DNA of 64,000 nucleotides from an uncultured Acidobacteriota bacterium (GCA_963829355.1 CAWHHZ010000020.1:4278-68277); one strand, 5' to 3'; counted from the first letter of the stretch, positions 1 to 64,000 are shown. Notes: generated by a model not told the origin, from the sequence alone. A program made the numbers and translations.

Positions 1-1
1 C

Positions 2-520
2 GGGCACTACCTCGGCGTTGACCGTGACAGGGAGGGGAGGGTGCTCGATGTGGCACTCGAGGACTACGCCGACTCTCTCGAAGAGATGAAGGCAGATCTC
101 GTCTCCCTCTTCACCGTCCATCAGCTCGCGGACGAGGAAGTGATCGGAGCGGAGCAGTTGCGGGCGATTCAGGCAAGCGGCATTCTGCGCACGCTACAGA
201 ACAACCGTCCCCGTAACGACCAGCCGTACCAGAGAATGCAGCTGGTTCAGTTCAACTGGTTTCTCGACCAGGGCCTGCTGTCGTGGGATGGAAGCGAGTT
301 GTCCATCGACTACGGTCGCTATCGCGCCACCGTGACGAGTCTTCTCGAGGAGGTTCTCGAGATCCAGTACCGGGGAGATGTCGAGAAGGCAGCCGGGTTC
401 TTCGACCGTTGGACCCGCTGGGACCCGAAACTTCATGGCGCTCTGGCCGCACAGATTCGCGACGCTCAGACAGTCCGCTACAGGCTCGTGAGATATTCGG
501 CTGAGCAATTGCAGCGCTGA
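2..520 (+). CDS. C-terminal part of a larger protein whose 5' end lies outside the window; function not assigned
   Basis: The frame is open from the first bases of the window through the listed ORF 41..520. No motif I can name with confidence. Confidence 0.45.
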   Translation, partial: GHYLGVDRDREGRVLDVALEDYADSLEEMKADLVSLFTVHQLADEEVIGAEQLRAIQASGILRTLQNNRPRNDQPYQRMQLVQFNWFLDQGLLSWDGSELSIDYGRYRATVTSLLEEVLEIQYRGDVEKAAGFFDRWTRWDPKLHGALAAQIRDAQTVRYRLVRYSAEQLQR

Positions 521-559
521 GAGCCGTCGACCGAACTCATATCAGGAGGAGATGAACTG

Positions 560-952
560 ATGACTGTCCCGCACGAGAACGTACAGAGCCCGCCACCGCC
601 CGTCCAGGGGCTCAACGACGAAGCGCGAAAGTGGGCGATGCTCACCCATCTGTCGGCGCTCGTTGGCCTGCTCGGCAACGGTATCGGGTTCCTTCTGGCA
701 CCGCTCATCCTGTGGCTCGTAAAGAAAGACAGCGACCCATTCATCGATGATCAGGGCAAGGAGGCGGTGAACTTCCAGCTCACCATGTTCATCGCGGCGC
801 TCATCGCGATCGTGCTTTCGTTCGTGCTGATCGGCATTCCCCTGTTGATCGTGATCGGACTGATGGCCGTGATCTTCCCGATCATCGCAGCAGTGAAGGC
901 GAATGAGGGTGAGTACTATCGCTATCCGCTCACGATCCGCTTCATCAAATAA
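560..952 (+). CDS. DUF4870-like small membrane protein
   Basis: AGGAGG lies upstream of the ATG. Two or three TM helices and a C-terminal EGEYYRYPLTIRF motif typical of DUF4870. Confidence 0.6.
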   Translation: MTVPHENVQSPPPPVQGLNDEARKWAMLTHLSALVGLLGNGIGFLLAPLILWLVKKDSDPFIDDQGKEAVNFQLTMFIAALIAIVLSFVLIGIPLLIVIGLMAVIFPIIAAVKANEGEYYRYPLTIRFIK

Positions 953-1215
953 GGGAGATATCGGGGGCGCAGGACTCCCGGTGAGCCGCCTGCGTCGTGG
1001 TTGCCATCAAGTGCTCGAGTGCATTGCAAGGAATCCGGACGGGGGATCGGAAAACACATCTCCCCCCGCCCACATCCCTCAGTCGCGATGAGGCCGCTCC
1101 TTCGGGATGACAGCGACGACAACCGCAATCACCTGTTGACAATCGTGAACTGATCACCAACGACGAACATCTAACATCTAAATCTAATGAGACTGACGAC
1201 TGACGACTGACCCCT

Positions 1216-2325
<1,110 letters not shown>

Positions 2326-2332
2326 CAACCTG

Positions 2333-2527
2333 GCCCAGGGCGTCAGCCCTGGGAAGGAGATCTCCCATCATCGACGTGCGAGGCCGCGAAGGCGGCCGAC
2401 ACGATGGACCAGGGTTGAGAATCGGTGCCATTGTGTCGCCCGCCTTTGCGGGCTCGAGACTGCAGGGGACCCTCGTTCCCCAGGGCTGACGCCCTGGGCT
2501 ACGTTGTTTCGCGCCGCCTGCGCGGCG
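2333..2527. repeat. Cluster of GC-rich hairpins (REP/MITE-like) downstream of the antiporter gene
   Basis: CCCAGGGCgtcaGCCCTGGG at 2333-2352 recurs inverted as CCCAGGGCtgacGCCCTGGG near 2479-2498. A further hairpin GCGCCGCctgcGCGGCGC lies near 2508-2527. Confidence 0.55.
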
Positions 2528-2688
2528 CTGTAGGGCCGCCTGATCGGATCCTTAATTCAACGCCATTACGGCTTCAGCCGGGGTAACCGTCGCCACTGAG
2601 AACACGCAAGCCCGCGAAGTGGGGCGACAGAGAATGACGCAAGAGTCACCGCGTACGCGCCCGGAGGAAGAATGCTACTCCCGTTCGA

Positions 2689-3192
2689 TCAACTTTCGGC
2701 CAGACCCTTACGACTCTCCTCCGCGGCTCGCAGATTCTGTTCGATACTGCGCCGGACAGCGGGGGTGTCAGCCTGCGGGGAGAGAGGAACCTGACCGATC
2801 GCCATGACGCGCTCGATCATCTCGCCAAGCTCTCCGACCGTGAGCTCCTCGAACACCTCGTACAGCCCGCCGGGGTTTTCCTCGAGCGGATTATGCAGCT
2901 CGAGAATGGACCGGATCGTTTCGACCTCTACGGTTGTCGGTGGAGGGACGAGGAGTGAGGCGAGGGCGGCATGATCGAGATGGATCTGCTGCTCGACGGC
3001 CGTCGAGCCGCGGCGGCGCCGGATCTCGGGAAGAAGAATCTTCTCCTCGATCGCGATGTGTCTCAGAAGTCCGCGCCGGAGCTCGTCGTAGATCTCCGCG
3101 TCGATTGTTCCGTTCGCGCGGATCGAGCTATCGAGAAGGGCGTCGAGTCGCGCGTGATCATCGGACAGATACTCGTAGATCTGAGCAGCCAT
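2689..3192 (-). CDS. Hemerythrin-like (HHE cation-binding) domain protein
   Basis: His/Glu-rich helical repeats (DDHARLDAL, LLRHIAIEEKILLPE, HLDHAAL). The first ATG is at 3192; the track ORF begins at a TTG at 3198. Confidence 0.6.
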   Translation of the reverse strand: MAAQIYEYLSDDHARLDALLDSSIRANGTIDAEIYDELRRGLLRHIAIEEKILLPEIRRRRGSTAVEQQIHLDHAALASLLVPPPTTVEVETIRSILELHNPLEENPGGLYEVFEELTVGELGEMIERVMAIGQVPLSPQADTPAVRRSIEQNLRAAEESRKGLAES

Positions 3193-3243
3193 GCCCAATG
3201 GTACAGGAGCGCCGGCAGAGTGCCAGCGCTCCCCACTGTGGCA

Positions 3244-4164
3244 TCAGCCTGTTGAGACGCCAGCAGGTTCCTCCGTCCCTTTCCGATCAGAGTCACGGTC
3301 AGCCTCCTTCGGCACCATGACGGACATGACCGGGCAGGGGGCGTGGCGCGTCACACGCTCGGTGGTGGTGCCCAGGACGGTCGTGTTTGCAAATCTTTTG
3401 TGCTGCGCGCCGATCACGATGAGATCCACACGCTGCTTTTCCGCATAGGCGATCACCTCCTCGGCTGCGTTTCCTCGACGCACCAGTACCCTGAGGTCAC
3501 AAAGTCTCCTGAGACTCTCGGGAACCCACTGATGGAGTCTGCGCGAAATGTCACCGATGTCAGCGACCTCCTCAGCCTCCAGCAGGTGAAGGGCCACGAC
3601 CTCGGCTCCCAACAGCGACCCGAGTGTTCCGGCATGCATGAGTGCCTCGAGAGCGACGGTCGTGAGGTTGACGGGACAAAGGATCGTCATGATCTCCTGA
3701 GACTCCAGCGGATGCTTCCTTTGCGGAACGGTGATGACCGGCCTTGTGGTCCGGAACTGGACTCCCTGAACGACCGACCCGATGAGGAACGACATGAACG
3801 GATTTCTCCCGTGTGTTCCCATGATGATCAGGTCGGCATTTTCCTCGTCCGCGGTGTTGCAGATTGACGAGATCGGATATCCGGAGGCCGCCCTCGCCAC
3901 CACCTTCACGTTGGGGGAGAAGTAGTCAGTCGTCATCTCCTGAAGTTTTGCCTCGGTCCTCCTGGAAAGGTCATTCATCGCACGAGCCATCGTGTCGTCA
4001 TCGAATGATCCATAGTCGACGAAGCCGATCGGTGAGATGGCGTTGAAGAGGATGGCTTCTGCGCCCACAGTTTCGACGAGGTCCGCCGCGAAGGCGATTG
4101 CAGGTTCGGAAGCTGGAGTGAGGTCGGTTGCGACCAGGATCTTCTTCAGTTCGAAGGCGTCCAT
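3244..4164 (-). CDS. Tandem universal stress protein (UspA) domain protein
   Basis: Two Usp domains (KKILVATD...ADLIIMGTHGR and ...VDLIVIGAQHK). The ATG at 4164 is preceded by GGAGAC. Confidence 0.8.
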   Translation of the reverse strand: MDAFELKKILVATDLTPASEPAIAFAADLVETVGAEAILFNAISPIGFVDYGSFDDDTMARAMNDLSRRTEAKLQEMTTDYFSPNVKVVARAASGYPISSICNTADEENADLIIMGTHGRNPFMSFLIGSVVQGVQFRTTRPVITVPQRKHPLESQEIMTILCPVNLTTVALEALMHAGTLGSLLGAEVVALHLLEAEEVADIGDISRRLHQWVPESLRRLCDLRVLVRRGNAAEEVIAYAEKQRVDLIVIGAQHKRFANTTVLGTTTERVTRHAPCPVMSVMVPKEADRDSDRKGTEEPAGVSTG

Positions 4165-4290
4165 AGGAGTCTCCAATGGAACGGGCTTCGGTGGCCGGAG
4201 ACCACAGTCCCGTCCTCACTATCAATGTAGGTCCGAGACTGGGGGGAGGCGATGTGTGTCAGCACAGGGCGATGTGACGCAGAGCCGCAA

Positions 4291-4420
4291 CTGTCATCCT
4301 GAGCGCCAGCGAAGGATCGGGTGGGTCCTGACTGTCGCGTACTTTCCGTCCTGACAGTAAAGCCTTACGCGATCCTTCGACCGTCCTTGCGCTGCGCGCT
4401 CCGGCGGCTCAGGATGACAG
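4291..4420. repeat. Long imperfect inverted repeat (MITE-like)
   Basis: Left arm CTGTCATCCTGAGCGCCAGCGAAGGATC (4291-4318). Right arm GATCCTTCGA...GCTCAGGATGACAG (4371-4420). Confidence 0.6.
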
Positions 4421-4442
4421 TTCTCGCGGCGGCGTTCGGATC

Positions 4443-5159
4443 TCAGATCGAGACCATCTGGGCGAGGCGCTCGCGGTCCGTGAGGACGAACGTTGAACCG
4501 CGAACTTCGAGAATCTTTTTCTTCTTCAGGTCCGCGAGCGAGCGCGTCACCGTCTCGCGGGTGGTCCCGATCATCTCGGCGATCTCCTCGTGCGTGAGAA
4601 GGACCTGGAATCTCGAGTCGCCGTTCGGTTGGAGCGAGTGCTCAGACCAGTCGAGAAGAAGTCTGGCGAGCCGTTCGGCCGTGGTCGATGAGAGTCCGAG
4701 ATTTCGAACGTCCCGCTGTGCAGCGTTGTACGACATCGCCAGCGACTGTGCGCTGTGCATACAGGCGTCTACGTGTCGGGTGATGAAGCGCAGGAAATCG
4801 TCGCGGCGTACCGAATTGACCTGACACGGCTCCAGTGTTTCGCCGCTGACCTCGTACGCCCTGTTTCCTACTGTAGCGCTCAGCCCGAGAACCTCACCGG
4901 CTTCCGCGATCCGGAGGATCATCTTACGGCCTTCCATCGAGGAGGTCGTCAGCTTGACCCGCCCACTGCAGATGATGAACACGCCGCGCGCAGGTTCTCC
5001 CTCGGAGAAGATCACGGATCCCTTCGGATAGACGGAGGTGAACTTGATCGAGTCGAGCTCCGCCACGGCCTCCTCGCCGAGATTGCAGAAAGGACGTTCT
5101 GCACGGACAGAGCACTTGTTGCAGTTCGACTCGAGATTGAGGTTGTATGGAGTGGGCAT
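4443..5159 (-). CDS. Crp/Fnr family transcriptional regulator with an N-terminal Cys cluster (Fnr-like)
   Basis: cNMP-binding fold plus a C-terminal HTH (THEEIAEMIGTTRETVTRSL). N-terminal CNKCSVRAERPFC plus later Cys residues. Confidence 0.8.
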   Translation of the reverse strand: MPTPYNLNLESNCNKCSVRAERPFCNLGEEAVAELDSIKFTSVYPKGSVIFSEGEPARGVFIICSGRVKLTTSSMEGRKMILRIAEAGEVLGLSATVGNRAYEVSGETLEPCQVNSVRRDDFLRFITRHVDACMHSAQSLAMSYNAAQRDVRNLGLSSTTAERLARLLLDWSEHSLQPNGDSRFQVLLTHEEIAEMIGTTRETVTRSLADLKKKKILEVRGSTFVLTDRERLAQMVSI

Positions 5160-5262
5160 CTGCTGGTGTTAATTAAGGCCCATCCAGCAAAATTTCGCAA
5201 GTCAGCGGCCGCGCAGGCCTCTCGAGTAAGACGAAAGTTCTGCCTGCCGCCGTCGCCCCGAG

Positions 5263-6381
5263 GTGATGTCGGATCACCTCCGGACGTGCGACCTGACACC
5301 TCGCATGGCATGTCGACCCGCTATCGTTATGTCTGGACCACCCGCCCTGACCAGACAAGCGCTTTCGAGCCGGAGGTGTCGGATGAACCCCACGGGACGG
5401 CTGAAGGAAGTTACGATTCAGGGAGCTGGTGAACCCGATCGCGCGTTCGGCGCCGAGCGGAATTCGCTCTGCTTCTCGGAGTTGATCCTGCTGATCGACG
5501 AGTTGGCCGAGATGCGCCATCCGCCTGAAGTCGTCAGGTTTGAAGGCTTCCGGGCGTCGTCCGACACGATCCGCCTGCTCGAGTACACGCGGGCACGCCG
5601 GCTGAGTCCCAGAGTGAGGCTGTCTTTTTCCGATCTGTCCGTCGAGGCGGTGGAGGAGATCTCAGGCGAAACGGGCGCGATCATCGTCATACCGATCGAG
5701 GGCTCCATCGGCCGGAGTGGAGGGGACAAACCGATTCGCGTGGCCGAGCATGCAGCGTCGGTCGGGATCGACCTCGAGATCGAGACATTGCTCCGGCCCT
5801 TCGATATCAGAGGGCTGGAATCGCTGGCGCGATTCGTCAAGGCATCCGGATTTCGCTGGTGGCAGGTAGACTTTCTCGGGCACCCGTCCCGCGGCGGTGG
5901 GCTGCTTCGAGGACGTGAGATTGCCCGCACGTTCTCATTTCTCAACGGACTCCGAAAGCAAATGAAAACCGTGATCGAGATCAGAGAGGCCCCCTCCTTT
6001 ATCCGGTTCATGGAAGCGAAACGTGCGAGGGGACATGAGCAGCCGGGGATGATCCGGGTCGTGACCAGCCGCGACACACTCTTCGTCAGTGCCGCGGGGG
6101 AGGTGACACCGGGCAGAGCTCTGAATCTTGCCGTCGGAGACGTCAGGGAAACCGAGATCGATCGTATCTACACCCACTCTCCTCTCCTGATTGCTCTGCG
6201 CGACCCTGAGCGCCTCAGCGGCAGGTGTGGATCGTGTGAGTTGAATGCCATCTGTGGTGGCTCCCGCGCACGAGCATGGCGTGTCTCGCGGAATCTACTC
6301 GCGGAAGATCCGGGATGCTACAGAGCGCGGTCCTCGAGCACTGCGATCTCCACCGCAGGCCTGAGAGCGGATCACACTTGA
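5263..6381 (+). CDS. Radical-SAM/SPASM-like protein without a canonical CxxxCxxC motif
   Basis: GAGEP (GGEP-like) motif and a C-terminal SPASM-like CGSCELNAICGGSRARAW...DPGCY. The expected cluster loop reads CDLTPRMAC instead. The start codon is uncertain. Confidence 0.45.
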   Translation: MMSDHLRTCDLTPRMACRPAIVMSGPPALTRQALSSRRCRMNPTGRLKEVTIQGAGEPDRAFGAERNSLCFSELILLIDELAEMRHPPEVVRFEGFRASSDTIRLLEYTRARRLSPRVRLSFSDLSVEAVEEISGETGAIIVIPIEGSIGRSGGDKPIRVAEHAASVGIDLEIETLLRPFDIRGLESLARFVKASGFRWWQVDFLGHPSRGGGLLRGREIARTFSFLNGLRKQMKTVIEIREAPSFIRFMEAKRARGHEQPGMIRVVTSRDTLFVSAAGEVTPGRALNLAVGDVRETEIDRIYTHSPLLIALRDPERLSGRCGSCELNAICGGSRARAWRVSRNLLAEDPGCYRARSSSTAISTAGLRADHT

Positions 6382-6455
6382 CGACATGTGTCGACAGCCG
6401 CAGTGACTGTTTCGACGAAGTTTCCGCACTGGGATCAACGACTGCAACCTGAGGC

Positions 6456-8129
6456 TTACGAGCGATCCTGTGATTCATCTGCTCGAGTCGCATCGAGATG
6501 CCGTCCCAACACGAAGACACGGGACGAGTCGCCGTGCACGAGGTTGACGCCCTCGATCTCCGAGAGACTGATGAGGCCGAGTTCCCCGGTCATTTCCTCA
6601 GCCTTCCGCAGCTCTTTTTCCGTGGCAATGAGCACACCCTGTTCGTTGCGACGAGACCATTCGACGACGTCTTCGCCACCTTTCAGCATCTCCACTCTGC
6701 CCCGATCGAGGTAGAAGACGAGACTCGGCTCGGTGTACCCCACTGCGGCAACGGGCACATCAGGGGAGGTCAGGGTATTGACGGCCGCGACGATCGAAGG
6801 AGTCAGCTTCATCTCTTCGGCAGCAGGCACGATGAAGAACGCGAGCATCGCCTGCATCAGAAACGCTCCGACGAGCTGCAGCCGGACCGTCCTTTCGACC
6901 TGACCGGGACCGGACCGGAGTCCGAACAGAGTCATTGTGGTCGTGAGAATTCCGAGGCCGAAGAGCTCCGCGGCGAGACCATGGATCTGGAGAAACCACG
7001 CCCCGACCAGGAACGTCGCGGAGAGCAATCCGCCACCGATACCGAACAGTATCTTCCCGGCTCTTCCCGCCGCAATCGCGTCGTTTCCGTCGAAGTCGAG
7101 TGATCCGGCCACCACGAGCGCCAGCGCAGGCCAGACCGGGAGCACGTAGTGTGGCAGCTTGGTCGCGACCAGCGTCATCAGGATCAATGTCGGGATAATC
7201 CATCCGAGAAGCACCGCGCGACTTCGAGAATCTCTCTCCCTCCCTTGCCATAAACGCCGCAAAGCACCCGGCAGGTAGAGCGTCCAGGGGAAAAAGGCCA
7301 GCGCAATGATCACCAGATAGTAGGGAAGGAAGAGAAAGAAATCGCCACCGTGAGACTCCAGCGGCTGCATCGATCGTTGCAGAACGTGATAGCCGAGACC
7401 GCGCGAGGCGAGCTCACCACCCGTCGCGCGATTCGCGGGAAGACCCCAAAGGAGAAGAAGGACGACTCCGATCAGCACAGCGACTGCCAGCCCGCCCCAG
7501 TCTCTCCGGTTCGAAAGGATGGCGGAGCGATCGAGCCACCAGGCGCCCGCGGCTCCGAGAACAACCACGGCGAGACCAACAGGTCCCTTCGTGAGCAGCG
7601 CGCCACCAAAAACGATTCCGAGAAGAGCGACCCGCCCGAACGAGAGGGAACCGGGAGGCGCCGTGATCAGAATCGCGAAAGCTCCGGTGATCCAGGCGAG
7701 CAGAAGCGCGTCAGTCGTCGCCGCGGATCCGCTCACGAGAAGGAGCGGTGTGCTCGCCAGAATGAGTGAGGCGAGGATTGCGCGCCGGGGTCCGAAGAGG
7801 CGGCGTCCGATCAGAAACGTCAGGAAGCAGACGATTCCCGCTGCGAGTGGCGCGACACCCCGGGCTCCGAGCTCCGTCTGCCCGAAAAGGCGGATCGGAA
7901 CCGACATCAACCAGTAGATGAGGATCGGCTTGTGCAGCCGCGGTTCGCCATTGAAGGTGGGAACCAGCCAGTTCCCTGACTGCATCATTTCCACCGTGGC
8001 GCGTGCAAAGCGCGGCTCGTCACGATCCCAGAGCGAACCGGCCGATGCGACGACGCCGTACCAGACGATGACCGCGAGGCCAATCCCGATCGCAAGGCGA
8101 ACGCCGCCGGAGCGCTCAGCGTTGATCAT
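6456..8129 (-). CDS. ArnT/PMT-like glycosyltransferase family 39 membrane protein
   Basis: DEPRFARATVEMMQSGNWLVPTFNGEPRLHKPILIYWLM motif and many TM helices. The ATG at 8129 overlaps the stop of the upstream PAP2 gene. Confidence 0.8.
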   Translation of the reverse strand: MINAERSGGVRLAIGIGLAVIVWYGVVASAGSLWDRDEPRFARATVEMMQSGNWLVPTFNGEPRLHKPILIYWLMSVPIRLFGQTELGARGVAPLAAGIVCFLTFLIGRRLFGPRRAILASLILASTPLLLVSGSAATTDALLLAWITGAFAILITAPPGSLSFGRVALLGIVFGGALLTKGPVGLAVVVLGAAGAWWLDRSAILSNRRDWGGLAVAVLIGVVLLLLWGLPANRATGGELASRGLGYHVLQRSMQPLESHGGDFFLFLPYYLVIIALAFFPWTLYLPGALRRLWQGRERDSRSRAVLLGWIIPTLILMTLVATKLPHYVLPVWPALALVVAGSLDFDGNDAIAAGRAGKILFGIGGGLLSATFLVGAWFLQIHGLAAELFGLGILTTTMTLFGLRSGPGQVERTVRLQLVGAFLMQAMLAFFIVPAAEEMKLTPSIVAAVNTLTSPDVPVAAVGYTEPSLVFYLDRGRVEMLKGGEDVVEWSRRNEQGVLIATEKELRKAEEMTGELGLISLSEIEGVNLVHGDSSRVFVLGRHLDATRADESQDRS

Positions 8130-8937
8130 GCAACGTCGCCGGTTTCCACGCCAGAACAAGCCCAACGAAGAGCACGGCGGGGCCCCAGACCGATCCAAAT
8201 GTGTCCCAGTACCCGGTCGATTTCGCCCATACGATCCGCGAAGCAATGAAGAGCACGATCGCGAACACGCCGAGAGAAGCCACCATACGACCAGACATCT
8301 CGATCGTCCTGAACCGTCTGGTCATCGCGAGACACCCGCAGAGTAGCCCGATGAGGATCCCCGCCGTCACATCGGACACATGATGGTATCCACCCGAGAC
8401 TCGAGCGAGTGAGACACCTATGATCAGTGCAGTCATAAGGGGAGCCGTCGCTGGAAAATCGACGACGACCGGAATGGCCACTGCCGCTAAGGACGCCACG
8501 TCTCCACTCGGAAACGAGCGATGGTCCGCTCCGTTCGGACGCTCGACGTCGGTAAAGGCCTTCAGCGGAGTGACCATGGCCGCGACGAGGATCAGAGCGA
8601 TGAGAACACGGCTCGTGAGACGGCGCCACCCGTGAATCCCGAGCATCAGGGCGAGGACGACCAGGATGTCGGCCTTCCCCCATGGCTTGAAAACCGTCTG
8701 AAGAGTGTGTGTGATCTCGAGGCTCATCGAGGTCTCGATCGACCCCGTAGCGGCTTCGTCGAGTGCATGCATCCGATGCCACGCCTGCATCAACGTGTGA
8801 TCCCCCGCCAGCGGCAGCGCGATAACGGTGAGAGTCAGAACGAACAGGATCAGGAGCGGCCAGCGCTTCCTTCCAGCCGTCAGCGGATCCCGCGGGACCT
8901 CGGCGACCTGCTCTGTCTGAGTGTTTCTGCGGATCAT
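8116..8937 (-). CDS. PAP2 family phosphatase (membrane)
   Basis: PAP2 motifs ERPNG, PSGD and SRVSGGYHHVSDV. The internal ATG at 8937 is preceded by GAGGGA. The 5' extension of the track ORF looks spurious. Confidence 0.75.
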   Translation of the reverse strand: MIRRNTQTEQVAEVPRDPLTAGRKRWPLLILFVLTLTVIALPLAGDHTLMQAWHRMHALDEAATGSIETSMSLEITHTLQTVFKPWGKADILVVLALMLGIHGWRRLTSRVLIALILVAAMVTPLKAFTDVERPNGADHRSFPSGDVASLAAVAIPVVVDFPATAPLMTALIIGVSLARVSGGYHHVSDVTAGILIGLLCGCLAMTRRFRTIEMSGRMVASLGVFAIVLFIASRIVWAKSTGYWDTFGSVWGPAVLFVGLVLAWKPATLHDQR

Positions 8938-9362
8938 CTGTCCCTCACGGACTGATCGACACAATGGGGGGCGCTGGGATGGTGAAGCGTCTGACTCCTC
9001 TATCGAAACGAAAAATATCGGACGGAAGATTCCACTCGACACAAACCGTCTCTTTCGTTGCTCTCGGCTATACATCCTCTGCTGGATCGGAAGACGATCG
9101 CCCGGAGTCGTACGATGGAGGCTCCCGCCCGGGCACCTCCAGGTCGGGTAATCTTCCATCCTCTCGCGGAAGATCGGGATGCTGCGGGCCATGCCCACGA
9201 GGCTCGGGTTTTCGGTCGCTGAGCTCAGACCCGGCCACTCCTGAGCTGGTGTACGGGCAGGCGATCGAGAAATGCCGGGGTGGCGCCTCGAGCGGTTCCT
9301 CTTTTGCAGTATGTCATCCGATGTCCCCCTGCAGCTCAACTGCAACAGAAGGAGAAACTGAA

Positions 9363-10823
9363 ATGAGATCCAGATATCTGATTCCGACAGCCCTGTTACT
9401 GCTCATGTTTTCATTGCCGGCGCTCGCGTCCACCTACCAGGTAGAACTGGGTGGAGGCCTCTCGAATGATCCGGACGGGAGCGGGACGGCGATCCTCACG
9501 ATCGAGGGAAACGCGATCGGCTACACGGTGACCTACGAGGGGATCGGAACGCCGGTCGGTGCGCAGATTCACGCGGGTGCCATCGATGTTGTCGGTGACG
9601 CGGTCGTTGATCTGACGCCGAGCTTCGGTTCGACTTCCGCAAGCGGATTCGTCGAAGCTCCGGCCAATGTGATCCAGTCGATCATGGACAGCCCGGGAGG
9701 TTTCTATCTCGAGATCAGCACCGGAGAGTTTCCCGATGGTGCCATCCGCGGTCAGCTCGAGCAGGTCGCGTCGGGTTATGACTCGCTGACGCTCGTGCTG
9801 GAGGACGTGGATACGTTTCCATCCCAGTGTCCGACGAACGCGTCTGGTATCGTCACGCTCGATTTCAGAGCGGACGCCATCGACTACACATTCCAGCTCG
9901 AGAACGTGCAGAATCCCACGGCAGCGCACATTCACACAGGCACGGAAGTCGAAACGGGACCGATCCTCGTCGACCTGAATCCCCACTTCACAGGAGGTAT
10001 CGCCACGGGATCGGTCCCGATCACCGCCGCAATGAGGGCAGAGATTCTCGCGAACAGGGGCCGTCTCTACGTCAATGTCCACACTGCGGATCATCCCGAT
10101 GGAGCCCTGCGCGCGCAGCTTGGACATATGCACGTCCTGCCAGTCGTGGGCCGCGCCGTCGGTCAGAACAACACCAACTATGTCACGGACCTCGTTGTGG
10201 CGAACCACGGACCCAGGACGAGAATACAGATCGACTTCTTTCCCTCCACGCTCAGCGGACTCGATGAGCCGGTCGCCTCCCGAAGCATCACGCTTCCGGA
10301 GAGCTCACAGCTGGTGCTCAATGATGTCGTCGGCAGCTTCTTCAACGAGGCTACGCTCGGTGCGATGACGATCGTTTCGTCCGGATCGATCGAGGCGGTT
10401 GCACGTGTCTCGAATGATCTCAGAGCTCAGGGACTTGGAACGAACGGCTTCTTTGTGGAAGCCGAGCAGCTGGTGAATGTGGAGAAGAAGGGTCTCCTCA
10501 CGTTCCTTTCTCATGCATCGGCCACCGAGATACAGGCGCGTGAGGGGTTCAGAACGAACATGGGGTACTTCAACCCGTTGGATACGCCGTCGGAGCTCAC
10601 GCTGACGATCCGCTCAGGGAGCAATGGCGCGGCGATCGGAACCACCACGATCCTCGTCGGTCCCTATCAGCACCTCCAGCGGAGCATCTCTCAGCTCTTC
10701 CCGGACGCGTCCGCCGAGGCGCTGGACAGCTTCTACGCGACCTGGAGCTCCACGCAGCCGATGTATGTCTATGCCGCAGTGACGGACAACTTTACTGGAG
10801 ACGCGATGCTCCTCCAGGACTGA
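9363..10823 (+). CDS. Secreted protein with two CHRD-like domains
   Basis: Signal peptide MRSRYLIPTALLLLMFSLPALAST after GGAGAA. Repeated IHAG/IHTG...VVDL and PDGAIRGQL/PDGALRAQL motifs. Confidence 0.55.
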   Translation: MRSRYLIPTALLLLMFSLPALASTYQVELGGGLSNDPDGSGTAILTIEGNAIGYTVTYEGIGTPVGAQIHAGAIDVVGDAVVDLTPSFGSTSASGFVEAPANVIQSIMDSPGGFYLEISTGEFPDGAIRGQLEQVASGYDSLTLVLEDVDTFPSQCPTNASGIVTLDFRADAIDYTFQLENVQNPTAAHIHTGTEVETGPILVDLNPHFTGGIATGSVPITAAMRAEILANRGRLYVNVHTADHPDGALRAQLGHMHVLPVVGRAVGQNNTNYVTDLVVANHGPRTRIQIDFFPSTLSGLDEPVASRSITLPESSQLVLNDVVGSFFNEATLGAMTIVSSGSIEAVARVSNDLRAQGLGTNGFFVEAEQLVNVEKKGLLTFLSHASATEIQAREGFRTNMGYFNPLDTPSELTLTIRSGSNGAAIGTTTILVGPYQHLQRSISQLFPDASAEALDSFYATWSSTQPMYVYAAVTDNFTGDAMLLQD

Positions 10824-10853
10824 TTCTCACTGAGGGGCTGTGAAAAGATCTGG

Positions 10854-10885
10854 AAAGCCCGTCGGTCTCCGACGGGCTTTTTTTG
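10854..10885 (+). terminator. Rho-independent terminator
   Basis: AAAGCCCGTCGGtctcCGACGGGCTTT followed by a T-run, about 30 nt after the CHRD gene stop. Confidence 0.7.
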
Positions 10886-11054
10886 ATCGATCTTCATCGC
10901 CGTCCTGGTTGCGTCCGCATTGATTGTGGCCGCTTTGATGATCCAATCTGCAGCGGCCGCGTGTCGAAGTGGATCAGCCGGGACCGGAATTCGTGCGTGC
11001 GACCGGCAAGTGCGCCACCTGAGTGATCTCCGGCGTGCTCCGAACAGTTCCTGA

Positions 11055-11615
11055 CTACGAAGCGTCATACGCCTGCCTGAGCCAGGCGACGAGCTCCTTG
11101 TCCACCTCGGACTTCGACTCGAGTCTCACACGGTGACTGACCATCGCGTTGAAGCTTCCGGAGGCTTCGAGGCGGTCAGTCGGCTCTGCGCCCTTTAGGT
11201 TGATCCCGACGTCGACACGCGTTGCAGTCGATGGCTGAATCAGTCCGAACTGCTTGCTGCGGCGGAGACTGACATAGCCTTTCTTCGGCGCGATCTCGAC
11301 ATCCGATCCGAACGTCTTCACCTTCGCGATCAGAGCCTCGTAGATCGGGCGCAATTCGCTCTTCTTTCCGGAGTACTGCGCGTCGACCAGATCAGCGGAC
11401 TCCGAGAAGGACGCATCGCTCTCGAGCGCTCGATGCGCCACCAGATTGGCGTATCCGTGCGTCAGGCCGTGATCGCTCTTGAGCATCTTGACGATCTCGC
11501 CATGCTTCTTCCCGCCGCTCTTCCTGACGAGTGAGACCCATTGTGCAATCGTTTTTCCGGTCTTCTCTTCGAGGTTGCGGATCATCGTGTCCGCTGCGTC
11601 ATCCATATTTGCCAT
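11055..11615 (-). CDS. DUF4287/DUF5655 domain protein
   Basis: N-terminus IRNLEEKTGKTIAQWVSLVRKSG...HGLTHGYANLVA is typical of DUF4287. Confidence 0.65.
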   Translation of the reverse strand: MANMDDAADTMIRNLEEKTGKTIAQWVSLVRKSGGKKHGEIVKMLKSDHGLTHGYANLVAHRALESDASFSESADLVDAQYSGKKSELRPIYEALIAKVKTFGSDVEIAPKKGYVSLRRSKQFGLIQPSTATRVDVGINLKGAEPTDRLEASGSFNAMVSHRVRLESKSEVDKELVAWLRQAYDAS

Positions 11616-11671
11616 TGTTCAATCACCTTTATGTCGTGAAGGTTTGGGCGTAGGAGTCAGATCGTCTCGCC

Positions 11672-12040
11672 TCACGCCCGCTGGGGCGCCAGGGACTCTG
11701 CTCTCCCGTACCGCTGGGTGACCCACCCGACGATTGCGCCGAGAGCGCCACCGGGCAGCATGATTGCGAAATAGTAGTGCTCACCCGTCTCTGAAGGCAT
11801 CGCCGCGACGAGGAAGGCCAGGAGCAGCCCAACCGCGAGTCCGAATACTATGCCTGCAGCGGTCGAGTGAACCTTCCTGGCGAACCAGCCGGCGAGCGCA
11901 CCCGCGATCATTCCTTTCATCGTCGAGCCGATGACGATGCCGATCATGTAGGGGCGAACCTCCGGAGTGAACCATGCGGTGAGTCCGTCGAAAATACCGA
12001 GAAAGCCTCCGAGCAGCAGTCCGAGTACGATCTTGTTCAT
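11672..12040 (-). CDS. Small membrane protein, unknown function
   Basis: Four predicted TM helices. GGAG lies upstream of the ATG. Confidence 0.5.
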   Translation of the reverse strand: MNKIVLGLLLGGFLGIFDGLTAWFTPEVRPYMIGIVIGSTMKGMIAGALAGWFARKVHSTAAGIVFGLAVGLLLAFLVAAMPSETGEHYYFAIMLPGGALGAIVGWVTQRYGRAESLAPQRA

Positions 12041-12131
12041 GATGAATCTCCTCTCTTTCTGAATGTCGCTTCTGCTCTTCTATTCGCGTTTCACGTTGGA
12101 TCCTTTAACTCGTTTGAAAAAAATTTTCTCC

Positions 12132-13107
12132 TCACGTCCGAAACACCAGAAACAGGATCAGCCGCATCAGAAGGTATGCGGTGACGACCGTGATGGCGGC
12201 CTGATTGCGAGATCCCCATGTCATCAGCCGCTCGATGGGTGTGGGTCGATGGACGCTCACCTGATCTCCGTCGAGCAGACGCTTCACGTCAGCCGCGAGA
12301 AGCGCGACCGAACCGTAGCGATCTGCCGGATCATCAGCCATGGCTTTTGCGAGGAGGGGCGGCCAGAGGCTTTCGGGTACGTTTCCAGTCCGACGGGTTG
12401 GCTGTCTCCACCCCCTCCACCAGGAAGCGGAGTACGGCTCCCAGGCTCCACACATCGGTCCGTTCGTCGATCTCGTCATTTCGGCCGGCCGCCTGCTCGG
12501 GAGCCATGAATCCCGGCGTTCCGATCACGACACCATCCGCGGTTACTCGTGAGCTCGCGGGGGCGTCGGAATCAGATGATTCCGGGTCCGCTTCGGTCAA
12601 TGCTCGTGCAATCCCCCAGTCCATGACGAGCACTTCACCGAATGGCCCGACCATGATGTTTGCTGGTTTGAGATCGCGATGGATGATCTGCTTCGAGTGT
12701 GCGAGCTCGATCGGCTCGCAGATGCGAAGAAAGAGGCGGAGGCGCTCCGCCAGACTCCCTTCCGGTCGTCGTTGTGCGATCGTGAATCCCTGCACCAGCT
12801 TCATCGCGTAGAATCGACGACCGTCCGGAAGCGTGCCTGCGTCGTGAATCGGAACAATTCCGGGATGCTCGAGCAGCGCGAGTGTTTGCGCTTCCCGTCG
12901 AAGGCGCTCCGCCGCCCGCCCAACTCCTGTGACGTTGCTCAGCACCTTCACGGCGACGTCGCGCTCGAGCAGAAGATCGTGGACCTGATAGACGACACCC
13001 ATTCCGCCGCGGCCGAGCTCCTGGACGAGTTGATACCGCTCCCCGCCGAGATCCGGGACCGCAGCGATTGCTCTCAGGTGCTCGACAGACGATTCCGGGA
13101 TGTTCAT
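12132..13107 (-). pseudogene. Ser/Thr protein kinase with a C-terminal TM anchor, split by a frameshift
   Basis: The kinase domain (GRGGMGVVY, HRDLKPANIM, DVWSLG) is in frame 12334..13107. The expected continuation (NVPESLWPPLLAKAMADDPADRYGSVA... then a TM helix) is in frame 12132..12479. Confidence 0.7.
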
Positions 13108-13847
13108 GGGTCGACTCCGAGCAAGTCGCGAGCTTCGCTGCGGAACTCGGCGTCGCTCGCGGTCAGCGACTCCAGCGTCTCGAGCACAATCGAGCGAAAG
13201 CGCCGTCGCGTGGCCGCGAGCCAGTTCGTCACCGATGTCTCCGGGATCGCCAGCTCCTCAGCCAGGTCACGATAGCTCCGGTCGGTTCCCTCCAGATCGT
13301 AGATCCGGAACAGTGTGAGGTGCTGATGCTTTCCTGCCGCTCCGAGCTCTGCCTCGAGGGCGCGAACCGATCGCTCCAGAACGCTGCGTACCCACTCCCG
13401 TCTCAGCAGCTCATCGGGCGCGCTGTCCGCACCGGACTGCTGCTCGGAGAGCTCGACTTCGGCGGCTTCGAAATCGAGCTCTTCCAGACCTCCACCGCGT
13501 TTGATGCGACCGGAGCTTCGGAGATCGTCCGTGACGTGCCGGTCGATCAGCGTCCGCAGCCATGTGCGGAACGTTCCGCGTCCCGGATCGAAGCCGCTCA
13601 GAGCTTCCTGCTCGATAACCGTCGTGAGGAACGCCTGGGTCAGGTCCTTCGCTTCTTCGTTGCTCTTGTGCCAGCGGAGCCGGACGTACTTGTAGAGCGG
13701 CTTCCAGTAGATAGCGATCACCTCTTCCAGCGCCTGCGAGCGCACGGCGCCCTCGCTGCTCTGCACGCGATCGATCAGCGTGTGCCGCGTCGAGGGAAAC
13801 TTACCCCTGCGACCGCCGATCGCCGTATCCGGATCAAATGGACTCAT
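13104..13847 (-). CDS. ECF-type sigma-70 factor
   Basis: Region 2 (DLTQAFLTTVIE...FRTWLRTLIDRHVTD) and region 4 (RSYRDLAEELAIPETSVTNWL). Its stop overlaps the kinase start by 4 nt. Confidence 0.75.
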   Translation of the reverse strand: MSPFDPDTAIGGRRGKFPSTRHTLIDRVQSSEGAVRSQALEEVIAIYWKPLYKYVRLRWHKSNEEAKDLTQAFLTTVIEQEALSGFDPGRGTFRTWLRTLIDRHVTDDLRSSGRIKRGGGLEELDFEAAEVELSEQQSGADSAPDELLRREWVRSVLERSVRALEAELGAAGKHQHLTLFRIYDLEGTDRSYRDLAEELAIPETSVTNWLAATRRRFRSIVLETLESLTASDAEFRSEARDLLGVDP

Positions 13848-13870
13848 GGAACTGGAGGAATTGTACAGTG

Positions 13871-13920
13871 GGGGTCGGGTCTCCAGGCCCGACTCGCGGA
13901 GGGCTCCAGCCCTCCGCAAA
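13871..13920 (+). repeat. REP-like double hairpin, copy 1
   Basis: GTCGGGtctccaggCCCGAC followed by GGAGGGCtccaGCCCTCC. Confidence 0.7.
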
Positions 13921-14013
13921 GCAAAAACACCATGACCCCAAAGATCCGACCCGTAACGCCAGCCGTGATTCTGCTCGACCGCTTCTGGTCTCACATGTCG
14001 CGATTCTTGTTGG

Positions 14014-14065
14014 GGGGTCGGGTCTCCAGGCCCGACTCGCGGAGGGCTCCAGCCCTTCGCAAAGG
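14014..14065 (+). repeat. REP-like double hairpin, copy 2
   Basis: Near-identical to 13871-13920 and about 95 nt downstream of it. Confidence 0.7.
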
Positions 14066-14096
14066 AGAGCTCGGCGTGCTCGCTCAGTCGTTCCAG

Positions 14097-14261
14097 CTAG
14101 CGGCGCTGAGCCCCGGCACTCCGCTCGAATTTTGCTTCTCTCGACCGAGCAACCTGGCGCAGCGCAGCCTCCACGGTGGCTCTCGCCGTCGACTCGCCGA
14201 GCACTTCTCTCGCCCGATCCAGGAGCTCCTGATCAATTTCGATTGTCGTGCGCTTGATCAT
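14097..14261 (-). CDS. VapB-like antitoxin (54 aa), apparently an orphan
   Basis: My own translation gives MIKRTTIEIDQELLDRAREVLGESTARATVEAALRQVARS..., the MxRTTIxIDxELL pattern of VapB/DUF2191-type antitoxins. No toxin ORF follows; REP copies do. Confidence 0.5.
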   Translation of the reverse strand: MIKRTTIEIDQELLDRAREVLGESTARATVEAALRQVARSREAKFERSAGAQRR

Positions 14262-14548
14262 GCATACATATTTACCCGGCTATCCATATGCCTCATTCCG
14301 GAGCTCGAGTGACGAGTGAGTCGGCTCTGGGGGCGTCCCGACAGACCGTAGAGAGTGTTTGGAAGGTGATCGAAATTCGTCGGGCGCGAGTAGGCACGCT
14401 CCGACAAGGAAACCACCGCCGAGCGCAGACCTGACCCCAGCCTCTGCGACAAAAGACGTGACCCCCCAAGACACAACACTCCATTAAACCACCGATCGAA
14501 CAGCCCGAAGAGATGTGACTCAAGGCTCATCGTTGAAAAGTAATCTCA

Positions 14549-17500
14549 TCATGGCGTCGGAGTTGCGATCGGAGTCACACACGTACTGTTCGCCACGGTA
14601 GTGATTGTTCCGGCCGCAAAGACACTCGCCGCAGCCGGATTGTTGGTCAACAGCACCGTGGATGCCGGGTCGCCGAGATTAGCGCTGCCTCGCTCCAACT
14701 GCGCCGTACCACCAGTCCGGATCATCCCGAGGGCATCGGCATTAACCCCGCCGCCAAACGCATCCGCTCCACCAAGCGCAATCGTATTCGAGGCCGCCGC
14801 AACGCAGAGAGAGCCCGAAGTCGTCTGAAACAGAACGTTCTCGAAAGCAGTGGTATCCCCGGGCTGCGTGGCCACATTGTTAGAATTGAACGTCACGTCC
14901 AGGTCGGCGGAATTGTTCGTATTGAAGAAGGCTCCCTGCTGGTTGTGGTTCGAGATGGTATTGCCCGTAACGAGCACCCGAGTGACCGAATTGTCATCTG
15001 CTGCCAGTGGTGCCTCGATTCCGAAGCCGAACTTCGAGCCGGTGATCGTGTTTCCGGTGATCCGGCCATCCACCTGGGTAAAGTCATTGGCGCCGATGAG
15101 AATCGCCGAGTTCGATGATGAATTCATCTGGTTGCCATTGATCGTATAGCGGAGGCGCGGTCCGTTCGCCAGACTGGTTCCTCCCGTCGCGTTGAGCTCG
15201 ATCGCGTTGTCACTACGCATGTTGGGCGCGCCATTGTCGAATCCCGTAAACGTATTGCCGTCGATCGTGATGTTCAGAATCGCGCCAGAGTTTCCGCTCG
15301 TCGTCCCCATGATGCCGTCACTCTCGAGGTTCAGGAACGTCGAGGACCCGCCGATGCTGGCCGTCGTCTGCGCCGTGCCGAGAACCTCGATCTGGAGCCC
15401 ATCCTCTCCGAACATCAGTGACCCGGTATTGGCCGTCCCCGAGAACCGGCTTCCCGTGATCGTGAGAGCGAGTGTTCCGCTCGAGTTCTGAACCCGCATG
15501 CCGAACTCCACCGCGGCATCGACCGTCGTGTTGCTGACCGTCGCTGTGCCGTCCAGGTTGTTGAAACCGACGCCTTCGAACGAGATCCCACTGTCACCGT
15601 TATCGTTTCCGGCGTTGTAGATCTCGCTGTTACTGATCGCGAAGTTCGTGACATCCGTCCCATCGATGCCGTGGTTATTCGTTCTCGCAATTCGCATGTT
15701 GGTGAATACGACGTCATCGACGCTGACAAGATCGATCCCGTCTCCACCGATGTTGTTCGTGGCGTCTTTGGGCTGGCCGAGAGTGGCTGTTCCGTCACCC
15801 AGCACCATATTGCGTAGAGTGAAGCCACCCCTCACGTTGTTCACGCTCACCGCGTCTCCCGTGGTGGACTGAATCGTTCCACCCGTTCCGTCGGTGGTTC
15901 CTGTCCCCGTCACTTCGAACGCCCCTGTCGACCCGGTGCCATTCAGAACGATTCCGTTCGCCGAGCCATTCGCCGACACGTTGCGGAATGTCACGTCGTC
16001 GCTTCCGATGGTCGTGCCGCCAGCGATGTTGACCGCGACGCCCGTGGCGAGCGAGGTGTCCACGTCGTTGCTTCCGGTGACGTGCACGGTGCCACCACCG
16101 GTTGCCTGGAAGCCCTCTTCGGTACCGGACGCGGCTGAGGTGTCGATGTCCATGCCGCCGTCGAAGCGCAGGATTGAACCTACATTGTTCTCCAGCCGAA
16201 TGCCGAAGCCGTTGTCGTCGATGAAGCCGTTGAAGTCGACCGTCCCGCCCGTGTGCGTGGTCACTTCCACCGAGCGTCCGGTCGAGGTGGTGCTGATCGA
16301 GGCGTCGACACGGACATCTCCGTTTCCTCCGGAGATATCGACACCGCGGTTGGTCTGGTTCGCCAGGCTGCCGCCGAGGGAGGTGAAGTCGCCGCTCGGT
16401 ACGTTTGTCAGGAGGATCCCGTTCGCCCCACCAGTCGAGCTCGTCGAGTCGAACGTCACGCCGCTCGCACCGATCGTCGTACTGCCGATGAAGACGACGG
16501 TGCCCGTCGTCGTGTCCGCCGTCGTCGAGACTCCGCCCGAGGTGACATTGACCGTACCGCCGTTGGTCGCGTTGAACGCTGTGCCCGTTCCAGTATCCAG
16601 GTCGAGACCACCGGTGAAGTTCATTGTGGCACCCGCACCCTGACCATTGCTGTCGAGCAGGATGCCGGAACCGTCGTCGTCGATGAAACCGCTGAACAGG
16701 ATCGTCGACGCCGCGGCTCCGCCGTGATTGCGGATGTCGACGGAGTTGCCCAACGTGTTGGTGATCGTCCCGGCGTACGTGATGTTTCCCTCGCTGCTGA
16801 GGGAGTTGAAGGCATCTCCCGTCGTTCCGCTGATCGAGCTCGTCGCATCCGCAGCCGAGAAGGCACCGGTCAAATCGTCAAGCGAGACGCCCTCGCCGCC
16901 GGTGGTCGCGATCGCGAGCTGGCCGGTGAAGGTCACGCCGACGCTCGAGTCGGTCACGCTGACGCCATCGCCAGCGGTCGATCCGATCGTCGTGGTTCCG
17001 GATACCTGGAAGCTGCCCGAGGTGTTCAGCAGATCGAGACCCGTCGTGCCGCTGTTCTGTGAGGTGACCGTCGTCAACGCGAAGCTCTGCAGGTCCAGGT
17101 CGTTCACATCGATTGCCGGCCCGTCGATCGTGTCGATCGTGCCCGCATTCGTCGTCATCTGGAACCCGGTACCCGCCGCCGCGTTGAACAATCCGTTGCC
17201 ACCCACTTCGAGCGCCGGCTCGTCGAGTCCGCCTGCCGTGCCCGCCCAGACGTCGAGCGCCCCGAGGCTCAAGTCGCCGGTCACATTGAGGAGCTTCAGC
17301 CCGGAGCCGCCGACGCGATTCGCCGCGGAACCGATCATCGTTCCCGTTCCGCACGCGACCTCGTCGCCCGTGAAGTCGGCGTCGGAGGGATCGGCGTCGA
17401 AAATCGCGCCGGAAATCACGATCCCGTCACCAACTGTGTTTCCGGAAACCGTGTTACCGCAGAAGGACGTCACGTAGAGTGTGCCGCCTGCCGCAACCAG

Positions 17501-20500
17501 GTTGACCGCGGTGACATCGGATTCGATGTCGACGTTGTCGTCGATCGCGACTTCCAGCGACCCGCCCGCGGATGTGACTGTCAGAGCGACGGCAATCGAG
17601 TCCAGGGTATTGTCGTGGATCGAGCTCGTCATCGTTCCGGCCGTTGTTGTCACCGCGACCGCATTCGCATTGCTCTCGATGTCGAAGCCCGCGAGCTCGA
17701 CGCCAGTCAAGTCCGTGATCGTGAACCCGTTCGACGCCCCGCCCTGAACAAGCGGCTTGACGTTCGCCACGCTGTCGAAGAGCGTCTCCGGTCCCGACCC
17801 GAGGTCGACGACCAGATCGACTCCCTCTCCGAGGATCGTCTGATTCGCTTTGGCCGTGTAGCCTCCCACATAAGGATCGACACTCGAGTTGCCCGCGAAG
17901 ACGTAGATCACGTCACCCGACAGCGCGGCATCCTCGGCGTCGTCTGCAAGGGCGTCATCGGGTCCGTCCTCGTCGACGAGGCTCGTGAACGGATCCGACG
18001 AGGTGCCGATTCCGGTGTCGTCAGCGCCGCCGTTGTTGGAGTTGTCGACGAACCAGACGCACGTCGACCCGACATTCAATGTCACCGTCGCCGTGTCCTG
18101 TCCGCCCTCGGCGTCCTCGATCGTGTAGGTGAAGCTGTCCGCCACGCCTCGGTCTCCACTCTCGGGCGTATAGATGAACGAGCCGTCAGCATAGAGTGTC
18201 ACCGCTCCACCCTGGTTGGTCGTCACGGTGAACTCGGGGCCGGTCGTGTCGTTCGTCAGGCCGCTCGCCCCGATGAGCGTGACCGCGGTTCCTTCCACCG
18301 GATCCGAGTCACCGACGAGCACGTTGTCCGAGATCGTCCGGGAAACCGAGCCCGAGGCTGTCGCGGTCTGGCCCGCACTCGTCTCGACGACGATCTCGAT
18401 GTTGCAGGTTGCCGAGATCGTCTCGTCGTCCGCCACCGGAGCATCGTTCACCGGATTGACCGTGATCGTCACCGTCGCCAGGTTCGAGTCGACCGAACCA
18501 TCGTTTGCACGGTAGGTGAAGCTGTCCGAGCCGTTGAAGTTCGCATTGGGCGTGTAGCTGAACGACCCGTCCGCGTTGAGCGTCAACGAGCCGTTACTCG
18601 TCGTCGTGTCCAGAACCACCGTCAGAGCCTCGACATCGATATCGGTGTCGTTTGCGAGCACACCGGGCGCGGACACGATCAGCGCGTTGTCCTCATCGGT
18701 CATGTAGGCGTCATCGATCGCTACCGGCGCGTCGTTCACGCCACTGACCGTCACCGTCACGGTCGCCGTGTCGACCCCGCCGTTCCCGTCGCCGATCGTG
18801 TAGGTGAACGTGTCGGCGACCATCTCGGTGTCGTCGAGTGCCTGGAGCGCCGCCGCGCCCGTCGGGTCGTAGCTGAATGAGCCGTCCGCGTTGACGTTGA
18901 CCGCGGCGCCCAGCGCGCTCGTCGCGTCGAACCCCGTCACCGTCAAAGGATCGCTATCGGGGTCCGTGTCGTTGGCCAGGACGCCGGTCGCCGGGATGTT
19001 GAGTGCGGTGTCCGAGTCCGTCGCGTCTGCGTCGTCAACCGCGGCCGGATCGTCATTGAGCGCGTTCACCGTGATCGTCACCGTCACCACGTTCGAGTCC
19101 AGTGTGCCGTCGTTCGCGTGATACGTGAACGAGTCCGCCCCGTTGAAGTTCAGGTCCGGCGTGTACGTGAACGAACCGTCCGCGGCCAGGACCAGCGTCC
19201 CGTCGGAGACGTCCGTGTCGAGCACTGCCGTCAGTGCGTCGCTGTCCGGGTCCGTGTCGTTGTCGAGCACGCCTGGTGCGGCCACGATCAGAGCCGTGTC
19301 CTCCGGCGTTGCGTACCCATCCAACACCGCCACCGGCGTCTCGTTGACGTCGGTCACGTCGACCGTGATCGTCGCCGTATCCGTCAGGTTCCCGTTCCCA
19401 TCATCGGTCACCTGAACCGTCAGGACGTATTGCGGGGTCGTCTCGTAATCGAGCTGCGTACCGTCGGCCACCGTGATCTGACCCGTCATCGCATCGATCG
19501 CGAACGCGCCTGAGCCGTTCCCGGCCGTGATCGCCCAGCTCAGCATGTCTCCGTCCACGTCGCTCGCCACGACTGTTCCCACGACGGTCGTGTTCGGACT
19601 GTTCTCCGGAACGCTCAGCGTCTGATCAGCCACGACCGGAGCCGTATTGTCGTTGACGACAGTGATCGTCACCGTCGCGATGTTCGAGCCGAGCTCACCG
19701 TCATCGACCGAGAAGGTGAACGAGTCGGGTCCGAAGTACCCCGGATCGGGCGTGTAGGTCAGATCCGGAGCCGTTCCGCTCAGCGCTCCGTTCGTCGGAG
19801 AGGTCTCGATCGTGTACGTCAACGGATCCCCGTCCGGGTCCGTTGCAGTCAGGGTGATCGCCACTGCTGTATCCGAAGTCGTCCCGACCGCCTGGTCGTC
19901 TGCGATCGGTGCTTCGTTCGCGAAGTTCACGATGTCGTAGCGGAGGAACATGATGTCAGACTCCACACCCGCGAACGCCGCTGCCAGATCTCCCGCTGGT
20001 GCGTCGCCTGTCGCATCCGTCCCGAGCTGTGGCTCACCGGTCCAGTCTCCCGTCATTCCGTCGAGCACGAAGCCGGCCGCGTACGCCACGGTCGCGCCGC
20101 CAAGCATCAGGACGATCACCATCAGCGTCCGCGTCTCCGGACGGTTGCGCATCACCACCAGTGCCGTGATCACCAGAAGAAGCCCGAGGAAGATCAGGCC
20201 CCACTCTCCGACTGTCGGGATATTCGCCGGAGCGACAGCCAGCACGATCAACATCGGGTTTCCGCCGCTCAGCAGCAGCGCGTCGAGATCACCACTCGCC
20301 GCCGAGCCAGTCTCGAAACCGACGTGGATCACGTTCCCGCTCGTCATTGCCGACAGCGGAAGATAGCTCTCGACGACGAACGATCCCCCGATTCCGTTGC
20401 CGATCCCCACTGGCCATGGCGGAGGATAAGGCGAGGTGATCGCGACCGGCGGACCAAACGTGTCAGTTCCCGGGTCGATACAGCTCCGTGTCTCCACTCC

Positions 20501-20725
20501 AGTGACCGTCGGCAGACCACCCGTCGCGTCCACCGTCGTCGTGTGGATCATCTCCACACCCGCGAATGCACCGTCCACGGTCATCACGCTGCAACCGGTT
20601 GCAACGTCATTATCCAGGTCGAGCAGCGCCCGGATCTCGGTCGTCGCCGCCGAGGCGGCGTTCGTAAAGACGAGGAGAACGATCAGCGTGACGGAAAGGC
20701 GCGCGAAGCGGTGGCCGTGAGGCAT
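14549..20725 (-). CDS. Giant surface protein with cadherin/VCBS-like repeats followed by parallel beta-helix repeats
   Basis: The ATG at 20725 follows AGGAGA and a signal peptide. Repeated NDAPVA..DD...TDEDTAL...LANDTDPDSD...FTYTxxDG units, then a long G/T/S/N-rich beta-helix-type region. Confidence 0.85.
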   Translation of the reverse strand: MPHGHRFARLSVTLIVLLVFTNAASAATTEIRALLDLDNDVATGCSVMTVDGAFAGVEMIHTTTVDATGGLPTVTGVETRSCIDPGTDTFGPPVAITSPYPPPWPVGIGNGIGGSFVVESYLPLSAMTSGNVIHVGFETGSAASGDLDALLLSGGNPMLIVLAVAPANIPTVGEWGLIFLGLLLVITALVVMRNRPETRTLMVIVLMLGGATVAYAAGFVLDGMTGDWTGEPQLGTDATGDAPAGDLAAAFAGVESDIMFLRYDIVNFANEAPIADDQAVGTTSDTAVAITLTATDPDGDPLTYTIETSPTNGALSGTAPDLTYTPDPGYFGPDSFTFSVDDGELGSNIATVTITVVNDNTAPVVADQTLSVPENSPNTTVVGTVVASDVDGDMLSWAITAGNGSGAFAIDAMTGQITVADGTQLDYETTPQYVLTVQVTDDGNGNLTDTATITVDVTDVNETPVAVLDGYATPEDTALIVAAPGVLDNDTDPDSDALTAVLDTDVSDGTLVLAADGSFTYTPDLNFNGADSFTYHANDGTLDSNVVTVTITVNALNDDPAAVDDADATDSDTALNIPATGVLANDTDPDSDPLTVTGFDATSALGAAVNVNADGSFSYDPTGAAALQALDDTEMVADTFTYTIGDGNGGVDTATVTVTVSGVNDAPVAIDDAYMTDEDNALIVSAPGVLANDTDIDVEALTVVLDTTTSNGSLTLNADGSFSYTPNANFNGSDSFTYRANDGSVDSNLATVTITVNPVNDAPVADDETISATCNIEIVVETSAGQTATASGSVSRTISDNVLVGDSDPVEGTAVTLIGASGLTNDTTGPEFTVTTNQGGAVTLYADGSFIYTPESGDRGVADSFTYTIEDAEGGQDTATVTLNVGSTCVWFVDNSNNGGADDTGIGTSSDPFTSLVDEDGPDDALADDAEDAALSGDVIYVFAGNSSVDPYVGGYTAKANQTILGEGVDLVVDLGSGPETLFDSVANVKPLVQGGASNGFTITDLTGVELAGFDIESNANAVAVTTTAGTMTSSIHDNTLDSIAVALTVTSAGGSLEVAIDDNVDIESDVTAVNLVAAGGTLYVTSFCGNTVSGNTVGDGIVISGAIFDADPSDADFTGDEVACGTGTMIGSAANRVGGSGLKLLNVTGDLSLGALDVWAGTAGGLDEPALEVGGNGLFNAAAGTGFQMTTNAGTIDTIDGPAIDVNDLDLQSFALTTVTSQNSGTTGLDLLNTSGSFQVSGTTTIGSTAGDGVSVTDSSVGVTFTGQLAIATTGGEGVSLDDLTGAFSAADATSSISGTTGDAFNSLSSEGNITYAGTITNTLGNSVDIRNHGGAAASTILFSGFIDDDGSGILLDSNGQGAGATMNFTGGLDLDTGTGTAFNATNGGTVNVTSGGVSTTADTTTGTVVFIGSTTIGASGVTFDSTSSTGGANGILLTNVPSGDFTSLGGSLANQTNRGVDISGGNGDVRVDASISTTSTGRSVEVTTHTGGTVDFNGFIDDNGFGIRLENNVGSILRFDGGMDIDTSAASGTEEGFQATGGGTVHVTGSNDVDTSLATGVAVNIAGGTTIGSDDVTFRNVSANGSANGIVLNGTGSTGAFEVTGTGTTDGTGGTIQSTTGDAVSVNNVRGGFTLRNMVLGDGTATLGQPKDATNNIGGDGIDLVSVDDVVFTNMRIARTNNHGIDGTDVTNFAISNSEIYNAGNDNGDSGISFEGVGFNNLDGTATVSNTTVDAAVEFGMRVQNSSGTLALTITGSRFSGTANTGSLMFGEDGLQIEVLGTAQTTASIGGSSTFLNLESDGIMGTTSGNSGAILNITIDGNTFTGFDNGAPNMRSDNAIELNATGGTSLANGPRLRYTINGNQMNSSSNSAILIGANDFTQVDGRITGNTITGSKFGFGIEAPLAADDNSVTRVLVTGNTISNHNQQGAFFNTNNSADLDVTFNSNNVATQPGDTTAFENVLFQTTSGSLCVAAASNTIALGGADAFGGGVNADALGMIRTGGTAQLERGSANLGDPASTVLLTNNPAAASVFAAGTITTVANSTCVTPIATPTP

Positions 20726-20919
20726 TAGCAGTCTCCTGGTCGATGAGTGAACCGTAGGGGGAGACACGAGTCTATAACAGGATTCGCCTGTCCATCCTTT
20801 CGACAGGTGTCCTGATAGTGGATATGAACAGGAGTGCCTGGAAAGACTAAGTGTTTGTTTGCAGGCAGTTTGTACGTTGGCTCGAATCTGGCGTTTTACT
20901 CTTCGCAGGGAGAACGATC

Positions 20920-21957
20920 ATGATTGCCGAAATCAGCGCCGCAGAGCGACCGACCAGCGTTCCACGATTCGTGGCGCCAATCGAGCCGGAGCTTTATGAA
21001 CATCTGATGCAGCTCGTCTCAGACGGTGTCTATGTCGTTGATCGGGATCGAAAAGTTCTTCTTTGGAACGCCAGAGCCGAAGAAATGACTGGTCGAAGCG
21101 CACAGGACGTGATCGGAAACCATTGCGCGGATCGCGTCCTGAAGCATTGCGACAGCTCCGGAGAGATCTTGTGCGGCAAGAAGTGCCCAATGGCAGCAAC
21201 GATGCGAGATGGAAAGCCACGGTCGATCGAGGCTTATTTTCTTCACAAGGAGGGACGGCGGGTTCCTGTCGAAGTTCGCTCGAGCCCGATTCGCGACGAG
21301 TTCGGGGCGATCATCGGTTGCGCTGAGCTTTTCACGGATCTGTCGGACCGGAACGCTCTTCTGGAACGGCTCGACACGGCACACGACCACGCGCGTACTG
21401 ATCCGTTGACCGGTATCGCAAACCGGCGCTATCTCGACGAGCTGCTGAGCTCGATCGGGGGAAGACGAAACGACTCCGACGTCGGCTTCATCTTTGTCGA
21501 CATCGATCACTTCAAGCGGATCAACGATACCTGGGGGCACGACGTCGGAGATCGGGTGCTGGTCCAGGTTGCCCGGACCATCAGGGACGTCGTTCGCTCC
21601 TTCGATACCGTCGGCCGGTGGGGAGGTGAAGAGCTCGTGGTCATCGCGCCGGATACGAAGCTCACCGAAGCGGTGGCACTTGCCGAACGAATCCGCGCCG
21701 TCGTGGGACAGATCGAAGTCGACGTTGCAAACGAGATGGTCCGCCCGACCGTGTCGATCGGGGTTACCACACTCCGGAATCACGAATGTGCTGACGACGC
21801 CATGGGTCGGGCGGACCAGCTCATGTACGAAAGCAAGCGGAATGGCCGGAACCGGGTCACCGCCGGATCGCCGTATCCGGATCCAATGAACTCATGGGAC
21901 CGCACGAATTGCAGCGCCTCGCGCAACGAGCACGCGCGATCGTTCGCCGCGGTGTAA
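20920..21957 (+). CDS. PAS domain plus GGDEF-family diguanylate cyclase
   Basis: PAS (DGVYVVDRDRKVLLWNARAEEMTG). The GGDEF domain has RWGGEELVV as its active-site motif. The ATG at 20920 follows GGGAGA. Confidence 0.8.
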   Translation: MIAEISAAERPTSVPRFVAPIEPELYEHLMQLVSDGVYVVDRDRKVLLWNARAEEMTGRSAQDVIGNHCADRVLKHCDSSGEILCGKKCPMAATMRDGKPRSIEAYFLHKEGRRVPVEVRSSPIRDEFGAIIGCAELFTDLSDRNALLERLDTAHDHARTDPLTGIANRRYLDELLSSIGGRRNDSDVGFIFVDIDHFKRINDTWGHDVGDRVLVQVARTIRDVVRSFDTVGRWGGEELVVIAPDTKLTEAVALAERIRAVVGQIEVDVANEMVRPTVSIGVTTLRNHECADDAMGRADQLMYESKRNGRNRVTAGSPYPDPMNSWDRTNCSASRNEHARSFAAV

Positions 21958-21961
21958 CGGT

Positions 21962-22010
21962 GGGGGTCGGGCTTCCAGGCCCGACTCGCGGGGGGCTCCG
22001 GCCCCCAGCA
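21962..22010 (+). repeat. REP-like double hairpin, copy 3
   Basis: GTCGGGcttccaggCCCGAC plus GGGGGCtccgGCCCCC. Same family as 13871 and 14014. Confidence 0.65.
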
Positions 22011-22238
22011 GGAAAAGCCTCCGATTGTCTACTGTGCGTCGCCGGATCGCGGCGCATCTGCTGTGTTGCGCTCGATCCGGCTCCTCCACCTTCCACTCTC
22101 CCGCGTCGCGGGATCGCTCGACTATACGGATCTCCAGTCAAATACGTCGTCTCGATCATCACGCTCAGCGAAGACACCAGGGGTGTCGAGAGCACCGCCG
22201 ATCGAAGACTGACACTCGAGAGGCTCGCGCAGCCACAG

Positions 22239-23276
22239 TCACAGCGTGATCCGGCGTATCCTCACGCCTGCGGAGTCAGACTGAACGATCGTGAAGTCGA
22301 TGATACCGATCGTCTTCCCCTCTGCCGACTCGGCGCGCACTCGCCATCTGCCGGGGGCGGCATTGGCTTTTGAAGAATATCCTCGATACCCGTCGGCCCG
22401 GCCACTTCGAATCGTGAAGGGAATCACGTCCGAGGTGACCCATTTGCCGGTGACTTCATCTCGTTTCTGCCAACGGTGCCGGACCGTGGTCTCGAGTCCA
22501 CGCGGAATGAAGATCGATGAGAAGCAGAAGACCGGCTCCGAGCCCCGCCGGTGGAACACGGGTGAAGAGCGAAGCCAGAACCGTCGGTGACGGGACGGCT
22601 CGATCTGCGCGGTGTAGTGGCCGGCGCGTTTCTCGACATGATGCGCGATGAAAAGCTCCTTTTTCACCAGCGGGACGGGAGGAAGGATGTTGGCGACGTG
22701 GAGAAGCAGGAGTAGTGCACCGACCGCGAAGGATGGAAGGACCGATGCCTTCTTCTTCGACAGAAGCCACAGGACGAGTGTCGCGCTGAGCGCGACGCCG
22801 GTGCTCACATAGAACCACGTCGACTGCATGCTGCGGAAAGCATGGGGGAGTGCGAAGTTGAAGAACATGATTCCGCAGGTCGTAAACAGCGTCCAGGAGA
22901 GCGTGAGTCGGGAGTAACGGTGTTCGACAAACTCGTTCCCGATCAGAAGGCCGGTCAGCCCCAGCACGAGTATGAACCCACCAATCTCACTGGAACTGAG
23001 AAAATAGAAGATTACGAGAGCACTGAAGATCCCTCCGAAGAAAAACTGGAGCGCGACGTTCTGATAGTCCTTCCATCGGTGCTCGATCTCACGACCGATA
23101 ACGAAGAGGATGGTCGCGGCGATCAGGTAGTAAATCGTAAGGACGACGAAATCGATCGGGACGATCCGGCGGCCCAGGGTGAAGGCGTCGAAGACGAATC
23201 CACCGAAAAACGATATTGCGGGAAGTGTCCGCGCAAGACGGGGATACCGCTGGCTGAGTTCGTCAAGGTTCAGCAT
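22239..23276 (-). CDS. Polytopic membrane protein with a DUF2914-like C-terminal domain, paralog 1
   Basis: About 7 TM helices, then a soluble C-terminus (RSGRADGYRGYSSKANAAPGRWRVRAES). Near-identical paralog at 57359..58396. Confidence 0.6.
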   Translation of the reverse strand: MLNLDELSQRYPRLARTLPAISFFGGFVFDAFTLGRRIVPIDFVVLTIYYLIAATILFVIGREIEHRWKDYQNVALQFFFGGIFSALVIFYFLSSSEIGGFILVLGLTGLLIGNEFVEHRYSRLTLSWTLFTTCGIMFFNFALPHAFRSMQSTWFYVSTGVALSATLVLWLLSKKKASVLPSFAVGALLLLLHVANILPPVPLVKKELFIAHHVEKRAGHYTAQIEPSRHRRFWLRSSPVFHRRGSEPVFCFSSIFIPRGLETTVRHRWQKRDEVTGKWVTSDVIPFTIRSGRADGYRGYSSKANAAPGRWRVRAESAEGKTIGIIDFTIVQSDSAGVRIRRITL

Positions 23277-23430
23277 TCAAGCCCCCGATTGTAACCGGGG
23301 AGCCGGCCCGAGCCACGGACGTTCGAACCAGCACACCGGAGGAGTGCCGGATTTCCCTTTTCCGTCGGGAACCATCACTTCACGGTGGAAACGCGTCAAT
23401 GTCTCGAGATGGTCGTGAGCAAGCAAGAAC

Positions 23431-23535
23431 AGCACACCGGAGGTGTGCCAGAAGGTAGAGTGGTAGCGCCGGAGGTGCAACCACCGGTTCAGGTCCCCCG
23501 CCCGACCACGCAGCACCCCGGCAGGGGTGCCGGAC
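23431..23535 (+). repeat. H element (three GC-rich hairpins), copy 1
   Basis: CACACCggaGGTGTG; GTGGTaGCGCCggaGGTGCaACCAC; GCACCCCggcaGGGGTGC. A hairpin-1-only fragment lies at 23325-23350. Confidence 0.75.
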
Positions 23536-23564
23536 CTCGGACGCCACCACAAAACCGCTTGCGG

Positions 23565-23616
23565 GCTGACGCATCGCAGATTGCCGAGTATCTGAGCATC
23601 TCTCGATCTGCCGTCC
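23565..23616 (+). pseudogene. Remnant of an HTH-encoding gene (same family as 51500-51795)
   Basis: Encodes ...ADASQIAEYLSISRSAV. Compare GLTHRMIGEYLGISPSAVSQ at 51.7 kb. Confidence 0.35.
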
Positions 23617-23715
23617 TCCCGATGGGGTCGTGCGCTGTCCGCTCACCGTCGATCGTTGGCGCTCTTTCGGTCGCCCGGGTATCCTCGGCCGAGTGGATCT
23701 TCGCTTTTCTGTGGG

Positions 23716-23800
23716 GTCTACGAGGAGTAGATTATTTACCGTAAATGGGTACTGATTTCCAGGATCAGTGGAATCTATCGAAACCAAAGACCTACCCCCA
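23716..23800 (+). repeat. Degenerate Y element
   Basis: TCTACgaggaGTAGA, CTGATttccagGATCAG, then ...AACCAAAGACCTACCCCCA. Confidence 0.45.
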
Positions 23801-23869
23801 CAGCCGAATGCCCCCACAGCCGAACCGAGCTGAAATGTGACGCATTTGCGCTTCCGTTTACGTCATCAA

Positions 23870-24271
23870 ATGTGCAAGACCATCAAGCAGCGCGTGAAGT
23901 TCAAGGCCTCGCCGGCCACAATCTATGATCTCCTCGCCGACTCGGAGAAGCATTCCGCCGTGACCGGAAGAAACGCGATCATCAGCAATGAGATCGGTGG
24001 GCGGTTCTCGACGAGCGACGATGAGGTCACTGGCATCAACGTCGATCTCGTTCCGGCCAAACGTATCGTTCAGGCCTGGCGTCACCGCCGGTTCCCTGAA
24101 GGCGTGTTCTCGATGGCGGCGGTCACACTGACACCGACGGCAGGCGGGACCCAGCTCATCCTGACGCATCGCGGTGTTCCGAAAGAGCTGATTCCTGAGA
24201 CCGAGCAGGCGTGGCGCGATCAGTACTGGTCGAGGATCAAAGCCTGGATCGCTGACGAAGAGCGAAGCTGA
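23870..24271 (+). CDS. SRPBCC/AHSA1-like domain protein
   Basis: KFKASPATIYDLLADSEKHSAVTG...RIVQAWR...THRGVP pattern. Confidence 0.6.
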   Translation: MCKTIKQRVKFKASPATIYDLLADSEKHSAVTGRNAIISNEIGGRFSTSDDEVTGINVDLVPAKRIVQAWRHRRFPEGVFSMAAVTLTPTAGGTQLILTHRGVPKELIPETEQAWRDQYWSRIKAWIADEERS

Positions 24272-24377
24272 GCGAGAGGTCGCCGCAGTGCGCGGTTCCG
24301 GAACGTCACCCCGGGCCACGCGGACTCATCAGCCGCGTATGACAACCCCGTTGCGGAGCGGGAAGAAACGGGGTGCC

Positions 24378-25850
24378 TTATGGGCTCTCGATTATGATCG
24401 TGAGCGGCGCGGGCGGCAGCGGAACTTCGGTTGCCTCGAACCACGTTCCCGAGGGCGACGTAACGAAGCATCCGCTGACTTGAGCACTGAATACGGATTG
24501 GATCGTGACCGCAGCTGCAGGACCGTCACCGATGTAGAGGTGTGGCTCGCCGTCGGCGGGGTAGCCCACAACCGCAGCGCGACGCGGTTCTCCTCCCGGG
24601 ACGGCATAGTAGGGAGGGAGGTAGGGGGTGCCGGTACAGTCGTTCGACTCGAAGTACAGGGAGTCGAACGATCTCCAGACCCATTCCCCGTCGTTGTCCG
24701 GGCCGAACTGAAGCGGCAACCGTGTGCCGGCGATCTCGACGAACGCAATTCCAGTGTTCATCGAGGTCGGCATCGCTGGATGGCTGTTCGACGCAGCGTC
24801 AACGAGGCGGAACCACGATGGACCCGCCGGACCCTGGACACCGTCCATTCCCGGAGATCCTTGCGGTCCCGTCAGTCCCTGTGGTCCTGGGGGGCCTTGC
24901 GCGCCATCGGCTCCCGTTGGCCCTTGCGGTCCCTGCAATCCCTTCGGTCCCGCGGGTCCCTGCGGGCCGGCTGGCCCCGCAGGGCCCTGGGCTCCTTCGA
25001 AGCCTCGCGGCCCGCGCGCCCCTTCGGGCCCCTGTGGTCCGGTAGGTCCCTGCGGCCCTTCCGGGCCGATCAGCGATGAGGTCGGGAATGTCATCTCGAA
25101 GACACTCGAATCGTGGCTTTCGTTCGTGATGAGCGAGCCGATTCCGACGAGGCGTCCCTCCCCCTCACGTACCGTGAGCTCGACGACGGCTCTGTCGATC
25201 GTCAGACCGGGAAGCAGGGCGCCGACCGCCTCGAGCCGCTGCTCGAATCCCTGCACGAAGATCGGCCACGTCCCGAGAACGACGTCATCGAGCGTGCGGA
25301 TCGTCAGGTCGGCCGCAACGGCCGATCCGGTCGTCTCGACGAGGAAGATGTTATAGCGGAAGTCAGCGTTCTGCCGGACGCCCTGGATGGTCGCCTCCTC
25401 GCCCTCGCGGAGCCCGAGGGAAGCAGGGATTCCTGAGATGGCGACGCCGTGCGTTGCCGCCTCGGGGCTCCCGGAGGTGCGCTGAAACACACGTGCGGTA
25501 ACGAGAAGCCGGTCCGCCGAACTGACGCGCGCGGCCCCAACTGCCGCGGTCACGCCGAACAGCTCCTCTGCGAAGTTTTCATAGACGCGGGTCCCGTGCG
25601 CGGGAATCGACTCGTGCACGATCGGGGCGAGTGCATGCCCCTTTCCCTGTTCCAGAAACTGAATCGCGACCGCGGCGGTCTCGCTGCCTGGATTCGTGAT
25701 CCAGAGCGTCGAATAGAACTGCGAGCCACCGAGCCCGCCCGTACGTCCGGTCGCTGGAACGATCACGTCCGTTGCGGCGAAGGCGCCGGAAAGTGTCGAT
25801 GCGCAGAGGAGGCTGAGGGCAGTCAGGGCTGTGGCCAAAAGAGATTTCAT
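24378..25850 (-). CDS. Secreted protein with a central collagen-like G-X-Y repeat
   Basis: Signal peptide [25 protein letters not shown]. About 85 residues of [22 protein letters not shown]... Confidence 0.8.
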
Positions 25851-26218
25851 GCGTCGCTCCGAGTATTTACCGAATTTGAGGGAGTGACTATAGAAGATGC
25901 CGGAGAGCGGAAGCAAACTCCCAAACGCTCCTCACGACCTCGAGCTAGGTCGGCTCTGACCGCATTTACCCGCGGTTACCCGCCAGACGAGTTCGGTGCG
26001 CTGATATCGAGTGAGAAGTCTGAGGATCATGCTCTCCGCTCCTGTGAGACGGTCGTCGGAAGATCGTACCGCAGAGGCGCCGTGATTCAGTCGTGCGGTC
26101 TCGCGCTCATATGATCCAGATCATATGAAAGCGGCATCCGTCCTTTTGCTCCGCTACCCGGCATGTATGATGAACAGACAGCTCGATCGGGCTTCTACGC
26201 GTCTTCGAGAGAGAAAAC

Positions 26219-27316
26219 ATGCCTTCTTCTTTACACAGAGTCGGTCGTGAACGGTGGATTGCTGCAGCGTGGGGCCTTGCATTTACCATTGTTCTCGCAG
26301 TCCTGATCGTCGTCGGCTCGCGTAATCTGCAGAATTTCGATGCGGCGCTCGTCGGCTACACGTTCTCGGTTCTGTTCGCGACCTTCGCGATCGTTTATCG
26401 CTACGCGATGTGGCTTCAGAAGCCTCCGACGGCCCTCTACTGGCGTCGCGGGTGGCAGATGTTCTTCAAGCGGGGCTACCTGATCCGCAATGTCAGGCTC
26501 TGGTTTCAGCGGGTCACCGCGGATTTCGCGCTCAACCGGTTCATCTTCCGGCGACGGTCGAGCCGCGGACTCGCTCACTTCTTCATCATGTGGGGATGCA
26601 TCCTCGGTTTCGCGATCACGTTTCCGCTCGTGTTCGGCTGGGTGCACTTCGAAACCGTCCCGGGAGATCTCGAGTCCTACAGGACCTTTCTATTCGGGTT
26701 CCCGACTACGTCCTTTGTGATCCACTCGATCGTGGCGTTCGCTATTTTCCACGGTCTGGTCTGGTCCAGTTTCATGGTGATTGCCGGAGTCATGCTCGCC
26801 ATGCGGAGACGGATGCGCGACCACGGTGCCGCGGCAGTGCAGAAGTTCGGCGAGGATTTCCTGCCGCTCTTTCTCCTCTTCGCAATCAGCATCACGGGGC
26901 TGATGCTGACGGCCAGCTACACCTGGATGAAGGGATACGGCTACGAGTTCCTCTCTCTTCTGCACGCCATCATCGTCATCTTCACGCTACTCTATCTTCC
27001 GTTCGGAAAGTTCTTCCACATCTTCCAGCGTCCCGCCCAGCTCGGCGTGAGCTTCTACAAGGACGTGGCGGCACAGGAGGCGATGGCAACATGCGCCCGA
27101 TGCTCATCCGCATATGCCCCACTCCAGCAGATCAACGATCTGATCGAAGTCGAGCGGAAGCTCGGCTACAACTATGAGACGACCGTCCCGGGAGTCGACC
27201 ATTACCAGCGGATCTGCCCCGCGTGCCGCCGGACCATGCTCGGCGTCGCGCAGGGCGAGCTGTGGGCCGGACCCGCTTCTGCCCGACCCATCCCGTCGGC
27301 GAGAGGAATCGATTAA
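26219..27316 (+). CDS. Integral membrane subunit (NarI/DsrM-like) with a C-terminal Cys motif
   Basis: Multiple TM helices with conserved His, [13 protein letters not shown], and CARC...CPAC at the C-terminus. First gene of the oxidoreductase operon. Confidence 0.5.
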
Positions 27317-29632
27317 ATGGCGAAGTTACCAGGAGAACAGGACGCAATTGCTGATGTCTGGGGCCCTCACCTCAACAGGATGGAGGGGTCGCGTCTCGAT
27401 CCGGGTGTCGAGCCCGACAGGACCGTCTCGACGCACTGCTGCTTCTGCGGACAGCAATGCGGGATCAATCTGAAGGTCAAGGACAACACGGTCATCGGCT
27501 TCGAGCCCCGCTACGACTTTCCATTCAACCGCGGAATGCTCTGCCCCAAGGGGGTGAAGCGCTACCTGCAGGGCGCTCATCCAGACCGTCTCGTCACGGC
27601 GCTGCGTCGCAATCCGGAGGCCGAGGGCGGTTTCTCGGCAATGCCGTACGACGAGGCAATCTCGAAGGTCGCCTCGGAGATCGAGCGCATCCAGTCGCAA
27701 TACGGTCCCGATGCGTTTGGAGTCATGAGCGGCGCGAGTCTCACTACCGAGAAGAGCTATCTGATGGGCAAGTTCGCGCGGGTCTGTCTCAAGACGCGCT
27801 ACATCGACTACAACGGCCGGCTCTGCATGGTGAGCGCCGGCGCGGCCAACAAGAAAGCCTTTGGAATCGACCGCGGCGCCAACCCCTGGAGTGACATTCT
27901 CGGAGCAGAAGTCATCATCATCGCCGGCTCGAATACCGCGGAGTGCTCCCCGATCACCACAGACTACGTCTGGCAGGCACGGGAGCGCGGCGGAAAGGTG
28001 ATCGTCGTCGATCCTCGAATCACGCCGATCGCGAGAACAGCGGATCTCTTCCTGCCGGTCAAGCCCGGGCGCGATGCTGCTCTGTTCAACGGCATTCTGA
28101 ATCTGATGATCGAGAACGACTGGCTCGATCATGAGTTCATCCGGACCAACACGGTCGGATTCGAAGCCGTCGCGGAGCACGTACGGCAATGGAATCCGAA
28201 GCGAACGGCGGAGGTCACCGGCATCGCCGAGAGCAGAATCCGCGAGGCGGCCGAGCTCTGGGGAACGGCAAAGACCAGCTTCCTGATGCACGCCCGCGGG
28301 ATCGAGCATCACTCCCACGGTGTGGAGAACGTCCTGAGCACCATCAACATCGTTCTGGCGTCGGGTCGTATCGGACGGGAGAATTGCGGTTACGCCACGG
28401 TCGTTGGCCAGGGCAATGGCCAGGGCGGCCGCGAGCACGGCCAGAAGGCCGAGCAGTTGCCCGGCTGGCGCGACATCGAGAACGAGGAGCATCGCAACTA
28501 CATCGCCGGCGTGTGGGATGTGGAGCCCGACTCACTCCCGAGAGCCGGGGTCGACGCCTACGAGATGATCCGGAAGATCGATGCGGGTGAGATCAAGGGG
28601 TTGCTGTCGATCTGCTTCAACCAGAAGATCTCACTGCCGGACAACAACTTCGTCGCCAGAGCGCTCGACAAGCTCGAGTTTTTCGTCGTGATCGACTTCT
28701 TCCTGAGCGAGACGGCACACCATGCGGACATCGTGCTTCCGGGCTCGCTCCACGAGGAGGACGAGGGAGTCGTTGCCCAGGTCGAGGGACGGGTCATCAA
28801 GATCAACAAGGCGGTCGATCCCCCCGGAGACGCGACGCAGGACTGGCGCATCATTCAGGACATCGCGAAGGCACTCGGCCGGACGCACGGCATGACCTTC
28901 CAGAATCCACGGGAGATGTTCGAGGAGCTTCGCATCGCGTCGAAGGGTGGCGTGGCGGACTACTACGGCATCACGTGGGAGAAGATCGAGGCGCAGAACG
29001 GCGTCTTCTGGCCCTGTCCATCGGAGGACCATCCCGGAACGCCGCGACTGTTCGAGCCTGGTTCATGGAATGTCGTGGCGGACGGTGCCGGTCCCTTTTA
29101 CTTTCCGGACGGCAAGGCGCGTTTCGTGGTTCCCGAGTACCGGCCTCCCGCCGAGGACGTCGATGATGAGTATCCGGTGATTCTCACGACGGGTCGTGTG
29201 ATCAGCCAGTTCCTTTCCGGCACCCAGACACGCCGGATCGGCCCGCTGGTCGACCAGTATCCGGAGCCCCGCATGGAGATTCACCCGCGTCTCGCAGACA
29301 AGTACTCGATTCGCGACGGTGAGTGGGTCGAAATCGCCTCACGACGAGGCGCGATGAAGTTGCGGGCGCAGGTCGTCACGACGATTCGCCCCGACACGGT
29401 TTTCATCCCTTACCACTGGGCCGGCCGCAAGTCGGCCAACCAGTTGACGATCTCCGCGCAGGATCCGGTCTCGAAGATTCCGGAGTTCAAGGTATGTGCG
29501 GTCCGCATCCGTCCGATCGATCCTCCCTCCGACGCGTCGATGCGCGGGGCGGAAGGACCCGGCTCATCCGGCTCATTCAGTTCGAGCCCCGAGAGCGACG
29601 ATCCCAAAGAACGCATACAGCAAGGAAGGTGA
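27317..29632 (+). CDS. Molybdopterin (bis-MGD) oxidoreductase catalytic subunit, NasA/NarB/FdhA-like
   Basis: N-terminal 4Fe-4S motif [10 protein letters not shown]...CPKG. Molybdopterin-binding and C-terminal beta-barrel regions. No Tat signal. Confidence 0.8.
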
Positions 29633-29637
29633 GGGGA

Positions 29638-30276
29638 GTGAGTCGTCTGAATCAGGAGTTCTTCGTCGATCCCAATCGCTGCATTGGCTGTCAGTCATGC
29701 GTGGCTGCATGCAGTGAGTGCGACACTCATCGCGGGCATTCGATGATCCATCTCCAGTACGTGGAACGACCGATCTCGGTCCAGACGGTGCCGGTGATCT
29801 GCATGCACTGCGACTCGCCCACCTGTGCGGAGGTATGCCCGGCGGATGCAATCAAACGTACCGATGACGGCGTGGTGCAGAGCGCGAGCGAACCTCGATG
29901 CATCTCGTGCAACAACTGCGTTCTCGCATGTCCCTTCGGCGTTCCGAAGATGCAGGTCGAGTTCTCGCTGATGATGAAGTGCGACATGTGTTACGACCGC
30001 ACCTCGGTCGGCAAGAAGCCGATGTGCGCGAGCGTCTGTCCTTCAGGGGCGCTCTATTTCGGTACTCGTGAAGACCTGGCGGCCATGCGGCCCCAGTCCG
30101 AGCCAGTCAACAGCTTCAGGTTTGGCAATCAGACGATCACGACGAAGGTGAACATGATGGTCCCTGAGAAACAACCCGTCCAGCAGATCGACGTCCTTTC
30201 CGCGATGGAGGATGAGCCCGTGGGCCGATCCAGTACGCTGGAGAGCGTATTCGACAACGTTTTCGAGGACCTCTGA
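29638..30276 (+). CDS. 4Fe-4S dicluster ferredoxin-type subunit
   Basis: [37 protein letters not shown] and CDMC...CASVCP. GTG start 6 nt after the upstream stop. Confidence 0.8.
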
Positions 30277-30283
30277 GGCGAGT

Positions 30284-30865
30284 ATGAAAACGACACCGAC
30301 GACTCGCGCCACCCCGGACCAGTTGACCGTTCCCCCCGACGGCAGGCCGTTTCACGACCAGCCGCAATGGCGCAACGACTTTCCGATCGACAAGCCGCAG
30401 GATGACTACGTCTCACGACGGGACTTCGCCAAGTTTCTGGTGCTGACCTCGTTCGCATTCGTGGTGGGGCAGGCGTGGATCGTGGGACAGAACTTCTTTC
30501 GCCGGCGCCGTGGCCTTCCCGAGGTGAAGAAGATTGCAGCGCTGAAGGATCTGCCTCCGATCGGTGCTGCAATGGTGTTCAGCTATCCAGACGAGGGTGA
30601 CCATTGCATCCTCGTTCGGACGGGCGAGCAGTCGTTCGTGGCCTATGACCAGAAATGCACTCATCTGTCCTGCGCGGTGGTGCCGCAGTATGCCGAGAAC
30701 AGGATTTACTGCCCCTGTCATCACGGCTTCTTCGATCTCCAGACGGGAAGCGTGCTCGCAGGACCGCCTCAACGGGCTCTCACCCGGGTGACTCTCGAGA
30801 TTCGTGACGGTGTCCTCTATGCGACCGGTCTGAAGGTTCATACCTCGGAAGGAGGCTCTTCATGA
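30284..30865 (+). CDS. Rieske [2Fe-2S] protein with a membrane-anchor/Tat-like segment
   Basis: CTHLSCAV ... CPCHHGFF. SRRDFAKFL followed by a TM helix. Confidence 0.8.
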   Translation: MKTTPTTRATPDQLTVPPDGRPFHDQPQWRNDFPIDKPQDDYVSRRDFAKFLVLTSFAFVVGQAWIVGQNFFRRRRGLPEVKKIAALKDLPPIGAAMVFSYPDEGDHCILVRTGEQSFVAYDQKCTHLSCAVVPQYAENRIYCPCHHGFFDLQTGSVLAGPPQRALTRVTLEIRDGVLYATGLKVHTSEGGSS

Positions 30866-31086
30866 GAGGACTCTTCTCGCGCGCGCAGAAGTCGACCATT
30901 GCTCTGGGCATTCTCAACATCGTCGTCGTGATCGTCATCCTGCAGCTCTGGCTGCTCACGGCCACGATGCATGCATTTCTCGGCGGCGAGGAGGCTGTGA
31001 TCATTCCGGCCGCGCTCGTCAGCGTCGTGTGCTTCGCACTGAACGCGGGCTTGTTGTGGTACCTCTACAAGCTCGAGCTGGATTGA
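30862..31086 (+). CDS. Small two-TM membrane protein
   Basis: ATGA overlap with the Rieske gene stop. Hydrophobic 74-aa product. Confidence 0.5.
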   Translation: MRGLFSRAQKSTIALGILNIVVVIVILQLWLLTATMHAFLGGEEAVIIPAALVSVVCFALNAGLLWYLYKLELD

Positions 31087-31091
31087 GCGAC

Positions 31092-32189
31092 GTGACCACA
31101 GGCTCGACGAAAGAGGGGGCTCCGAGCTCAGGGTGGAGACGAGCTGTGGAGGAGTTCTCCGTCGCCAACTTTGCGATGGTCATGGCGACTGGGATTGTCG
31201 GCATTGCCGCGGATCTGCTCGACTGGCCGGTAATCCCTGCGGCCCTGTTCTGGATCAACATGGTCGCCTTCATAGTCTTCTGGATCGTGATGGTGGCACG
31301 AGTCGCCATGTTTCCGCGGCGGGTATTTTCCGAGTTGATCGGGCACGGCTCCGGTGCGGCGTTCTTCACGACTGTCGCCGCGACCGCGGTTCTGGCGACG
31401 CAGATCCTCCGGCGCTCTGCCGACTACGAGGTTGCACTCGGCTTATGGATCTTCGCTGTGCTGCTGTGGCTCGGCATCACCTACACGTTCTTCGCGGCCT
31501 TGACGGTCAAGGAGGAGAAGCCGTCACTCGACAAAGGGATCTCCGGAGCCTGGCTCGTCGCGGTCGTCGCGACCCAGTCGATTGCGATTCTCTCGACTCT
31601 CATGGCGGCCCACTGGACACAGCCGTGGCGTATGATGGGGAACTTTCTAGGTCTCTCGATGTGGCTATGGGGCGGGATGCTCTACATCTGGATGATCTCG
31701 ATGATCTTCTACCGCTACACCTTCTTTCGTTTCTCACCCGCTGATCTCACCCCGCCGTACTGGATCAATATGGGGGCGATGGCAATCTCGACGCTTGCCG
31801 GATCGCTCCTGATCTTCAACAGCCAGAACGGATCGCCCTACCTCGCGTCGCTCCAGCCGTTTCTCAAAGGATTCACGGTCTTTTACTGGGCGACGGGAAC
31901 GTGGTGGATCCCGATGCTGGTAATCCTGGGATTCTGGCGTCATGTGTATCGCGGCTTTCCGCTTCAATACGATCCACTCTACTGGGGGGCGGTCTTCCCT
32001 CTCGGCATGTACACGGCCGCGACGTGGCAGATGTCACGCGCAATGGACCTCGTTTTTCTTCTCGTACTCCCCCGAGGATTCTTCCTCATTGCGATTGCAG
32101 CGTGGGTTGCAACCTTCTTCGGACTCCTCCTCGCTCTGTTCAGACACAGGGGGATGGCCTTCTCCGCCCGGGGCGGGGCCAGGGACTGA
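31092..32189 (+). CDS. TehA/Mae1 (TDT) family anion transporter
   Basis: About 10 TM helices and an FSVANFAMVMATGIV start typical of the family. GTG at 31092 follows the upstream stop. Confidence 0.6.
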   Translation: MTTGSTKEGAPSSGWRRAVEEFSVANFAMVMATGIVGIAADLLDWPVIPAALFWINMVAFIVFWIVMVARVAMFPRRVFSELIGHGSGAAFFTTVAATAVLATQILRRSADYEVALGLWIFAVLLWLGITYTFFAALTVKEEKPSLDKGISGAWLVAVVATQSIAILSTLMAAHWTQPWRMMGNFLGLSMWLWGGMLYIWMISMIFYRYTFFRFSPADLTPPYWINMGAMAISTLAGSLLIFNSQNGSPYLASLQPFLKGFTVFYWATGTWWIPMLVILGFWRHVYRGFPLQYDPLYWGAVFPLGMYTAATWQMSRAMDLVFLLVLPRGFFLIAIAAWVATFFGLLLALFRHRGMAFSARGGARD

Positions 32190-32223
32190 CAGTCACCGAG
32201 CGCGTGGCGCGCGAAGGTGCCTT

Positions 32224-32472
32224 TCATTTTACGGCGTCCCGTACCTTCGATATGCGATTTCGTCGAATTCGGGCGAACTCGTCCCTGCCCGAGTCCGCTC
32301 CAACCGCGGCGATCGCCCACATCACGTCCGGGTCGTCCGGCTCGCGCTCGAGTTCGTACCAGTGAAGCTCGAGCGACCTGGTGTCGCCGTCGTACGCTTC
32401 GGTTGCCACTGGAAGAAGCCGTTCATCGTGACTCTCCTGTGCGACACCTTGTGCCGGAAACCGACAGCTCAT
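32224..32472 (-). CDS. 76-aa-family small acidic protein, divergent copy B
   Basis: SHDERLLPVATEAYDGDTRSLELHWYELEREPDDPDVMWAIAAVGADS matches 35219..35449, then diverges. The only in-frame ATG lies inside the 20-nt repeat. Confidence 0.35.
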   Translation of the reverse strand: MSCRFPAQGVAQESHDERLLPVATEAYDGDTRSLELHWYELEREPDDPDVMWAIAAVGADSGRDEFARIRRNRISKVRDAVK

Positions 32473-32534
32473 GTCGAATCGCGACACCGCTTTGCGAAGT
32501 AAAGTTAAGATTCTGGCTCCGACCCTAACTTTAC
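32442..32534 (+). repeat. Composite repeat: about-20-nt tandem units plus T-hairpin
   Basis: Units CGACACCTTGTGCCGGAAAC / CGACAGCTCATGTCGAATCG / CGACACCGCTTTGCGAAGTA. T-hairpin GTAAAGTTAAG-ATTCTGGCTCCGAC-CCTAACTTTAC at 32499-32534. Confidence 0.8.
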
Positions 32535-33923
32535 GCGCGGTGGGGCTGCGACGCATGTCATCCACTCCAGCACGTCACGCTTGTACGCCGAATCATACTG
32601 AGTCGTCAGCGTGTAGCCGTTGACGGCCTGCACGACACTCATCAGCTCGATTCTGGGATCGATCCGGACCTCCCCCGCGCGGGGAACCTCCGCCGTTCTC
32701 GCGTCCGGCGATCTCACGAAATCCGTCATGAGCGACAGCGCGTGGCGGGAGACCCACTCGCGCTCCGGGTCCACCAGCATGTGCCCCATCCCGGGAAGGA
32801 CGACCGCCGAGATCCGTCCGTCGTTTCCGGGCCGATCCTCGAGCTCCGCCAGGCGACCTACGCTCGTCGCTACCGGCACGTTGTCCTGCTCGTCTTCTGC
32901 ACCATAGAGGACGAGTGTCGGAACGGAGTCACTGCCCCACGATCGAATCGGATCGTACTCGCCAACGCGCGCCCACCATCGCCAGCGCCAGTCATCCGGC
33001 TCCGAGGGCATGACCTCAGCGAACGGCGCCGCCGGACCCTCGAGCGCCGCTTGCCTCGCCTTCTCGTAGTCGATCCAGGAGAGCCGGCCAAGCGCGTGTT
33101 CCTGAATCAATTTCTGCAGGGCCATCGCGCTCGAAATCGCCTCTTGCGAAAATCCCTTCCCCTCCATGGTGTTCCGAATCTCGAAACCGATCTGATCGAA
33201 TACCGGGACCGCGGCCGACGAGATGCTCACCACGAATCCACCACGACCCGAGAATCGAGCAGCCAGTGGTGCGATCCAGCCACCCTGACTCAGACCCACC
33301 CAGCCGGTGTTCCCGGGATCGAGACCGGCCGTCTCCACCAGGAGATCGAAACCGGCAACGGCGTCGCGAGCCAGGGCATCGAACCCGACCTCCTTCCAAT
33401 CCCCTTCCGAGTCGCCCGAGCCCCGTTTGTCAGGGAAAAGAACGTCGACTCCCGCCACCGCCAGCGCATGCGCGAACGTGTAGGCCCACACGTTGTCGCG
33501 GTCGCTCGATCCGGACCCGTGGATCATCACTGCTCCCCGACCGGCGGGGCGTGAGGGCCGAAGCAGGATGCCCGCCAGGCGAACCCCGTCTGCGCTCCGA
33601 AACGTCACGCTCTCTACCTGATACGGTGCGTCCGGATCACGTGTCCATCGAGCACCATCCGGACTTACGAGCACCGCCTCTCCCTCAGCCGGCGCAATCC
33701 AGCGGAACGCGTTTTCCTCGTCGCCGATCTGGATGCTGCCGAAGGACGCATGATCAAAATCCAGACGTCGATGACTACCTCCAGGGCCCGGCGAGACGAG
33801 AACAGATGAGCCATCAGGCGTGCGGTACCAGCCGATCGGTGACGTCGCGCCTTCACCGTTTGCGGAGATCGTGATCGACGACAGCAGGGAGAAACAAAGG
33901 ATCTGGAGCAGAAATCGCTTCAC
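32505..33923 (-). CDS. Secreted alpha/beta hydrolase, with its 3' end running into the T-hairpin
   Basis: Signal peptide. HGSGSSDRDN and GLSQGGW (GxSxG). The last residues, APPRVKLGSEPES, are encoded by the repeat, so the gene looks truncated. Confidence 0.7.
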   Translation of the reverse strand: MKRFLLQILCFSLLSSITISANGEGATSPIGWYRTPDGSSVLVSPGPGGSHRRLDFDHASFGSIQIGDEENAFRWIAPAEGEAVLVSPDGARWTRDPDAPYQVESVTFRSADGVRLAGILLRPSRPAGRGAVMIHGSGSSDRDNVWAYTFAHALAVAGVDVLFPDKRGSGDSEGDWKEVGFDALARDAVAGFDLLVETAGLDPGNTGWVGLSQGGWIAPLAARFSGRGGFVVSISSAAVPVFDQIGFEIRNTMEGKGFSQEAISSAMALQKLIQEHALGRLSWIDYEKARQAALEGPAAPFAEVMPSEPDDWRWRWWARVGEYDPIRSWGSDSVPTLVLYGAEDEQDNVPVATSVGRLAELEDRPGNDGRISAVVLPGMGHMLVDPEREWVSRHALSLMTDFVRSPDARTAEVPRAGEVRIDPRIELMSVVQAVNGYTLTTQYDSAYKRDVLEWMTCVAAPPRVKLGSEPES

Positions 33924-34069
33924 TTCAGTAACACCTCATGGGACGTGAATTCGGACAGGACGGCAGAGGACCGAGCCCGCATCAGGAGCGTGTCCGGATC
34001 GGTGCGGCAGCCGACGATCCAGCCCCCGCGAGTGTGCGTGATCTCAGGTGCATTGTTTTTCTCGAGATG

Positions 34070-34092
34070 TGACTATTATCATAATCTGGTCA
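34070..34092. promoter_or_regulatory. AT-rich palindrome upstream of the hydrolase gene (possible TetR operator)
   Basis: TGACTATTATCATAATCTGGTCA contains ATTATcATAAT and lies between the TetR gene and the hydrolase start. Confidence 0.3.
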
Positions 34093-34195
34093 TAACAGTC
34101 TAGGGAGCTAAACCACGTCGGTCAACCCTTTCGCGCTGCGGGCGCGCTCCTGCTCCAACGGAGATGTCATCCAGGACTCAAGGGCCCGGCGTTTC

Positions 34196-34762
34196 TCAAC
34201 TCGCAAGGCCAGAGACGAGGAGTCTCCCGAGAGCCCTGGCCCTTTTTTCGACTCGCGATCGGCTTCCGAGATCCTCGGAGTCGAGGTCGAAAGGCAACAG
34301 ACTATTCGTTGCGAGTACGAGTAGCTCAGCGACGTCCTCTCCGTGATTTCTCTCTTCCAGAACAGTCTTCAATACGTGCGCTTCTCTCCGGAAGTGCTCC
34401 CTGCGTCGCTCGAGCAGATCAGGACGAATCGCCCTGAGCAGATCGTCCAGAGAACTCTCGTACTGAGTCACGGCCTCGAACCGAACCATGACACGGGCGG
34501 TGAGCATCCGTTCCAGGCGCTCAGCCCAGGGTGTGTCCTCTCCGGCAATCCTCTTCATCCGCTGAATCACGCGTTCCACGATGCCGTCCACGTGAGTGAG
34601 AACCAGTTCTTTTTTGCTGGAGAAATAGAGGTATATGGTGCCTTTGCCGACCCCGGCTCGATGGGCCACGCCTGCAACGGTCAATCCGTCGTAGCCCCTC
34701 TCGATGAGAAGCTCGCCAACTGCATCGATAATCCACGCTCGGATATCCTCGCGTGGCGCCAC
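34196..34762 (-). CDS. TetR/AcrR family transcriptional regulator
   Basis: N-terminal HTH YDGLTVAGVAHRAGVGKGTIYLYFSSKKEL. Confidence 0.85.
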   Translation of the reverse strand: MAPREDIRAWIIDAVGELLIERGYDGLTVAGVAHRAGVGKGTIYLYFSSKKELVLTHVDGIVERVIQRMKRIAGEDTPWAERLERMLTARVMVRFEAVTQYESSLDDLLRAIRPDLLERRREHFRREAHVLKTVLEERNHGEDVAELLVLATNSLLPFDLDSEDLGSRSRVEKRARALGRLLVSGLAS

Positions 34763-34960
34763 GACTCTCTTCTTCCGCTCTCTGATCGGGATCCCCTTCC
34801 GTCGTCGGTCCTCGACGAGATCCGCTCCTCGCCGAGCTTACGGCTGGGATATCGTAACCCGTATAGGTGAGTCGAGAACCGCCTTAGGAATTGCAGCCGT
34901 TCTTGGCCGGGCGCGGGGACGGTCTCGTACGTTGGACCGGTCGATCGTATGAACTCGGGG

Positions 34961-35041
34961 TCATGCCGAATCGCGACACCGCTTTGCGAAGTGAAGTTAG
35001 AATTCTGGCTCTGACCCTAACATTACGGGCTCTAACTTTAC
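34961..35041 (+). repeat. Composite repeat: one 20-nt unit plus a T-hairpin with a duplicated 3' arm
   Basis: GTGAAGTTAGA-ATTCTGGCTCTGAC-CCTAACATTAC, then GGG-CTCTAACTTTAC. Confidence 0.75.
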
Positions 35042-35114
35042 CCGTACGAGTAGAGTTGTCGGTCTGAGAGGCGGGCTGTCGCTGATCCGCCTCTCCCGCG
35101 GCGACACAAAGGTC

Positions 35115-35221
35115 ATTGATCCCGACGACTGTGGAAAGGGGAGCGGTACAGCCGAAGTGCGAGACAATCGCATCCAGAGCGCTACATTGCACTTTGGGTG
35201 TCCCCGGTTGGTGAGCACTCA
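35115..35221 (+). repeat. Z element, copy A (3' flank of the 76-aa gene)
   Basis: ATTGATCCCGACGAC...GTACAGCCGAAGTGCGAGACAATCGCATCCAGAGCGCTACATTGCACTTTGGGTGTCCCC. A near-identical copy lies at 36252-36356. Confidence 0.7.
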
Positions 35222-35449
35222 CCTCCGGTATCGCCGCAGCGCCTCGATGCTCTCGGCAGCTTCCTTCCGCGAACGGTACCCGTAGTCGATGATCGATACA
35301 GAGTCTGCTCCTACCGCGGCGATCGCCCACATCACGTCGGGGTCATTCGGTTCGCGCTCGGTGTCGTACCAATGAAGCTCGAGCGAGGTGGTGTCACCGT
35401 CGTACGCTTCGATCGCAATCGGCAGGAGCCGTTCGTCATGATCCGACAT
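35219..35449 (-). CDS. Small acidic protein (76 aa), unknown family, intact copy A
   Basis: MSDHDERLLPIAIEAYDGDTTSLELHWYDTEREPNDPDVMWAIAAVGADSVSIIDYGYRSRKEAAESIEALRRYRR. GAGG lies 13 nt upstream. Three further partial copies are present in the window. Confidence 0.55.
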   Translation of the reverse strand: MSDHDERLLPIAIEAYDGDTTSLELHWYDTEREPNDPDVMWAIAAVGADSVSIIDYGYRSRKEAAESIEALRRYRR

Positions 35450-35475
35450 CCCGCGATCGTACCTCGGCGACCTGC

Positions 35476-35757
35476 GGTTCTACTCCTCGTAGAATCCGAG
35501 ATCATCGTCAGGGTCTCGAACCAGCACACTGGAGGTGTGCCGGAAGGTAGCCGGTGGTAGCGCCGGAGGCGCAACCACCGGTGCAATGTCACCCACCCCA
35601 CCACGCAGCACCCCGGCAGGGGTGCCGGGACTCGCGGCCTGGGAAGACAGTTCATACCGCAGAGCGACACCTCATGCCGGAAACCGACAGCTCATGCCGA
35701 ATCGCGACGCGACTTTGCGAAGTAACGTTTGGATTCGAGGTCTGACCCCAAGTTTAC
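35476..35757 (+). repeat. Full composite repeat: Y fragment + H element + four 20-nt units + T-hairpin
   Basis: GGTTCTACtcctcGTAGAA; H at 35522-35627; 20-nt units at 35645-35720; T variant at 35722-35757. Confidence 0.8.
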
Positions 35758-35760
35758 GGG

Positions 35761-36020
35761 CTAATCGTAGGCTTTGCTTCGGTGGCGAATATAGAGAATG
35801 TCTACGACCTTCTGTGTGTCGTCGATCGAGAAACGATGCGGCAGTCACCGGCCCGTAGCCTCCATCTCGCCGGACCTCCCTCGAGCTTCTTGACTCCGCG
35901 AGGACGAGGATCGAAAGAGAGAGAATCAATCTTCTTCGTGACGCGGGAGGCGACACTCGCTGGCAGCCGGTCGTACTCCCTGGCCGCCGAAGGTTTGATC
36001 AGGACCTTGTACTCAGCCAC
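35761..36020 (-). pseudogene. RelE/ParE-family toxin with a 1-nt frameshift
   Basis: VAEYKVLIKPSAAREYDRLPASVASRV...WRLRAGDCRIV. After a T3 run (expected T4) the +1 frame reads FSIDDTQKVVDILYIRHRSKAYD and stops at 35761. Confidence 0.65.
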
Positions 36021-36210
36021 GCATCTTGTGCTTGTCGCGCTTTGCAGCGCCACGCTTCACCGTCTCGAACGGAACGCTCTTCTCGTGCTCCCTGGACGAT
36101 GCCACGAGCTGGTCGTGGAAGTCTTCCCACAACTCGCCGTGGCGCTCGAGATCGATCTGCACGGCAACCTTCCGGCCCTCTTCATTCGTGACGTAGCGAA
36201 TCCCTTCCAT
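36013..36210 (-). CDS. Putative antitoxin partner of the RelE-like gene
   Basis: 65-aa ORF directly upstream of and overlapping the toxin start by 8 nt. GGAGA lies upstream of the ATG. Confidence 0.55.
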   Translation of the reverse strand: MEGIRYVTNEEGRKVAVQIDLERHGELWEDFHDQLVASSREHEKSVPFETVKRGAAKRDKHKMRG

Positions 36211-36251
36211 GATCTATCTCCTGGGTCAAGGATAACCGATCGTGTTAGGAG

Positions 36252-36356
36252 TTTGATCCCGACGACCGGGGAACGGGAGCAGTACAGCCGAAGTGCGAAA
36301 CATCGCATCCAGAGCGCTACATTGCACTTTGAGTGTCCCCGGGTGGTGGGCACTCA
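36252..36356 (+). repeat. Z element, copy C
   Basis: Near-identical to 35115-35221. Confidence 0.7.
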
Positions 36357-36464
36357 CCTCCGGTGTCGCCGCAGCGCTTCGATGCTCTCGTCAGCTTCCT
36401 CTCGCGAACGATCCCCATAGTCGATGATCGACACCGAGTCCGCTCCAACCGCGGCGATCGCCCA
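36354..36464 (-). pseudogene. 3' fragment of the 76-aa gene family
   Basis: Encodes WAIAAVGADSVSIIDYGDRSREEADESIEALRRHRR only. It abuts the truncated TcmP-like gene. Confidence 0.65.
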
Positions 36465-36465
36465 G

Positions 36466-37085
36466 GGTTCGACCATTACATCTTCGTCGAGCAGCGGAAG
36501 GATCGTTGTCGGGAGCTGGAGGAGCTGAGAACGGAGTTCCCGGAGCAGGCGGCTGAGATCGAGATCAGACAGGGCGATGCGAATCAGCAGATTCAGGATC
36601 TTTGTGGCAAGAGCTGTCAGAGCCATCGTGCGGTGCTGTTCCTCGATCCTTATGGCACCCAGGTTCACTGGGAGACGATCGAGGCTGTCGCCAGAACGGA
36701 GGCGATCGACATGTGGCTTCTGTTTCCGCTCGGCATCGGCGTCAATCGAATGCTCCCGCCATCTGGAGACGTGCCTCAGACGTGGAAGGAGACGCTGACT
36801 CGGCTCCTCGGTACTTCAGACTGGTACGATGAGTTCTATCGTGTGGAGCATGACGATACGTTGTTCGGGCCGGAGGAGCGCGTGGTGAAGGCGAGCGTCG
36901 ATGTCATCGGGCGTTACTTCAACGATCGCCTGAAGCAGATCTTTCCTGGTGTGGCGGAGCAGCCGGGCGTGCTGCGCAACTCCGCGAATTGCCCGCTCTA
37001 TCTCTTCTGCTTCGCGGCAGGGAACAAATACGGCGCGCCGATCGCACTGAACATCGCGAATCACCTTCTGAAGGAGCTGCGCTGA
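36466..37085 (+). pseudogene. tcmP: Three-Cys-motif partner protein (TcmP-like), 5'-truncated
   Basis: ...AVLFLDPYGTQVHWETIEAVARTEAIDMWLLFPLGIGVNRML... The N-terminal part of the track ORF is the antisense of the 76-aa gene fragment and Z element. Confidence 0.55.
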
Positions 37086-37828
37086 TGGCTGCCGGGACAG
37101 GAATCGAGTGGACCGAGGCGACGTGGAATCCCGTGACGGGTTGCACGAAGATCAGCCCGGGGTGTAAGCACTGCTATGCCGAGCGGATGGCGGAGCGTCT
37201 GCGGCTCATGGGGCAGGCGAACTATCGAAACGGCTTTCGGCTCACCTTGCAGCCCCACATGCTCGAGCTTCCGCTGAGGTGGAAGAAGCCTCGGACCATC
37301 TTCGTCAACTCGATGAGCGATCTCTTTCACGACGGCGTGCCTCTCGACTACATCCGGCAGGTCTTCGACGTGATGAAGCGCGCATCGTGGCACCGCTTCC
37401 AGGTGCTGACGAAACGAGCGAAGAGGCTGGCAGAGCTCGACCCTCACCTGGAGTGGCCGGAGAACGTCTGGATGGGCGTCAGCGTCGAGAGCTCTTCATA
37501 CCGCCATCGCATCGACGCCCTCCGCCAGACCGATGCCCGCATCAAGTTTCTCTCCCTCGAGCCGCTCCTCGGCCCGCTCCCCGACTTGAACCTCGACGGC
37601 ATCAACTGGGTGATCGTCGGCGGCGAATCCGGACCCGGCGCCCGTCCAATGGAGCCGGACTGGGCTCTCGACGTGAAGCGTCAATGCCACGATGCGTTGG
37701 TTCCTTTCTTCTTCAAGCAGTGGGGCGGGACAAACAAGAAAAAGGCGGGGAGAGTGCTGGAGGGGCGGACGTGGAATGAGATGCCGGCGGGCATGTCAGG
37801 CAACCCAGCATTCGCTCAGTCTTCATAG
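37085..37828 (+). CDS. DUF5131 / phage Gp37-Gp68 family protein
   Basis: [31 protein letters not shown] three-Cys N-terminus. The ATG overlaps the upstream stop (TGATG). Confidence 0.8.
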
Positions 37829-37841
37829 CGCGGTCTGGTGA

Positions 37842-38216
37842 TCAGTCGCCGGCAATGGGCAGCTTCCGAACTCGGATGCGACTGCGCTCGATCACGATGA
37901 CTGATCCCTCATCGACTGCGTCTTCGATGCTGGCCAGGTTCGTCAGGATCAGCATCACTTGATGCGGCGGGCGGTGAACTCCCTCGCCTCGAAACAGGAT
38001 CACGGAAGGTATCGACGCTTTTCGTCCGGACAGGATCGCTCCGAAGTCGGTATCGGCTGAGATCAGACATCGCCGCTCTCGCGCTGCCAACTCCAGGACC
38101 GCCGGATCAGCGGCCGATGCCAGTCCGAGATCGCGGATGTGAACTGCGTCGTGACCGGCCGTGCGCAGACCCTCTGCCACGACAGGAGACAGTGCGTTGT
38201 CGACGAGAAACTTCAC
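37842..38216 (-). CDS. DUF5615 (Mut7-C/PIN-like) putative toxin
   Basis: MKFLVDNALSPVVAEGLRTAGHDAVHIRDLG...LISADTDFG. 4-nt overlap with the upstream DUF433 gene. Confidence 0.7.
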   Translation of the reverse strand: MKFLVDNALSPVVAEGLRTAGHDAVHIRDLGLASAADPAVLELAARERRCLISADTDFGAILSGRKASIPSVILFRGEGVHRPPHQVMLILTNLASIEDAVDEGSVIVIERSRIRVRKLPIAGD

Positions 38217-38443
38217 CTCGGTTCGAGAACGGGAAGCTGACGCTCCCTCAGAGCCTCGGCGGCAAAGCGGAGTGCTTCGCGCAGATCCTCCGCCTCGAGG
38301 TCCGGATAATCACCGAGGATCTCCGCTTCAGTCGCCCCCTCGGCAAGCATTCCCACGAGGGTCGCAACCGGAATGCGCAGCCCCCGAATGCACGGCACAC
38401 CACCCATCTTCTCGGGCTCAATCGTGATTCGCTCAAAGCTCAT
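38213..38443 (-). CDS. DUF433 putative antitoxin
   Basis: ITIEPEKMGGVPCIRGLRIPVATLVGMLAEGATEAEILGDYPDLEAEDLREAL. Start taken at the ATG at 38443. Confidence 0.7.
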   Translation of the reverse strand: MSFERITIEPEKMGGVPCIRGLRIPVATLVGMLAEGATEAEILGDYPDLEAEDLREALRFAAEALRERQLPVLEPR

Positions 38444-38523
38444 CTGAGAAGGATAACCGATCGTACTCAGGAGATTGATCCCGGCGAACATGGAGATCCG
38501 GGGTCAGGTTTGTGACCGACGGT

Positions 38524-38610
38524 GGTTCTACTGACCGTAGAAGTTTTGGCGGAATCGGCCTCGGATTCTACATCCCGTAGATTTGACCGCCGACCAAAGA
38601 CCTGACCCCA
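38524..38610 (+). repeat. Y element
   Basis: GGTTCTACtgaccGTAGAA...GGAATCGG...TTCTACatcccGTAGA-TTTGACCGCCGACCAAAGACCTGACCCCA. Confidence 0.8.
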
Positions 38611-38649
38611 AGGCTCCGCAAAGCTCCGCAAAGCTCCGAAAGCTCCGAG
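38611..38649 (+). repeat. 10-nt tandem repeat (GCTCCGCAAA-type)
   Basis: aggctccgca aagctccgca aagctccga aagctccga. Homologous tract with one more unit at 48281-48320. Confidence 0.75.
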
Positions 38650-38667
38650 GTCCCTAACTTCCCCTTT

Positions 38668-38723
38668 TTACTGACGATCTTCCGAAAAGAGAACGGTCTC
38701 GATCCGCTCGACCCGTGATTCGA
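38668..38723 (-). pseudogene. 3' fragment of the 84-aa coiled-coil gene (homolog of 48340..48594)
   Basis: Encodes ...ESRVERIETVLFSEDRQ plus an identical 3' flank. Homology stops near 38723. Confidence 0.6.
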
Positions 38724-38786
38724 TTCTAGCATGCGCCCATCGGGTCTGTGCGCCTGCGGCTGTGGGTCGGGCAATGGGCGACGCTC

Positions 38787-38877
38787 GGTTCGTGACTCGA
38801 TCGTAGAAATCTGAGCGGAATCGGCTTCAGATTCTACATCTCGTAGATTCGACCGCCGACCAAAGACCTGGCCCCAG
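38787..38877 (+). repeat. Y element (first arm degenerate)
   Basis: ...GTAGAAATCTGAGCGGAATCGGCTTCAGATTCTACATCTCGTAGATTCGACCGCCGACCAAAGACCTGGCCCCAG. Confidence 0.8.
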
Positions 38878-38890
38878 ATGGTCTGGCCCC

Positions 38891-38978
38891 GGTTCTACTG
38901 ATCGTAGAAATCTGAGCGGAATCGGCTTCAGATTCTACATCTCGTAGATTCGACCGCCGACCAAAGACCTGGCCCCAG
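38891..38978 (+). repeat. Y element (tandem with the previous copy)
   Basis: GGTTCTACtgatcGTAGAAATCTGAGCGGAATCGGCTTCAGATTCTACATCTCGTAGATTCGACCGCCGACCAAAGACCTGGCCCCAG. Confidence 0.85.
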
Positions 38979-39235
38979 AGGTCTGGCCCCAGAGGTCTCT
39001 GCTACAGCCACACAATTGCGAGAACGAGAATCGCGATGTCGGGCTCTGTCGGCAGGCGAGTTCACCGCGAGCACTCAAAAGTGTGATGGCTTGCCCTGAT
39101 ATTGTGTCAGGAGAATGATCCCCACCAGAGATCTGACCTTCTGAGGCTTGAGGGCCGGAGGAGTGACGCGCGACGGTTATTGGCGTGTTCCGCGGTTGCC
39201 ATCAATCTCGAACGGGCCTTCTGTACAATCGGAGC

Positions 39236-39919
39236 ATGCCAGCGAAAAAGGAGCGGGAGTGGGTACTGCGGCGGCGGCAGCGAGAATGGTTGTCTGAGGG
39301 TGGGAGCGCCGTGCCCGTGATTGAGCTTCTTCTCGAGATGGAGCGACCGGAGGAGGCAGCGACGATGGGCCGTCTGGCGCTGCGGATGGAAATCTCTGCA
39401 GCGGATCGAACGCGGGTCGAGGCGCTGCTCTGCACGATCGAGAGCACGCCGCATGGCTGGTCTGAAGCACTCGGCCACTTCGCGCGGTACCCGTCGCGCG
39501 AGACCTGGGACGCGATCATCCGCTTTTCACCTGAGGAGCGAGTCTATGACTGGGCGGAGCGCGCCGTACGGGATCTCGTCGAGATGGGCTGCAGCGGGGA
39601 TCCCATCATTCTTTATGCGAGCCAGACCGGTCTCACACCCGGCATGATCGGTCTCGTCGAAGAGGGGCGGGTATCGGTCGACGCCCTTCTGGAGAGGGGG
39701 CGGCGAACCGAGACGGCACGCGCCATCTGGCTTGGATTGGCTGCTCAGGCCGCCTACATCCATGGCGATCGGTTTCGCACCATCGCACTTCTCCGCGAAT
39801 CACGCTCGCACGAGAGCTCCCTCGCATCGGCCGCCGGAACCGTTCTCTGGCTTCGGGAGATGGCCAACGAGGAGATGAAGGAGATGATGAAGAAGGCCGG
39901 CGTGTGGGATTTACTTTAG
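39236..39919 (+). CDS. Hypothetical protein (227 aa), no recognised domain
   Basis: ATG after GGAG. Helical-looking product. Coding status is inferred from ORF length only. Confidence 0.4.
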   Translation: MPAKKEREWVLRRRQREWLSEGGSAVPVIELLLEMERPEEAATMGRLALRMEISAADRTRVEALLCTIESTPHGWSEALGHFARYPSRETWDAIIRFSPEERVYDWAERAVRDLVEMGCSGDPIILYASQTGLTPGMIGLVEEGRVSVDALLERGRRTETARAIWLGLAAQAAYIHGDRFRTIALLRESRSHESSLASAAGTVLWLREMANEEMKEMMKKAGVWDLL

Positions 39920-40209
39920 AGAAGAGAGCCTGGGGCCTTCAGCATGAACCGCCGGAGGCTGAGAAAAATCGCCGCTCCCGAGACCACGAGCAAAGCAGGG
40001 TAGATGAGAAGCAGATCGATCCTGATGTTGCACTCACCCGAGCAGAGAACACGCGCTTTCATCCCGTATTCGTACCCCGCATACAGGGCCCACATCACTG
40101 CGGCGGCCAAGGACGACCGACTCCGCGACGACACCCAGAGAAAAATGAAGAGGCCCGCAGGCAGAAGTGCGAGAAGCGGGCGGTCGATCAAGCTCGTCAG
40201 ACTCGGCAT
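39916..40209 (-). CDS. Hypothetical small membrane protein
   Basis: Three hydrophobic segments. Convergent with the previous ORF and overlaps it by 4 nt. Confidence 0.35.
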   Translation of the reverse strand: MPSLTSLIDRPLLALLPAGLFIFLWVSSRSRSSLAAAVMWALYAGYEYGMKARVLCSGECNIRIDLLLIYPALLVVSGAAIFLSLRRFMLKAPGSLL

Positions 40210-40282
40210 GGCTGTGGATGTAGTTTAACCAGAAGATGTTCAGTCCGAGCGAGAACTTCGGCGGTACAGTTCCATCGCCCCC

Positions 40283-40335
40283 GGATTCTACCCTTCGTGG
40301 AATTGACAGCCGACCAAAGACCGGGCACTGCCAGA
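40283..40335 (+). repeat. Partial Y element
   Basis: GGATTCTACccttcGTGGAATTGACAGCCGACCAAAGACCGGGCAC. Confidence 0.55.
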
Positions 40336-40344
40336 AGGGGCCTA

Positions 40345-40372
40345 CGCGAGTCGGGCCTGGAGACCCGACTCA
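40345..40372 (-). repeat. REP-like hairpin, partial, inverted orientation
   Basis: GCGAGTCGGGCCTGGAGACCCGACTCACC is the reverse complement of the first hairpin of the 13871 family. Confidence 0.6.
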
Positions 40373-40422
40373 CCGCACCGCGACAGGCATAGGCGGGGCT
40401 CCGCATATAATCTCCGCACACA

Positions 40423-43386
40423 ATGTCGACAATCGAGCTGGGGCCGGGAACCGTGCTTCTCCATTACCGTCTTCTCGAGCCTCTCGGCGAAGGCGGGATG
40501 GGAGTGGTGTGGAAAGCAGTCGACACGGCGCTCGATCGTGAGGTTGCGATCAAGGTTCTTCCCGCGGCCTTCGCGGCCGATCCGGGACGCCTGACGCGAT
40601 TCGAGCGCGAGGCGAAGCTGCTCGCGTCGCTCTCTCATCCCAACATCGCGGCGATCTACGGTTTTCACGAGGCAGAGGGTGTGCGCTTTCTCGCGATGGA
40701 GCTCGTGCGTGGAACGACTCTGACCGAAGAGATCTCCCGAGGACTGACACCGATGCGTGTCGTCGAGCTCGCCGCGACAATCGCCGATGGTCTCGCAGCG
40801 GCACATCGCGAGCACGTGACGCATCGTGACCTGAAGCCTGACAACATCATGATCGACCGAGACGGGCGGCCGAAGATTCTCGACTTCGGTCTGGCAAAGC
40901 TCGGATCCGAAGCGACGTCGGACGACGCGGAAACGGCACTCCGAGACGCAACGATCACTCGCCAGGGGACAGTACTCGGCACGGTCGCCTACATGTCGCC
41001 CGAGCAGGCCCAGGGCCGTTCCGTCGGGCCGCGCTCCGACATTTTCTCTCTCGGCATCGTCCTCTACGAGATGACGACGGGCAAAAGACCTTTCACCGGA
41101 GACAACAGCGTCTCGATCATCACATCGATTCTTCGTGATACGCCAGAGCCGGTCACCAGGGTCGTCCGCACCGCGCCGACGCCGCTCGGCGACATCATCA
41201 GGCGCTGCCTCGAGAAGAACCCCGAGGACCGCTACGACGACGCATCAGGAGTGCGCGACGATCTGGTGACGCTGCGCGATCAGCTCGTCTCCGATCCGGG
41301 ACGTATCCGCCTCGGGGCGCCGCGATCGAAACGAGCCCTGATTGCTGCGGCAGCCGTCCTCGTCCTGCTCCTCGGGCTGGTCGGGAACTGGTGGTTCAGA
41401 CGGGAGGCGAAGCAGCGATGGGTCGACGAGGAGGGGCTTCCGCGACTCGAGGCGATGGTCGACAGCATTCAGGGGCTGCAGGAGGGCCGCGAGAGCTGGG
41501 ACTCGTTCGTGCTCGCAAGGCAGATCGAAGAGATATCGCCGGCCCACCCGCTGGTCGAGCGGTTGAGGTCGAGGTTCTCGCGCGAGATCGCAATCAACTC
41601 TGAACCCGCGGGGGCGAAGGTGTTCGCACGTTTCTACGACGACCCGGACACCGAGCCACTGTTCATCGGCACGACCCCGATCGAGACCATCCACTATCCG
41701 CTCGGCATCACACGCATCCGTTTCGAGATCGATGGAAGGCGTCCCGTCGACGACGTCGTCTGGAACCTCGGATACTTCGCGGGCGATGAGATTGACGTGC
41801 AGTTCGCCGACGACACGAGTGTTCCCACCGACATGGCGTACGTTCCTCCCGGGGAGTTCGGCATGTTCATGCCGGGTCTCGATCATCTCGATCCGGAACC
41901 GACGACGGCGTTCCTGATGGATCGGCACGAGGTGACGAATGCCGAATTCAAACGCTTCGTCGATGCGGGCGGTTACACCAAACGCGACTACTGGACCGAG
42001 CCGTTCCGCGACGGAGAACGCGAGATCGCATTCGAGGAGGCGATGAGCCGCTTCACCGATCGCACAGGGCGTCCGGGCCCGGCGACGTGGGAGGTCGGCG
42101 TCTATCCAACCGGACAGGACGAACACCCCGTCTCAGGCGTGAGCTGGTACGAAGCCGCGGCCTACGCCGAGTGGGCGGGGAAGCGGTTGCCGACGATCTT
42201 TCACTGGAACCGCGTCGCGTACACCGTTGCGAGCTCGAGGATCGTGCCGCTCGCGAACCTGGGGGCGAGCGCGCCCGTTCCCGTCGGAAGCTCACGCAGC
42301 GAGAACCGTTTCGGCGTGACCGACCTCGCGGGCAATGTGCGCGAATGGGTCTGGAACGAGAGCGACCGGCAGGGGAGATTCATCCTGGGCGGGGGCTGGA
42401 ACGATCCCGATTACGCCTTTGTCGATGCCTACGCGCAGCCGGCGTTCGACCGCTCGGTCACCAATGGATTCCGCTGCATCCGACTCCTCGAGGACGAACC
42501 GCACATCGCGATTCTCGAGCGCAGCATCGCGCTTCCCTTCCGCGACTTCTTCGCGGAAACACCAGTGGCTGACGACGTCTTCGCGCAATTCGTTCGACAA
42601 TTCGCCTACGACAAAACTCCGCTAAATGCGAAGATCGAGGATGAGCGGCCCGTGGAAGGCGGTACGCGCCAGAAGATCACGTTCGATGCCGCGTACGGCG
42701 ATGAGCGGATGATGGCCTACCTCTTCCTTCCCGATGCGGGACGTCCCCCGTTTCAGACGGTCGTGGTGTTCCCCGGCTCCGGCTCGATCGGCATGAAGTC
42801 GAGCGATTCGCTCGAGCTGGGACGCGTCGACTTCCTCCTTCGAGGAGGGCGCGCAGTCATCTGGCCGATCTACAAGAGCACCTACGAGCGCGGAGACGAT
42901 CTGAGCTCGGACTATCCTGAAGAAACCACGTTCTACAAGGATCACGTCATCATGTGGGGCAAGGATCTCGCGCGCTCGATCGACTATCTCGAGACGCGAG
43001 AGGATGTCGACTCTGATCGCATCGCGTACTACGGCCTCAGCTGGGGCGCGGCGATGGGGGCGATCCTGCCGGCGATCGAGCCGCGCATCAGGACGAATAT
43101 CCTGTATGTCGCAGGGATGACCTTCCAGCGGGCGCTCCCCGAGGCCGACCAGATCAATTACGTGACGCGTGTCAGGCAACCGACGCTGATTCTTAACGGC
43201 GAGCTCGACTTCTTCTTTCCCACCGAGACGTCACAGAAACCACTGTTTGAGCTCCTCGGCACGCCCCCGAAAGACAAGAAGCGGCTCGTCTACCCGGGAG
43301 GCCACTCGGTGCCCCGGATCGAGATGGTCAGAGAGTCGCTGCAGTGGCTCGACCATTATCTCGGGCCGGTGAGCTCGAGCGGCTGA
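40423..43386 (+). CDS. Ser/Thr kinase - TM - FGE-sulfatase (SUMF1-like) domain - alpha/beta hydrolase fusion protein
   Basis: Kinase (GEGGMGVVWKA, HRDLKPDNIM, AYMSPEQ). TM helix near residue 310. FGE-like (HEVTNAEFKRFV...HPVSGVSWYEAAAYAEWAGKRLPT...NVREWVWN). C-terminal hydrolase (YYGLSWGAAMG). Confidence 0.8.
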   Translation: MSTIELGPGTVLLHYRLLEPLGEGGMGVVWKAVDTALDREVAIKVLPAAFAADPGRLTRFEREAKLLASLSHPNIAAIYGFHEAEGVRFLAMELVRGTTLTEEISRGLTPMRVVELAATIADGLAAAHREHVTHRDLKPDNIMIDRDGRPKILDFGLAKLGSEATSDDAETALRDATITRQGTVLGTVAYMSPEQAQGRSVGPRSDIFSLGIVLYEMTTGKRPFTGDNSVSIITSILRDTPEPVTRVVRTAPTPLGDIIRRCLEKNPEDRYDDASGVRDDLVTLRDQLVSDPGRIRLGAPRSKRALIAAAAVLVLLLGLVGNWWFRREAKQRWVDEEGLPRLEAMVDSIQGLQEGRESWDSFVLARQIEEISPAHPLVERLRSRFSREIAINSEPAGAKVFARFYDDPDTEPLFIGTTPIETIHYPLGITRIRFEIDGRRPVDDVVWNLGYFAGDEIDVQFADDTSVPTDMAYVPPGEFGMFMPGLDHLDPEPTTAFLMDRHEVTNAEFKRFVDAGGYTKRDYWTEPFRDGEREIAFEEAMSRFTDRTGRPGPATWEVGVYPTGQDEHPVSGVSWYEAAAYAEWAGKRLPTIFHWNRVAYTVASSRIVPLANLGASAPVPVGSSRSENRFGVTDLAGNVREWVWNESDRQGRFILGGGWNDPDYAFVDAYAQPAFDRSVTNGFRCIRLLEDEPHIAILERSIALPFRDFFAETPVADDVFAQFVRQFAYDKTPLNAKIEDERPVEGGTRQKITFDAAYGDERMMAYLFLPDAGRPPFQTVVVFPGSGSIGMKSSDSLELGRVDFLLRGGRAVIWPIYKSTYERGDDLSSDYPEETTFYKDHVIMWGKDLARSIDYLETREDVDSDRIAYYGLSWGAAMGAILPAIEPRIRTNILYVAGMTFQRALPEADQINYVTRVRQPTLILNGELDFFFPTETSQKPLFELLGTPPKDKKRLVYPGGHSVPRIEMVRESLQWLDHYLGPVSSSG

Positions 43387-43503
43387 AGTCGCACCGACAC
43401 CAGCCAGCCTTCCGCGCAGGAGACGTCCTTCATTTTAGGCGGAAGGATTGCCGGTCAGAGACGTGGCCCTCGAGGAGCCAGTGCGTCGTCCGAGGACAGT
43501 CTG

Positions 43504-43759
43504 AGCACACCGGAGGTGTGCCGGAAGGTAGCGGTGGTAGCGCCGGAGGCGCAACCACCGGTGCATGTCGCCCACCCCAACACGCAGCACCCCGGCAGGG
43601 GTGCCGGACGTCGCCCTGGGAAGACAGTTCATGCCGCAGAGCACACTCAGCCGGAAACCGACAGCTCATGCCGAATCGCGACACGACTTTGCGAAGTAAA
43701 GTTACGATTCTGGCTCCGGCCCTAACTTTAGGCGATTCTGGCTCCGGCCCTAACTTTAC
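43504..43759 (+). repeat. Full composite repeat: H element + 20-nt units + T-hairpin with duplicated loop and arm
   Basis: H at 43504-43606; units at 43621-43697; GTAAAGTTACG-ATTCTGGCTCCGGC-CCTAACTTTA, then GGCG-ATTCTGGCTCCGGC-CCTAACTTTAC. Confidence 0.8.
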
Positions 43760-43906
43760 AGCGGCCAGGGAACGAACTGACGTATTTGATCTCGAGGTGT
43801 GATCCCAAGTCAGTCCCTGCAGAATCATGTGGCTCCCGTTCCTGTTGCCGGGGGAAAGCCGGTATCATGAAGCCGTTGAAGCATGACATGCAGGGGGCAC
43901 GATTCG

Positions 43907-44155
43907 ATGAGTGACTGGAGAGAGATGATCGTCTCGGATCCGGAGATCGTGGTTGGCAAACCAGTGATCGCCGGGACCCGTCTCACGGTAGAATTCATTC
44001 TCGAACGGCTCTCCGACGGCTGGACGGAACCAGAACTGATCGAGAACTATCCCGGTCTGACGATCGAGCAGATCCACGCGTGTCTGGCATACGCCGCCGA
44101 GGCTCTGTCCGAGGTGCAGGTCTACTCGATTCCCCTGAGCCGGCACGGCGGATGA
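43907..44155 (+). CDS. DUF433 putative antitoxin
   Basis: IVSDPEIVVGKPVIAGTRLTVEFILERLSDGWTEPELIENYPGLTIEQIHACLAYA. Confidence 0.7.
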   Translation: MSDWREMIVSDPEIVVGKPVIAGTRLTVEFILERLSDGWTEPELIENYPGLTIEQIHACLAYAAEALSEVQVYSIPLSRHGG

Positions 44156-44505
44156 AGTTTCTTGCCGACGCGAATATCCCGCGCCGTCTCGTCGATCGTC
44201 TTCGTGCGACAGGTCACGAGATCTTCTGGGCCTACGAGGATGCCGCGCCTGGAACTTCTGATGAGGATCTGATCGGACGCGCGGCGGCCGAGGATCGCGT
44301 CATCCTTACCTGGGACAAAGATTTCGGTGAGCTCGTGTTCTCGCACGGACATCGAGTCGGAGTCATTCTGATTCGGATGCGGAACGTCAGCCTGAAAGTG
44401 CTGGTCGACACTGTGGTGGACCTGGTCCAGAGTAGCGACGAACTACAGCATCTCTTCGTCGTGATCGAATCCGGCCGCGTCCGCCGCACCCCCCTCCCTC
44501 ATTGA
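44152..44505 (+). CDS. DUF5615 (PIN-like) putative toxin
   Basis: MKFLADANIPRRLVDRLRATGHEIFWA...ILTWDKDFGELV. ATGA overlap with the DUF433 gene. Confidence 0.7.
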   Translation: MKFLADANIPRRLVDRLRATGHEIFWAYEDAAPGTSDEDLIGRAAAEDRVILTWDKDFGELVFSHGHRVGVILIRMRNVSLKVLVDTVVDLVQSSDELQHLFVVIESGRVRRTPLPH

Positions 44506-44595
44506 TGACCCTGCCGTAATTGTCGCTCTACGACAGTAAGCTCACACCTCCTCTAAAGTATGCCCCAATGTATCTCTCCTTCCGAAGACCCCGCC

Positions 44596-44636
44596 TCGAA
44601 AACTTAACTTTCTAGCTCCGACGTTAAGTTTTCCGA
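44596..44636 (+). repeat. T' hairpin
   Basis: TCGAAAACTTAAC-TTTCTAGCTCCGAC-GTTAAGTTTTCCGA, a 13-bp stem with one bulged C. Confidence 0.8.
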
Positions 44637-44680
44637 CCCGTCGCCATTCGCGGGCTGGTGTCTGTCCTAAACATCTGAGC

Positions 44681-44770
44681 ATGATCTTCTCTCCGGACAG
44701 AAAGATTCTGGAGATCGTCGGTGACATAGAACCGGAACCGCTCGAGCTGTGGGTTGTGCTTTTCCATTAA
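44681..44770 (+). pseudogene. 5' fragment of a RES-toxin gene
   Basis: MIFSPDRKILEIVGDIEPEPLE... matches the start of 53595..54104 (VIFSPDRKILEVVGAIEPAPLE), then stops after 29 codons. Confidence 0.6.
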
Positions 44771-44829
44771 GCCGGATGGCTCGATCATTAGGGCTACCGC
44801 AATGCGATTCTTAGAGGTACGATTGAGCC

Positions 44830-45081
44830 ATGGCCAGCGTGCAGGTTGAGTTACCGGAGAGCGTTCTCGCGGCATTACGGAAGGCCCCTCATGAGGTTGG
44901 CCCGGAGATGCGCATTGCCGCAGCAATTCATTGGTATCAGCAGAGCTTGATCTCTATGGAGAGGGCGGCAGAAGTCGCGGGGATGAACCGAACCGAGTTT
45001 CTGGCGGAGCTGTCCCGTCGGCGGGTCGATGTGTTCGTGGTAGATGATGAGGACCTCGCGCGAGAGCTCGAGAATGCCTGA
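44830..45081 (+). CDS. UPF0175 family antitoxin, copy 1
   Basis: ...AAAIHWYQQSLISMERAAEVAGMNRTEFLAELSRRRV. Identical copy at 52151..52402. Confidence 0.7.
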   Translation: MASVQVELPESVLAALRKAPHEVGPEMRIAAAIHWYQQSLISMERAAEVAGMNRTEFLAELSRRRVDVFVVDDEDLARELENA

Positions 45082-45559
45082 TCGTCTCGTCGTCAACGCT
45101 TCCCCATTGATCTTTCTCGGCAACGGCAATCGGCTCGAGCTGCTGCGAGATTTCACTGAAGGACCTGTGATCGTACCCGGGGTCGTCCTGGACGAGATCC
45201 TGTCAGGCGGGCATCACGACCGGGCGGCCGAGGCGGTGAGAAAGTCGAGCTGGCTTCAGGCAGGCACTCCCGACTCAATGCCGCCAGAAGTGCTGGAGTG
45301 GGATCTCGGTGCGGGTGAGTCCGCCGTCATCGCGATCTCACTGGAGACTGAAGGTGCGAGGCCAGTGATCGATGATCTTGCTGGCCGCCGGTGTGCGAGA
45401 GCGTTCGATCTGGACGTGATCGGAACTCTGGGTCTTGTGATCGCAGCGCATCGTCGCGGAACGGTCGACGACCCTCGGAGAGTTCTGCTCGAACTGAGGG
45501 ATGCCGGAATGTGGCTCTCCGATGAGGTATTGGAGAAGGCCCTCAAGAAGAACGACTAA
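45074..45559 (+). CDS. DUF3368 (PIN-like) putative toxin, copy 1
   Basis: MPDRLVVNASPLIFLGNGNRLELL...DDLAGRRCARAFDLDVIGTLGLV. Overlaps the antitoxin stop. Identical copy at 52395..52880. Confidence 0.7.
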   Translation: MPDRLVVNASPLIFLGNGNRLELLRDFTEGPVIVPGVVLDEILSGGHHDRAAEAVRKSSWLQAGTPDSMPPEVLEWDLGAGESAVIAISLETEGARPVIDDLAGRRCARAFDLDVIGTLGLVIAAHRRGTVDDPRRVLLELRDAGMWLSDEVLEKALKKND

Positions 45560-45633
45560 TCGCTTTTCGACAGGTCGCTCTCCTATCGTCCTCCCCACCA
45601 CGGAAGATCCGGCGGAGGTTTTTGCTAGACAGT

Positions 45634-45722
45634 GGTTCTACTGTGTGTAGAAGTGTGCGCAGAATCAGCTTCGGATTCTACGTCTCGTAGATTTGACCGC
45701 CGAACAAAGACCTGGCCCCCAG
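45634..45722 (+). repeat. Y element
   Basis: GGTTCTACtgtgtGTAGAA...TTCTACgtctcGTAGATTTGACCGCCGAACAAAGACCTGGCCCCCAG. Confidence 0.8.
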
Positions 45723-45897
45723 CCTCGAAGTGGTCGGAGTCGACGGAGGAGTTCTTGCCGTCTTTCAATGACGATTACGTCGCGGTTCAGCTGGAGGCGA
45801 TGGATTGGAATCTCGTCGGAGTGACGAATTTGGCTCAGTGCTCTCGCCACGGCTCAGAATAGCAATGATGTCAACCTGAAGATTCTCGAAGGCATCT

Positions 45898-45932
45898 GAA
45901 AACTTATATTTTGAGCTTTGAGGTTAAGTTCT
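45898..45932 (+). repeat. T'' hairpin variant
   Basis: GAAAACTTATA-TTTTGAGCTTTGAG-GTTAAGTTCT. Confidence 0.7.
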
Positions 45933-45973
45933 ACGATCGCAATCGGCAGAAGCCGTTCGTCATGATCCGACAT
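45933..45973 (-). pseudogene. 5' fragment (first ~13 codons) of the 76-aa gene family
   Basis: Encodes MSDHDERLLPIAI and is cut exactly at the T'' edge. The upstream leader is conserved with copy A. Confidence 0.6.
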
Positions 45974-45999
45974 CCCTCGATCGTACCTCGGCTACCTGC

Positions 46000-46272
46000 G
46001 GTTCTACTTCTCGTAGAATCCGAGATAATCGTCAGGGGTCTCGAACCAGCACACCGGAGGTGTGCCGGAAGGTAGCCGGTGGTAGCGCCGGAGGCGCAAC
46101 CACCGGTTCAAGACGACCCTCCCCAACACGCAGCACCCCGGTAGGGGTGCCGGGACTCGCGGCCTGGGAAGACAGTTCATGCCGCAGAGCGACACCTCAC
46201 GCCGAATCGCGACACGACTTTGCGAAGTAAAGTTTAGATTCGAGGTGTGACCCCAAGTTAAAGTTTTCCTTC
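46000..46272 (+). repeat. Full composite repeat: Y fragment + H + three 20-nt units + chimeric T-hairpin
   Basis: H at 46047-46153 (hairpin 3 loop GGTA instead of GGCA). One 20-nt unit fewer than the 35.6-kb copy. The 3' arm reads GTTAAAGTTTTCC, like T'. Confidence 0.8.
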
Positions 46273-46385
46273 TCGTAGAGTTCACCGCAGACCAAAGACC
46301 TCGCACCAGGGGTCTTCGGCTCGAAGACCCACAGCGCGCGAGGAATTCCTGAAATCACATTAACCTTTCGTGTTAATGTATTCTG

Positions 46386-46721
46386 GTGCAAATTGAATTC
46401 GCGTCGAAGAAGTTGGCGAAGGAGTGCAATGATTTTCAGCTTCTCCGTCGACGTTATGGTGACCGCCGGGCGAAGGTGCTACGCCGCCGTCTGGACGAAA
46501 TAGACGCCGCACGCACCATGGCCCAGCTCGCTACTCTGCCCGCAGGGCGCTATCACGAGCTCGTCGGGAATCGGAAACGCCAGATTTCAGCCGATCTCGA
46601 TCATCCGTACCGCCTGATCTTCAAACCGGCCGACCCGGTGCCTCTGCGAGCTGATGGGGGGCTCGACTGGGAAGCAGTCACTGTAGTCGTTATTTTAGAA
46701 ATTGCCGACACGCATGAATGA
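46386..46721 (+). CDS. HigB-like (plasmid-killer/RelE superfamily) toxin
   Basis: IEFASKKLAKECND...RRLDEIDAARTMAQLATLPAGRYHELVGNRKRQISADLDHPYRLIF...VVILEIADTHE. Confidence 0.7.
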   Translation: MQIEFASKKLAKECNDFQLLRRRYGDRRAKVLRRRLDEIDAARTMAQLATLPAGRYHELVGNRKRQISADLDHPYRLIFKPADPVPLRADGGLDWEAVTVVVILEIADTHE

Positions 46722-46731
46722 AAGGCAAAAC

Positions 46732-47823
46732 ATGATCAGCTCGACCCAGTATCAGCCTGACTTTGTAACCCCGCCCGGGGAAACGCTGCAGGAAACGCTC
46801 GAGGTCCTCGGAATGTCGCAGGCAGAGGCGGCGAACCGAATGGGGCGCCCCCTGAAAACGATCAATGAGATCATCAAGGGCAAAGTAGCGATTACACCCG
46901 ACACAGCCCTGCAACTCGAGCGGATCACTTCTGTTCCTGCGTCCTTCTGGAACGCCCGCGAAGCGCGGTATCGCGAATTCCTGGCCTCCGAGGCTGAAAG
47001 GGAGCGGCTCGAGCGGCAGGACAAATGGCTGAATCAACTCCCGGTTTCGAAGATGGTGAAATTGGGATGGGTGGCGAAGGGGCGATCGAAGGTGGAACAA
47101 GCGCGTCATCTGCTGACCTTCTTCAGTGTCGCGACACCCGAGCTGCTCGAGCAGAGAGTTCACGTGCAGTTTCGTCAATCAGTCAAACGGAAGGCGAATC
47201 CGTGGGCTCAGCTGGCCTGGCTCCGCAGAGGAACGATCGAGGCCGGGCAGATTACCTGCTCGCCGTATCAGCCGGATCTGTTTCGTGTCGCACTTCAGGA
47301 AGCGCGGACACTCACGAGTTCCGACCTCGGCAACGCAACCGAAGCCTTGAGGGAGATCTGTCGTCAGGCCGGAGTTGCCGTCGTCTACGTCCCCGAGCTT
47401 CCCAACACGTGCGCCTGGGGCGCGACTCGGTGGATTACCTCAACCAAAGCGCTGATCCAGCTCAGCATGCGTTACAAGACCGACGATCACTTCTGGTTCA
47501 CCTTCTTTCACGAAGCCGCACATGTGTTGAAGCACGGGAAGCGGGACGAGTTCGTCGAATGCGACGCCGATGACGCAAATCAGCAGGAAAAGGAATCGGA
47601 GGCCGACCGTTTCGCAGCCGAATTTCTCATCCCCTCGGCACGTCTGAACGAGTTTCTTGCTGAACGATGGAAGTCAAAAGCCGCGGTAAATCGCTTCGCG
47701 TCTCGAATCGGCGTCGCGCCGGGGATCGTGGTGGGACGCCTCCAGCATGAAGGCCACCTGCCGCACAGTCACTTCAATGACCTGAAGCGTCGGATGGAGT
47801 TTTCGAGCGGTTCTACAGTCTGA
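46732..47823 (+). CDS. XRE-HTH antitoxin fused to an ImmA/IrrE (DUF955) metallopeptidase domain
   Basis: HTH (LGMSQAEAANRMGRPLKTINEIIKGK) and HExxH (FFHEAAHVL). Alternative in-frame starts at 46702 and 46714. Confidence 0.7.
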   Translation: MISSTQYQPDFVTPPGETLQETLEVLGMSQAEAANRMGRPLKTINEIIKGKVAITPDTALQLERITSVPASFWNAREARYREFLASEAERERLERQDKWLNQLPVSKMVKLGWVAKGRSKVEQARHLLTFFSVATPELLEQRVHVQFRQSVKRKANPWAQLAWLRRGTIEAGQITCSPYQPDLFRVALQEARTLTSSDLGNATEALREICRQAGVAVVYVPELPNTCAWGATRWITSTKALIQLSMRYKTDDHFWFTFFHEAAHVLKHGKRDEFVECDADDANQQEKESEADRFAAEFLIPSARLNEFLAERWKSKAAVNRFASRIGVAPGIVVGRLQHEGHLPHSHFNDLKRRMEFSSGSTV

Positions 47824-47867
47824 AGCCAACCGGATGCGATACAGGTAGAAGCGAGTGCGGTCTCAAG

Positions 47868-47982
47868 ATGACAGCTCATGCCGCAGGGCGACAACTCATG
47901 CCGGCAACCGACAGCTCAGGCCGAATCACGACACCGCTTTGCGAAGTAAAGTGAAAATTCTGGCTCTGACCCTAACATTAAC
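47868..47982 (+). repeat. Composite repeat: 20-nt units plus T-hairpin
   Basis: ATGACAGCTCATGCCGCAGG / GCGACAACTCATGCCGGCAAC / CGACAGCTCAGGCCGAATCA / CGACACCGCTTTGCGAAGTA, then GTAAAGTGAAA-ATTCTGGCTCTGAC-CCTAACATTAAC. Confidence 0.8.
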
Positions 47983-48198
47983 CGCGCGGCTCACGATCAT
48001 CCATCCGGATCAGATCGTACCTCGGTCGCCCAATGATCCACTCCTCGTAGACCCAGATGGACGACTCAACTCATAAACCGCATGACCATGTGCGGTCGTG
48101 TGCCTCAGTACAGTTGGCACACGTGATTGTACCTCGGGAGGTGCTTTCCACCCCGGAGAGGAACAGCGAGCCGCTGGGGCGCAGCCCGACTTTGCAGA

Positions 48199-48235
48199 GT
48201 AAAGTTACTTTTCTGGCTCTGACCCCAATTTAATC
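48199..48235 (+). repeat. T-hairpin (degenerate arms)
   Basis: GTAAAGTTAC-TTTTCTGGCTCTGAC-CCCAATTTAATC. Confidence 0.65.
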
Positions 48236-48239
48236 TTCC

Positions 48240-48281
48240 CACATCCCGTAGATTTGACCGCCGACCAAAGACCTGACCCCA
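48240..48281 (+). repeat. Partial Y element (3' half)
   Basis: CACATCCCGTAGATTTGACCGCCGACCAAAGACCTGACCCCA. Confidence 0.7.
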
Positions 48282-48320
48282 AAGCTCCGCAAAGCTCCGC
48301 AAAGCTCCGCAAAGCTCCGA
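48281..48320 (+). repeat. 10-nt tandem repeat, 4 units
   Basis: AAAGCTCCGC x3 plus AAAGCTCCGA. Confidence 0.8.
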
Positions 48321-48339
48321 GGTCCCTAACTTCCCCTTT

Positions 48340-48594
48340 TTACTGACGATCTTCCGAAAAGAGAACGGTCTCGATCCGCTCGACCCGTGATTCGAGACTG
48401 GTGAGGCGCTGGTCCAGTGCAGTGTAAGAGAGTTTGATCATCGAACGAGTTTCCCCGAACTCGCCCCGAGTCTCCGCGTGATGTCGGTCGACCTTCGCGT
48501 CGAGCAGCGAGATGGCTTCGAGGATCCGATCGAACTTCTGATCGTTCGCTTCCGCGAGAACGTCGAAATGTCGTTTCAGTTCCCCGTCATCCAT
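48340..48594 (-). CDS. Hypothetical coiled-coil protein (84 aa)
   Basis: MDDGELKRHFDVLAEANDQKFDRILEAISLLDAKVDRHHAETRGEF...LTSLESRVERIETVLF. A 3' fragment copy lies at 38668-38723. Confidence 0.45.
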   Translation of the reverse strand: MDDGELKRHFDVLAEANDQKFDRILEAISLLDAKVDRHHAETRGEFGETRSMIKLSYTALDQRLTSLESRVERIETVLFSEDRQ

Positions 48595-48837
48595 TCGGTT
48601 TCCTCCGCCGGATCGTCGAGAGGCTGGATCCAGAGATCAGTTTACCATCCCATCGTCAGGTGCAGTCCCCTGCGTCGGATGGTGGATTCCACCGCAACAG
48701 ACGCCGCCAGAGTCGATCTACTCCGATGAGGTATGAGAGGAGGCCCTCCAGGAGAACGACTGAATCGCTTTTCGACGGCGGCCCTCCGACCGACCTCCAC
48801 AACACAGAAGATCCGCCGGGGGTTCTTGCTCGACAGT

Positions 48838-48931
48838 GGTTCTACTGACCGTAGAAATTTCAACGGGATCGACTTCGGATTCTACCTCTCGTAGATTCGA
48901 CCGCCGACCAAAGACCTGCCCCCAGAGGTCG
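48838..48931 (+). repeat. Y element
   Basis: GGTTCTACtgaccGTAGAA...TTCTACctctcGTAGATTCGACCGCCGACCAAAGACCTGCCCCCAGAGGTC. A decayed DUF3368 3' end precedes it (48720-48762). Confidence 0.8.
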
Positions 48932-49077
48932 AGGTATGAGGTGCGAGGTAAGAGTTTTTCAGCCACCTCGCCGGCCAGTGGAAGATTTCGCTGCTGCTCC
49001 CGCGCAGCTCTGACACCCGTTCAGAGGTCGTTCGGTGACCTGCTCGTTGCGCTATTATTCCACCCAGCAGGTACTGG

Positions 49078-49560
49078 ATGGCAGTCACTTACTCAGACAG
49101 CGACATCTCGCAGCTTCTCATGGAGCGAAAGCCATTACCCGCTGACTGGCGCGCTCGTCTGACTCTGCGCGACAAACGGGGTCACAAGGAGCGTGATCTC
49201 CAGATCGCCGGCGATGCGGGCAACGAATTCCGAATCATTCTTCGGCAGAACAGTATCAATCATCTCGATTTCTCCGTCATCCTGACAGTGAGAGTTCCGA
49301 AATCGACAGCCTGGTTTCGCCTTCGCAGGTACAACGGGAAGAGTCATGAACACACGAACCAGATAAAGGACCAGACATTTTATGGGTTTCACATTCATAC
49401 GGCGACGGAACGCTATCAGGATCTCGGGCCTCGGGAAGACTCGTATGCGGAGCCGACTGACCGATATGGCGACTTTCACGGTGCAATGCGCTGCCTGATC
49501 GATGATGCAAATCTGACGGTTCCGCCCGAGGCTCAGGAGAGCCTGTTTGGAGAGATGTAG
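49078..49560 (+). CDS. Hypothetical protein A of a three-gene operon (160 aa)
   Basis: His-rich motif RRYNGKSHEHTN...FHIHTATERYQ. I do not recognise the family. Confidence 0.55.
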   Translation: MAVTYSDSDISQLLMERKPLPADWRARLTLRDKRGHKERDLQIAGDAGNEFRIILRQNSINHLDFSVILTVRVPKSTAWFRLRRYNGKSHEHTNQIKDQTFYGFHIHTATERYQDLGPREDSYAEPTDRYGDFHGAMRCLIDDANLTVPPEAQESLFGEM

Positions 49561-50336
49561 TGTCTAGCGAAGTCATTCAGGAGCAGTTCCGCGAGAAGGT
49601 GTCCGAGAAGATTCGGATCGCGGAAGAGGGCGTCGAGCGCTTCCGGGTGTTCACCCCGTTCCTCTTCGACGACGGAGATCATCTGGCGATCGTCGTGAAA
49701 AAGGACAACGGGCAGTGGGTCCTTTCAGACGAGGCACACACCTACATGCACCTCACGTATGACATAGACGAGCAGGATCTGCATAGGGGAACACGCCAGA
49801 AGATCATCAGCAACACGTTGTCGACGTTTCGAGTCGAGGACCGGGACGGCGAGCTTCTGTTGAACGTTCCTGACGAGCGCTACGGAGATGCGCTCTATTC
49901 GTTCATCCAGGCGCTTCTGAAGATTACCGATGTCTCCTTCCTCTCTCGAGAGCGTGTGCGTTCCACCTTCATGGAAGATTTCCGGGCGCTCGTGAGTGAA
50001 GCCGTCCCGGAGGAGCGTCGGAGCTTCGACTGGCACGATCCGGAGCTCGATCCCCACGGGGTCTACATGGTCGATTGCAGGATCAACGGCATGCGTCGAC
50101 CTTTCTTCGTACACGCCTTGCCCGGCGACGACAGAACGAGAGACGCCACGATCACTCTCCTCCAGTTCGAGAAGTGGGGTAAGTCATTTCGCTCTCTCGG
50201 GATTTTTGAAGATCAGGAGTCGATCAACCGCAAGGTACTCGCGCGTTACACTGACGTCTCCGAGAAGCAGTTCTCCAGTCTGACCAGCAACCGCGACCGG
50301 ATCACGCGCTTTCTGCAGGATGTCGTCGAGGGGTGA
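49560..50336 (+). CDS. DUF1828/DUF1829-like protein (gene B)
   Basis: FRVFTPFLFDDGDHLAIVVKKDNGQWVLSDEAHTYMHL resembles the DUF1828 N-terminal signature. The GTG start overlaps the stop of gene A by 1 nt. Confidence 0.55.
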   Translation: MSSEVIQEQFREKVSEKIRIAEEGVERFRVFTPFLFDDGDHLAIVVKKDNGQWVLSDEAHTYMHLTYDIDEQDLHRGTRQKIISNTLSTFRVEDRDGELLLNVPDERYGDALYSFIQALLKITDVSFLSRERVRSTFMEDFRALVSEAVPEERRSFDWHDPELDPHGVYMVDCRINGMRRPFFVHALPGDDRTRDATITLLQFEKWGKSFRSLGIFEDQESINRKVLARYTDVSEKQFSSLTSNRDRITRFLQDVVEG

Positions 50337-50375
50337 GAATCAGGCTGGGGACTGGCAATTCGAGATAAGGAGATC

Positions 50376-51461
50376 ATGACTAGTTCACTTCAGCGAGTGG
50401 ACGAAGACCGCGTTCTGCTGGGCCCCGCATCGGCATTCCCCGTGACCTTGTTGGGGGTCACTCCGAGCGCAATGGAAGATCTGGAGAAGGTCTTCCAGGA
50501 CATGTCGGCCGTTCACGATCCCAGGACACTGAATCGTGGCCTGGCCGGTGTCATCGCGCGATTTGCGATTCGTTGCGCTGAGGTTGACGATTACGTCGAT
50601 GCGAACCGGTCTTGCTATGACGCAGCGAGCGATTCCTTCATCGACGATTCCGGCGCGCGGAACGGTGCGCGGCACACTCTTCATGTGCGCCTTGACGTGG
50701 ATCTGCAGGTACTGTTTGCCGCGGAGCATCCCGACCCCTCACGGCTCGCAGCGATGGTTCGTGAGTTCGGCTTCGAGAATGTCAGCTTCTACTCCCGAAT
50801 TGCGCGACATCGCAACATTCTTCGGGTACCCGTGGGTCATCGAGACCGCGCAAGATCCGAGGATCTTCGCGAGGTGGGCCTCCTGGATCGTTCGTCCGAG
50901 ATTTCAACGGATGAGCTGATTGGCGAGATGCCACTTCGGGAGATCAACTCGATCGCGACGAATTCAGTTAAAAAGCCTTACACCCGCAAAACCGCTTTGA
51001 GAAGTGACCTCCGAACTGATCCCGAATTCGCCATCGCGTTCCGGGCGGCACTCGACAGGCTGGACTACTGCAGGGCCGCACCGTTCGCCGGAGAGTCCAT
51101 CGGCATCACTCTCAAGGATCTCACTTCTTATCTGGCTCGCTGCCAGGTTGTCGCGGAACTTGTTGGACGCACTTTCTATTCGGCGCAGGTCTGGCGTGCC
51201 CCCGCACAACAGATGGATTCATGGATACCATTCGCTCAAGTCCTGGGCGTTTCCGACGACCGCATTTGCAGCCTGTGTGCTGATGAGAACGGCAAGGTCT
51301 ACCTTGCCACGGCCACACCACTGCGTCCTTTTCACCTGGCTTGTCGATGCACACTGTCCCCAATTCCGTACCCCGAAGCCATCCGAATGGGACTCGCGGC
51401 TCGAGAGGGAAACCGGATCAAGATCCTCAACGCGAACCCAGGGAAGATCGATCATCGGTAA
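50376..51461 (+). CDS. Hypothetical protein with a C-terminal phage Mu-F/SPP1-gp7-like CRC motif (gene C)
   Basis: AAGGAG lies upstream. The C-terminus DDRICSLCADENGKVYLATATPLRPFHLACRCTLSPIP resembles the D..C..C...PP.HPNCRC motif. The N-terminal ~270 aa are unassigned. Confidence 0.55.
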   Translation: MTSSLQRVDEDRVLLGPASAFPVTLLGVTPSAMEDLEKVFQDMSAVHDPRTLNRGLAGVIARFAIRCAEVDDYVDANRSCYDAASDSFIDDSGARNGARHTLHVRLDVDLQVLFAAEHPDPSRLAAMVREFGFENVSFYSRIARHRNILRVPVGHRDRARSEDLREVGLLDRSSEISTDELIGEMPLREINSIATNSVKKPYTRKTALRSDLRTDPEFAIAFRAALDRLDYCRAAPFAGESIGITLKDLTSYLARCQVVAELVGRTFYSAQVWRAPAQQMDSWIPFAQVLGVSDDRICSLCADENGKVYLATATPLRPFHLACRCTLSPIPYPEAIRMGLAAREGNRIKILNANPGKIDHR

Positions 51462-51499
51462 GCTGCTCATCGCTCGACCACGGGTACAATTCGGAGTCA

Positions 51500-51795
51500 A
51501 GACAGAGCCCTCGACGACCAACGGATCGTCCGACCGACGCTCGAGCACGTGATCGATCTGGTGATGGAGGAGTTCGCGGAAACGCTCGAGACTCTCCGTC
51601 GGAGGAACCCGTCGCCCCGGCCGAAAAGCCTTTGCGCTTCTCGCCCACGAGGAATGCGGACTGACGCATCGGATGATCGGGGAGTATCTGGGCATCTCTC
51701 CCTCAGCCGTCTCCCAGATGCTCCGGGCGGCGACCGAGCTCGAGCGGAAGGACCGGCAATTCGGCGAAGCAATTCACCGAATCCGCGCCTCGAAA
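51500..51795 (+). pseudogene. Frameshifted C-terminal remnant of an HTH (DnaA_C-like) gene that ends in the T' hairpin
   Basis: LEHVIDLVMEEFAETLETLRR, then in the +1 frame RRPGRKAFALLAHEECGLTHRMIGEYLGISPSAVSQMLRAATELERKDRQFGEAIHRIRASKT-stop. The stop lies within the T' 5' arm. Confidence 0.55.
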
Positions 51796-51828
51796 ACTTA
51801 ACTTTCTAGCTCCGACGTTAAGTTTTCC
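51790..51828 (+). repeat. T' hairpin
   Basis: TCGAAAACTTAAC-TTTCTAGCTCCGAC-GTTAAGTTTTCC. Confidence 0.8.
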
Positions 51829-51829
51829 C

Positions 51830-52076
51830 CGATCTGAACCTAGACGGCATCGACTGGGTGATCGTCGGCGGTGAATCCGGCCCCGGAGCCCGGCCGATGG
51901 AACCGGAATGGGTTCTCGACCTGAAACGTCAATGCCACGATGCGTTGGTTCCTTTCTTCTTCAAGCAGTGGGGCGGGACGAATAAGAAGAAGGCTGGGAG
52001 AGAACTGGAGGGACGGACCTGGAACGAAATGCCGAAGCATACGGTAGAGAGCGTGGCGGGCGGTCCTCCTTCCTAG
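51830..52076 (+). pseudogene. 3' fragment of a DUF5131 gene (paralog of 37085..37828)
   Basis: [69 protein letters not shown]. Homology starts at the first base after the T' hairpin. Confidence 0.75.
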
Positions 52077-52150
52077 GGGCGGTGCTGTCCAGTACCTCGA
52101 TCACGAGGGCACGGCTACCGCAATGCGGTTCTTAGAGGTACGATTGACCT

Positions 52151-52402
52151 ATGGCCAGCGTGCAGGTTGAGTTACCGGAGAGCGTTCTCGCGGCATTACG
52201 GAAGGCCCCTCATGAGGTTGGCCCGGAGATGCGCATTGCCGCAGCAATTCATTGGTATCAGCAGAGCTTGATCTCTATGGAGAGGGCGGCAGAAGTCGCG
52301 GGGATGAACCGAACCGAGTTTCTGGCGGAGCTGTCCCGTCGGCGGGTCGATGTGTTCGTGGTAGATGATGAGGACCTCGCGCGAGAGCTCGAGAATGCCT
52401 GA
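52151..52402 (+). CDS. UPF0175 family antitoxin, copy 2 (identical to copy 1)
   Basis: The 83-aa translation is identical to 44830..45081. Confidence 0.7.
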   Translation: MASVQVELPESVLAALRKAPHEVGPEMRIAAAIHWYQQSLISMERAAEVAGMNRTEFLAELSRRRVDVFVVDDEDLARELENA

Positions 52403-52880
52403 TCGTCTCGTCGTCAACGCTTCCCCATTGATCTTTCTCGGCAACGGCAATCGGCTCGAGCTGCTGCGAGATTTCACTGAAGGACCTGTGATCGTACCCG
52501 GGGTCGTCCTGGACGAGATCCTGTCAGGCGGGCATCACGACCGGGCGGCCGAGGCGGTGAGAAAGTCGAGCTGGCTTCAGGCAGGCACTCCCGACTCAAT
52601 GCCGCCAGAAGTGCTGGAGTGGGATCTCGGTGCGGGTGAGTCCGCCGTCATCGCGATCTCACTGGAGACTGAAGGTGCGAGGCCAGTGATCGATGATCTT
52701 GCTGGCCGCCGGTGTGCGAGAGCGTTCGATCTGGACGTGATCGGAACTCTGGGTCTTGTGATCGCAGCGCATCGTCGCGGAACGGTCGACGACCCTCGGA
52801 GAGTTCTGCTCGAACTGAGGGATGCCGGAATGTGGCTCTCCGATGAGGTATTGGAGAAGGCCCTCAAGAAGAACGACTAA
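52395..52880 (+). CDS. DUF3368 (PIN-like) putative toxin, copy 2 (identical to copy 1)
   Basis: The translation is identical to 45074..45559. Confidence 0.7.
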   Translation: MPDRLVVNASPLIFLGNGNRLELLRDFTEGPVIVPGVVLDEILSGGHHDRAAEAVRKSSWLQAGTPDSMPPEVLEWDLGAGESAVIAISLETEGARPVIDDLAGRRCARAFDLDVIGTLGLVIAAHRRGTVDDPRRVLLELRDAGMWLSDEVLEKALKKND

Positions 52881-52956
52881 TCGCTTTTCGACAGGTCGCT
52901 CTCCTATCGTCCTCCCCACCACGGAAGATCCGGCGGAGGTTTTTGCGCTCGACAGC

Positions 52957-53070
52957 GGTTCTACTGACCGTAGAACTTTGAACGGAATCGGCTTCGGATT
53001 CTACCTCTCGTAGAATTGACCGCCGACCAAAGACGTGGCCCCCAGCCTCGAAGACGTGGCCCCCAGCCTC
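52957..53070 (+). repeat. Y element with a duplicated tail
   Basis: GGTTCTACtgaccGTAGAA...TTCTACctctcGTAGAATTGACCGCCGACCAAAGACGTGGCCCCCAGCCTCG, then a repeat of AAGACGTGGCCCCCAGCCTCG. Confidence 0.8.
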
Positions 53071-53094
53071 GCTACTAGAACCCTCGAAGCACCC

Positions 53095-53129
53095 GGAAAC
53101 TCATATTTTGAGCTCTGAGGTTAAGTTCT
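53095..53129 (+). repeat. T'' hairpin variant
   Basis: GGAAACTCATA-TTTTGAGCTCTGAG-GTTAAGTTCT. Confidence 0.65.
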
Positions 53130-53148
53130 GGGAAATGTCGCGCATAAC

Positions 53149-53160
53149 GTCAACGTTGAC
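53149..53160. promoter_or_regulatory. Perfect 12-bp palindrome upstream of the ParS-like gene (possible operator)
   Basis: GTCAACGTTGAC in an AT-richer stretch about 95 nt upstream of the ATG at 53254. Confidence 0.35.
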
Positions 53161-53253
53161 ATCAACATAAACGGCATGCACATTGTCTATATCTGCGGGA
53201 TACGTAGTCTAAATTGACAACACGCTGAGCGTCTTCAGAAAACAGGAGGACTA

Positions 53254-53592
53254 ATGGCTGGGATCGTGGCCGAACGGCTCGATAGCATGAGGAAAAAGAC
53301 TGGCATCACCGGCCGGGATGTGGCGCAGCTTCTGGATACGACGCCTGAGACGGTTTCCAGATGGAGCTCCGGAAAGGTCGAGCCGCAGAGAGATCGGCTG
53401 CACAGACTGCTGGCTCTCGAATTCATTCTCGATGAGCTGCTCGAGTTCTACAGCCGCGACGATGCCAGACTATGGTTGTTCACGCCTCACCGTCTGCTCA
53501 GCGGTCGGACGCCGGCGGAAAAGATCTCCGAGGGGCAGGATGATGAAGTACGAACCATCATCGCGCAGCTACGCGACGGAGCGTACGTCTGA
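53254..53592 (+). CDS. Xre-HTH / DUF2384 antitoxin (ParS/MbcA-like)
   Basis: HTH (GITGRDVAQLLDTTPETVSRWSSGK) plus a DUF2384-like C-terminus (WLFTPHRLLSGRTPAEKI). AGGAGG lies upstream. Confidence 0.75.
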   Translation: MAGIVAERLDSMRKKTGITGRDVAQLLDTTPETVSRWSSGKVEPQRDRLHRLLALEFILDELLEFYSRDDARLWLFTPHRLLSGRTPAEKISEGQDDEVRTIIAQLRDGAYV

Positions 53593-53594
53593 GC

Positions 53595-54104
53595 GTGATC
53601 TTCTCTCCCGATCGCAAGATTCTGGAGGTCGTCGGTGCCATTGAACCGGCACCTCTCGAGGCGTCGGTGTTCCGCTGGTGCTTTTCCCACGTCGATCCGC
53701 TACGGCCGAATCGAAGCGGAGCGCGATGGAACCCACCAGACGTCGAAGCCCTTTATGCGAGCCTCGAGCGGGACGTCTGTCTGGCGGAGATGAACCATCT
53801 TCTGGATCTTCACTCCATACCGATCACCAAGAGCAGGGTTTTGTGCACCATAGAGGTCAGCCTCCAGTCGGTCCTCGAGCTGACTGAAGACACTCTGGCC
53901 GAACTGGGTTTATCTGCAGACGTGCTGAGCAGTGTCGATCTCAGCAGATGTCAACAGGTTGGCGGCGCAGTGCAGTGGCTCAATCATGACGGCTTGCTCG
54001 TCCCGTCCGCACGCCACGAGCAAGGTCGGAACCTCGTGATCTTTCAGACAAATCACGATGAAGAGTCGATCGTCGAGCTCACCGACAAAGCTCCCCTCGA
54101 ATGA
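53595..54104 (+). CDS. RES domain toxin (ParT/MbcT-like)
   Basis: GARWNPP...ALYASLE...LLVPSARHE supplies the R/E/S positions. GTG start 3 nt after the antitoxin stop. Confidence 0.75.
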   Translation: MIFSPDRKILEVVGAIEPAPLEASVFRWCFSHVDPLRPNRSGARWNPPDVEALYASLERDVCLAEMNHLLDLHSIPITKSRVLCTIEVSLQSVLELTEDTLAELGLSADVLSSVDLSRCQQVGGAVQWLNHDGLLVPSARHEQGRNLVIFQTNHDEESIVELTDKAPLE

Positions 54105-54135
54105 CCTGCGCGTTACGCCAATTGCGTCGCGGCGA

Positions 54136-54172
54136 GTCAAGTTACTTTTCTAGCTCCGACGTTAACTTTACT
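54136..54172 (+). repeat. T' hairpin (variant arms)
   Basis: GTCAAGTTAC-TTTTCTAGCTCCGAC-GTTAACTTTACT. Confidence 0.65.
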
Positions 54173-54386
54173 TAGCGCCATTCGAACTGAACCGACATTC
54201 ACACGACTTGCACAGGAAGTAGTCGGCTACTTGCGCAGACGTAGCGGCGCTGACGACAGGGTTGACGACGACCGGGTTAGGGTTCTTTTGGCCATCCAGA
54301 TCGATGGCTTTCCTCAGCCGCTTGTAAATCGACTTCGGCACCAGATGGCTGTTTTGCAGGTCGGCAACCGTGCGAACAAAGACCAC
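54168..54386 (-). pseudogene. Gene fragment (72 aa) terminated inside the T' hairpin
   Basis: ...HLVPKSIYKRL...FLCKSCECRFSSNGAK-stop. The stop codon lies within 54136-54172. Family not recognised. Confidence 0.35.
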
Positions 54387-54499
54387 ACCTTCCCAGTGGC
54401 ATTATCCAATCCTACCTCGTTCGTGATCAGCGCGTGGGTAGGTGGGCAGGTCTGTCGTCCAAAAAACAGGTCCGGAGTCAAGTCTTTGGTCGACGATGT

Positions 54500-54583
54500 G
54501 GTTCTACTCAGAGTAGAGTTCGCGCGGAATCGGCTTAAAATTCCACATCTCGTTCCCTTCTAAGACCTGACCCCAGAGGTCCC
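54500..54583 (+). repeat. Y element
   Basis: GGTTCTACtcagaGTAGAG...GGAATCGGCTT...CTAAGACCTGACCCCAGAGGTC. Contains the stop codon of the AbiEii-like gene. Confidence 0.7.
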
Positions 54584-55969
54584 TTCTTTTTCCTTAAATC
54601 GGCCGGATGTATCCTCGGCGTCCGCGACAGTCGTAACCTTGTAATCCTTGTGAGGACGAATCGAAGAGTCCGGCTTCACTCGCTCGAACTCGCGACCACA
54701 CTGCTGACACTCCACCACATACTTTGCTCGAGACGATCTTCTCGACCTTGCGGGTCGGGAACCGAAACCGGAACCTCCGACGATCGGTGGTGTTGAGACG
54801 CGTCCGGAAGAGGAAAACTCTACTCGAAAGACCGGTGTGAATGACTGGTTCATGACCTCGATGTTTTCAATTCGGTCGAGGCGATACGCCCGGATCTGCC
54901 CGTCGGTGTGCCGCCGCGCGAACAGCAGAACGTTGCCGTCCCTGCTCTCGCGCAACGAATACGGTTCTATCGGTCGACGGCTTCCCTGGTATCCCAGATT
55001 GATCAGCAGCCGGTTCACTCCGGCGAAACGAATCCGCTCGATGACAGAACCAGAGCCCCATGATCGGATCGTCGGCGGAACATGGAACGGAACTGCTGAC
55101 GACGCACTGGGGACTCTCATCTCGGTGAGCGCCTCTCGCGGTAGCGGTGTCCCATTCAGCCAGTCGAAGAGGTTCTCGAGCTCCGACCAGTAATCGGTGA
55201 ACGGGGGCAACGCGGGAAGCTGGTGCGCGAGCATGTTCTCCCATTCGGTCTCGAGCAGTTCCCGCGCAATCTCGGTGATCACTGTCTCAGGTGAAGGCAG
55301 GGCGACACCTTTCGTTTCGCACTTATCCTTCAGGATCGACGCAATCTCTGGACCGCGAAGCTCAAACTCTTCGCGTCGGTGAAGGGTCACGATGTCGAAG
55401 AGGTCGCGTGGTCGCCCACGTTCGCCCATCGCCCGAATCTTCTCGGCGAATACCCCTTCGAGACTGTAGCAGAGCACCGTCGCCGGATCGGGCCAGGCAT
55501 CCGGATATGGGTGAGTGATCTCACGCCGCACTGTCTCCCGCACGACGACCTCAGCAAGCAGATCGAGCTTGATCGAGAACTCCATTTGCTGTCCGCCGAG
55601 GCCGCGGTAGTAGATCTTTCCCTGAAGGCTGCCGGGGCCTCGCGGCTTCAACAGCGGAGGACGGGCGAGAAGCTGGATTCCGGACTCCTCTTCGATCTCG
55701 CGAAGAACCCGTTCCAGAAGGGGTGCGACGGCGTCGGCGTCGATTGGACCATCAGGTAGAACGGTGAAGTCGAGATCCTCGGAGAAGCGGTAGGTCTCGA
55801 TGAAACACTTCTTCAGGCAGGTGCCGCCCTTGAATGCCCACGAACTGCCGAGAACCTCATCTCTGCCGATTCCCCACAGGAGCCATCCGATGACCCAGTC
55901 CTTCTCCACCACTTTTTCGGCGAGCTGCCACTCGACCGCTCGATCCTGCAGATCCAGTCGTGTAATCAT
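54560..55969 (-). CDS. abiEii: AbiEii/AbiGii-family nucleotidyltransferase toxin fused to a WYL-like domain and a CxxC tail
   Basis: WAFKGGTCLKKCFIETYRFSEDLDFT (DUF1814/AbiEii). C-terminal RRPIEPYSLRESRDGNVLLFARRHTDGQIRAYRLDRIENIEV (WYL-like), then ECQQCGREF. ATGA overlap with the upstream gene. Confidence 0.7.
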   Translation of the reverse strand: MITRLDLQDRAVEWQLAEKVVEKDWVIGWLLWGIGRDEVLGSSWAFKGGTCLKKCFIETYRFSEDLDFTVLPDGPIDADAVAPLLERVLREIEEESGIQLLARPPLLKPRGPGSLQGKIYYRGLGGQQMEFSIKLDLLAEVVVRETVRREITHPYPDAWPDPATVLCYSLEGVFAEKIRAMGERGRPRDLFDIVTLHRREEFELRGPEIASILKDKCETKGVALPSPETVITEIARELLETEWENMLAHQLPALPPFTDYWSELENLFDWLNGTPLPREALTEMRVPSASSAVPFHVPPTIRSWGSGSVIERIRFAGVNRLLINLGYQGSRRPIEPYSLRESRDGNVLLFARRHTDGQIRAYRLDRIENIEVMNQSFTPVFRVEFSSSGRVSTPPIVGGSGFGSRPARSRRSSRAKYVVECQQCGREFERVKPDSSIRPHKDYKVTTVADAEDTSGRFKEKEGTSGVRS

Positions 55970-56780
55970 GTTGAAGTCCCCGCGCCGATCTCGACATTCA
56001 CTCTCAGATTCCACTCCTTGGTGATCGTTCCCTCGAGATTCACATCCGGATCGAGGTAGGTCAGGCCCTGGCTGATCCTCTCCTTGCAGGACGCGACCAA
56101 ATCGGGAGCATCAAACGCGAGGCTGGTGACGAGGTACCCCATACGCTTGAAGACGGTCTTGTTGCCGAGCCGGTCGCCATAGCTGACCAGAAGGTCGTCG
56201 TCGCGGTGTTCGCTTTCCAGGTAGTTCGTCAGGATGTCCGACGCGTGGCGAATTCCTCCCCCCATCCATGGCTCGTCGAGAATGTCGATGACGGTGCGGG
56301 CAGGATCCGATACGTTCACCCGGTTCTGACCGCGCCACACGCGTTTCAGTCCGAAGTGCATCGTCTCCTGACGGAACTTCAGTCGTATCGGGCTCTGCTG
56401 AATCTGGTCGGTACGCGATCGGATGTTGGCCGCCGTGACGACGACGATTCCGCGGAACAATTGCTCCGTCAGTCCCCAGTGATTCGCCGCACTCCATCCA
56501 CCGATGTAGCACGGCTCGACTCGACTGAAGCGGCCACCCACGGATCAGCGAGCCATGCACCTGGATCCTTGGTGCCCAATGGGACGGTGCCATATAGCCC
56601 CTGCTTGACCCGGGTGAGCCATCCGCGCTTCGTCAGGTACGCAAGAAGTCGCCGGGTACGGTCCCGTGGCAGATCCAGCGCGCCGGCAGCCTCGGCAGCC
56701 GTGAAGGGTCCGGTGAAAGCCCTGTGTAGTGCGTCGAGCCGAAGCCGATTCTCCCGTTCGATCCCTTGAGGTACATCCAT
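55966..56780 (-). pseudogene. abiEi: AbiEi-family antitoxin, split by a frameshift near 56.5 kb
   Basis: The N-terminal HTH part (FTAAEAAGALDLPRDRTRRLLAYLTKRGWLTRVKQGLYG) is in the frame of ORF 56469..57362. The C-terminal part (EPCYIGGWSAANHWGLTEQ...DPARTVIDILDEP) is in the frame of 55966..56541. Confidence 0.65.
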
Positions 56781-56990
56781 AGTGCGAATTATCTCATACA
56801 ACGGGTAATATTGCACTGTGGCTATACCGAGTAACTCGAGGGTCCTTTTCTCGTGCTCGAAACGACTCGGCTCCATCACGATTTCCCATTTCGGGACTGA
56901 TCGTACCTCGGTCGCCCGATGATCCACTCCTCGTGGACCCACGGGCTGAGTCCACTCATCAACCGTATGAGCCACGTCTGGCCAGGCGGT

Positions 56991-57101
56991 GCCGTAGACT
57001 CGACCGCCTACCATAGACCGGGCACCGAACGTCTGTGCGGAATCGGCTTCGGGTTCTACCTCTCGTAGATTGACCGCCGATCGCAGACCTGACCCCCAGA
57101 G
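56991..57101 (+). repeat. One and a half Y elements
   Basis: CGTAGACTCGACCGCCTACCATAGACCGGGCAC, then ...GGAATCGGCTTCGGGTTCTACctctcGTAGATTGACCGCCGATCGCAGACCTGACCCCCAGAG. Confidence 0.7.
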
Positions 57102-57170
57102 TTCGCGGAGATTGATCCCGACGAATGAGGATCCGCGAACGCTCGGGTATTTCAGGCCGGTCGTCCAGAA

Positions 57171-57226
57171 CCACGACATCACTTTGCGAAGTAAAGTTAA
57201 GATTCTGGCTCCGGCCCTAACTTTAC
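57171..57226 (+). repeat. One 20-nt unit plus T-hairpin
   Basis: CCACGACATCACTTTGCGAAGTA, then GTAAAGTTAAG-ATTCTGGCTCCGGC-CCTAACTTTAC (57191-57226). Confidence 0.8.
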
Positions 57227-57358
57227 TCTTCCAATCGTTCTCGCCAACATTGCGACGCTGATCTCCGGCACGTTGCGCGGAAACATCACGCGCTGATGAG
57301 CTCGAACCATCTGTTGCGGTGCTCGACTCCGGATCGAGAGGCTCTCTCGTAGCCACAG

Positions 57359-58396
57359 TCACAGCTTTATCCGGCGTATCCTCACACCTGATGAGTCAGA
57401 CTGGACAACCGTGAAGTCGATGATACCGATCGTCTTCCCCTCTTCCGACTCGGCGCGTACTCGCCATCTGCCGGGGGCGGCATTGGCCTTCGAAGAATAT
57501 CCGCGATACCCATCGGCCCGGCCACTTCGAATCGTGAAAGGAATCACGTCCGAGGTGATCCATTTGCCGGCGACTTCATCCCGTTTCTGCCATCGGTGCC
57601 GGACCGTGGTCTCGAGTCCACCGGGAATGAAGATCGACGAGAAGCAGAAGACCGGCTCCGAGTCCCGCCGGTGGAACACGGGTGAAGAGCGAAGCCAGAA
57701 CCGTCGCGGCCGGGACGGCTCGATCTGCGCGGTGTAGTGGCCGTCTCGCTTCTCGACATGATGGGCGATGAAAAGCTCCTTTTTAACCAGCGGGACCGGA
57801 GGAAGAATGTTGGCGACATTGAGAATCAGGAGTACCGCACCGACCGCGAAGGATGGAAGGACCGATGCCTTCTTCTTAGACAGAAGCCACAGGCCCAGCG
57901 TCGCCCCGAGCGCGGCACCGATGCTCACATAGAACCACGTCGGCTGCATGCTGCGGAAAGCATGGGGCAGTGCGAAGTTGAAGAACATGATTCCGCAGGT
58001 CGTAAACAGCGTCCAGGAGAGCGTGAGCCGTGAGTAGCGGTGTTCGACAAACTCGTTCCCGATCAGAAGGACGGTCAGCCCCAGCACGAGAATGAACCCA
58101 CCGATCTCACTGGAGCTGAGAAAATAGAAAATTACGAGAGCACTGAAGATCCCTCCGAAGAAAAACTGGAGCGCGACGTTCTGATAGCCCTTCCACCGGT
58201 GCTCGATCTCTCGACCGACGACGAGGAGAATGGTCGCGGCGATGAGGTAGTAAACCGTGAGGACCACGAAATCGATCGGGACGATCCGGCGGCCCAGTGT
58301 GAAGGCGTCGAAAACGAATCCTCCGAAAAACGATATTGCGGGAAGGGTCCGGGCAAGACGAGGATACCGCGGGCTCAGTTCGTCCGGGTTCAGCAT
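57359..58396 (-). CDS. Polytopic membrane protein with a DUF2914-like C-terminal domain, paralog 2
   Basis: 345 aa, collinear with 22239..23276. About 25 substitutions by my manual alignment. Confidence 0.6.
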   Translation of the reverse strand: MLNPDELSPRYPRLARTLPAISFFGGFVFDAFTLGRRIVPIDFVVLTVYYLIAATILLVVGREIEHRWKGYQNVALQFFFGGIFSALVIFYFLSSSEIGGFILVLGLTVLLIGNEFVEHRYSRLTLSWTLFTTCGIMFFNFALPHAFRSMQPTWFYVSIGAALGATLGLWLLSKKKASVLPSFAVGAVLLILNVANILPPVPLVKKELFIAHHVEKRDGHYTAQIEPSRPRRFWLRSSPVFHRRDSEPVFCFSSIFIPGGLETTVRHRWQKRDEVAGKWITSDVIPFTIRSGRADGYRGYSSKANAAPGRWRVRAESEEGKTIGIIDFTVVQSDSSGVRIRRIKL

Positions 58397-58491
58397 TCAG
58401 GGCCCCGATTGTAACCGGGAAGCCGAGCCATCGTCCGGGAGCGTTCTGGCCCCAACTTAAAATCGTCCCGGAGCGGTAAGCGCTTTGTGAA

Positions 58492-58527
58492 GTAAAGTTT
58501 AGTTTGGAGGTCCGGCCCCAACTTAAC
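58492..58527 (+). repeat. T-hairpin
   Basis: GTAAAGTTTAG-TTTGGAGGTCCGGC-CCCAACTTAAC. A loop-plus-arm fragment (TTCTGGCCCCAACTTAAAA) lies at 58445-58464. Confidence 0.7.
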
Positions 58528-58529
58528 AG

Positions 58530-58776
58530 CGGGAGATGGCGAAGCTCGTCAATCGTTACCCCGCGCTTGCTGGGCGCCGGCAAAGGCCGGAACGCCGCCG
58601 ATCCATGGGTCATCGCCCTGGCGAAAATCGATAGACGCGACGTCGTGACCTACGAGACCCGCTCGACGAAAATCGAGAAACCAAAGATCCCAGATGTCTG
58701 CGACGCCGAAGGAATCGAGACCATCGATTTGATTGAGGTCGTCCCCCGCGAAGGCTGGAGCTTCCGGTCGGGGTGA
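58530..58776 (+). pseudogene. C-terminal fragment of a DUF4411 (PIN-like) gene
   Basis: ...AADPWVIALAKIDRRDVVTYETRSTKIEKPKIPDVCDAEGIETIDLIEV. It begins directly after the T-hairpin with no plausible N-terminus. Confidence 0.5.
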
Positions 58777-58802
58777 GATGTGCGGATCCGAAGACCACCG
58801 CC

Positions 58803-58840
58803 TCGAAAACTTACCTTTCTAGCTCCGACGTTAAGTTTCC
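58803..58840 (+). repeat. T' hairpin
   Basis: TCGAAAACTTACC-TTTCTAGCTCCGAC-GTTAAGTTTCC. Confidence 0.75.
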
Positions 58841-58843
58841 TTG

Positions 58844-58969
58844 ATCTCCGAGTATCTGGGCATCTCCCAGCCCGCCGTTTCCCAGATGCTGGAGACGGCC
58901 AGGGCACTCCAGCGAAAGGACGAGAAGTTCGGTCGAGCGGTTGAAGGCATCCGAAAACTTATAATTTGA
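58844..58969 (+). pseudogene. C-terminal remnant of the HTH gene family, ending in T''
   Basis: ISEYLGISQPAVSQMLETARALQRKDEKFGRAVEGIRKLII-stop. It starts right after T' and stops inside T''. Confidence 0.55.
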
Positions 58970-58989
58970 GCTTTGAGGTTAAGTTTTCC
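58952..58989 (+). repeat. T'' hairpin variant
   Basis: CGAAAACTTATA-ATTTGAGCTTTGAG-GTTAAGTTTTCC. Confidence 0.7.
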
Positions 58990-59120
58990 CCTCGCTGCAT
59001 CGCCCTCGGTCGTCGTCACGGCTGCAAAAACGAAAGGCAAAAGACAAAGACGCACCTAGGAAAATACAAAGGCAAAAGCAACTACAGATCTACCCTACTT
59101 GACAGGGTCACTCCATATCA

Positions 59121-59198
59121 GCCGGTGGTGGCGCCGGAGGCGCAACCACCGGCTCAAGGCCCCCACCCGACCACGCAGCACCCCGGCAGGGGCGCCGG
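59121..59198 (+). repeat. Partial, decayed H element (hairpins 2 and 3 only)
   Basis: CCGGTGGTgGCGCCggaGGCGCaACCACCGG ... GCACCCCggcaGGGGCGC, with one stem mismatch. Partial Y tails follow near 59240-59290 and 59345-59385. Confidence 0.6.
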
Positions 59199-59423
59199 AC
59201 TACGGACGCCGCCAAGTCGGGTTCGAGTCCTCACCCCGCGGCATGTACGTCTCGTAGATCAACCAAAAACAAAAGACCTGGCACTGAGGTCGGCTTTTCG
59301 GTCAACTGCTGACATCCGCAGAAGTCGGGTCAGGAAAAGGCCAGAATTCTACTCGTTAGACTCTGTCGCAAAATCGAAGACCTGACCTGCGTTTGCACGT
59401 AGCTTCGGAAGGGGCTGCACGGG

Positions 59424-59534
59424 TCATTCTCTCGGCCTGCTCGTGATACGCCTAATCAAAAGGTACAGTCCTGTTCCGACGACCGTGAAAATACTCAGAA
59501 TGATCAGCAGCTCACCAAACCCGATACCGGGCAT
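59424..59534 (-). CDS. Small single-TM peptide (36 aa)
   Basis: My own translation gives MPGIGFGELLIILSIFTVVGTGLYLLIRRITSRPRE. AAAGGTGA lies 5 nt upstream, and the start is 15 nt after the stop of the Cys-rich ORF. Confidence 0.4.
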   Translation of the reverse strand: MPGIGFGELLIILSIFTVVGTGLYLLIRRITSRPRE

Positions 59535-59548
59535 ATATCACCTTTATC

Positions 59549-60013
59549 CTACGCTCCACACGCTTCGCCGGAGATCCCTCCCATGCAGAAATAATCGCCA
59601 GCGCCGCACAAAGCATCACACATCCCGTGCTCGCAACATCCGGTGCAGTACCGGTTCCAGCATTTGAGGTTGACATTGTTTTTCGCATCATAGCAAACCT
59701 TGCTTCTGGTGGATGCGATGATGGCGTCACTACGGTACCAGCCTCCGGTGCAGGATGCCCCAGGATTCCAGTCGCCACCATCCGGCCAGTCCTGAACAAG
59801 CTGCACCGTTATGATCGGGCTTATTACCACTGATCCATCGCCGATTCGCCGATCCGATTGAGATTCAACCGGCCCGCGAGAGTCTTCAACTACTCCACTA
59901 CTCTCCAAGTCGCCCAGGATCGCGCCCAACAATTGTACGATCGAGTCATACTGGTCGAAAAGGTATTCTGCTCCTGATTTTCTCCACTCCATCGTACTCT
60001 GGTCGAAATCCAT
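59549..60013 (-). CDS. Cys-rich protein (10 Cys in the last ~50 aa)
   Basis: C-terminus CYDAKNNVNLKCWNRYCTGCCEHGMCDALCGAGDYFCMGGISGEACGA. It overlaps the upstream ORF by 68 nt, so a frameshifted single gene is possible. Confidence 0.45.
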   Translation of the reverse strand: MDFDQSTMEWRKSGAEYLFDQYDSIVQLLGAILGDLESSGVVEDSRGPVESQSDRRIGDGSVVISPIITVQLVQDWPDGGDWNPGASCTGGWYRSDAIIASTRSKVCYDAKNNVNLKCWNRYCTGCCEHGMCDALCGAGDYFCMGGISGEACGA

Positions 60014-60335
60014 GCGCGCCTTCGCGTTCAGGGACTGAATTTCGATTGAAGGCGCCGACGCATCCCACTTCAGAAGAAGCTTTCGGGTTGGAAGTCGCCA
60101 GGTCCTCGTAGTGAATGAGCGAGACCCTCGGCGCTTTTTTGATGATCTTCATTTGTCCCACGGGCTCGCCCTCGCCATTCAGCAGCCGCACCTCGGTGAC
60201 TTTGTCGCTTAATATTAGAAAGTCGTAGGCGATGATTCCTTTTGAAATCACGTCTGGTGAGGGGCGTTTTGTTTCAGCCTGTAGACCGGTTGCAACGAGG
60301 ACGGTCAGGCACAGCAGCAGTAGCTTTTTTTTCAT
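59946..60335 (-). CDS. Secreted hypothetical protein
   Basis: AAGGAG then MKKKLLLLCLTVLVATGLQA signal peptide. ATGA overlap with the upstream AraC-like gene. Confidence 0.5.
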   Translation of the reverse strand: MKKKLLLLCLTVLVATGLQAETKRPSPDVISKGIIAYDFLILSDKVTEVRLLNGEGEPVGQMKIIKKAPRVSLIHYEDLATSNPKASSEVGCVGAFNRNSVPEREGAHGFRPEYDGVEKIRSRIPFRPV

Positions 60336-60772
60336 GATACGGCTCCTTTTCTCGTATAGCTGCAAAGATGCGTGAATTCTAGAGGCCGGGGCGTTAGGAA
60401 CTCTACTGACATTTTCGGGCAACTCTCGCACGGCAGCAGAAGAGGGGACCCACGGTTTGTTGATCTGAAGAACGAGGGAGGCTGCCCGGTCACAATTGCG
60501 AAGGAGCGATAGAGCTGACGTTCGGTGCCATAGCCGCAGAGGGTTGCGATTTCTCCGATCGGCATAGTGGTGCCTCGAAGGAGGCGAATGGACCGGCGAA
60601 CTTGCTCGAGCTGCATTGCTTTCTTAAGCGACATTCCCGCTGATCGAGCTTTTCGCCGAACGGTCCACACGCTCCCAGGCAGCCGATCTGCCAGCTCTTC
60701 AACCCGTGCTGGCGTCCTCGCGGTTGCGCAGTAGTCCAGGTAGTGAATCACTTCCGGAAATAACTCTTCCAT
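60332..60772 (-). CDS. AraC-type HTH domain protein
   Basis: ...LEQVRRSIRLLRGTTMPIGEIATLCGYGTERQLYRSFAIVTGQPPSFF matches an HTH_18/AraC C-terminal domain. Confidence 0.6.
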   Translation of the reverse strand: MEELFPEVIHYLDYCATARTPARVEELADRLPGSVWTVRRKARSAGMSLKKAMQLEQVRRSIRLLRGTTMPIGEIATLCGYGTERQLYRSFAIVTGQPPSFFRSTNRGSPLLLPCESCPKMSVEFLTPRPLEFTHLCSYTRKGAVS

Positions 60773-60864
60773 ATAAGAAGAGTTGCGCGAGCGGCCAAAT
60801 CCTTATCATCACGTCGAAAACTTTTTTGGATTCTCCAATTTCCCAAGGCTGGCGTTCCCGAAGG

Positions 60865-63800
60865 TCATCGCGCTGCCTTCCACTGTTTCGGCTCTCCGAA
60901 GCTGATGAGGAGGCCGAGGGATTCTAGGGAGTCGAGGGTTTCGGTTAGTTGGTCGGGGCGGGCTCGGCGGAAGCGTTTGGTCAGGGTCGGGAGGTCTAGG
61001 GGGGTGTGGTCGGTGAATTCGTCGCGGACGGCGGTGAGGCGGCTGGGGAAGTCCTTGGGCCAGGGCTTCTTTGCGGCTTTGACTGCTGGCGTGTCTTTCC
61101 CGGCTCCTGGCTCCTGGCTCTCGACTCCTGCAAGAGCTTCCTGGGTGGCGGCTCGGGTGCCTTCGGGGTTCTGGAACTCGGGGCGGAGCCAGCGGATGAG
61201 GCCGCGGCTCTCTTCCTCGGCGCGCTCGGCGTTGAGGGCGACGAGGCGCTCGAGGATCTGCTCGTCGGTCAGGTCGTGCGGCCAGCCGTACGCGTCGAAG
61301 ACCGCCGCGTCGAGCTCGTCGTGGATCTGCCTGAGCACCGACACGAGCCCCTTCTCGTGAATCTCTTTGTCCTTCTCGGTCAGCTCCTCGCCGGAGCGGA
61401 GCTTTTCGAGGACGTTGTACATACCGGTGATGGTGAGGTCCTCAAACAGATCAGTCCGTTCTCTTCGGTGACTGTCTAGAGCTTCAGCAAGCCGCCGGAT
61501 CGCCTCGACCGGGGCGTCGGGGAGTGGAAATGGGAATGGATCGAAGCAGCGGGTTTTCGTGTATCGCGGATCATTGCCGACTCCCAACCGGCCTCCTGCT
61601 GCGAGAGCCCACACGAGATGAATCCGGCTTGACATCACACCTAGGAAAAAGGCGTCGTCGAGGCCCACGTTAACCAACATGTTGTCGGGCAGAATGCTGT
61701 GATCGAGAAAGAAAAAGCACCGATGCTTCGAAGTCTCTGGGGTTGAAATGTATCGAGACAGTCCTCGAAGTGCCGCGCGCAGCTCAGTATTTCGACGTCC
61801 AAACAACCACCAATTGTCACGCCGGTACTTCTCGGCATTGAGGTCGCGTTCCGGCTTCACTCGCTCGAGAATCCTTTGATACACCTCAGGGAAAGAAGCT
61901 TGTACCTCGCCGGATGACAACCCTTCTAGGTCGATGACCATTACGTCGCGAGAAGTCTGCACAAGGTCCTTCCCGTGTCGGTAGTGGCGAATATGATTTT
62001 CCAGTCCCTCAATCCGACCTAGACCCAGGCGCTTGGCTTCATCCTGGGTTACGATGAAGCCCTTTCCATGCAGCTTAACGCCTGGAGAGCAGAGGTTTTC
62101 ATTTGCCTTGAGCGAAACTGTGGAGGCGACGTCCGCACCTATCGTCAAGTCTGGATAGATGAGACCCTGCCGCTTCGAAAGTACGACCTCCAGGTGGTTC
62201 TCATCATGGTCCTGCTCTTGAGAGACTTCTTGAAGAGAACCTTCTCGCTCTCCCCGCACCCCCACGGTCATCGCGATCCTCACGTCCGCGCCGTCAACCG
62301 AGTCAACCCAGGGATGGTCCGGGATAGCGAAGAGAAGCGAGAGCGGAGGTTTGGCAGCAAGGTGCATCTCCGCGACGCGGCGAGCAAACTTCTGAGAGAA
62401 GCTGTTGGTGGTGATGAGACCGAAACGTGCCGCCCCCTCCAATCGCACCAGTTCGGCCGCGCGATGCCACCAGTACATCACGTAGTCGATATTCTCAGGC
62501 AGCTCGGAATAGGTTTCCCTTAGCGCTTGAACGTAACCCTGTCCCAGTGCGGTTCGCATTCGCCAATTGCCAACAAACGGCGGATTCCCCACGATGAACT
62601 CCGCCTCCGGCCACTCAGCCTTTCGGGGGTTCACGTATCTGTACACCGGCGTCCTCGCGCTCTCATCAGGGATCTCTTCGCCGGTGACGGGACTGAGCTT
62701 CATGGTCTCGCCGTCCCAGCGGGTGACGGGGTTGCTGTTGTCGTCGAGGAGGGGCTCGATGGTGTCGTAGGCGAGGACGGCGTCGCGGCACTCGATGTTG
62801 TGGTAGTCGCGGAGGATCGGCTCCTGGGGGTTGGTCTTCCAGCCGCGGGTCCGGATCTGCCACTGGAGCCAGCCGATCCAGAGCACGAGCTCGGCGATCT
62901 CTTTCGCCCACGGCTTGATCTCGATCCCGAGAAACTGCTCGGGCGTCACCATCCGTCCGTGCTGGAGGAAGAGCGCTTCATCGCCGAGGTCGTGGAGGAG
63001 ATCGAGGATCTCGTTCTCGAGTCGCTTGAAGAGGTCGAGCGCGACGAAAAGGAAGTTGCCGGAGCCGCACGCCGGGTCGAGCACGCGCAGGTTGCACAGC
63101 TTGTCGAAGAAGGCGTACACCGGCTTCCGCGCCTCGACCATCGCCTTCCGGTCGTCGTCCGCCTTCCCCTTCTCGATGATGTTCCGCACCTCTGCCTGGA
63201 CGAGATCCCACTCCTCGCGGAGCGGCTCCTCGATCGTCGGTCCGACGAGGCGCTCGACGTACGCGCGGGGTGTGTAGTGCGCACCGAGGCGATGGCGTTC
63301 CTTCGGATCGAGCGCGCGCTCGAGCAGCGTCCCGAAGATCGCCGGCTCCACCTCGGACCAGTCGGCCTCGGCAGCCTCCAGCAGAACCGCGATCTCTTTG
63401 TCCCGGAGCGGGAGCGCGGTGCAGTCGGCGAAGAGGCCACCGTTGAACTTCCACACGTGGCCGACGCCGTAGAGCGTGCCGCCGGCATCCATCGTCTTCC
63501 ACAGATGCTCGAGCTCCGGCACGAACTGCCGCGGATCGTCGTACCACCGCTCGAGTCCCTTCCTGAATGAGTCGTCCGGAAGCAGCTCGACGTCCTCGGC
63601 GAACATGGTGAAGAGACAGCGCATCAGGAACTTTGCGACGAGCTCCGAGTCGTGCCCGGTCTCCTCGAGTGTGCGTGCGAGACGGGCGACGTGACTCGCG
63701 ATGTTCCGCGTGACGCGCGCCGCTTCCTTCGATGGGTCGAGCGCGTGCGGATCGGTGAAGATCGTCCGGAACAGGTTCGCGTGTGTCTCGAGGCTCTGGA

Positions 63801-64000
63801 GATAGAAACGCGAGTCGGTCGCGCGCGGGAAGGGGCGGTAGTCGCCGCTGCCGTCGAACGATGCGTAGAGGTCGAAGCAGTAGCCGATGTCGGTGACGAT
63901 CAGGAACGGTGGCGGCTCGTCGAGGGTTCGGGCGTACCCGAGCGCCTGCCCGTACGCCACCCGCATGGCGATGTTCCATGCGGGGGTGTTGCGGCGCGCG
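60865..64000 (-). CDS. MmeI-like type IIL/IIG restriction-modification enzyme; N-terminus runs off the window
   Basis: N-terminal PPFLIVTDIGYCFDLY and LMRCLFTMFAEDVELLP (MmeI-type nuclease/helical region). SAM motif VLDPACGSGNFL. Catalytic GNPPFVG. The frame stays open upstream of the listed ATG to position 64000. Confidence 0.7.
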   Translation of the reverse strand, partial: ARRNTPAWNIAMRVAYGQALGYARTLDEPPPFLIVTDIGYCFDLYASFDGSGDYRPFPRATDSRFYLQSLETHANLFRTIFTDPHALDPSKEAARVTRNIASHVARLARTLEETGHDSELVAKFLMRCLFTMFAEDVELLPDDSFRKGLERWYDDPRQFVPELEHLWKTMDAGGTLYGVGHVWKFNGGLFADCTALPLRDKEIAVLLEAAEADWSEVEPAIFGTLLERALDPKERHRLGAHYTPRAYVERLVGPTIEEPLREEWDLVQAEVRNIIEKGKADDDRKAMVEARKPVYAFFDKLCNLRVLDPACGSGNFLFVALDLFKRLENEILDLLHDLGDEALFLQHGRMVTPEQFLGIEIKPWAKEIAELVLWIGWLQWQIRTRGWKTNPQEPILRDYHNIECRDAVLAYDTIEPLLDDNSNPVTRWDGETMKLSPVTGEEIPDESARTPVYRYVNPRKAEWPEAEFIVGNPPFVGNWRMRTALGQGYVQALRETYSELPENIDYVMYWWHRAAELVRLEGAARFGLITTNSFSQKFARRVAEMHLAAKPPLSLLFAIPDHPWVDSVDGADVRIAMTVGVRGEREGSLQEVSQEQDHDENHLEVVLSKRQGLIYPDLTIGADVASTVSLKANENLCSPGVKLHGKGFIVTQDEAKRLGLGRIEGLENHIRHYRHGKDLVQTSRDVMVIDLEGLSSGEVQASFPEVYQRILERVKPERDLNAEKYRRDNWWLFGRRNTELRAALRGLSRYISTPETSKHRCFFFLDHSILPDNMLVNVGLDDAFFLGVMSSRIHLVWALAAGGRLGVGNDPRYTKTRCFDPFPFPLPDAPVEAIRRLAEALDSHRRERTDLFEDLTITGMYNVLEKLRSGEELTEKDKEIHEKGLVSVLRQIHDELDAAVFDAYGWPHDLTDEQILERLVALNAERAEEESRGLIRWLRPEFQNPEGTRAATQEALAGVESQEPGAGKDTPAVKAAKKPWPKDFPSRLTAVRDEFTDHTPLDLPTLTKRFRRARPDQLTETLDSLESLGLLISFGEPKQWKAAR

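Follow-up and report, generated by a model that had tools for sequence, protein, structure and literature searches.

Integrons are the textbook case of hairpin-guided gene capture, and to our knowledge neither the origin of integron gene cassettes nor the existence of other hairpin-based capture systems has been established. The stretch of DNA analysed here (64 kb, hereafter the window), which comes from an uncultured acidobacterium, raises a related question: are the short hairpins scattered among its broken genes places at which DNA was cut and joined, or are they passive repeats at whose edges reading frames happen to end? It was originally predicted that seven gene breakpoints in the window coincide base for base with repeat edges, and that the hairpins are thereby marked as sites of DNA breakage and joining. 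The whole analysis is based on one MAG contig (70.6 kb), together with related metagenome contigs.

The nearest named relatives of the encoded proteins were found in Thermoanaerobaculia MAGs (Acidobacteriota), placing the host in an uncultured lineage. The window has a G+C content of about 60%, and from about 32.3 to 59.4 kb it consists of a mosaic of about 27 kb, made of repeats and small gene modules that form a one-orientation array, most of them with a T-family element at the right end. A molybdopterin oxidoreductase operon and a SLAC1-type channel lie to the left of this island, and an AraC-type regulator (HTH) and an MmeI-type restriction-modification gene to its right. A syntenic relative (L001) tracks the window to about 31.1 kb, then diverges and has no array, and the island therefore sits in a variable region. 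Toxin-antitoxin-type cargo includes DUF433/DUF5615 (two copies), UPF0175/DUF3368 (two copies, 98% identical), HigB/HTH-M78 and Xre/RES, and other cargo includes AbiEi/AbiEii-WYL, a TcmP/DUF5131 pair, a kinase-FGE fusion, a hydrolase, TetR and a DUF2914 gene; the content of the island is thus one of toxin-antitoxin pairs, an AbiE system, captured core-type genes (DUF2914) and many gene fragments. No integrase, transposase, HUH, reverse-transcriptase or recombinase domain was detected among the ORFs scanned in the window, a tRNA search of the window returned none, the plasmid and phage collections gave no DNA match, and the sole Rfam match in the window was to Acido-Lenti-1 RNA.

A loop-anchored search together with our own covariance model located 16 T-type hairpins, all of them on the plus strand and all within 32497-58992; the remaining 37 kb of the window contained none, and neither did unrelated loci from relatives. 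The element is 58-71 nt long: a leader of some 25-30 nt precedes a stem-loop of 36 nt, which has an uninterrupted, AT-rich stem of 11 bp and a loop of 13-14 nt. In the copy at 51792-51827, the left arm GAAAACTTAAC and the right arm GTTAAGTTTTC enclose the 14-nt loop TTTCTAGCTCCGAC. Across the family the stem has a covarying core, AASTT/AASTT, and encloses a conserved loop, TTCTRGCTCYGAC, the loop being more conserved than the stem, and about half of the copies lack pairing in the outermost 3 bp. The T stem reads AAGTT...AACTT and the T' stem AACTT...AAGTT, that is, the stems differ by compensatory flips while the orientation of the loop stays fixed. Of 20 copies, 10 have GC and 6 have CG at pair 12-40, and 11 have UA and 4 have AU at pair 8-44. 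Covariation scored 0.213 against 0.10 for shuffles, a value that none of 500 shuffles attained, and slid-partner controls were lower. The hairpin structure is maintained by selection. T, T' and T'' make up one family, and we see about an even chance that its members are short cis-acting elements.

The T family appears to be undescribed, as Rfam gave no match to T, Y or D16 even at permissive thresholds. The two other repeat families (Y, 12 copies; D16, 5 copies) also lie entirely on the plus strand; D16 is a GC-rich three-hairpin element which is found to the left of T in three copies. Several conventional identities were rejected for the T-type hairpin. With AT-rich stems, loops of 13-14 nt and none of the 16 hairpins picked up by an intrinsic-terminator scan, it is not a Rho-independent terminator; with 11-bp arms and a 14-bp spacer, it is not an Xer/dif-like or other tyrosine-recombinase core site. 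A group II intron remnant was dismissed for lack of an Rfam match, and the T leader was dismissed as coding sequence on account of stops in the frames. Hairpin copies, units and the genes that adjoin them are listed in Table 1.

Table 1. Positions in the window of the hairpin copies and units, and of the genes and gene fragments at their edges.
Feature	Position	Strand	Remarks
T hairpin, first of array	32499..32534	+	hydrolase ORF read-on tail ends inside
alpha/beta hydrolase ORF	32505..33923	-	family homology ends near 32690
T hairpin	34991..35026	+	minimal unit begins 34961
full 76-aa gene (p76)	35219..35449	-	most often duplicated gene of the island
reference composite	35518..35757	+	D16 three-hairpin element, T leader, T hairpin 35722-35757
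intact DUF5131 gene	36989..37828	+	breakpoint equivalent 37578
T hairpin and duplication	43696..43759	+	hairpin 43696-43731, then 28-nt duplicate of loop and right arm
T' unit, 58 nt	44577..44634	+	both ends same as copy 58784-58840
T'' hairpin	45898..45932	+	outer 3 bp of right arm replaced at joint
p76 5' stub, 13 codons	45935..45973	-	left end of truncated copy 45931-46261 of unit 35407-35757
T hairpin	46228..46261	+	right side joined to 5'-truncated Y, 46264-46315
T hairpin with short tail	47946..47989	+	joined at 47990/1 to left-truncated p76 upstream piece
T hairpin	48199..48234	+	right side joined to 5'-truncated Y, 48237-48288
HTH gene, real frame	51565..51801	+	TAA stop in T' left arm; N-terminal part in another frame
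T' unit	51777..51828	+	last HTH codons and 36-nt hairpin 51792-51827
DUF5131 3' fragment	51826..52076	+	remaining ORF 51858-52076
T'' hairpin	53095..53129	+	
T/T' hybrid hairpin	54136..54171	+	minus-strand 72-aa ORF stops inside
AbiEii-WYL gene, full length	54560..56014	-	stop and last ~7 codons in Y right arm
T hairpin	57191..57226	+	minimal unit begins 57161
partial T, then full T	58444..58526	+	loop and right arm 58444-58465; hairpin 58493-58526
DUF4411 C-terminal fragment	58527..58776	+	
T' unit	58784..58840	+	hairpin 58805-58840; HTH 3' remnant next at 58841/2
HTH 3' remnant	58842..58943	+	runs into T''
T'' hairpin	58953..58988	+	

Alignment of the fragments to their paralogs and to homologs separated true truncations (DUF5131, HTH, p76 and DUF4411) from genes of full length (hydrolase and AbiEii-WYL). 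The DUF5131 3' fragment, which had been said to start just after T' at 51829/51830, is indeed cut at this edge: its ungapped homology to the intact gene (51826-52034, equal to 37578-37786, 88.5%) begins at 51826, the T' unit ends at 51828, and the end of T' and the start of the homology overlap by 2-3 nt (TCC). The fragment corresponds to Pfam model positions 178-243 of 243. Compared with the intact resident copy it gave a pS of 0.41 and a pN/pS of 0.07, the differences being mostly synonymous, from which it follows that local duplication followed by decay is not the origin of the fragment, and that it derives from another copy, one that had long been functional. The HTH remnant was likewise confirmed to start right after T', 1-2 nt past the hairpin at 58805-58840, and the segment 58842-58991 is homologous to 51674-51830, covering the HTH 3' part and the hairpin; no homologs of the HTH peptide were found. 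In the case of p76, the 13-codon stub does end at the T'' edge, with the joint lying at 45931-45934 (previously 45932/45933). Residues 1-13 of p76 match 45973-45935, and DNA homology to 35407-35689 begins at 45931, directly after the T'' right arm AAGTT at 45926-45930. A structure model of p76 was of moderate confidence (pLDDT 72), and a search of PDB structures with this model returned nothing significant, the best match being a Pur-alpha repeat (E 0.59).

For DUF4411 the truncation itself was upheld, and the joint with T could be placed only to within 40 nt. It corresponds to positions 101-159 of the 159 in the Pfam model, and its alignment to a homolog of 156 aa starts at residue 92 of the latter; detectable homology begins at 58567, 40 nt past the T edge at 58526. 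The hydrolase does read into T, as had been noted, and yet it is not truncated: by exhaustive search and alignment, five homologs end 2-6 residues past query residue ~410, which puts the natural end of the gene at around 32690, some 155 nt short of the T edge (32534), and leaves a read-on tail of about 60 aa ending in T. AbiEii-WYL does take its stop codon from a Y element, and this too is no truncation, as its 484 aa compare with 482 aa in a homolog that was aligned over residues 16-456. Judged by their sequences, the hydrolase and AbiEii-WYL are full-length genes whose ORFs run into AT-rich repeats. Each T-type hairpin shuts two of the three frames on both strands, so that ORFs stopping inside repeats are to be expected; the 72-aa ORF on the minus strand (54168..54386), which stops inside the T' hairpin 54136-54171, had no family match. 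Three of the seven proposed breakpoints are therefore exact and one is approximate, two are refuted as truncations, and the 72-aa ORF stands without a family to measure it against.

Other joints of the same kind were found. A left-truncated Y lies directly after T at 46264 and at 48237; taken as units, the two Y joints have a similarity of about 76%, and they may go back to one old event. A second left-truncated p76 upstream piece begins at 47991, after the T copy at 47946-47989. In all, six truncated segments start at hairpin feet, namely DUF5131, HTH, p76 (twice) and Y (46264 and 48237). Counted as four to six independent breakpoints no more than 3 nt from the 16 hairpin feet, among about 24 mapped breakpoints in 27 kb, they give a binomial chance of P ~3e-6 to 6e-10.

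The right-hand end of the units was also found to recur. In T and T' the hairpin forms the right-hand end of a longer unit. The 58-nt T' unit has both ends in common between 44577-44634 and 58784-58840, and its left part is formed by the 3'-terminal portion of a small HTH gene, which has its stop codon in the left arm. The same T'/T'' nucleotide (GTTAAGTTTTCC|) is joined to unrelated right flanks in three copies (44634, 51828 and 58988). The right ends of all nine T copies are equivalent to 35754-35762 of the fullest copy, and their left ends are nested, at 35407, 35523, 35643, 35664, 35692 (three copies) and 35703, the three copies being minimal T units with a common left end equivalent to 35692. 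Since random decay does not give repeated identical endpoints, the hairpins are, or were, DNA rearrangement joints. The junctions were searched for target-site duplications and motifs: no duplication flanks the minimal T or T' units, and the bases to the left of the units differ (CGGGG, GCCGG, CTCCT, GCGGA) and share no motif.

The same observations bear on the view that the hairpins are passive repeats in a gene graveyard. They would then be regulatory or 3'-end elements of cassette genes that were spread by segmental duplication, the joints would have been made in a dispensable toxin-antitoxin island by illegitimate and homologous recombination of the ordinary kind, and repeat edges would be prominent only as the place where one looks. 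Many fragment joints in the island do lie away from hairpins (for example 36465-36488, 44671, 44754, 48719-48721 and 57334); at 36465-36488 a p76 C-terminal fragment abuts a 5'-truncated TcmP gene with no hairpin between them, and it follows from such joints that general decay and illegitimate recombination are also at work. The direct orientation of the copies would be expected from unequal crossing-over and tandem duplication, the hydrolase, the 72-aa ORF (without a family match) and AbiEii-WYL count as trivial cases, and no enzyme gene lies near among the window ORFs scanned. Against this, endpoints recur with unrelated partners (three T'/T'' right ends, three minimal-T left ends and two 58-nt T' units), six truncated segments begin at hairpin feet with P ~3e-6 or lower, homologous recombination is unable to join a hairpin to the interior of a gene, and the hairpins were not scored as intrinsic terminators. 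We therefore hold the passive origin of the repeats to be unlikely, as we do the origin of the joints by ordinary recombination alone. That the hairpins are breakage and joining sites was thus supported in part, by the recurrent endpoints and the truncations, and it did not hold for the hydrolase and AbiEii-WYL, which are not truncated, or for the joints that have no hairpin.

The window comes from a single 70.6-kb MAG contig in which repeats are frequent, and a metagenome assembler might have made chimeric joins at them. We regard such an artefact as extremely improbable: adjoining sequences overlap by 2-3 nt at the joints, which is much shorter than any assembler k-mer, each fragment has diverged with a history of its own, and the same element and the same types of joint were present in independent JGI assemblies. 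In a series of JGI metagenomes, p76 homologs 80-85% identical were found, and the contigs that bear them carry T-type hairpins and Y-like pieces beside toxin-antitoxin modules. Exact-pattern scans for T returned nothing in GTDB species genomes and nothing in the JGI metagenome contigs scanned, and a protein-guided scan of GTDB genomes for p76 also returned nothing; the scanned collections apparently lack this lineage, and the T family is known from one genome and a few short metagenome contigs.

Among these contigs, L010 (with L012 and L013) and L014, from two JGI metagenomes, share a module of 1,494 bp with 0 mismatches, beyond which no further base is identical on either side, so that one module stands in two unrelated contexts. 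Its genes are p76, a Phd-like antitoxin and a 139-aa partner, and its repeats are a T half-site, a second T-like copy, GC-rich hairpins and an inverted T hairpin. The ends of the module are inverted T half-sites (AAGTTRGAATTCTGGCTCTGAY); they read AAGTTAGAATTCTGGCTCTGAT and its inverted counterpart, corresponding to the T left arm plus loop, and they form imperfect inverted ends of 22 bp. No direct repeats flank the module in L010 or L014, and in L014 the flanks are inverted repeats. In another contig, L015, segments separated by 13 kb in the window are joined, beside T copies. The exchange in L010/L014 and the joint in L015 indicate that T sites delimit units which change neighbours between closely related genomes. 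The L010/L014 exchange could be site-specific, or it could reflect homologous recombination within the 22-bp cores; RecA-type recombination in these shared cores is also what the passive reading of the repeats would invoke. Taken with the recurrent endpoints and the truncations, the exchange of modules at T cores argues that the stem base is, or was, a place of DNA cutting and joining.

A module with inverted ends in two contexts also recalls non-autonomous terminal-inverted-repeat transposons, that is, MITE-like elements or mobile insertion cassettes served by a DDE transposase encoded elsewhere, the 36-nt hairpin being a minimal element of two inverted ends and the 1,494-bp module its cargo version. 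Like MITEs and mobile insertion cassettes, the T elements are short and non-autonomous, have inverted ends and transposase-free cargo versions, and occur as the same element in different contexts. The terminal inverted repeats by which MITEs are recognised are present as the 22-bp ends of the module and in the inverted arms of the hairpin itself, and the unpaired outer 3 bp in about half of the copies would suit termini at the outer edge of the AASTT pentamer. Unlike MITEs, no unit has a target-site duplication, all 16 window copies have one orientation, the units share 3' ends and have nested 5' ends, and gene halves were not found on both sides of an element; nor are the L014 flanks direct repeats. 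The stem, moreover, flips from G:C to C:G between T and T' while the loop stays fixed, which would be tolerable for an enzyme that reads structure, and not for a sequence-specific end-binding transposase. We accordingly find it decidedly unlikely that a DDE transposase acting from elsewhere moved these elements, and give the same low credence to the hairpin as minimal element and the module as its cargo.

The one-orientation array and its cargo invite comparison with integrons. The attC sites of integrons carry L''/L' boxes, an unpaired central spacer and extrahelical bases, and are about 55-140 nt long. The T-type hairpin, with 36 nt and a perfect 11-bp stem, has neither the L boxes, the central spacer and the extrahelical bases nor the length. 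In the order of the R''/R' boxes, T' and T'' (ACTTAAC...GTTAAGT) fit the RYYYAAC/GTTRRRY pattern, while in T (GTTAAG...CCTAAC) the order is reversed. Chromosomal integrons with a taxon-specific attC model have been described from Acidobacteria (PMC8352920). We rebuilt the Acidobacteria attC filter HMM from Supplementary Data 1 of that work (106 positions, GCCUAAC...GUUAGGC) and ran it with nhmmer --max against the window, by sequence only; the best match, in an unrelated place, had an E-value of 1.4, and the copies of T, T', T'' and Y all went unmatched. Having no profile match, missing the attC features and with its boxes reversed in T, the element was rejected as a canonical attC site.

A true integron remnant would in this case be a CALIN with very divergent attC sites, and its truncations would come from IntI recombining attC with secondary sites. 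CALIN are defined as at least two one-orientation sites without a nearby intI, and most have no integrase nearby (PMC4889954). The island has 16 one-strand sites and no tyrosine-recombinase domain in the scanned ORFs, which would make it a CALIN array only if the sites were attC; as a complete integron it lacks an intI beside the array within the window. The T array resembles integrons and CALIN in its single orientation, its short structured sites at cassette 3' ends that overlap stop codons, its small, mostly promoterless-looking cassettes, its toxin-antitoxin-rich cargo, the homogeneity of sites within the array, the lack of a near integrase and, presumably, the maintenance of a hairpin for recognition. 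The fit of the T' boxes and the presence of Acidobacteria chromosomal integrons with their own attC type (PMC8352920) speak for the same origin, and integrases are able to insert cassettes outside att sites (bioRxiv 10.1101/2022.09.11.507474; PMC4889954). Unlike in integrons, the T joints lie at the stem base and not at G|TT inside the R' box, and the two arms covary as a pair, which would place the crossover outside the stem; the loop sequence is conserved, the modules comprise genes of either strand along with numerous fragments and several families of repeats (T, Y and D16), and inverted T copies occur in relatives. With these differences, the failed profile match, the missing attC features, the reversed boxes in T and no intI found in the window, an integron remnant is very unlikely, and the T system is placed with hairpin-guided cassette and repeat systems outside the integron family.

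Such systems include IS200/IS605 and the REP/REPIN-RAYT elements, in which a Y1 HUH enzyme uses small imperfect palindromes as cis sites in a strand-specific manner and can act in trans. They leave no target-site duplications, cleave at a fixed distance from the hairpin foot, and their inverted doublets (REPINs) can move as a unit. The T elements are similar in being small palindromic, putative cis sites without target-site duplications, and would be so in strand-specific behaviour, in cleavage near the hairpin foot, in the mobility of inverted pairs and in the use of an enzyme from elsewhere. They differ in their AT-rich stems and their large, conserved loop, in that no conserved 4-5-nt target motif adjoins the T left ends, and in that, in the 64 kb seen, the copies are confined to one 27-kb stretch and not dispersed between genes. 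No TnpA (Y1 HUH) or RAYT gene was present in the scanned ORFs of the window.

We judge it an evenly balanced proposition that the T elements are the cis-acting sites of a lineage-specific recombination or transposition system working in trans, and equally so that this system follows an integron-like logic, yet is not a canonical integron, and belongs to the uncultured Thermoanaerobaculia. We infer that the element would be recognised while folded as single-stranded DNA, through stem shape and loop sequence, and that the acting enzyme, which may still be active today, would be encoded elsewhere in the genome. Cutting and rejoining would take place at the stem base, whether at the foot itself or 3 bp further in, where the AASTT pentamer has its outer edge. 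A joint to a non-cognate position would leave the hairpin followed by the distal part of the former downstream DNA, and might be the product of anchored deletion or of the insertion of modules copied incompletely; joints of this kind would account for the truncation of DUF5131, HTH, p76 (twice), DUF4411 and Y. The single orientation, the conserved loop on a covarying stem and the absence of target duplications favour recognition of a folded strand over a classical inverted-repeat transposase. The inverted pair seen in relatives keeps the transposon reading alive, and it fits a strictly strand-specific single-strand mechanism less well. The joining itself may be by site-specific recombination, transposition or copy-based insertion.

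The locus is of interest as a cassette-like organisation with sites other than attC, in a phylum known almost only from metagenomes, and its joints would point to repeated breaks at a single position in a folded element. Should an enzyme be linked to the T sites, they would constitute a new family of structure-guided recombination sites and offer a route to study the shuffling of toxin-antitoxin and defence genes in Acidobacteriota. If there is no such enzyme, the locus would still be a well-defined example of how repeat edges can mislead, three of the seven proposed coincidences being ORFs that enter AT-rich, stop-rich repeats.

A further proposal is a cassette system independent of integrons, in which modules would be copied from a fixed 3' hairpin to a variable 5' end and inserted directly after another hairpin, with either reverse transcription of hairpin-ended transcripts or one-ended rolling-circle transfer as a conceivable copying step. 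We consider it rather improbable; were it true, the island would provide a natural example of how gene cassettes are made. Copying from the 3' end would explain the common 3' and nested 5' ends, the 5'-truncated genes that follow hairpins and the captured DUF2914 gene, which in the relatives L003-L008 stands in a core context free of the repeats.

Two copies of the DUF2914 gene (22216-23324 and 57334-58446) share 92% identity, and both adjoin array repeats. Since DUF2914 is a single gene in relatives, where it lies in a conserved UDPGT-DUF2914-Metallophos context, it seems to be a core-type gene that was captured.

The alpha/beta hydrolase ORF (32505-33923) has lost its natural stop and runs through about 60 extra codons (32535-32690) before ending in T, one of the family of 36-nt hairpins (T, T' and T'') that end most array modules. 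The TcmP gene (36333-37085), the partner of DUF5131, is missing about 75 N-terminal model positions and is joined at 36465-36488 to a C-terminal fragment of p76, a 76-aa protein, the joint being without a hairpin. The HTH gene on which the finding centres (51549-51809) can be read only with a +1 frame change. Its N-terminal part shares the frame of 51549, and the helix-turn-helix part is read in that of 51565-51801; homologs of this gene were sought among 5.8 billion proteins and none was detected. An 84-nt piece (44671-44754) located between T' and the UPF0175 gene was found to be a copy (83%) of 53585-53668, spanning the Xre-RES gene junction, and in the duplicate module the corresponding place is taken by the DUF5131 fragment.

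The p76 protein is lineage-specific and always adjoins T elements and toxin-antitoxin pairs. Its structure was predicted to have a beta-beta-beta-beta-alpha topology, and the top PDB match of the model, which was not significant, was to a Pur-alpha repeat; this fold binds single-stranded nucleic acid.

Positions of p76 and of the repeat families D16 and Y
Feature	Position	Strand
p76, full gene	35219-35449	-
p76 copy	32224-32430	
p76 copy	36357-36488	
p76 copy	45935-45973	
D16	23427-23549	+
D16	35518-35628	+
D16	43504-43613	+
D16	46043-46153	+
D16	59120-59214	+
Y	38494-38990	+
Y	40274-40337	+
Y	45605-45726	+
Y	46264-46315	+
Y	48237-48288	+
Y	48831-48931	+
Y	52926-53050	+
Y	54476-54585	+
Y	56983-57105	+

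The Y family numbers 12 copies in the window, all on one strand, and every copy carries small TTCTAC-N5-GTAGAA hairpins together with a AAGACCTGNCCCC hairpin at its right end; some right ends have tandem duplications of about 20 nt (38876-38990, 53035-53074). Further Y-like pieces were seen at 23718-23800 and 59246-59390. The D16 element, whose five copies likewise share one strand, is GC-rich and consists of three perfect hairpins with loops of the CCGGAGG type, and has T directly to its right in three of the five. Fold z-scores of -2.4 and -3.1 were obtained for D16, and no match to it was found in Rfam.

Directly after the last D16 copy lies a tRNA T-arm-like string, GGTTCGAGTCC (59214-59250), where no tRNA was called; it may be the remnant of an old attachment site at the island's right end. 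Inverted repeats make up just 6 of the 232 self-match segments found across the window, and these very few include short matches (91-97%) that tie 40341-40374 in the island to a site at 13.9-14.0 kb (13874-13902 and 14012-14045).

An Acido-Lenti-1 RNA match (2479-2529) falls in a region, about 245 nt long (2294-2538), that is self-complementary, and the 1,494-bp mobile toxin-antitoxin module of two related metagenome contigs (L010 and L014) contains a stretch 76% similar to it.
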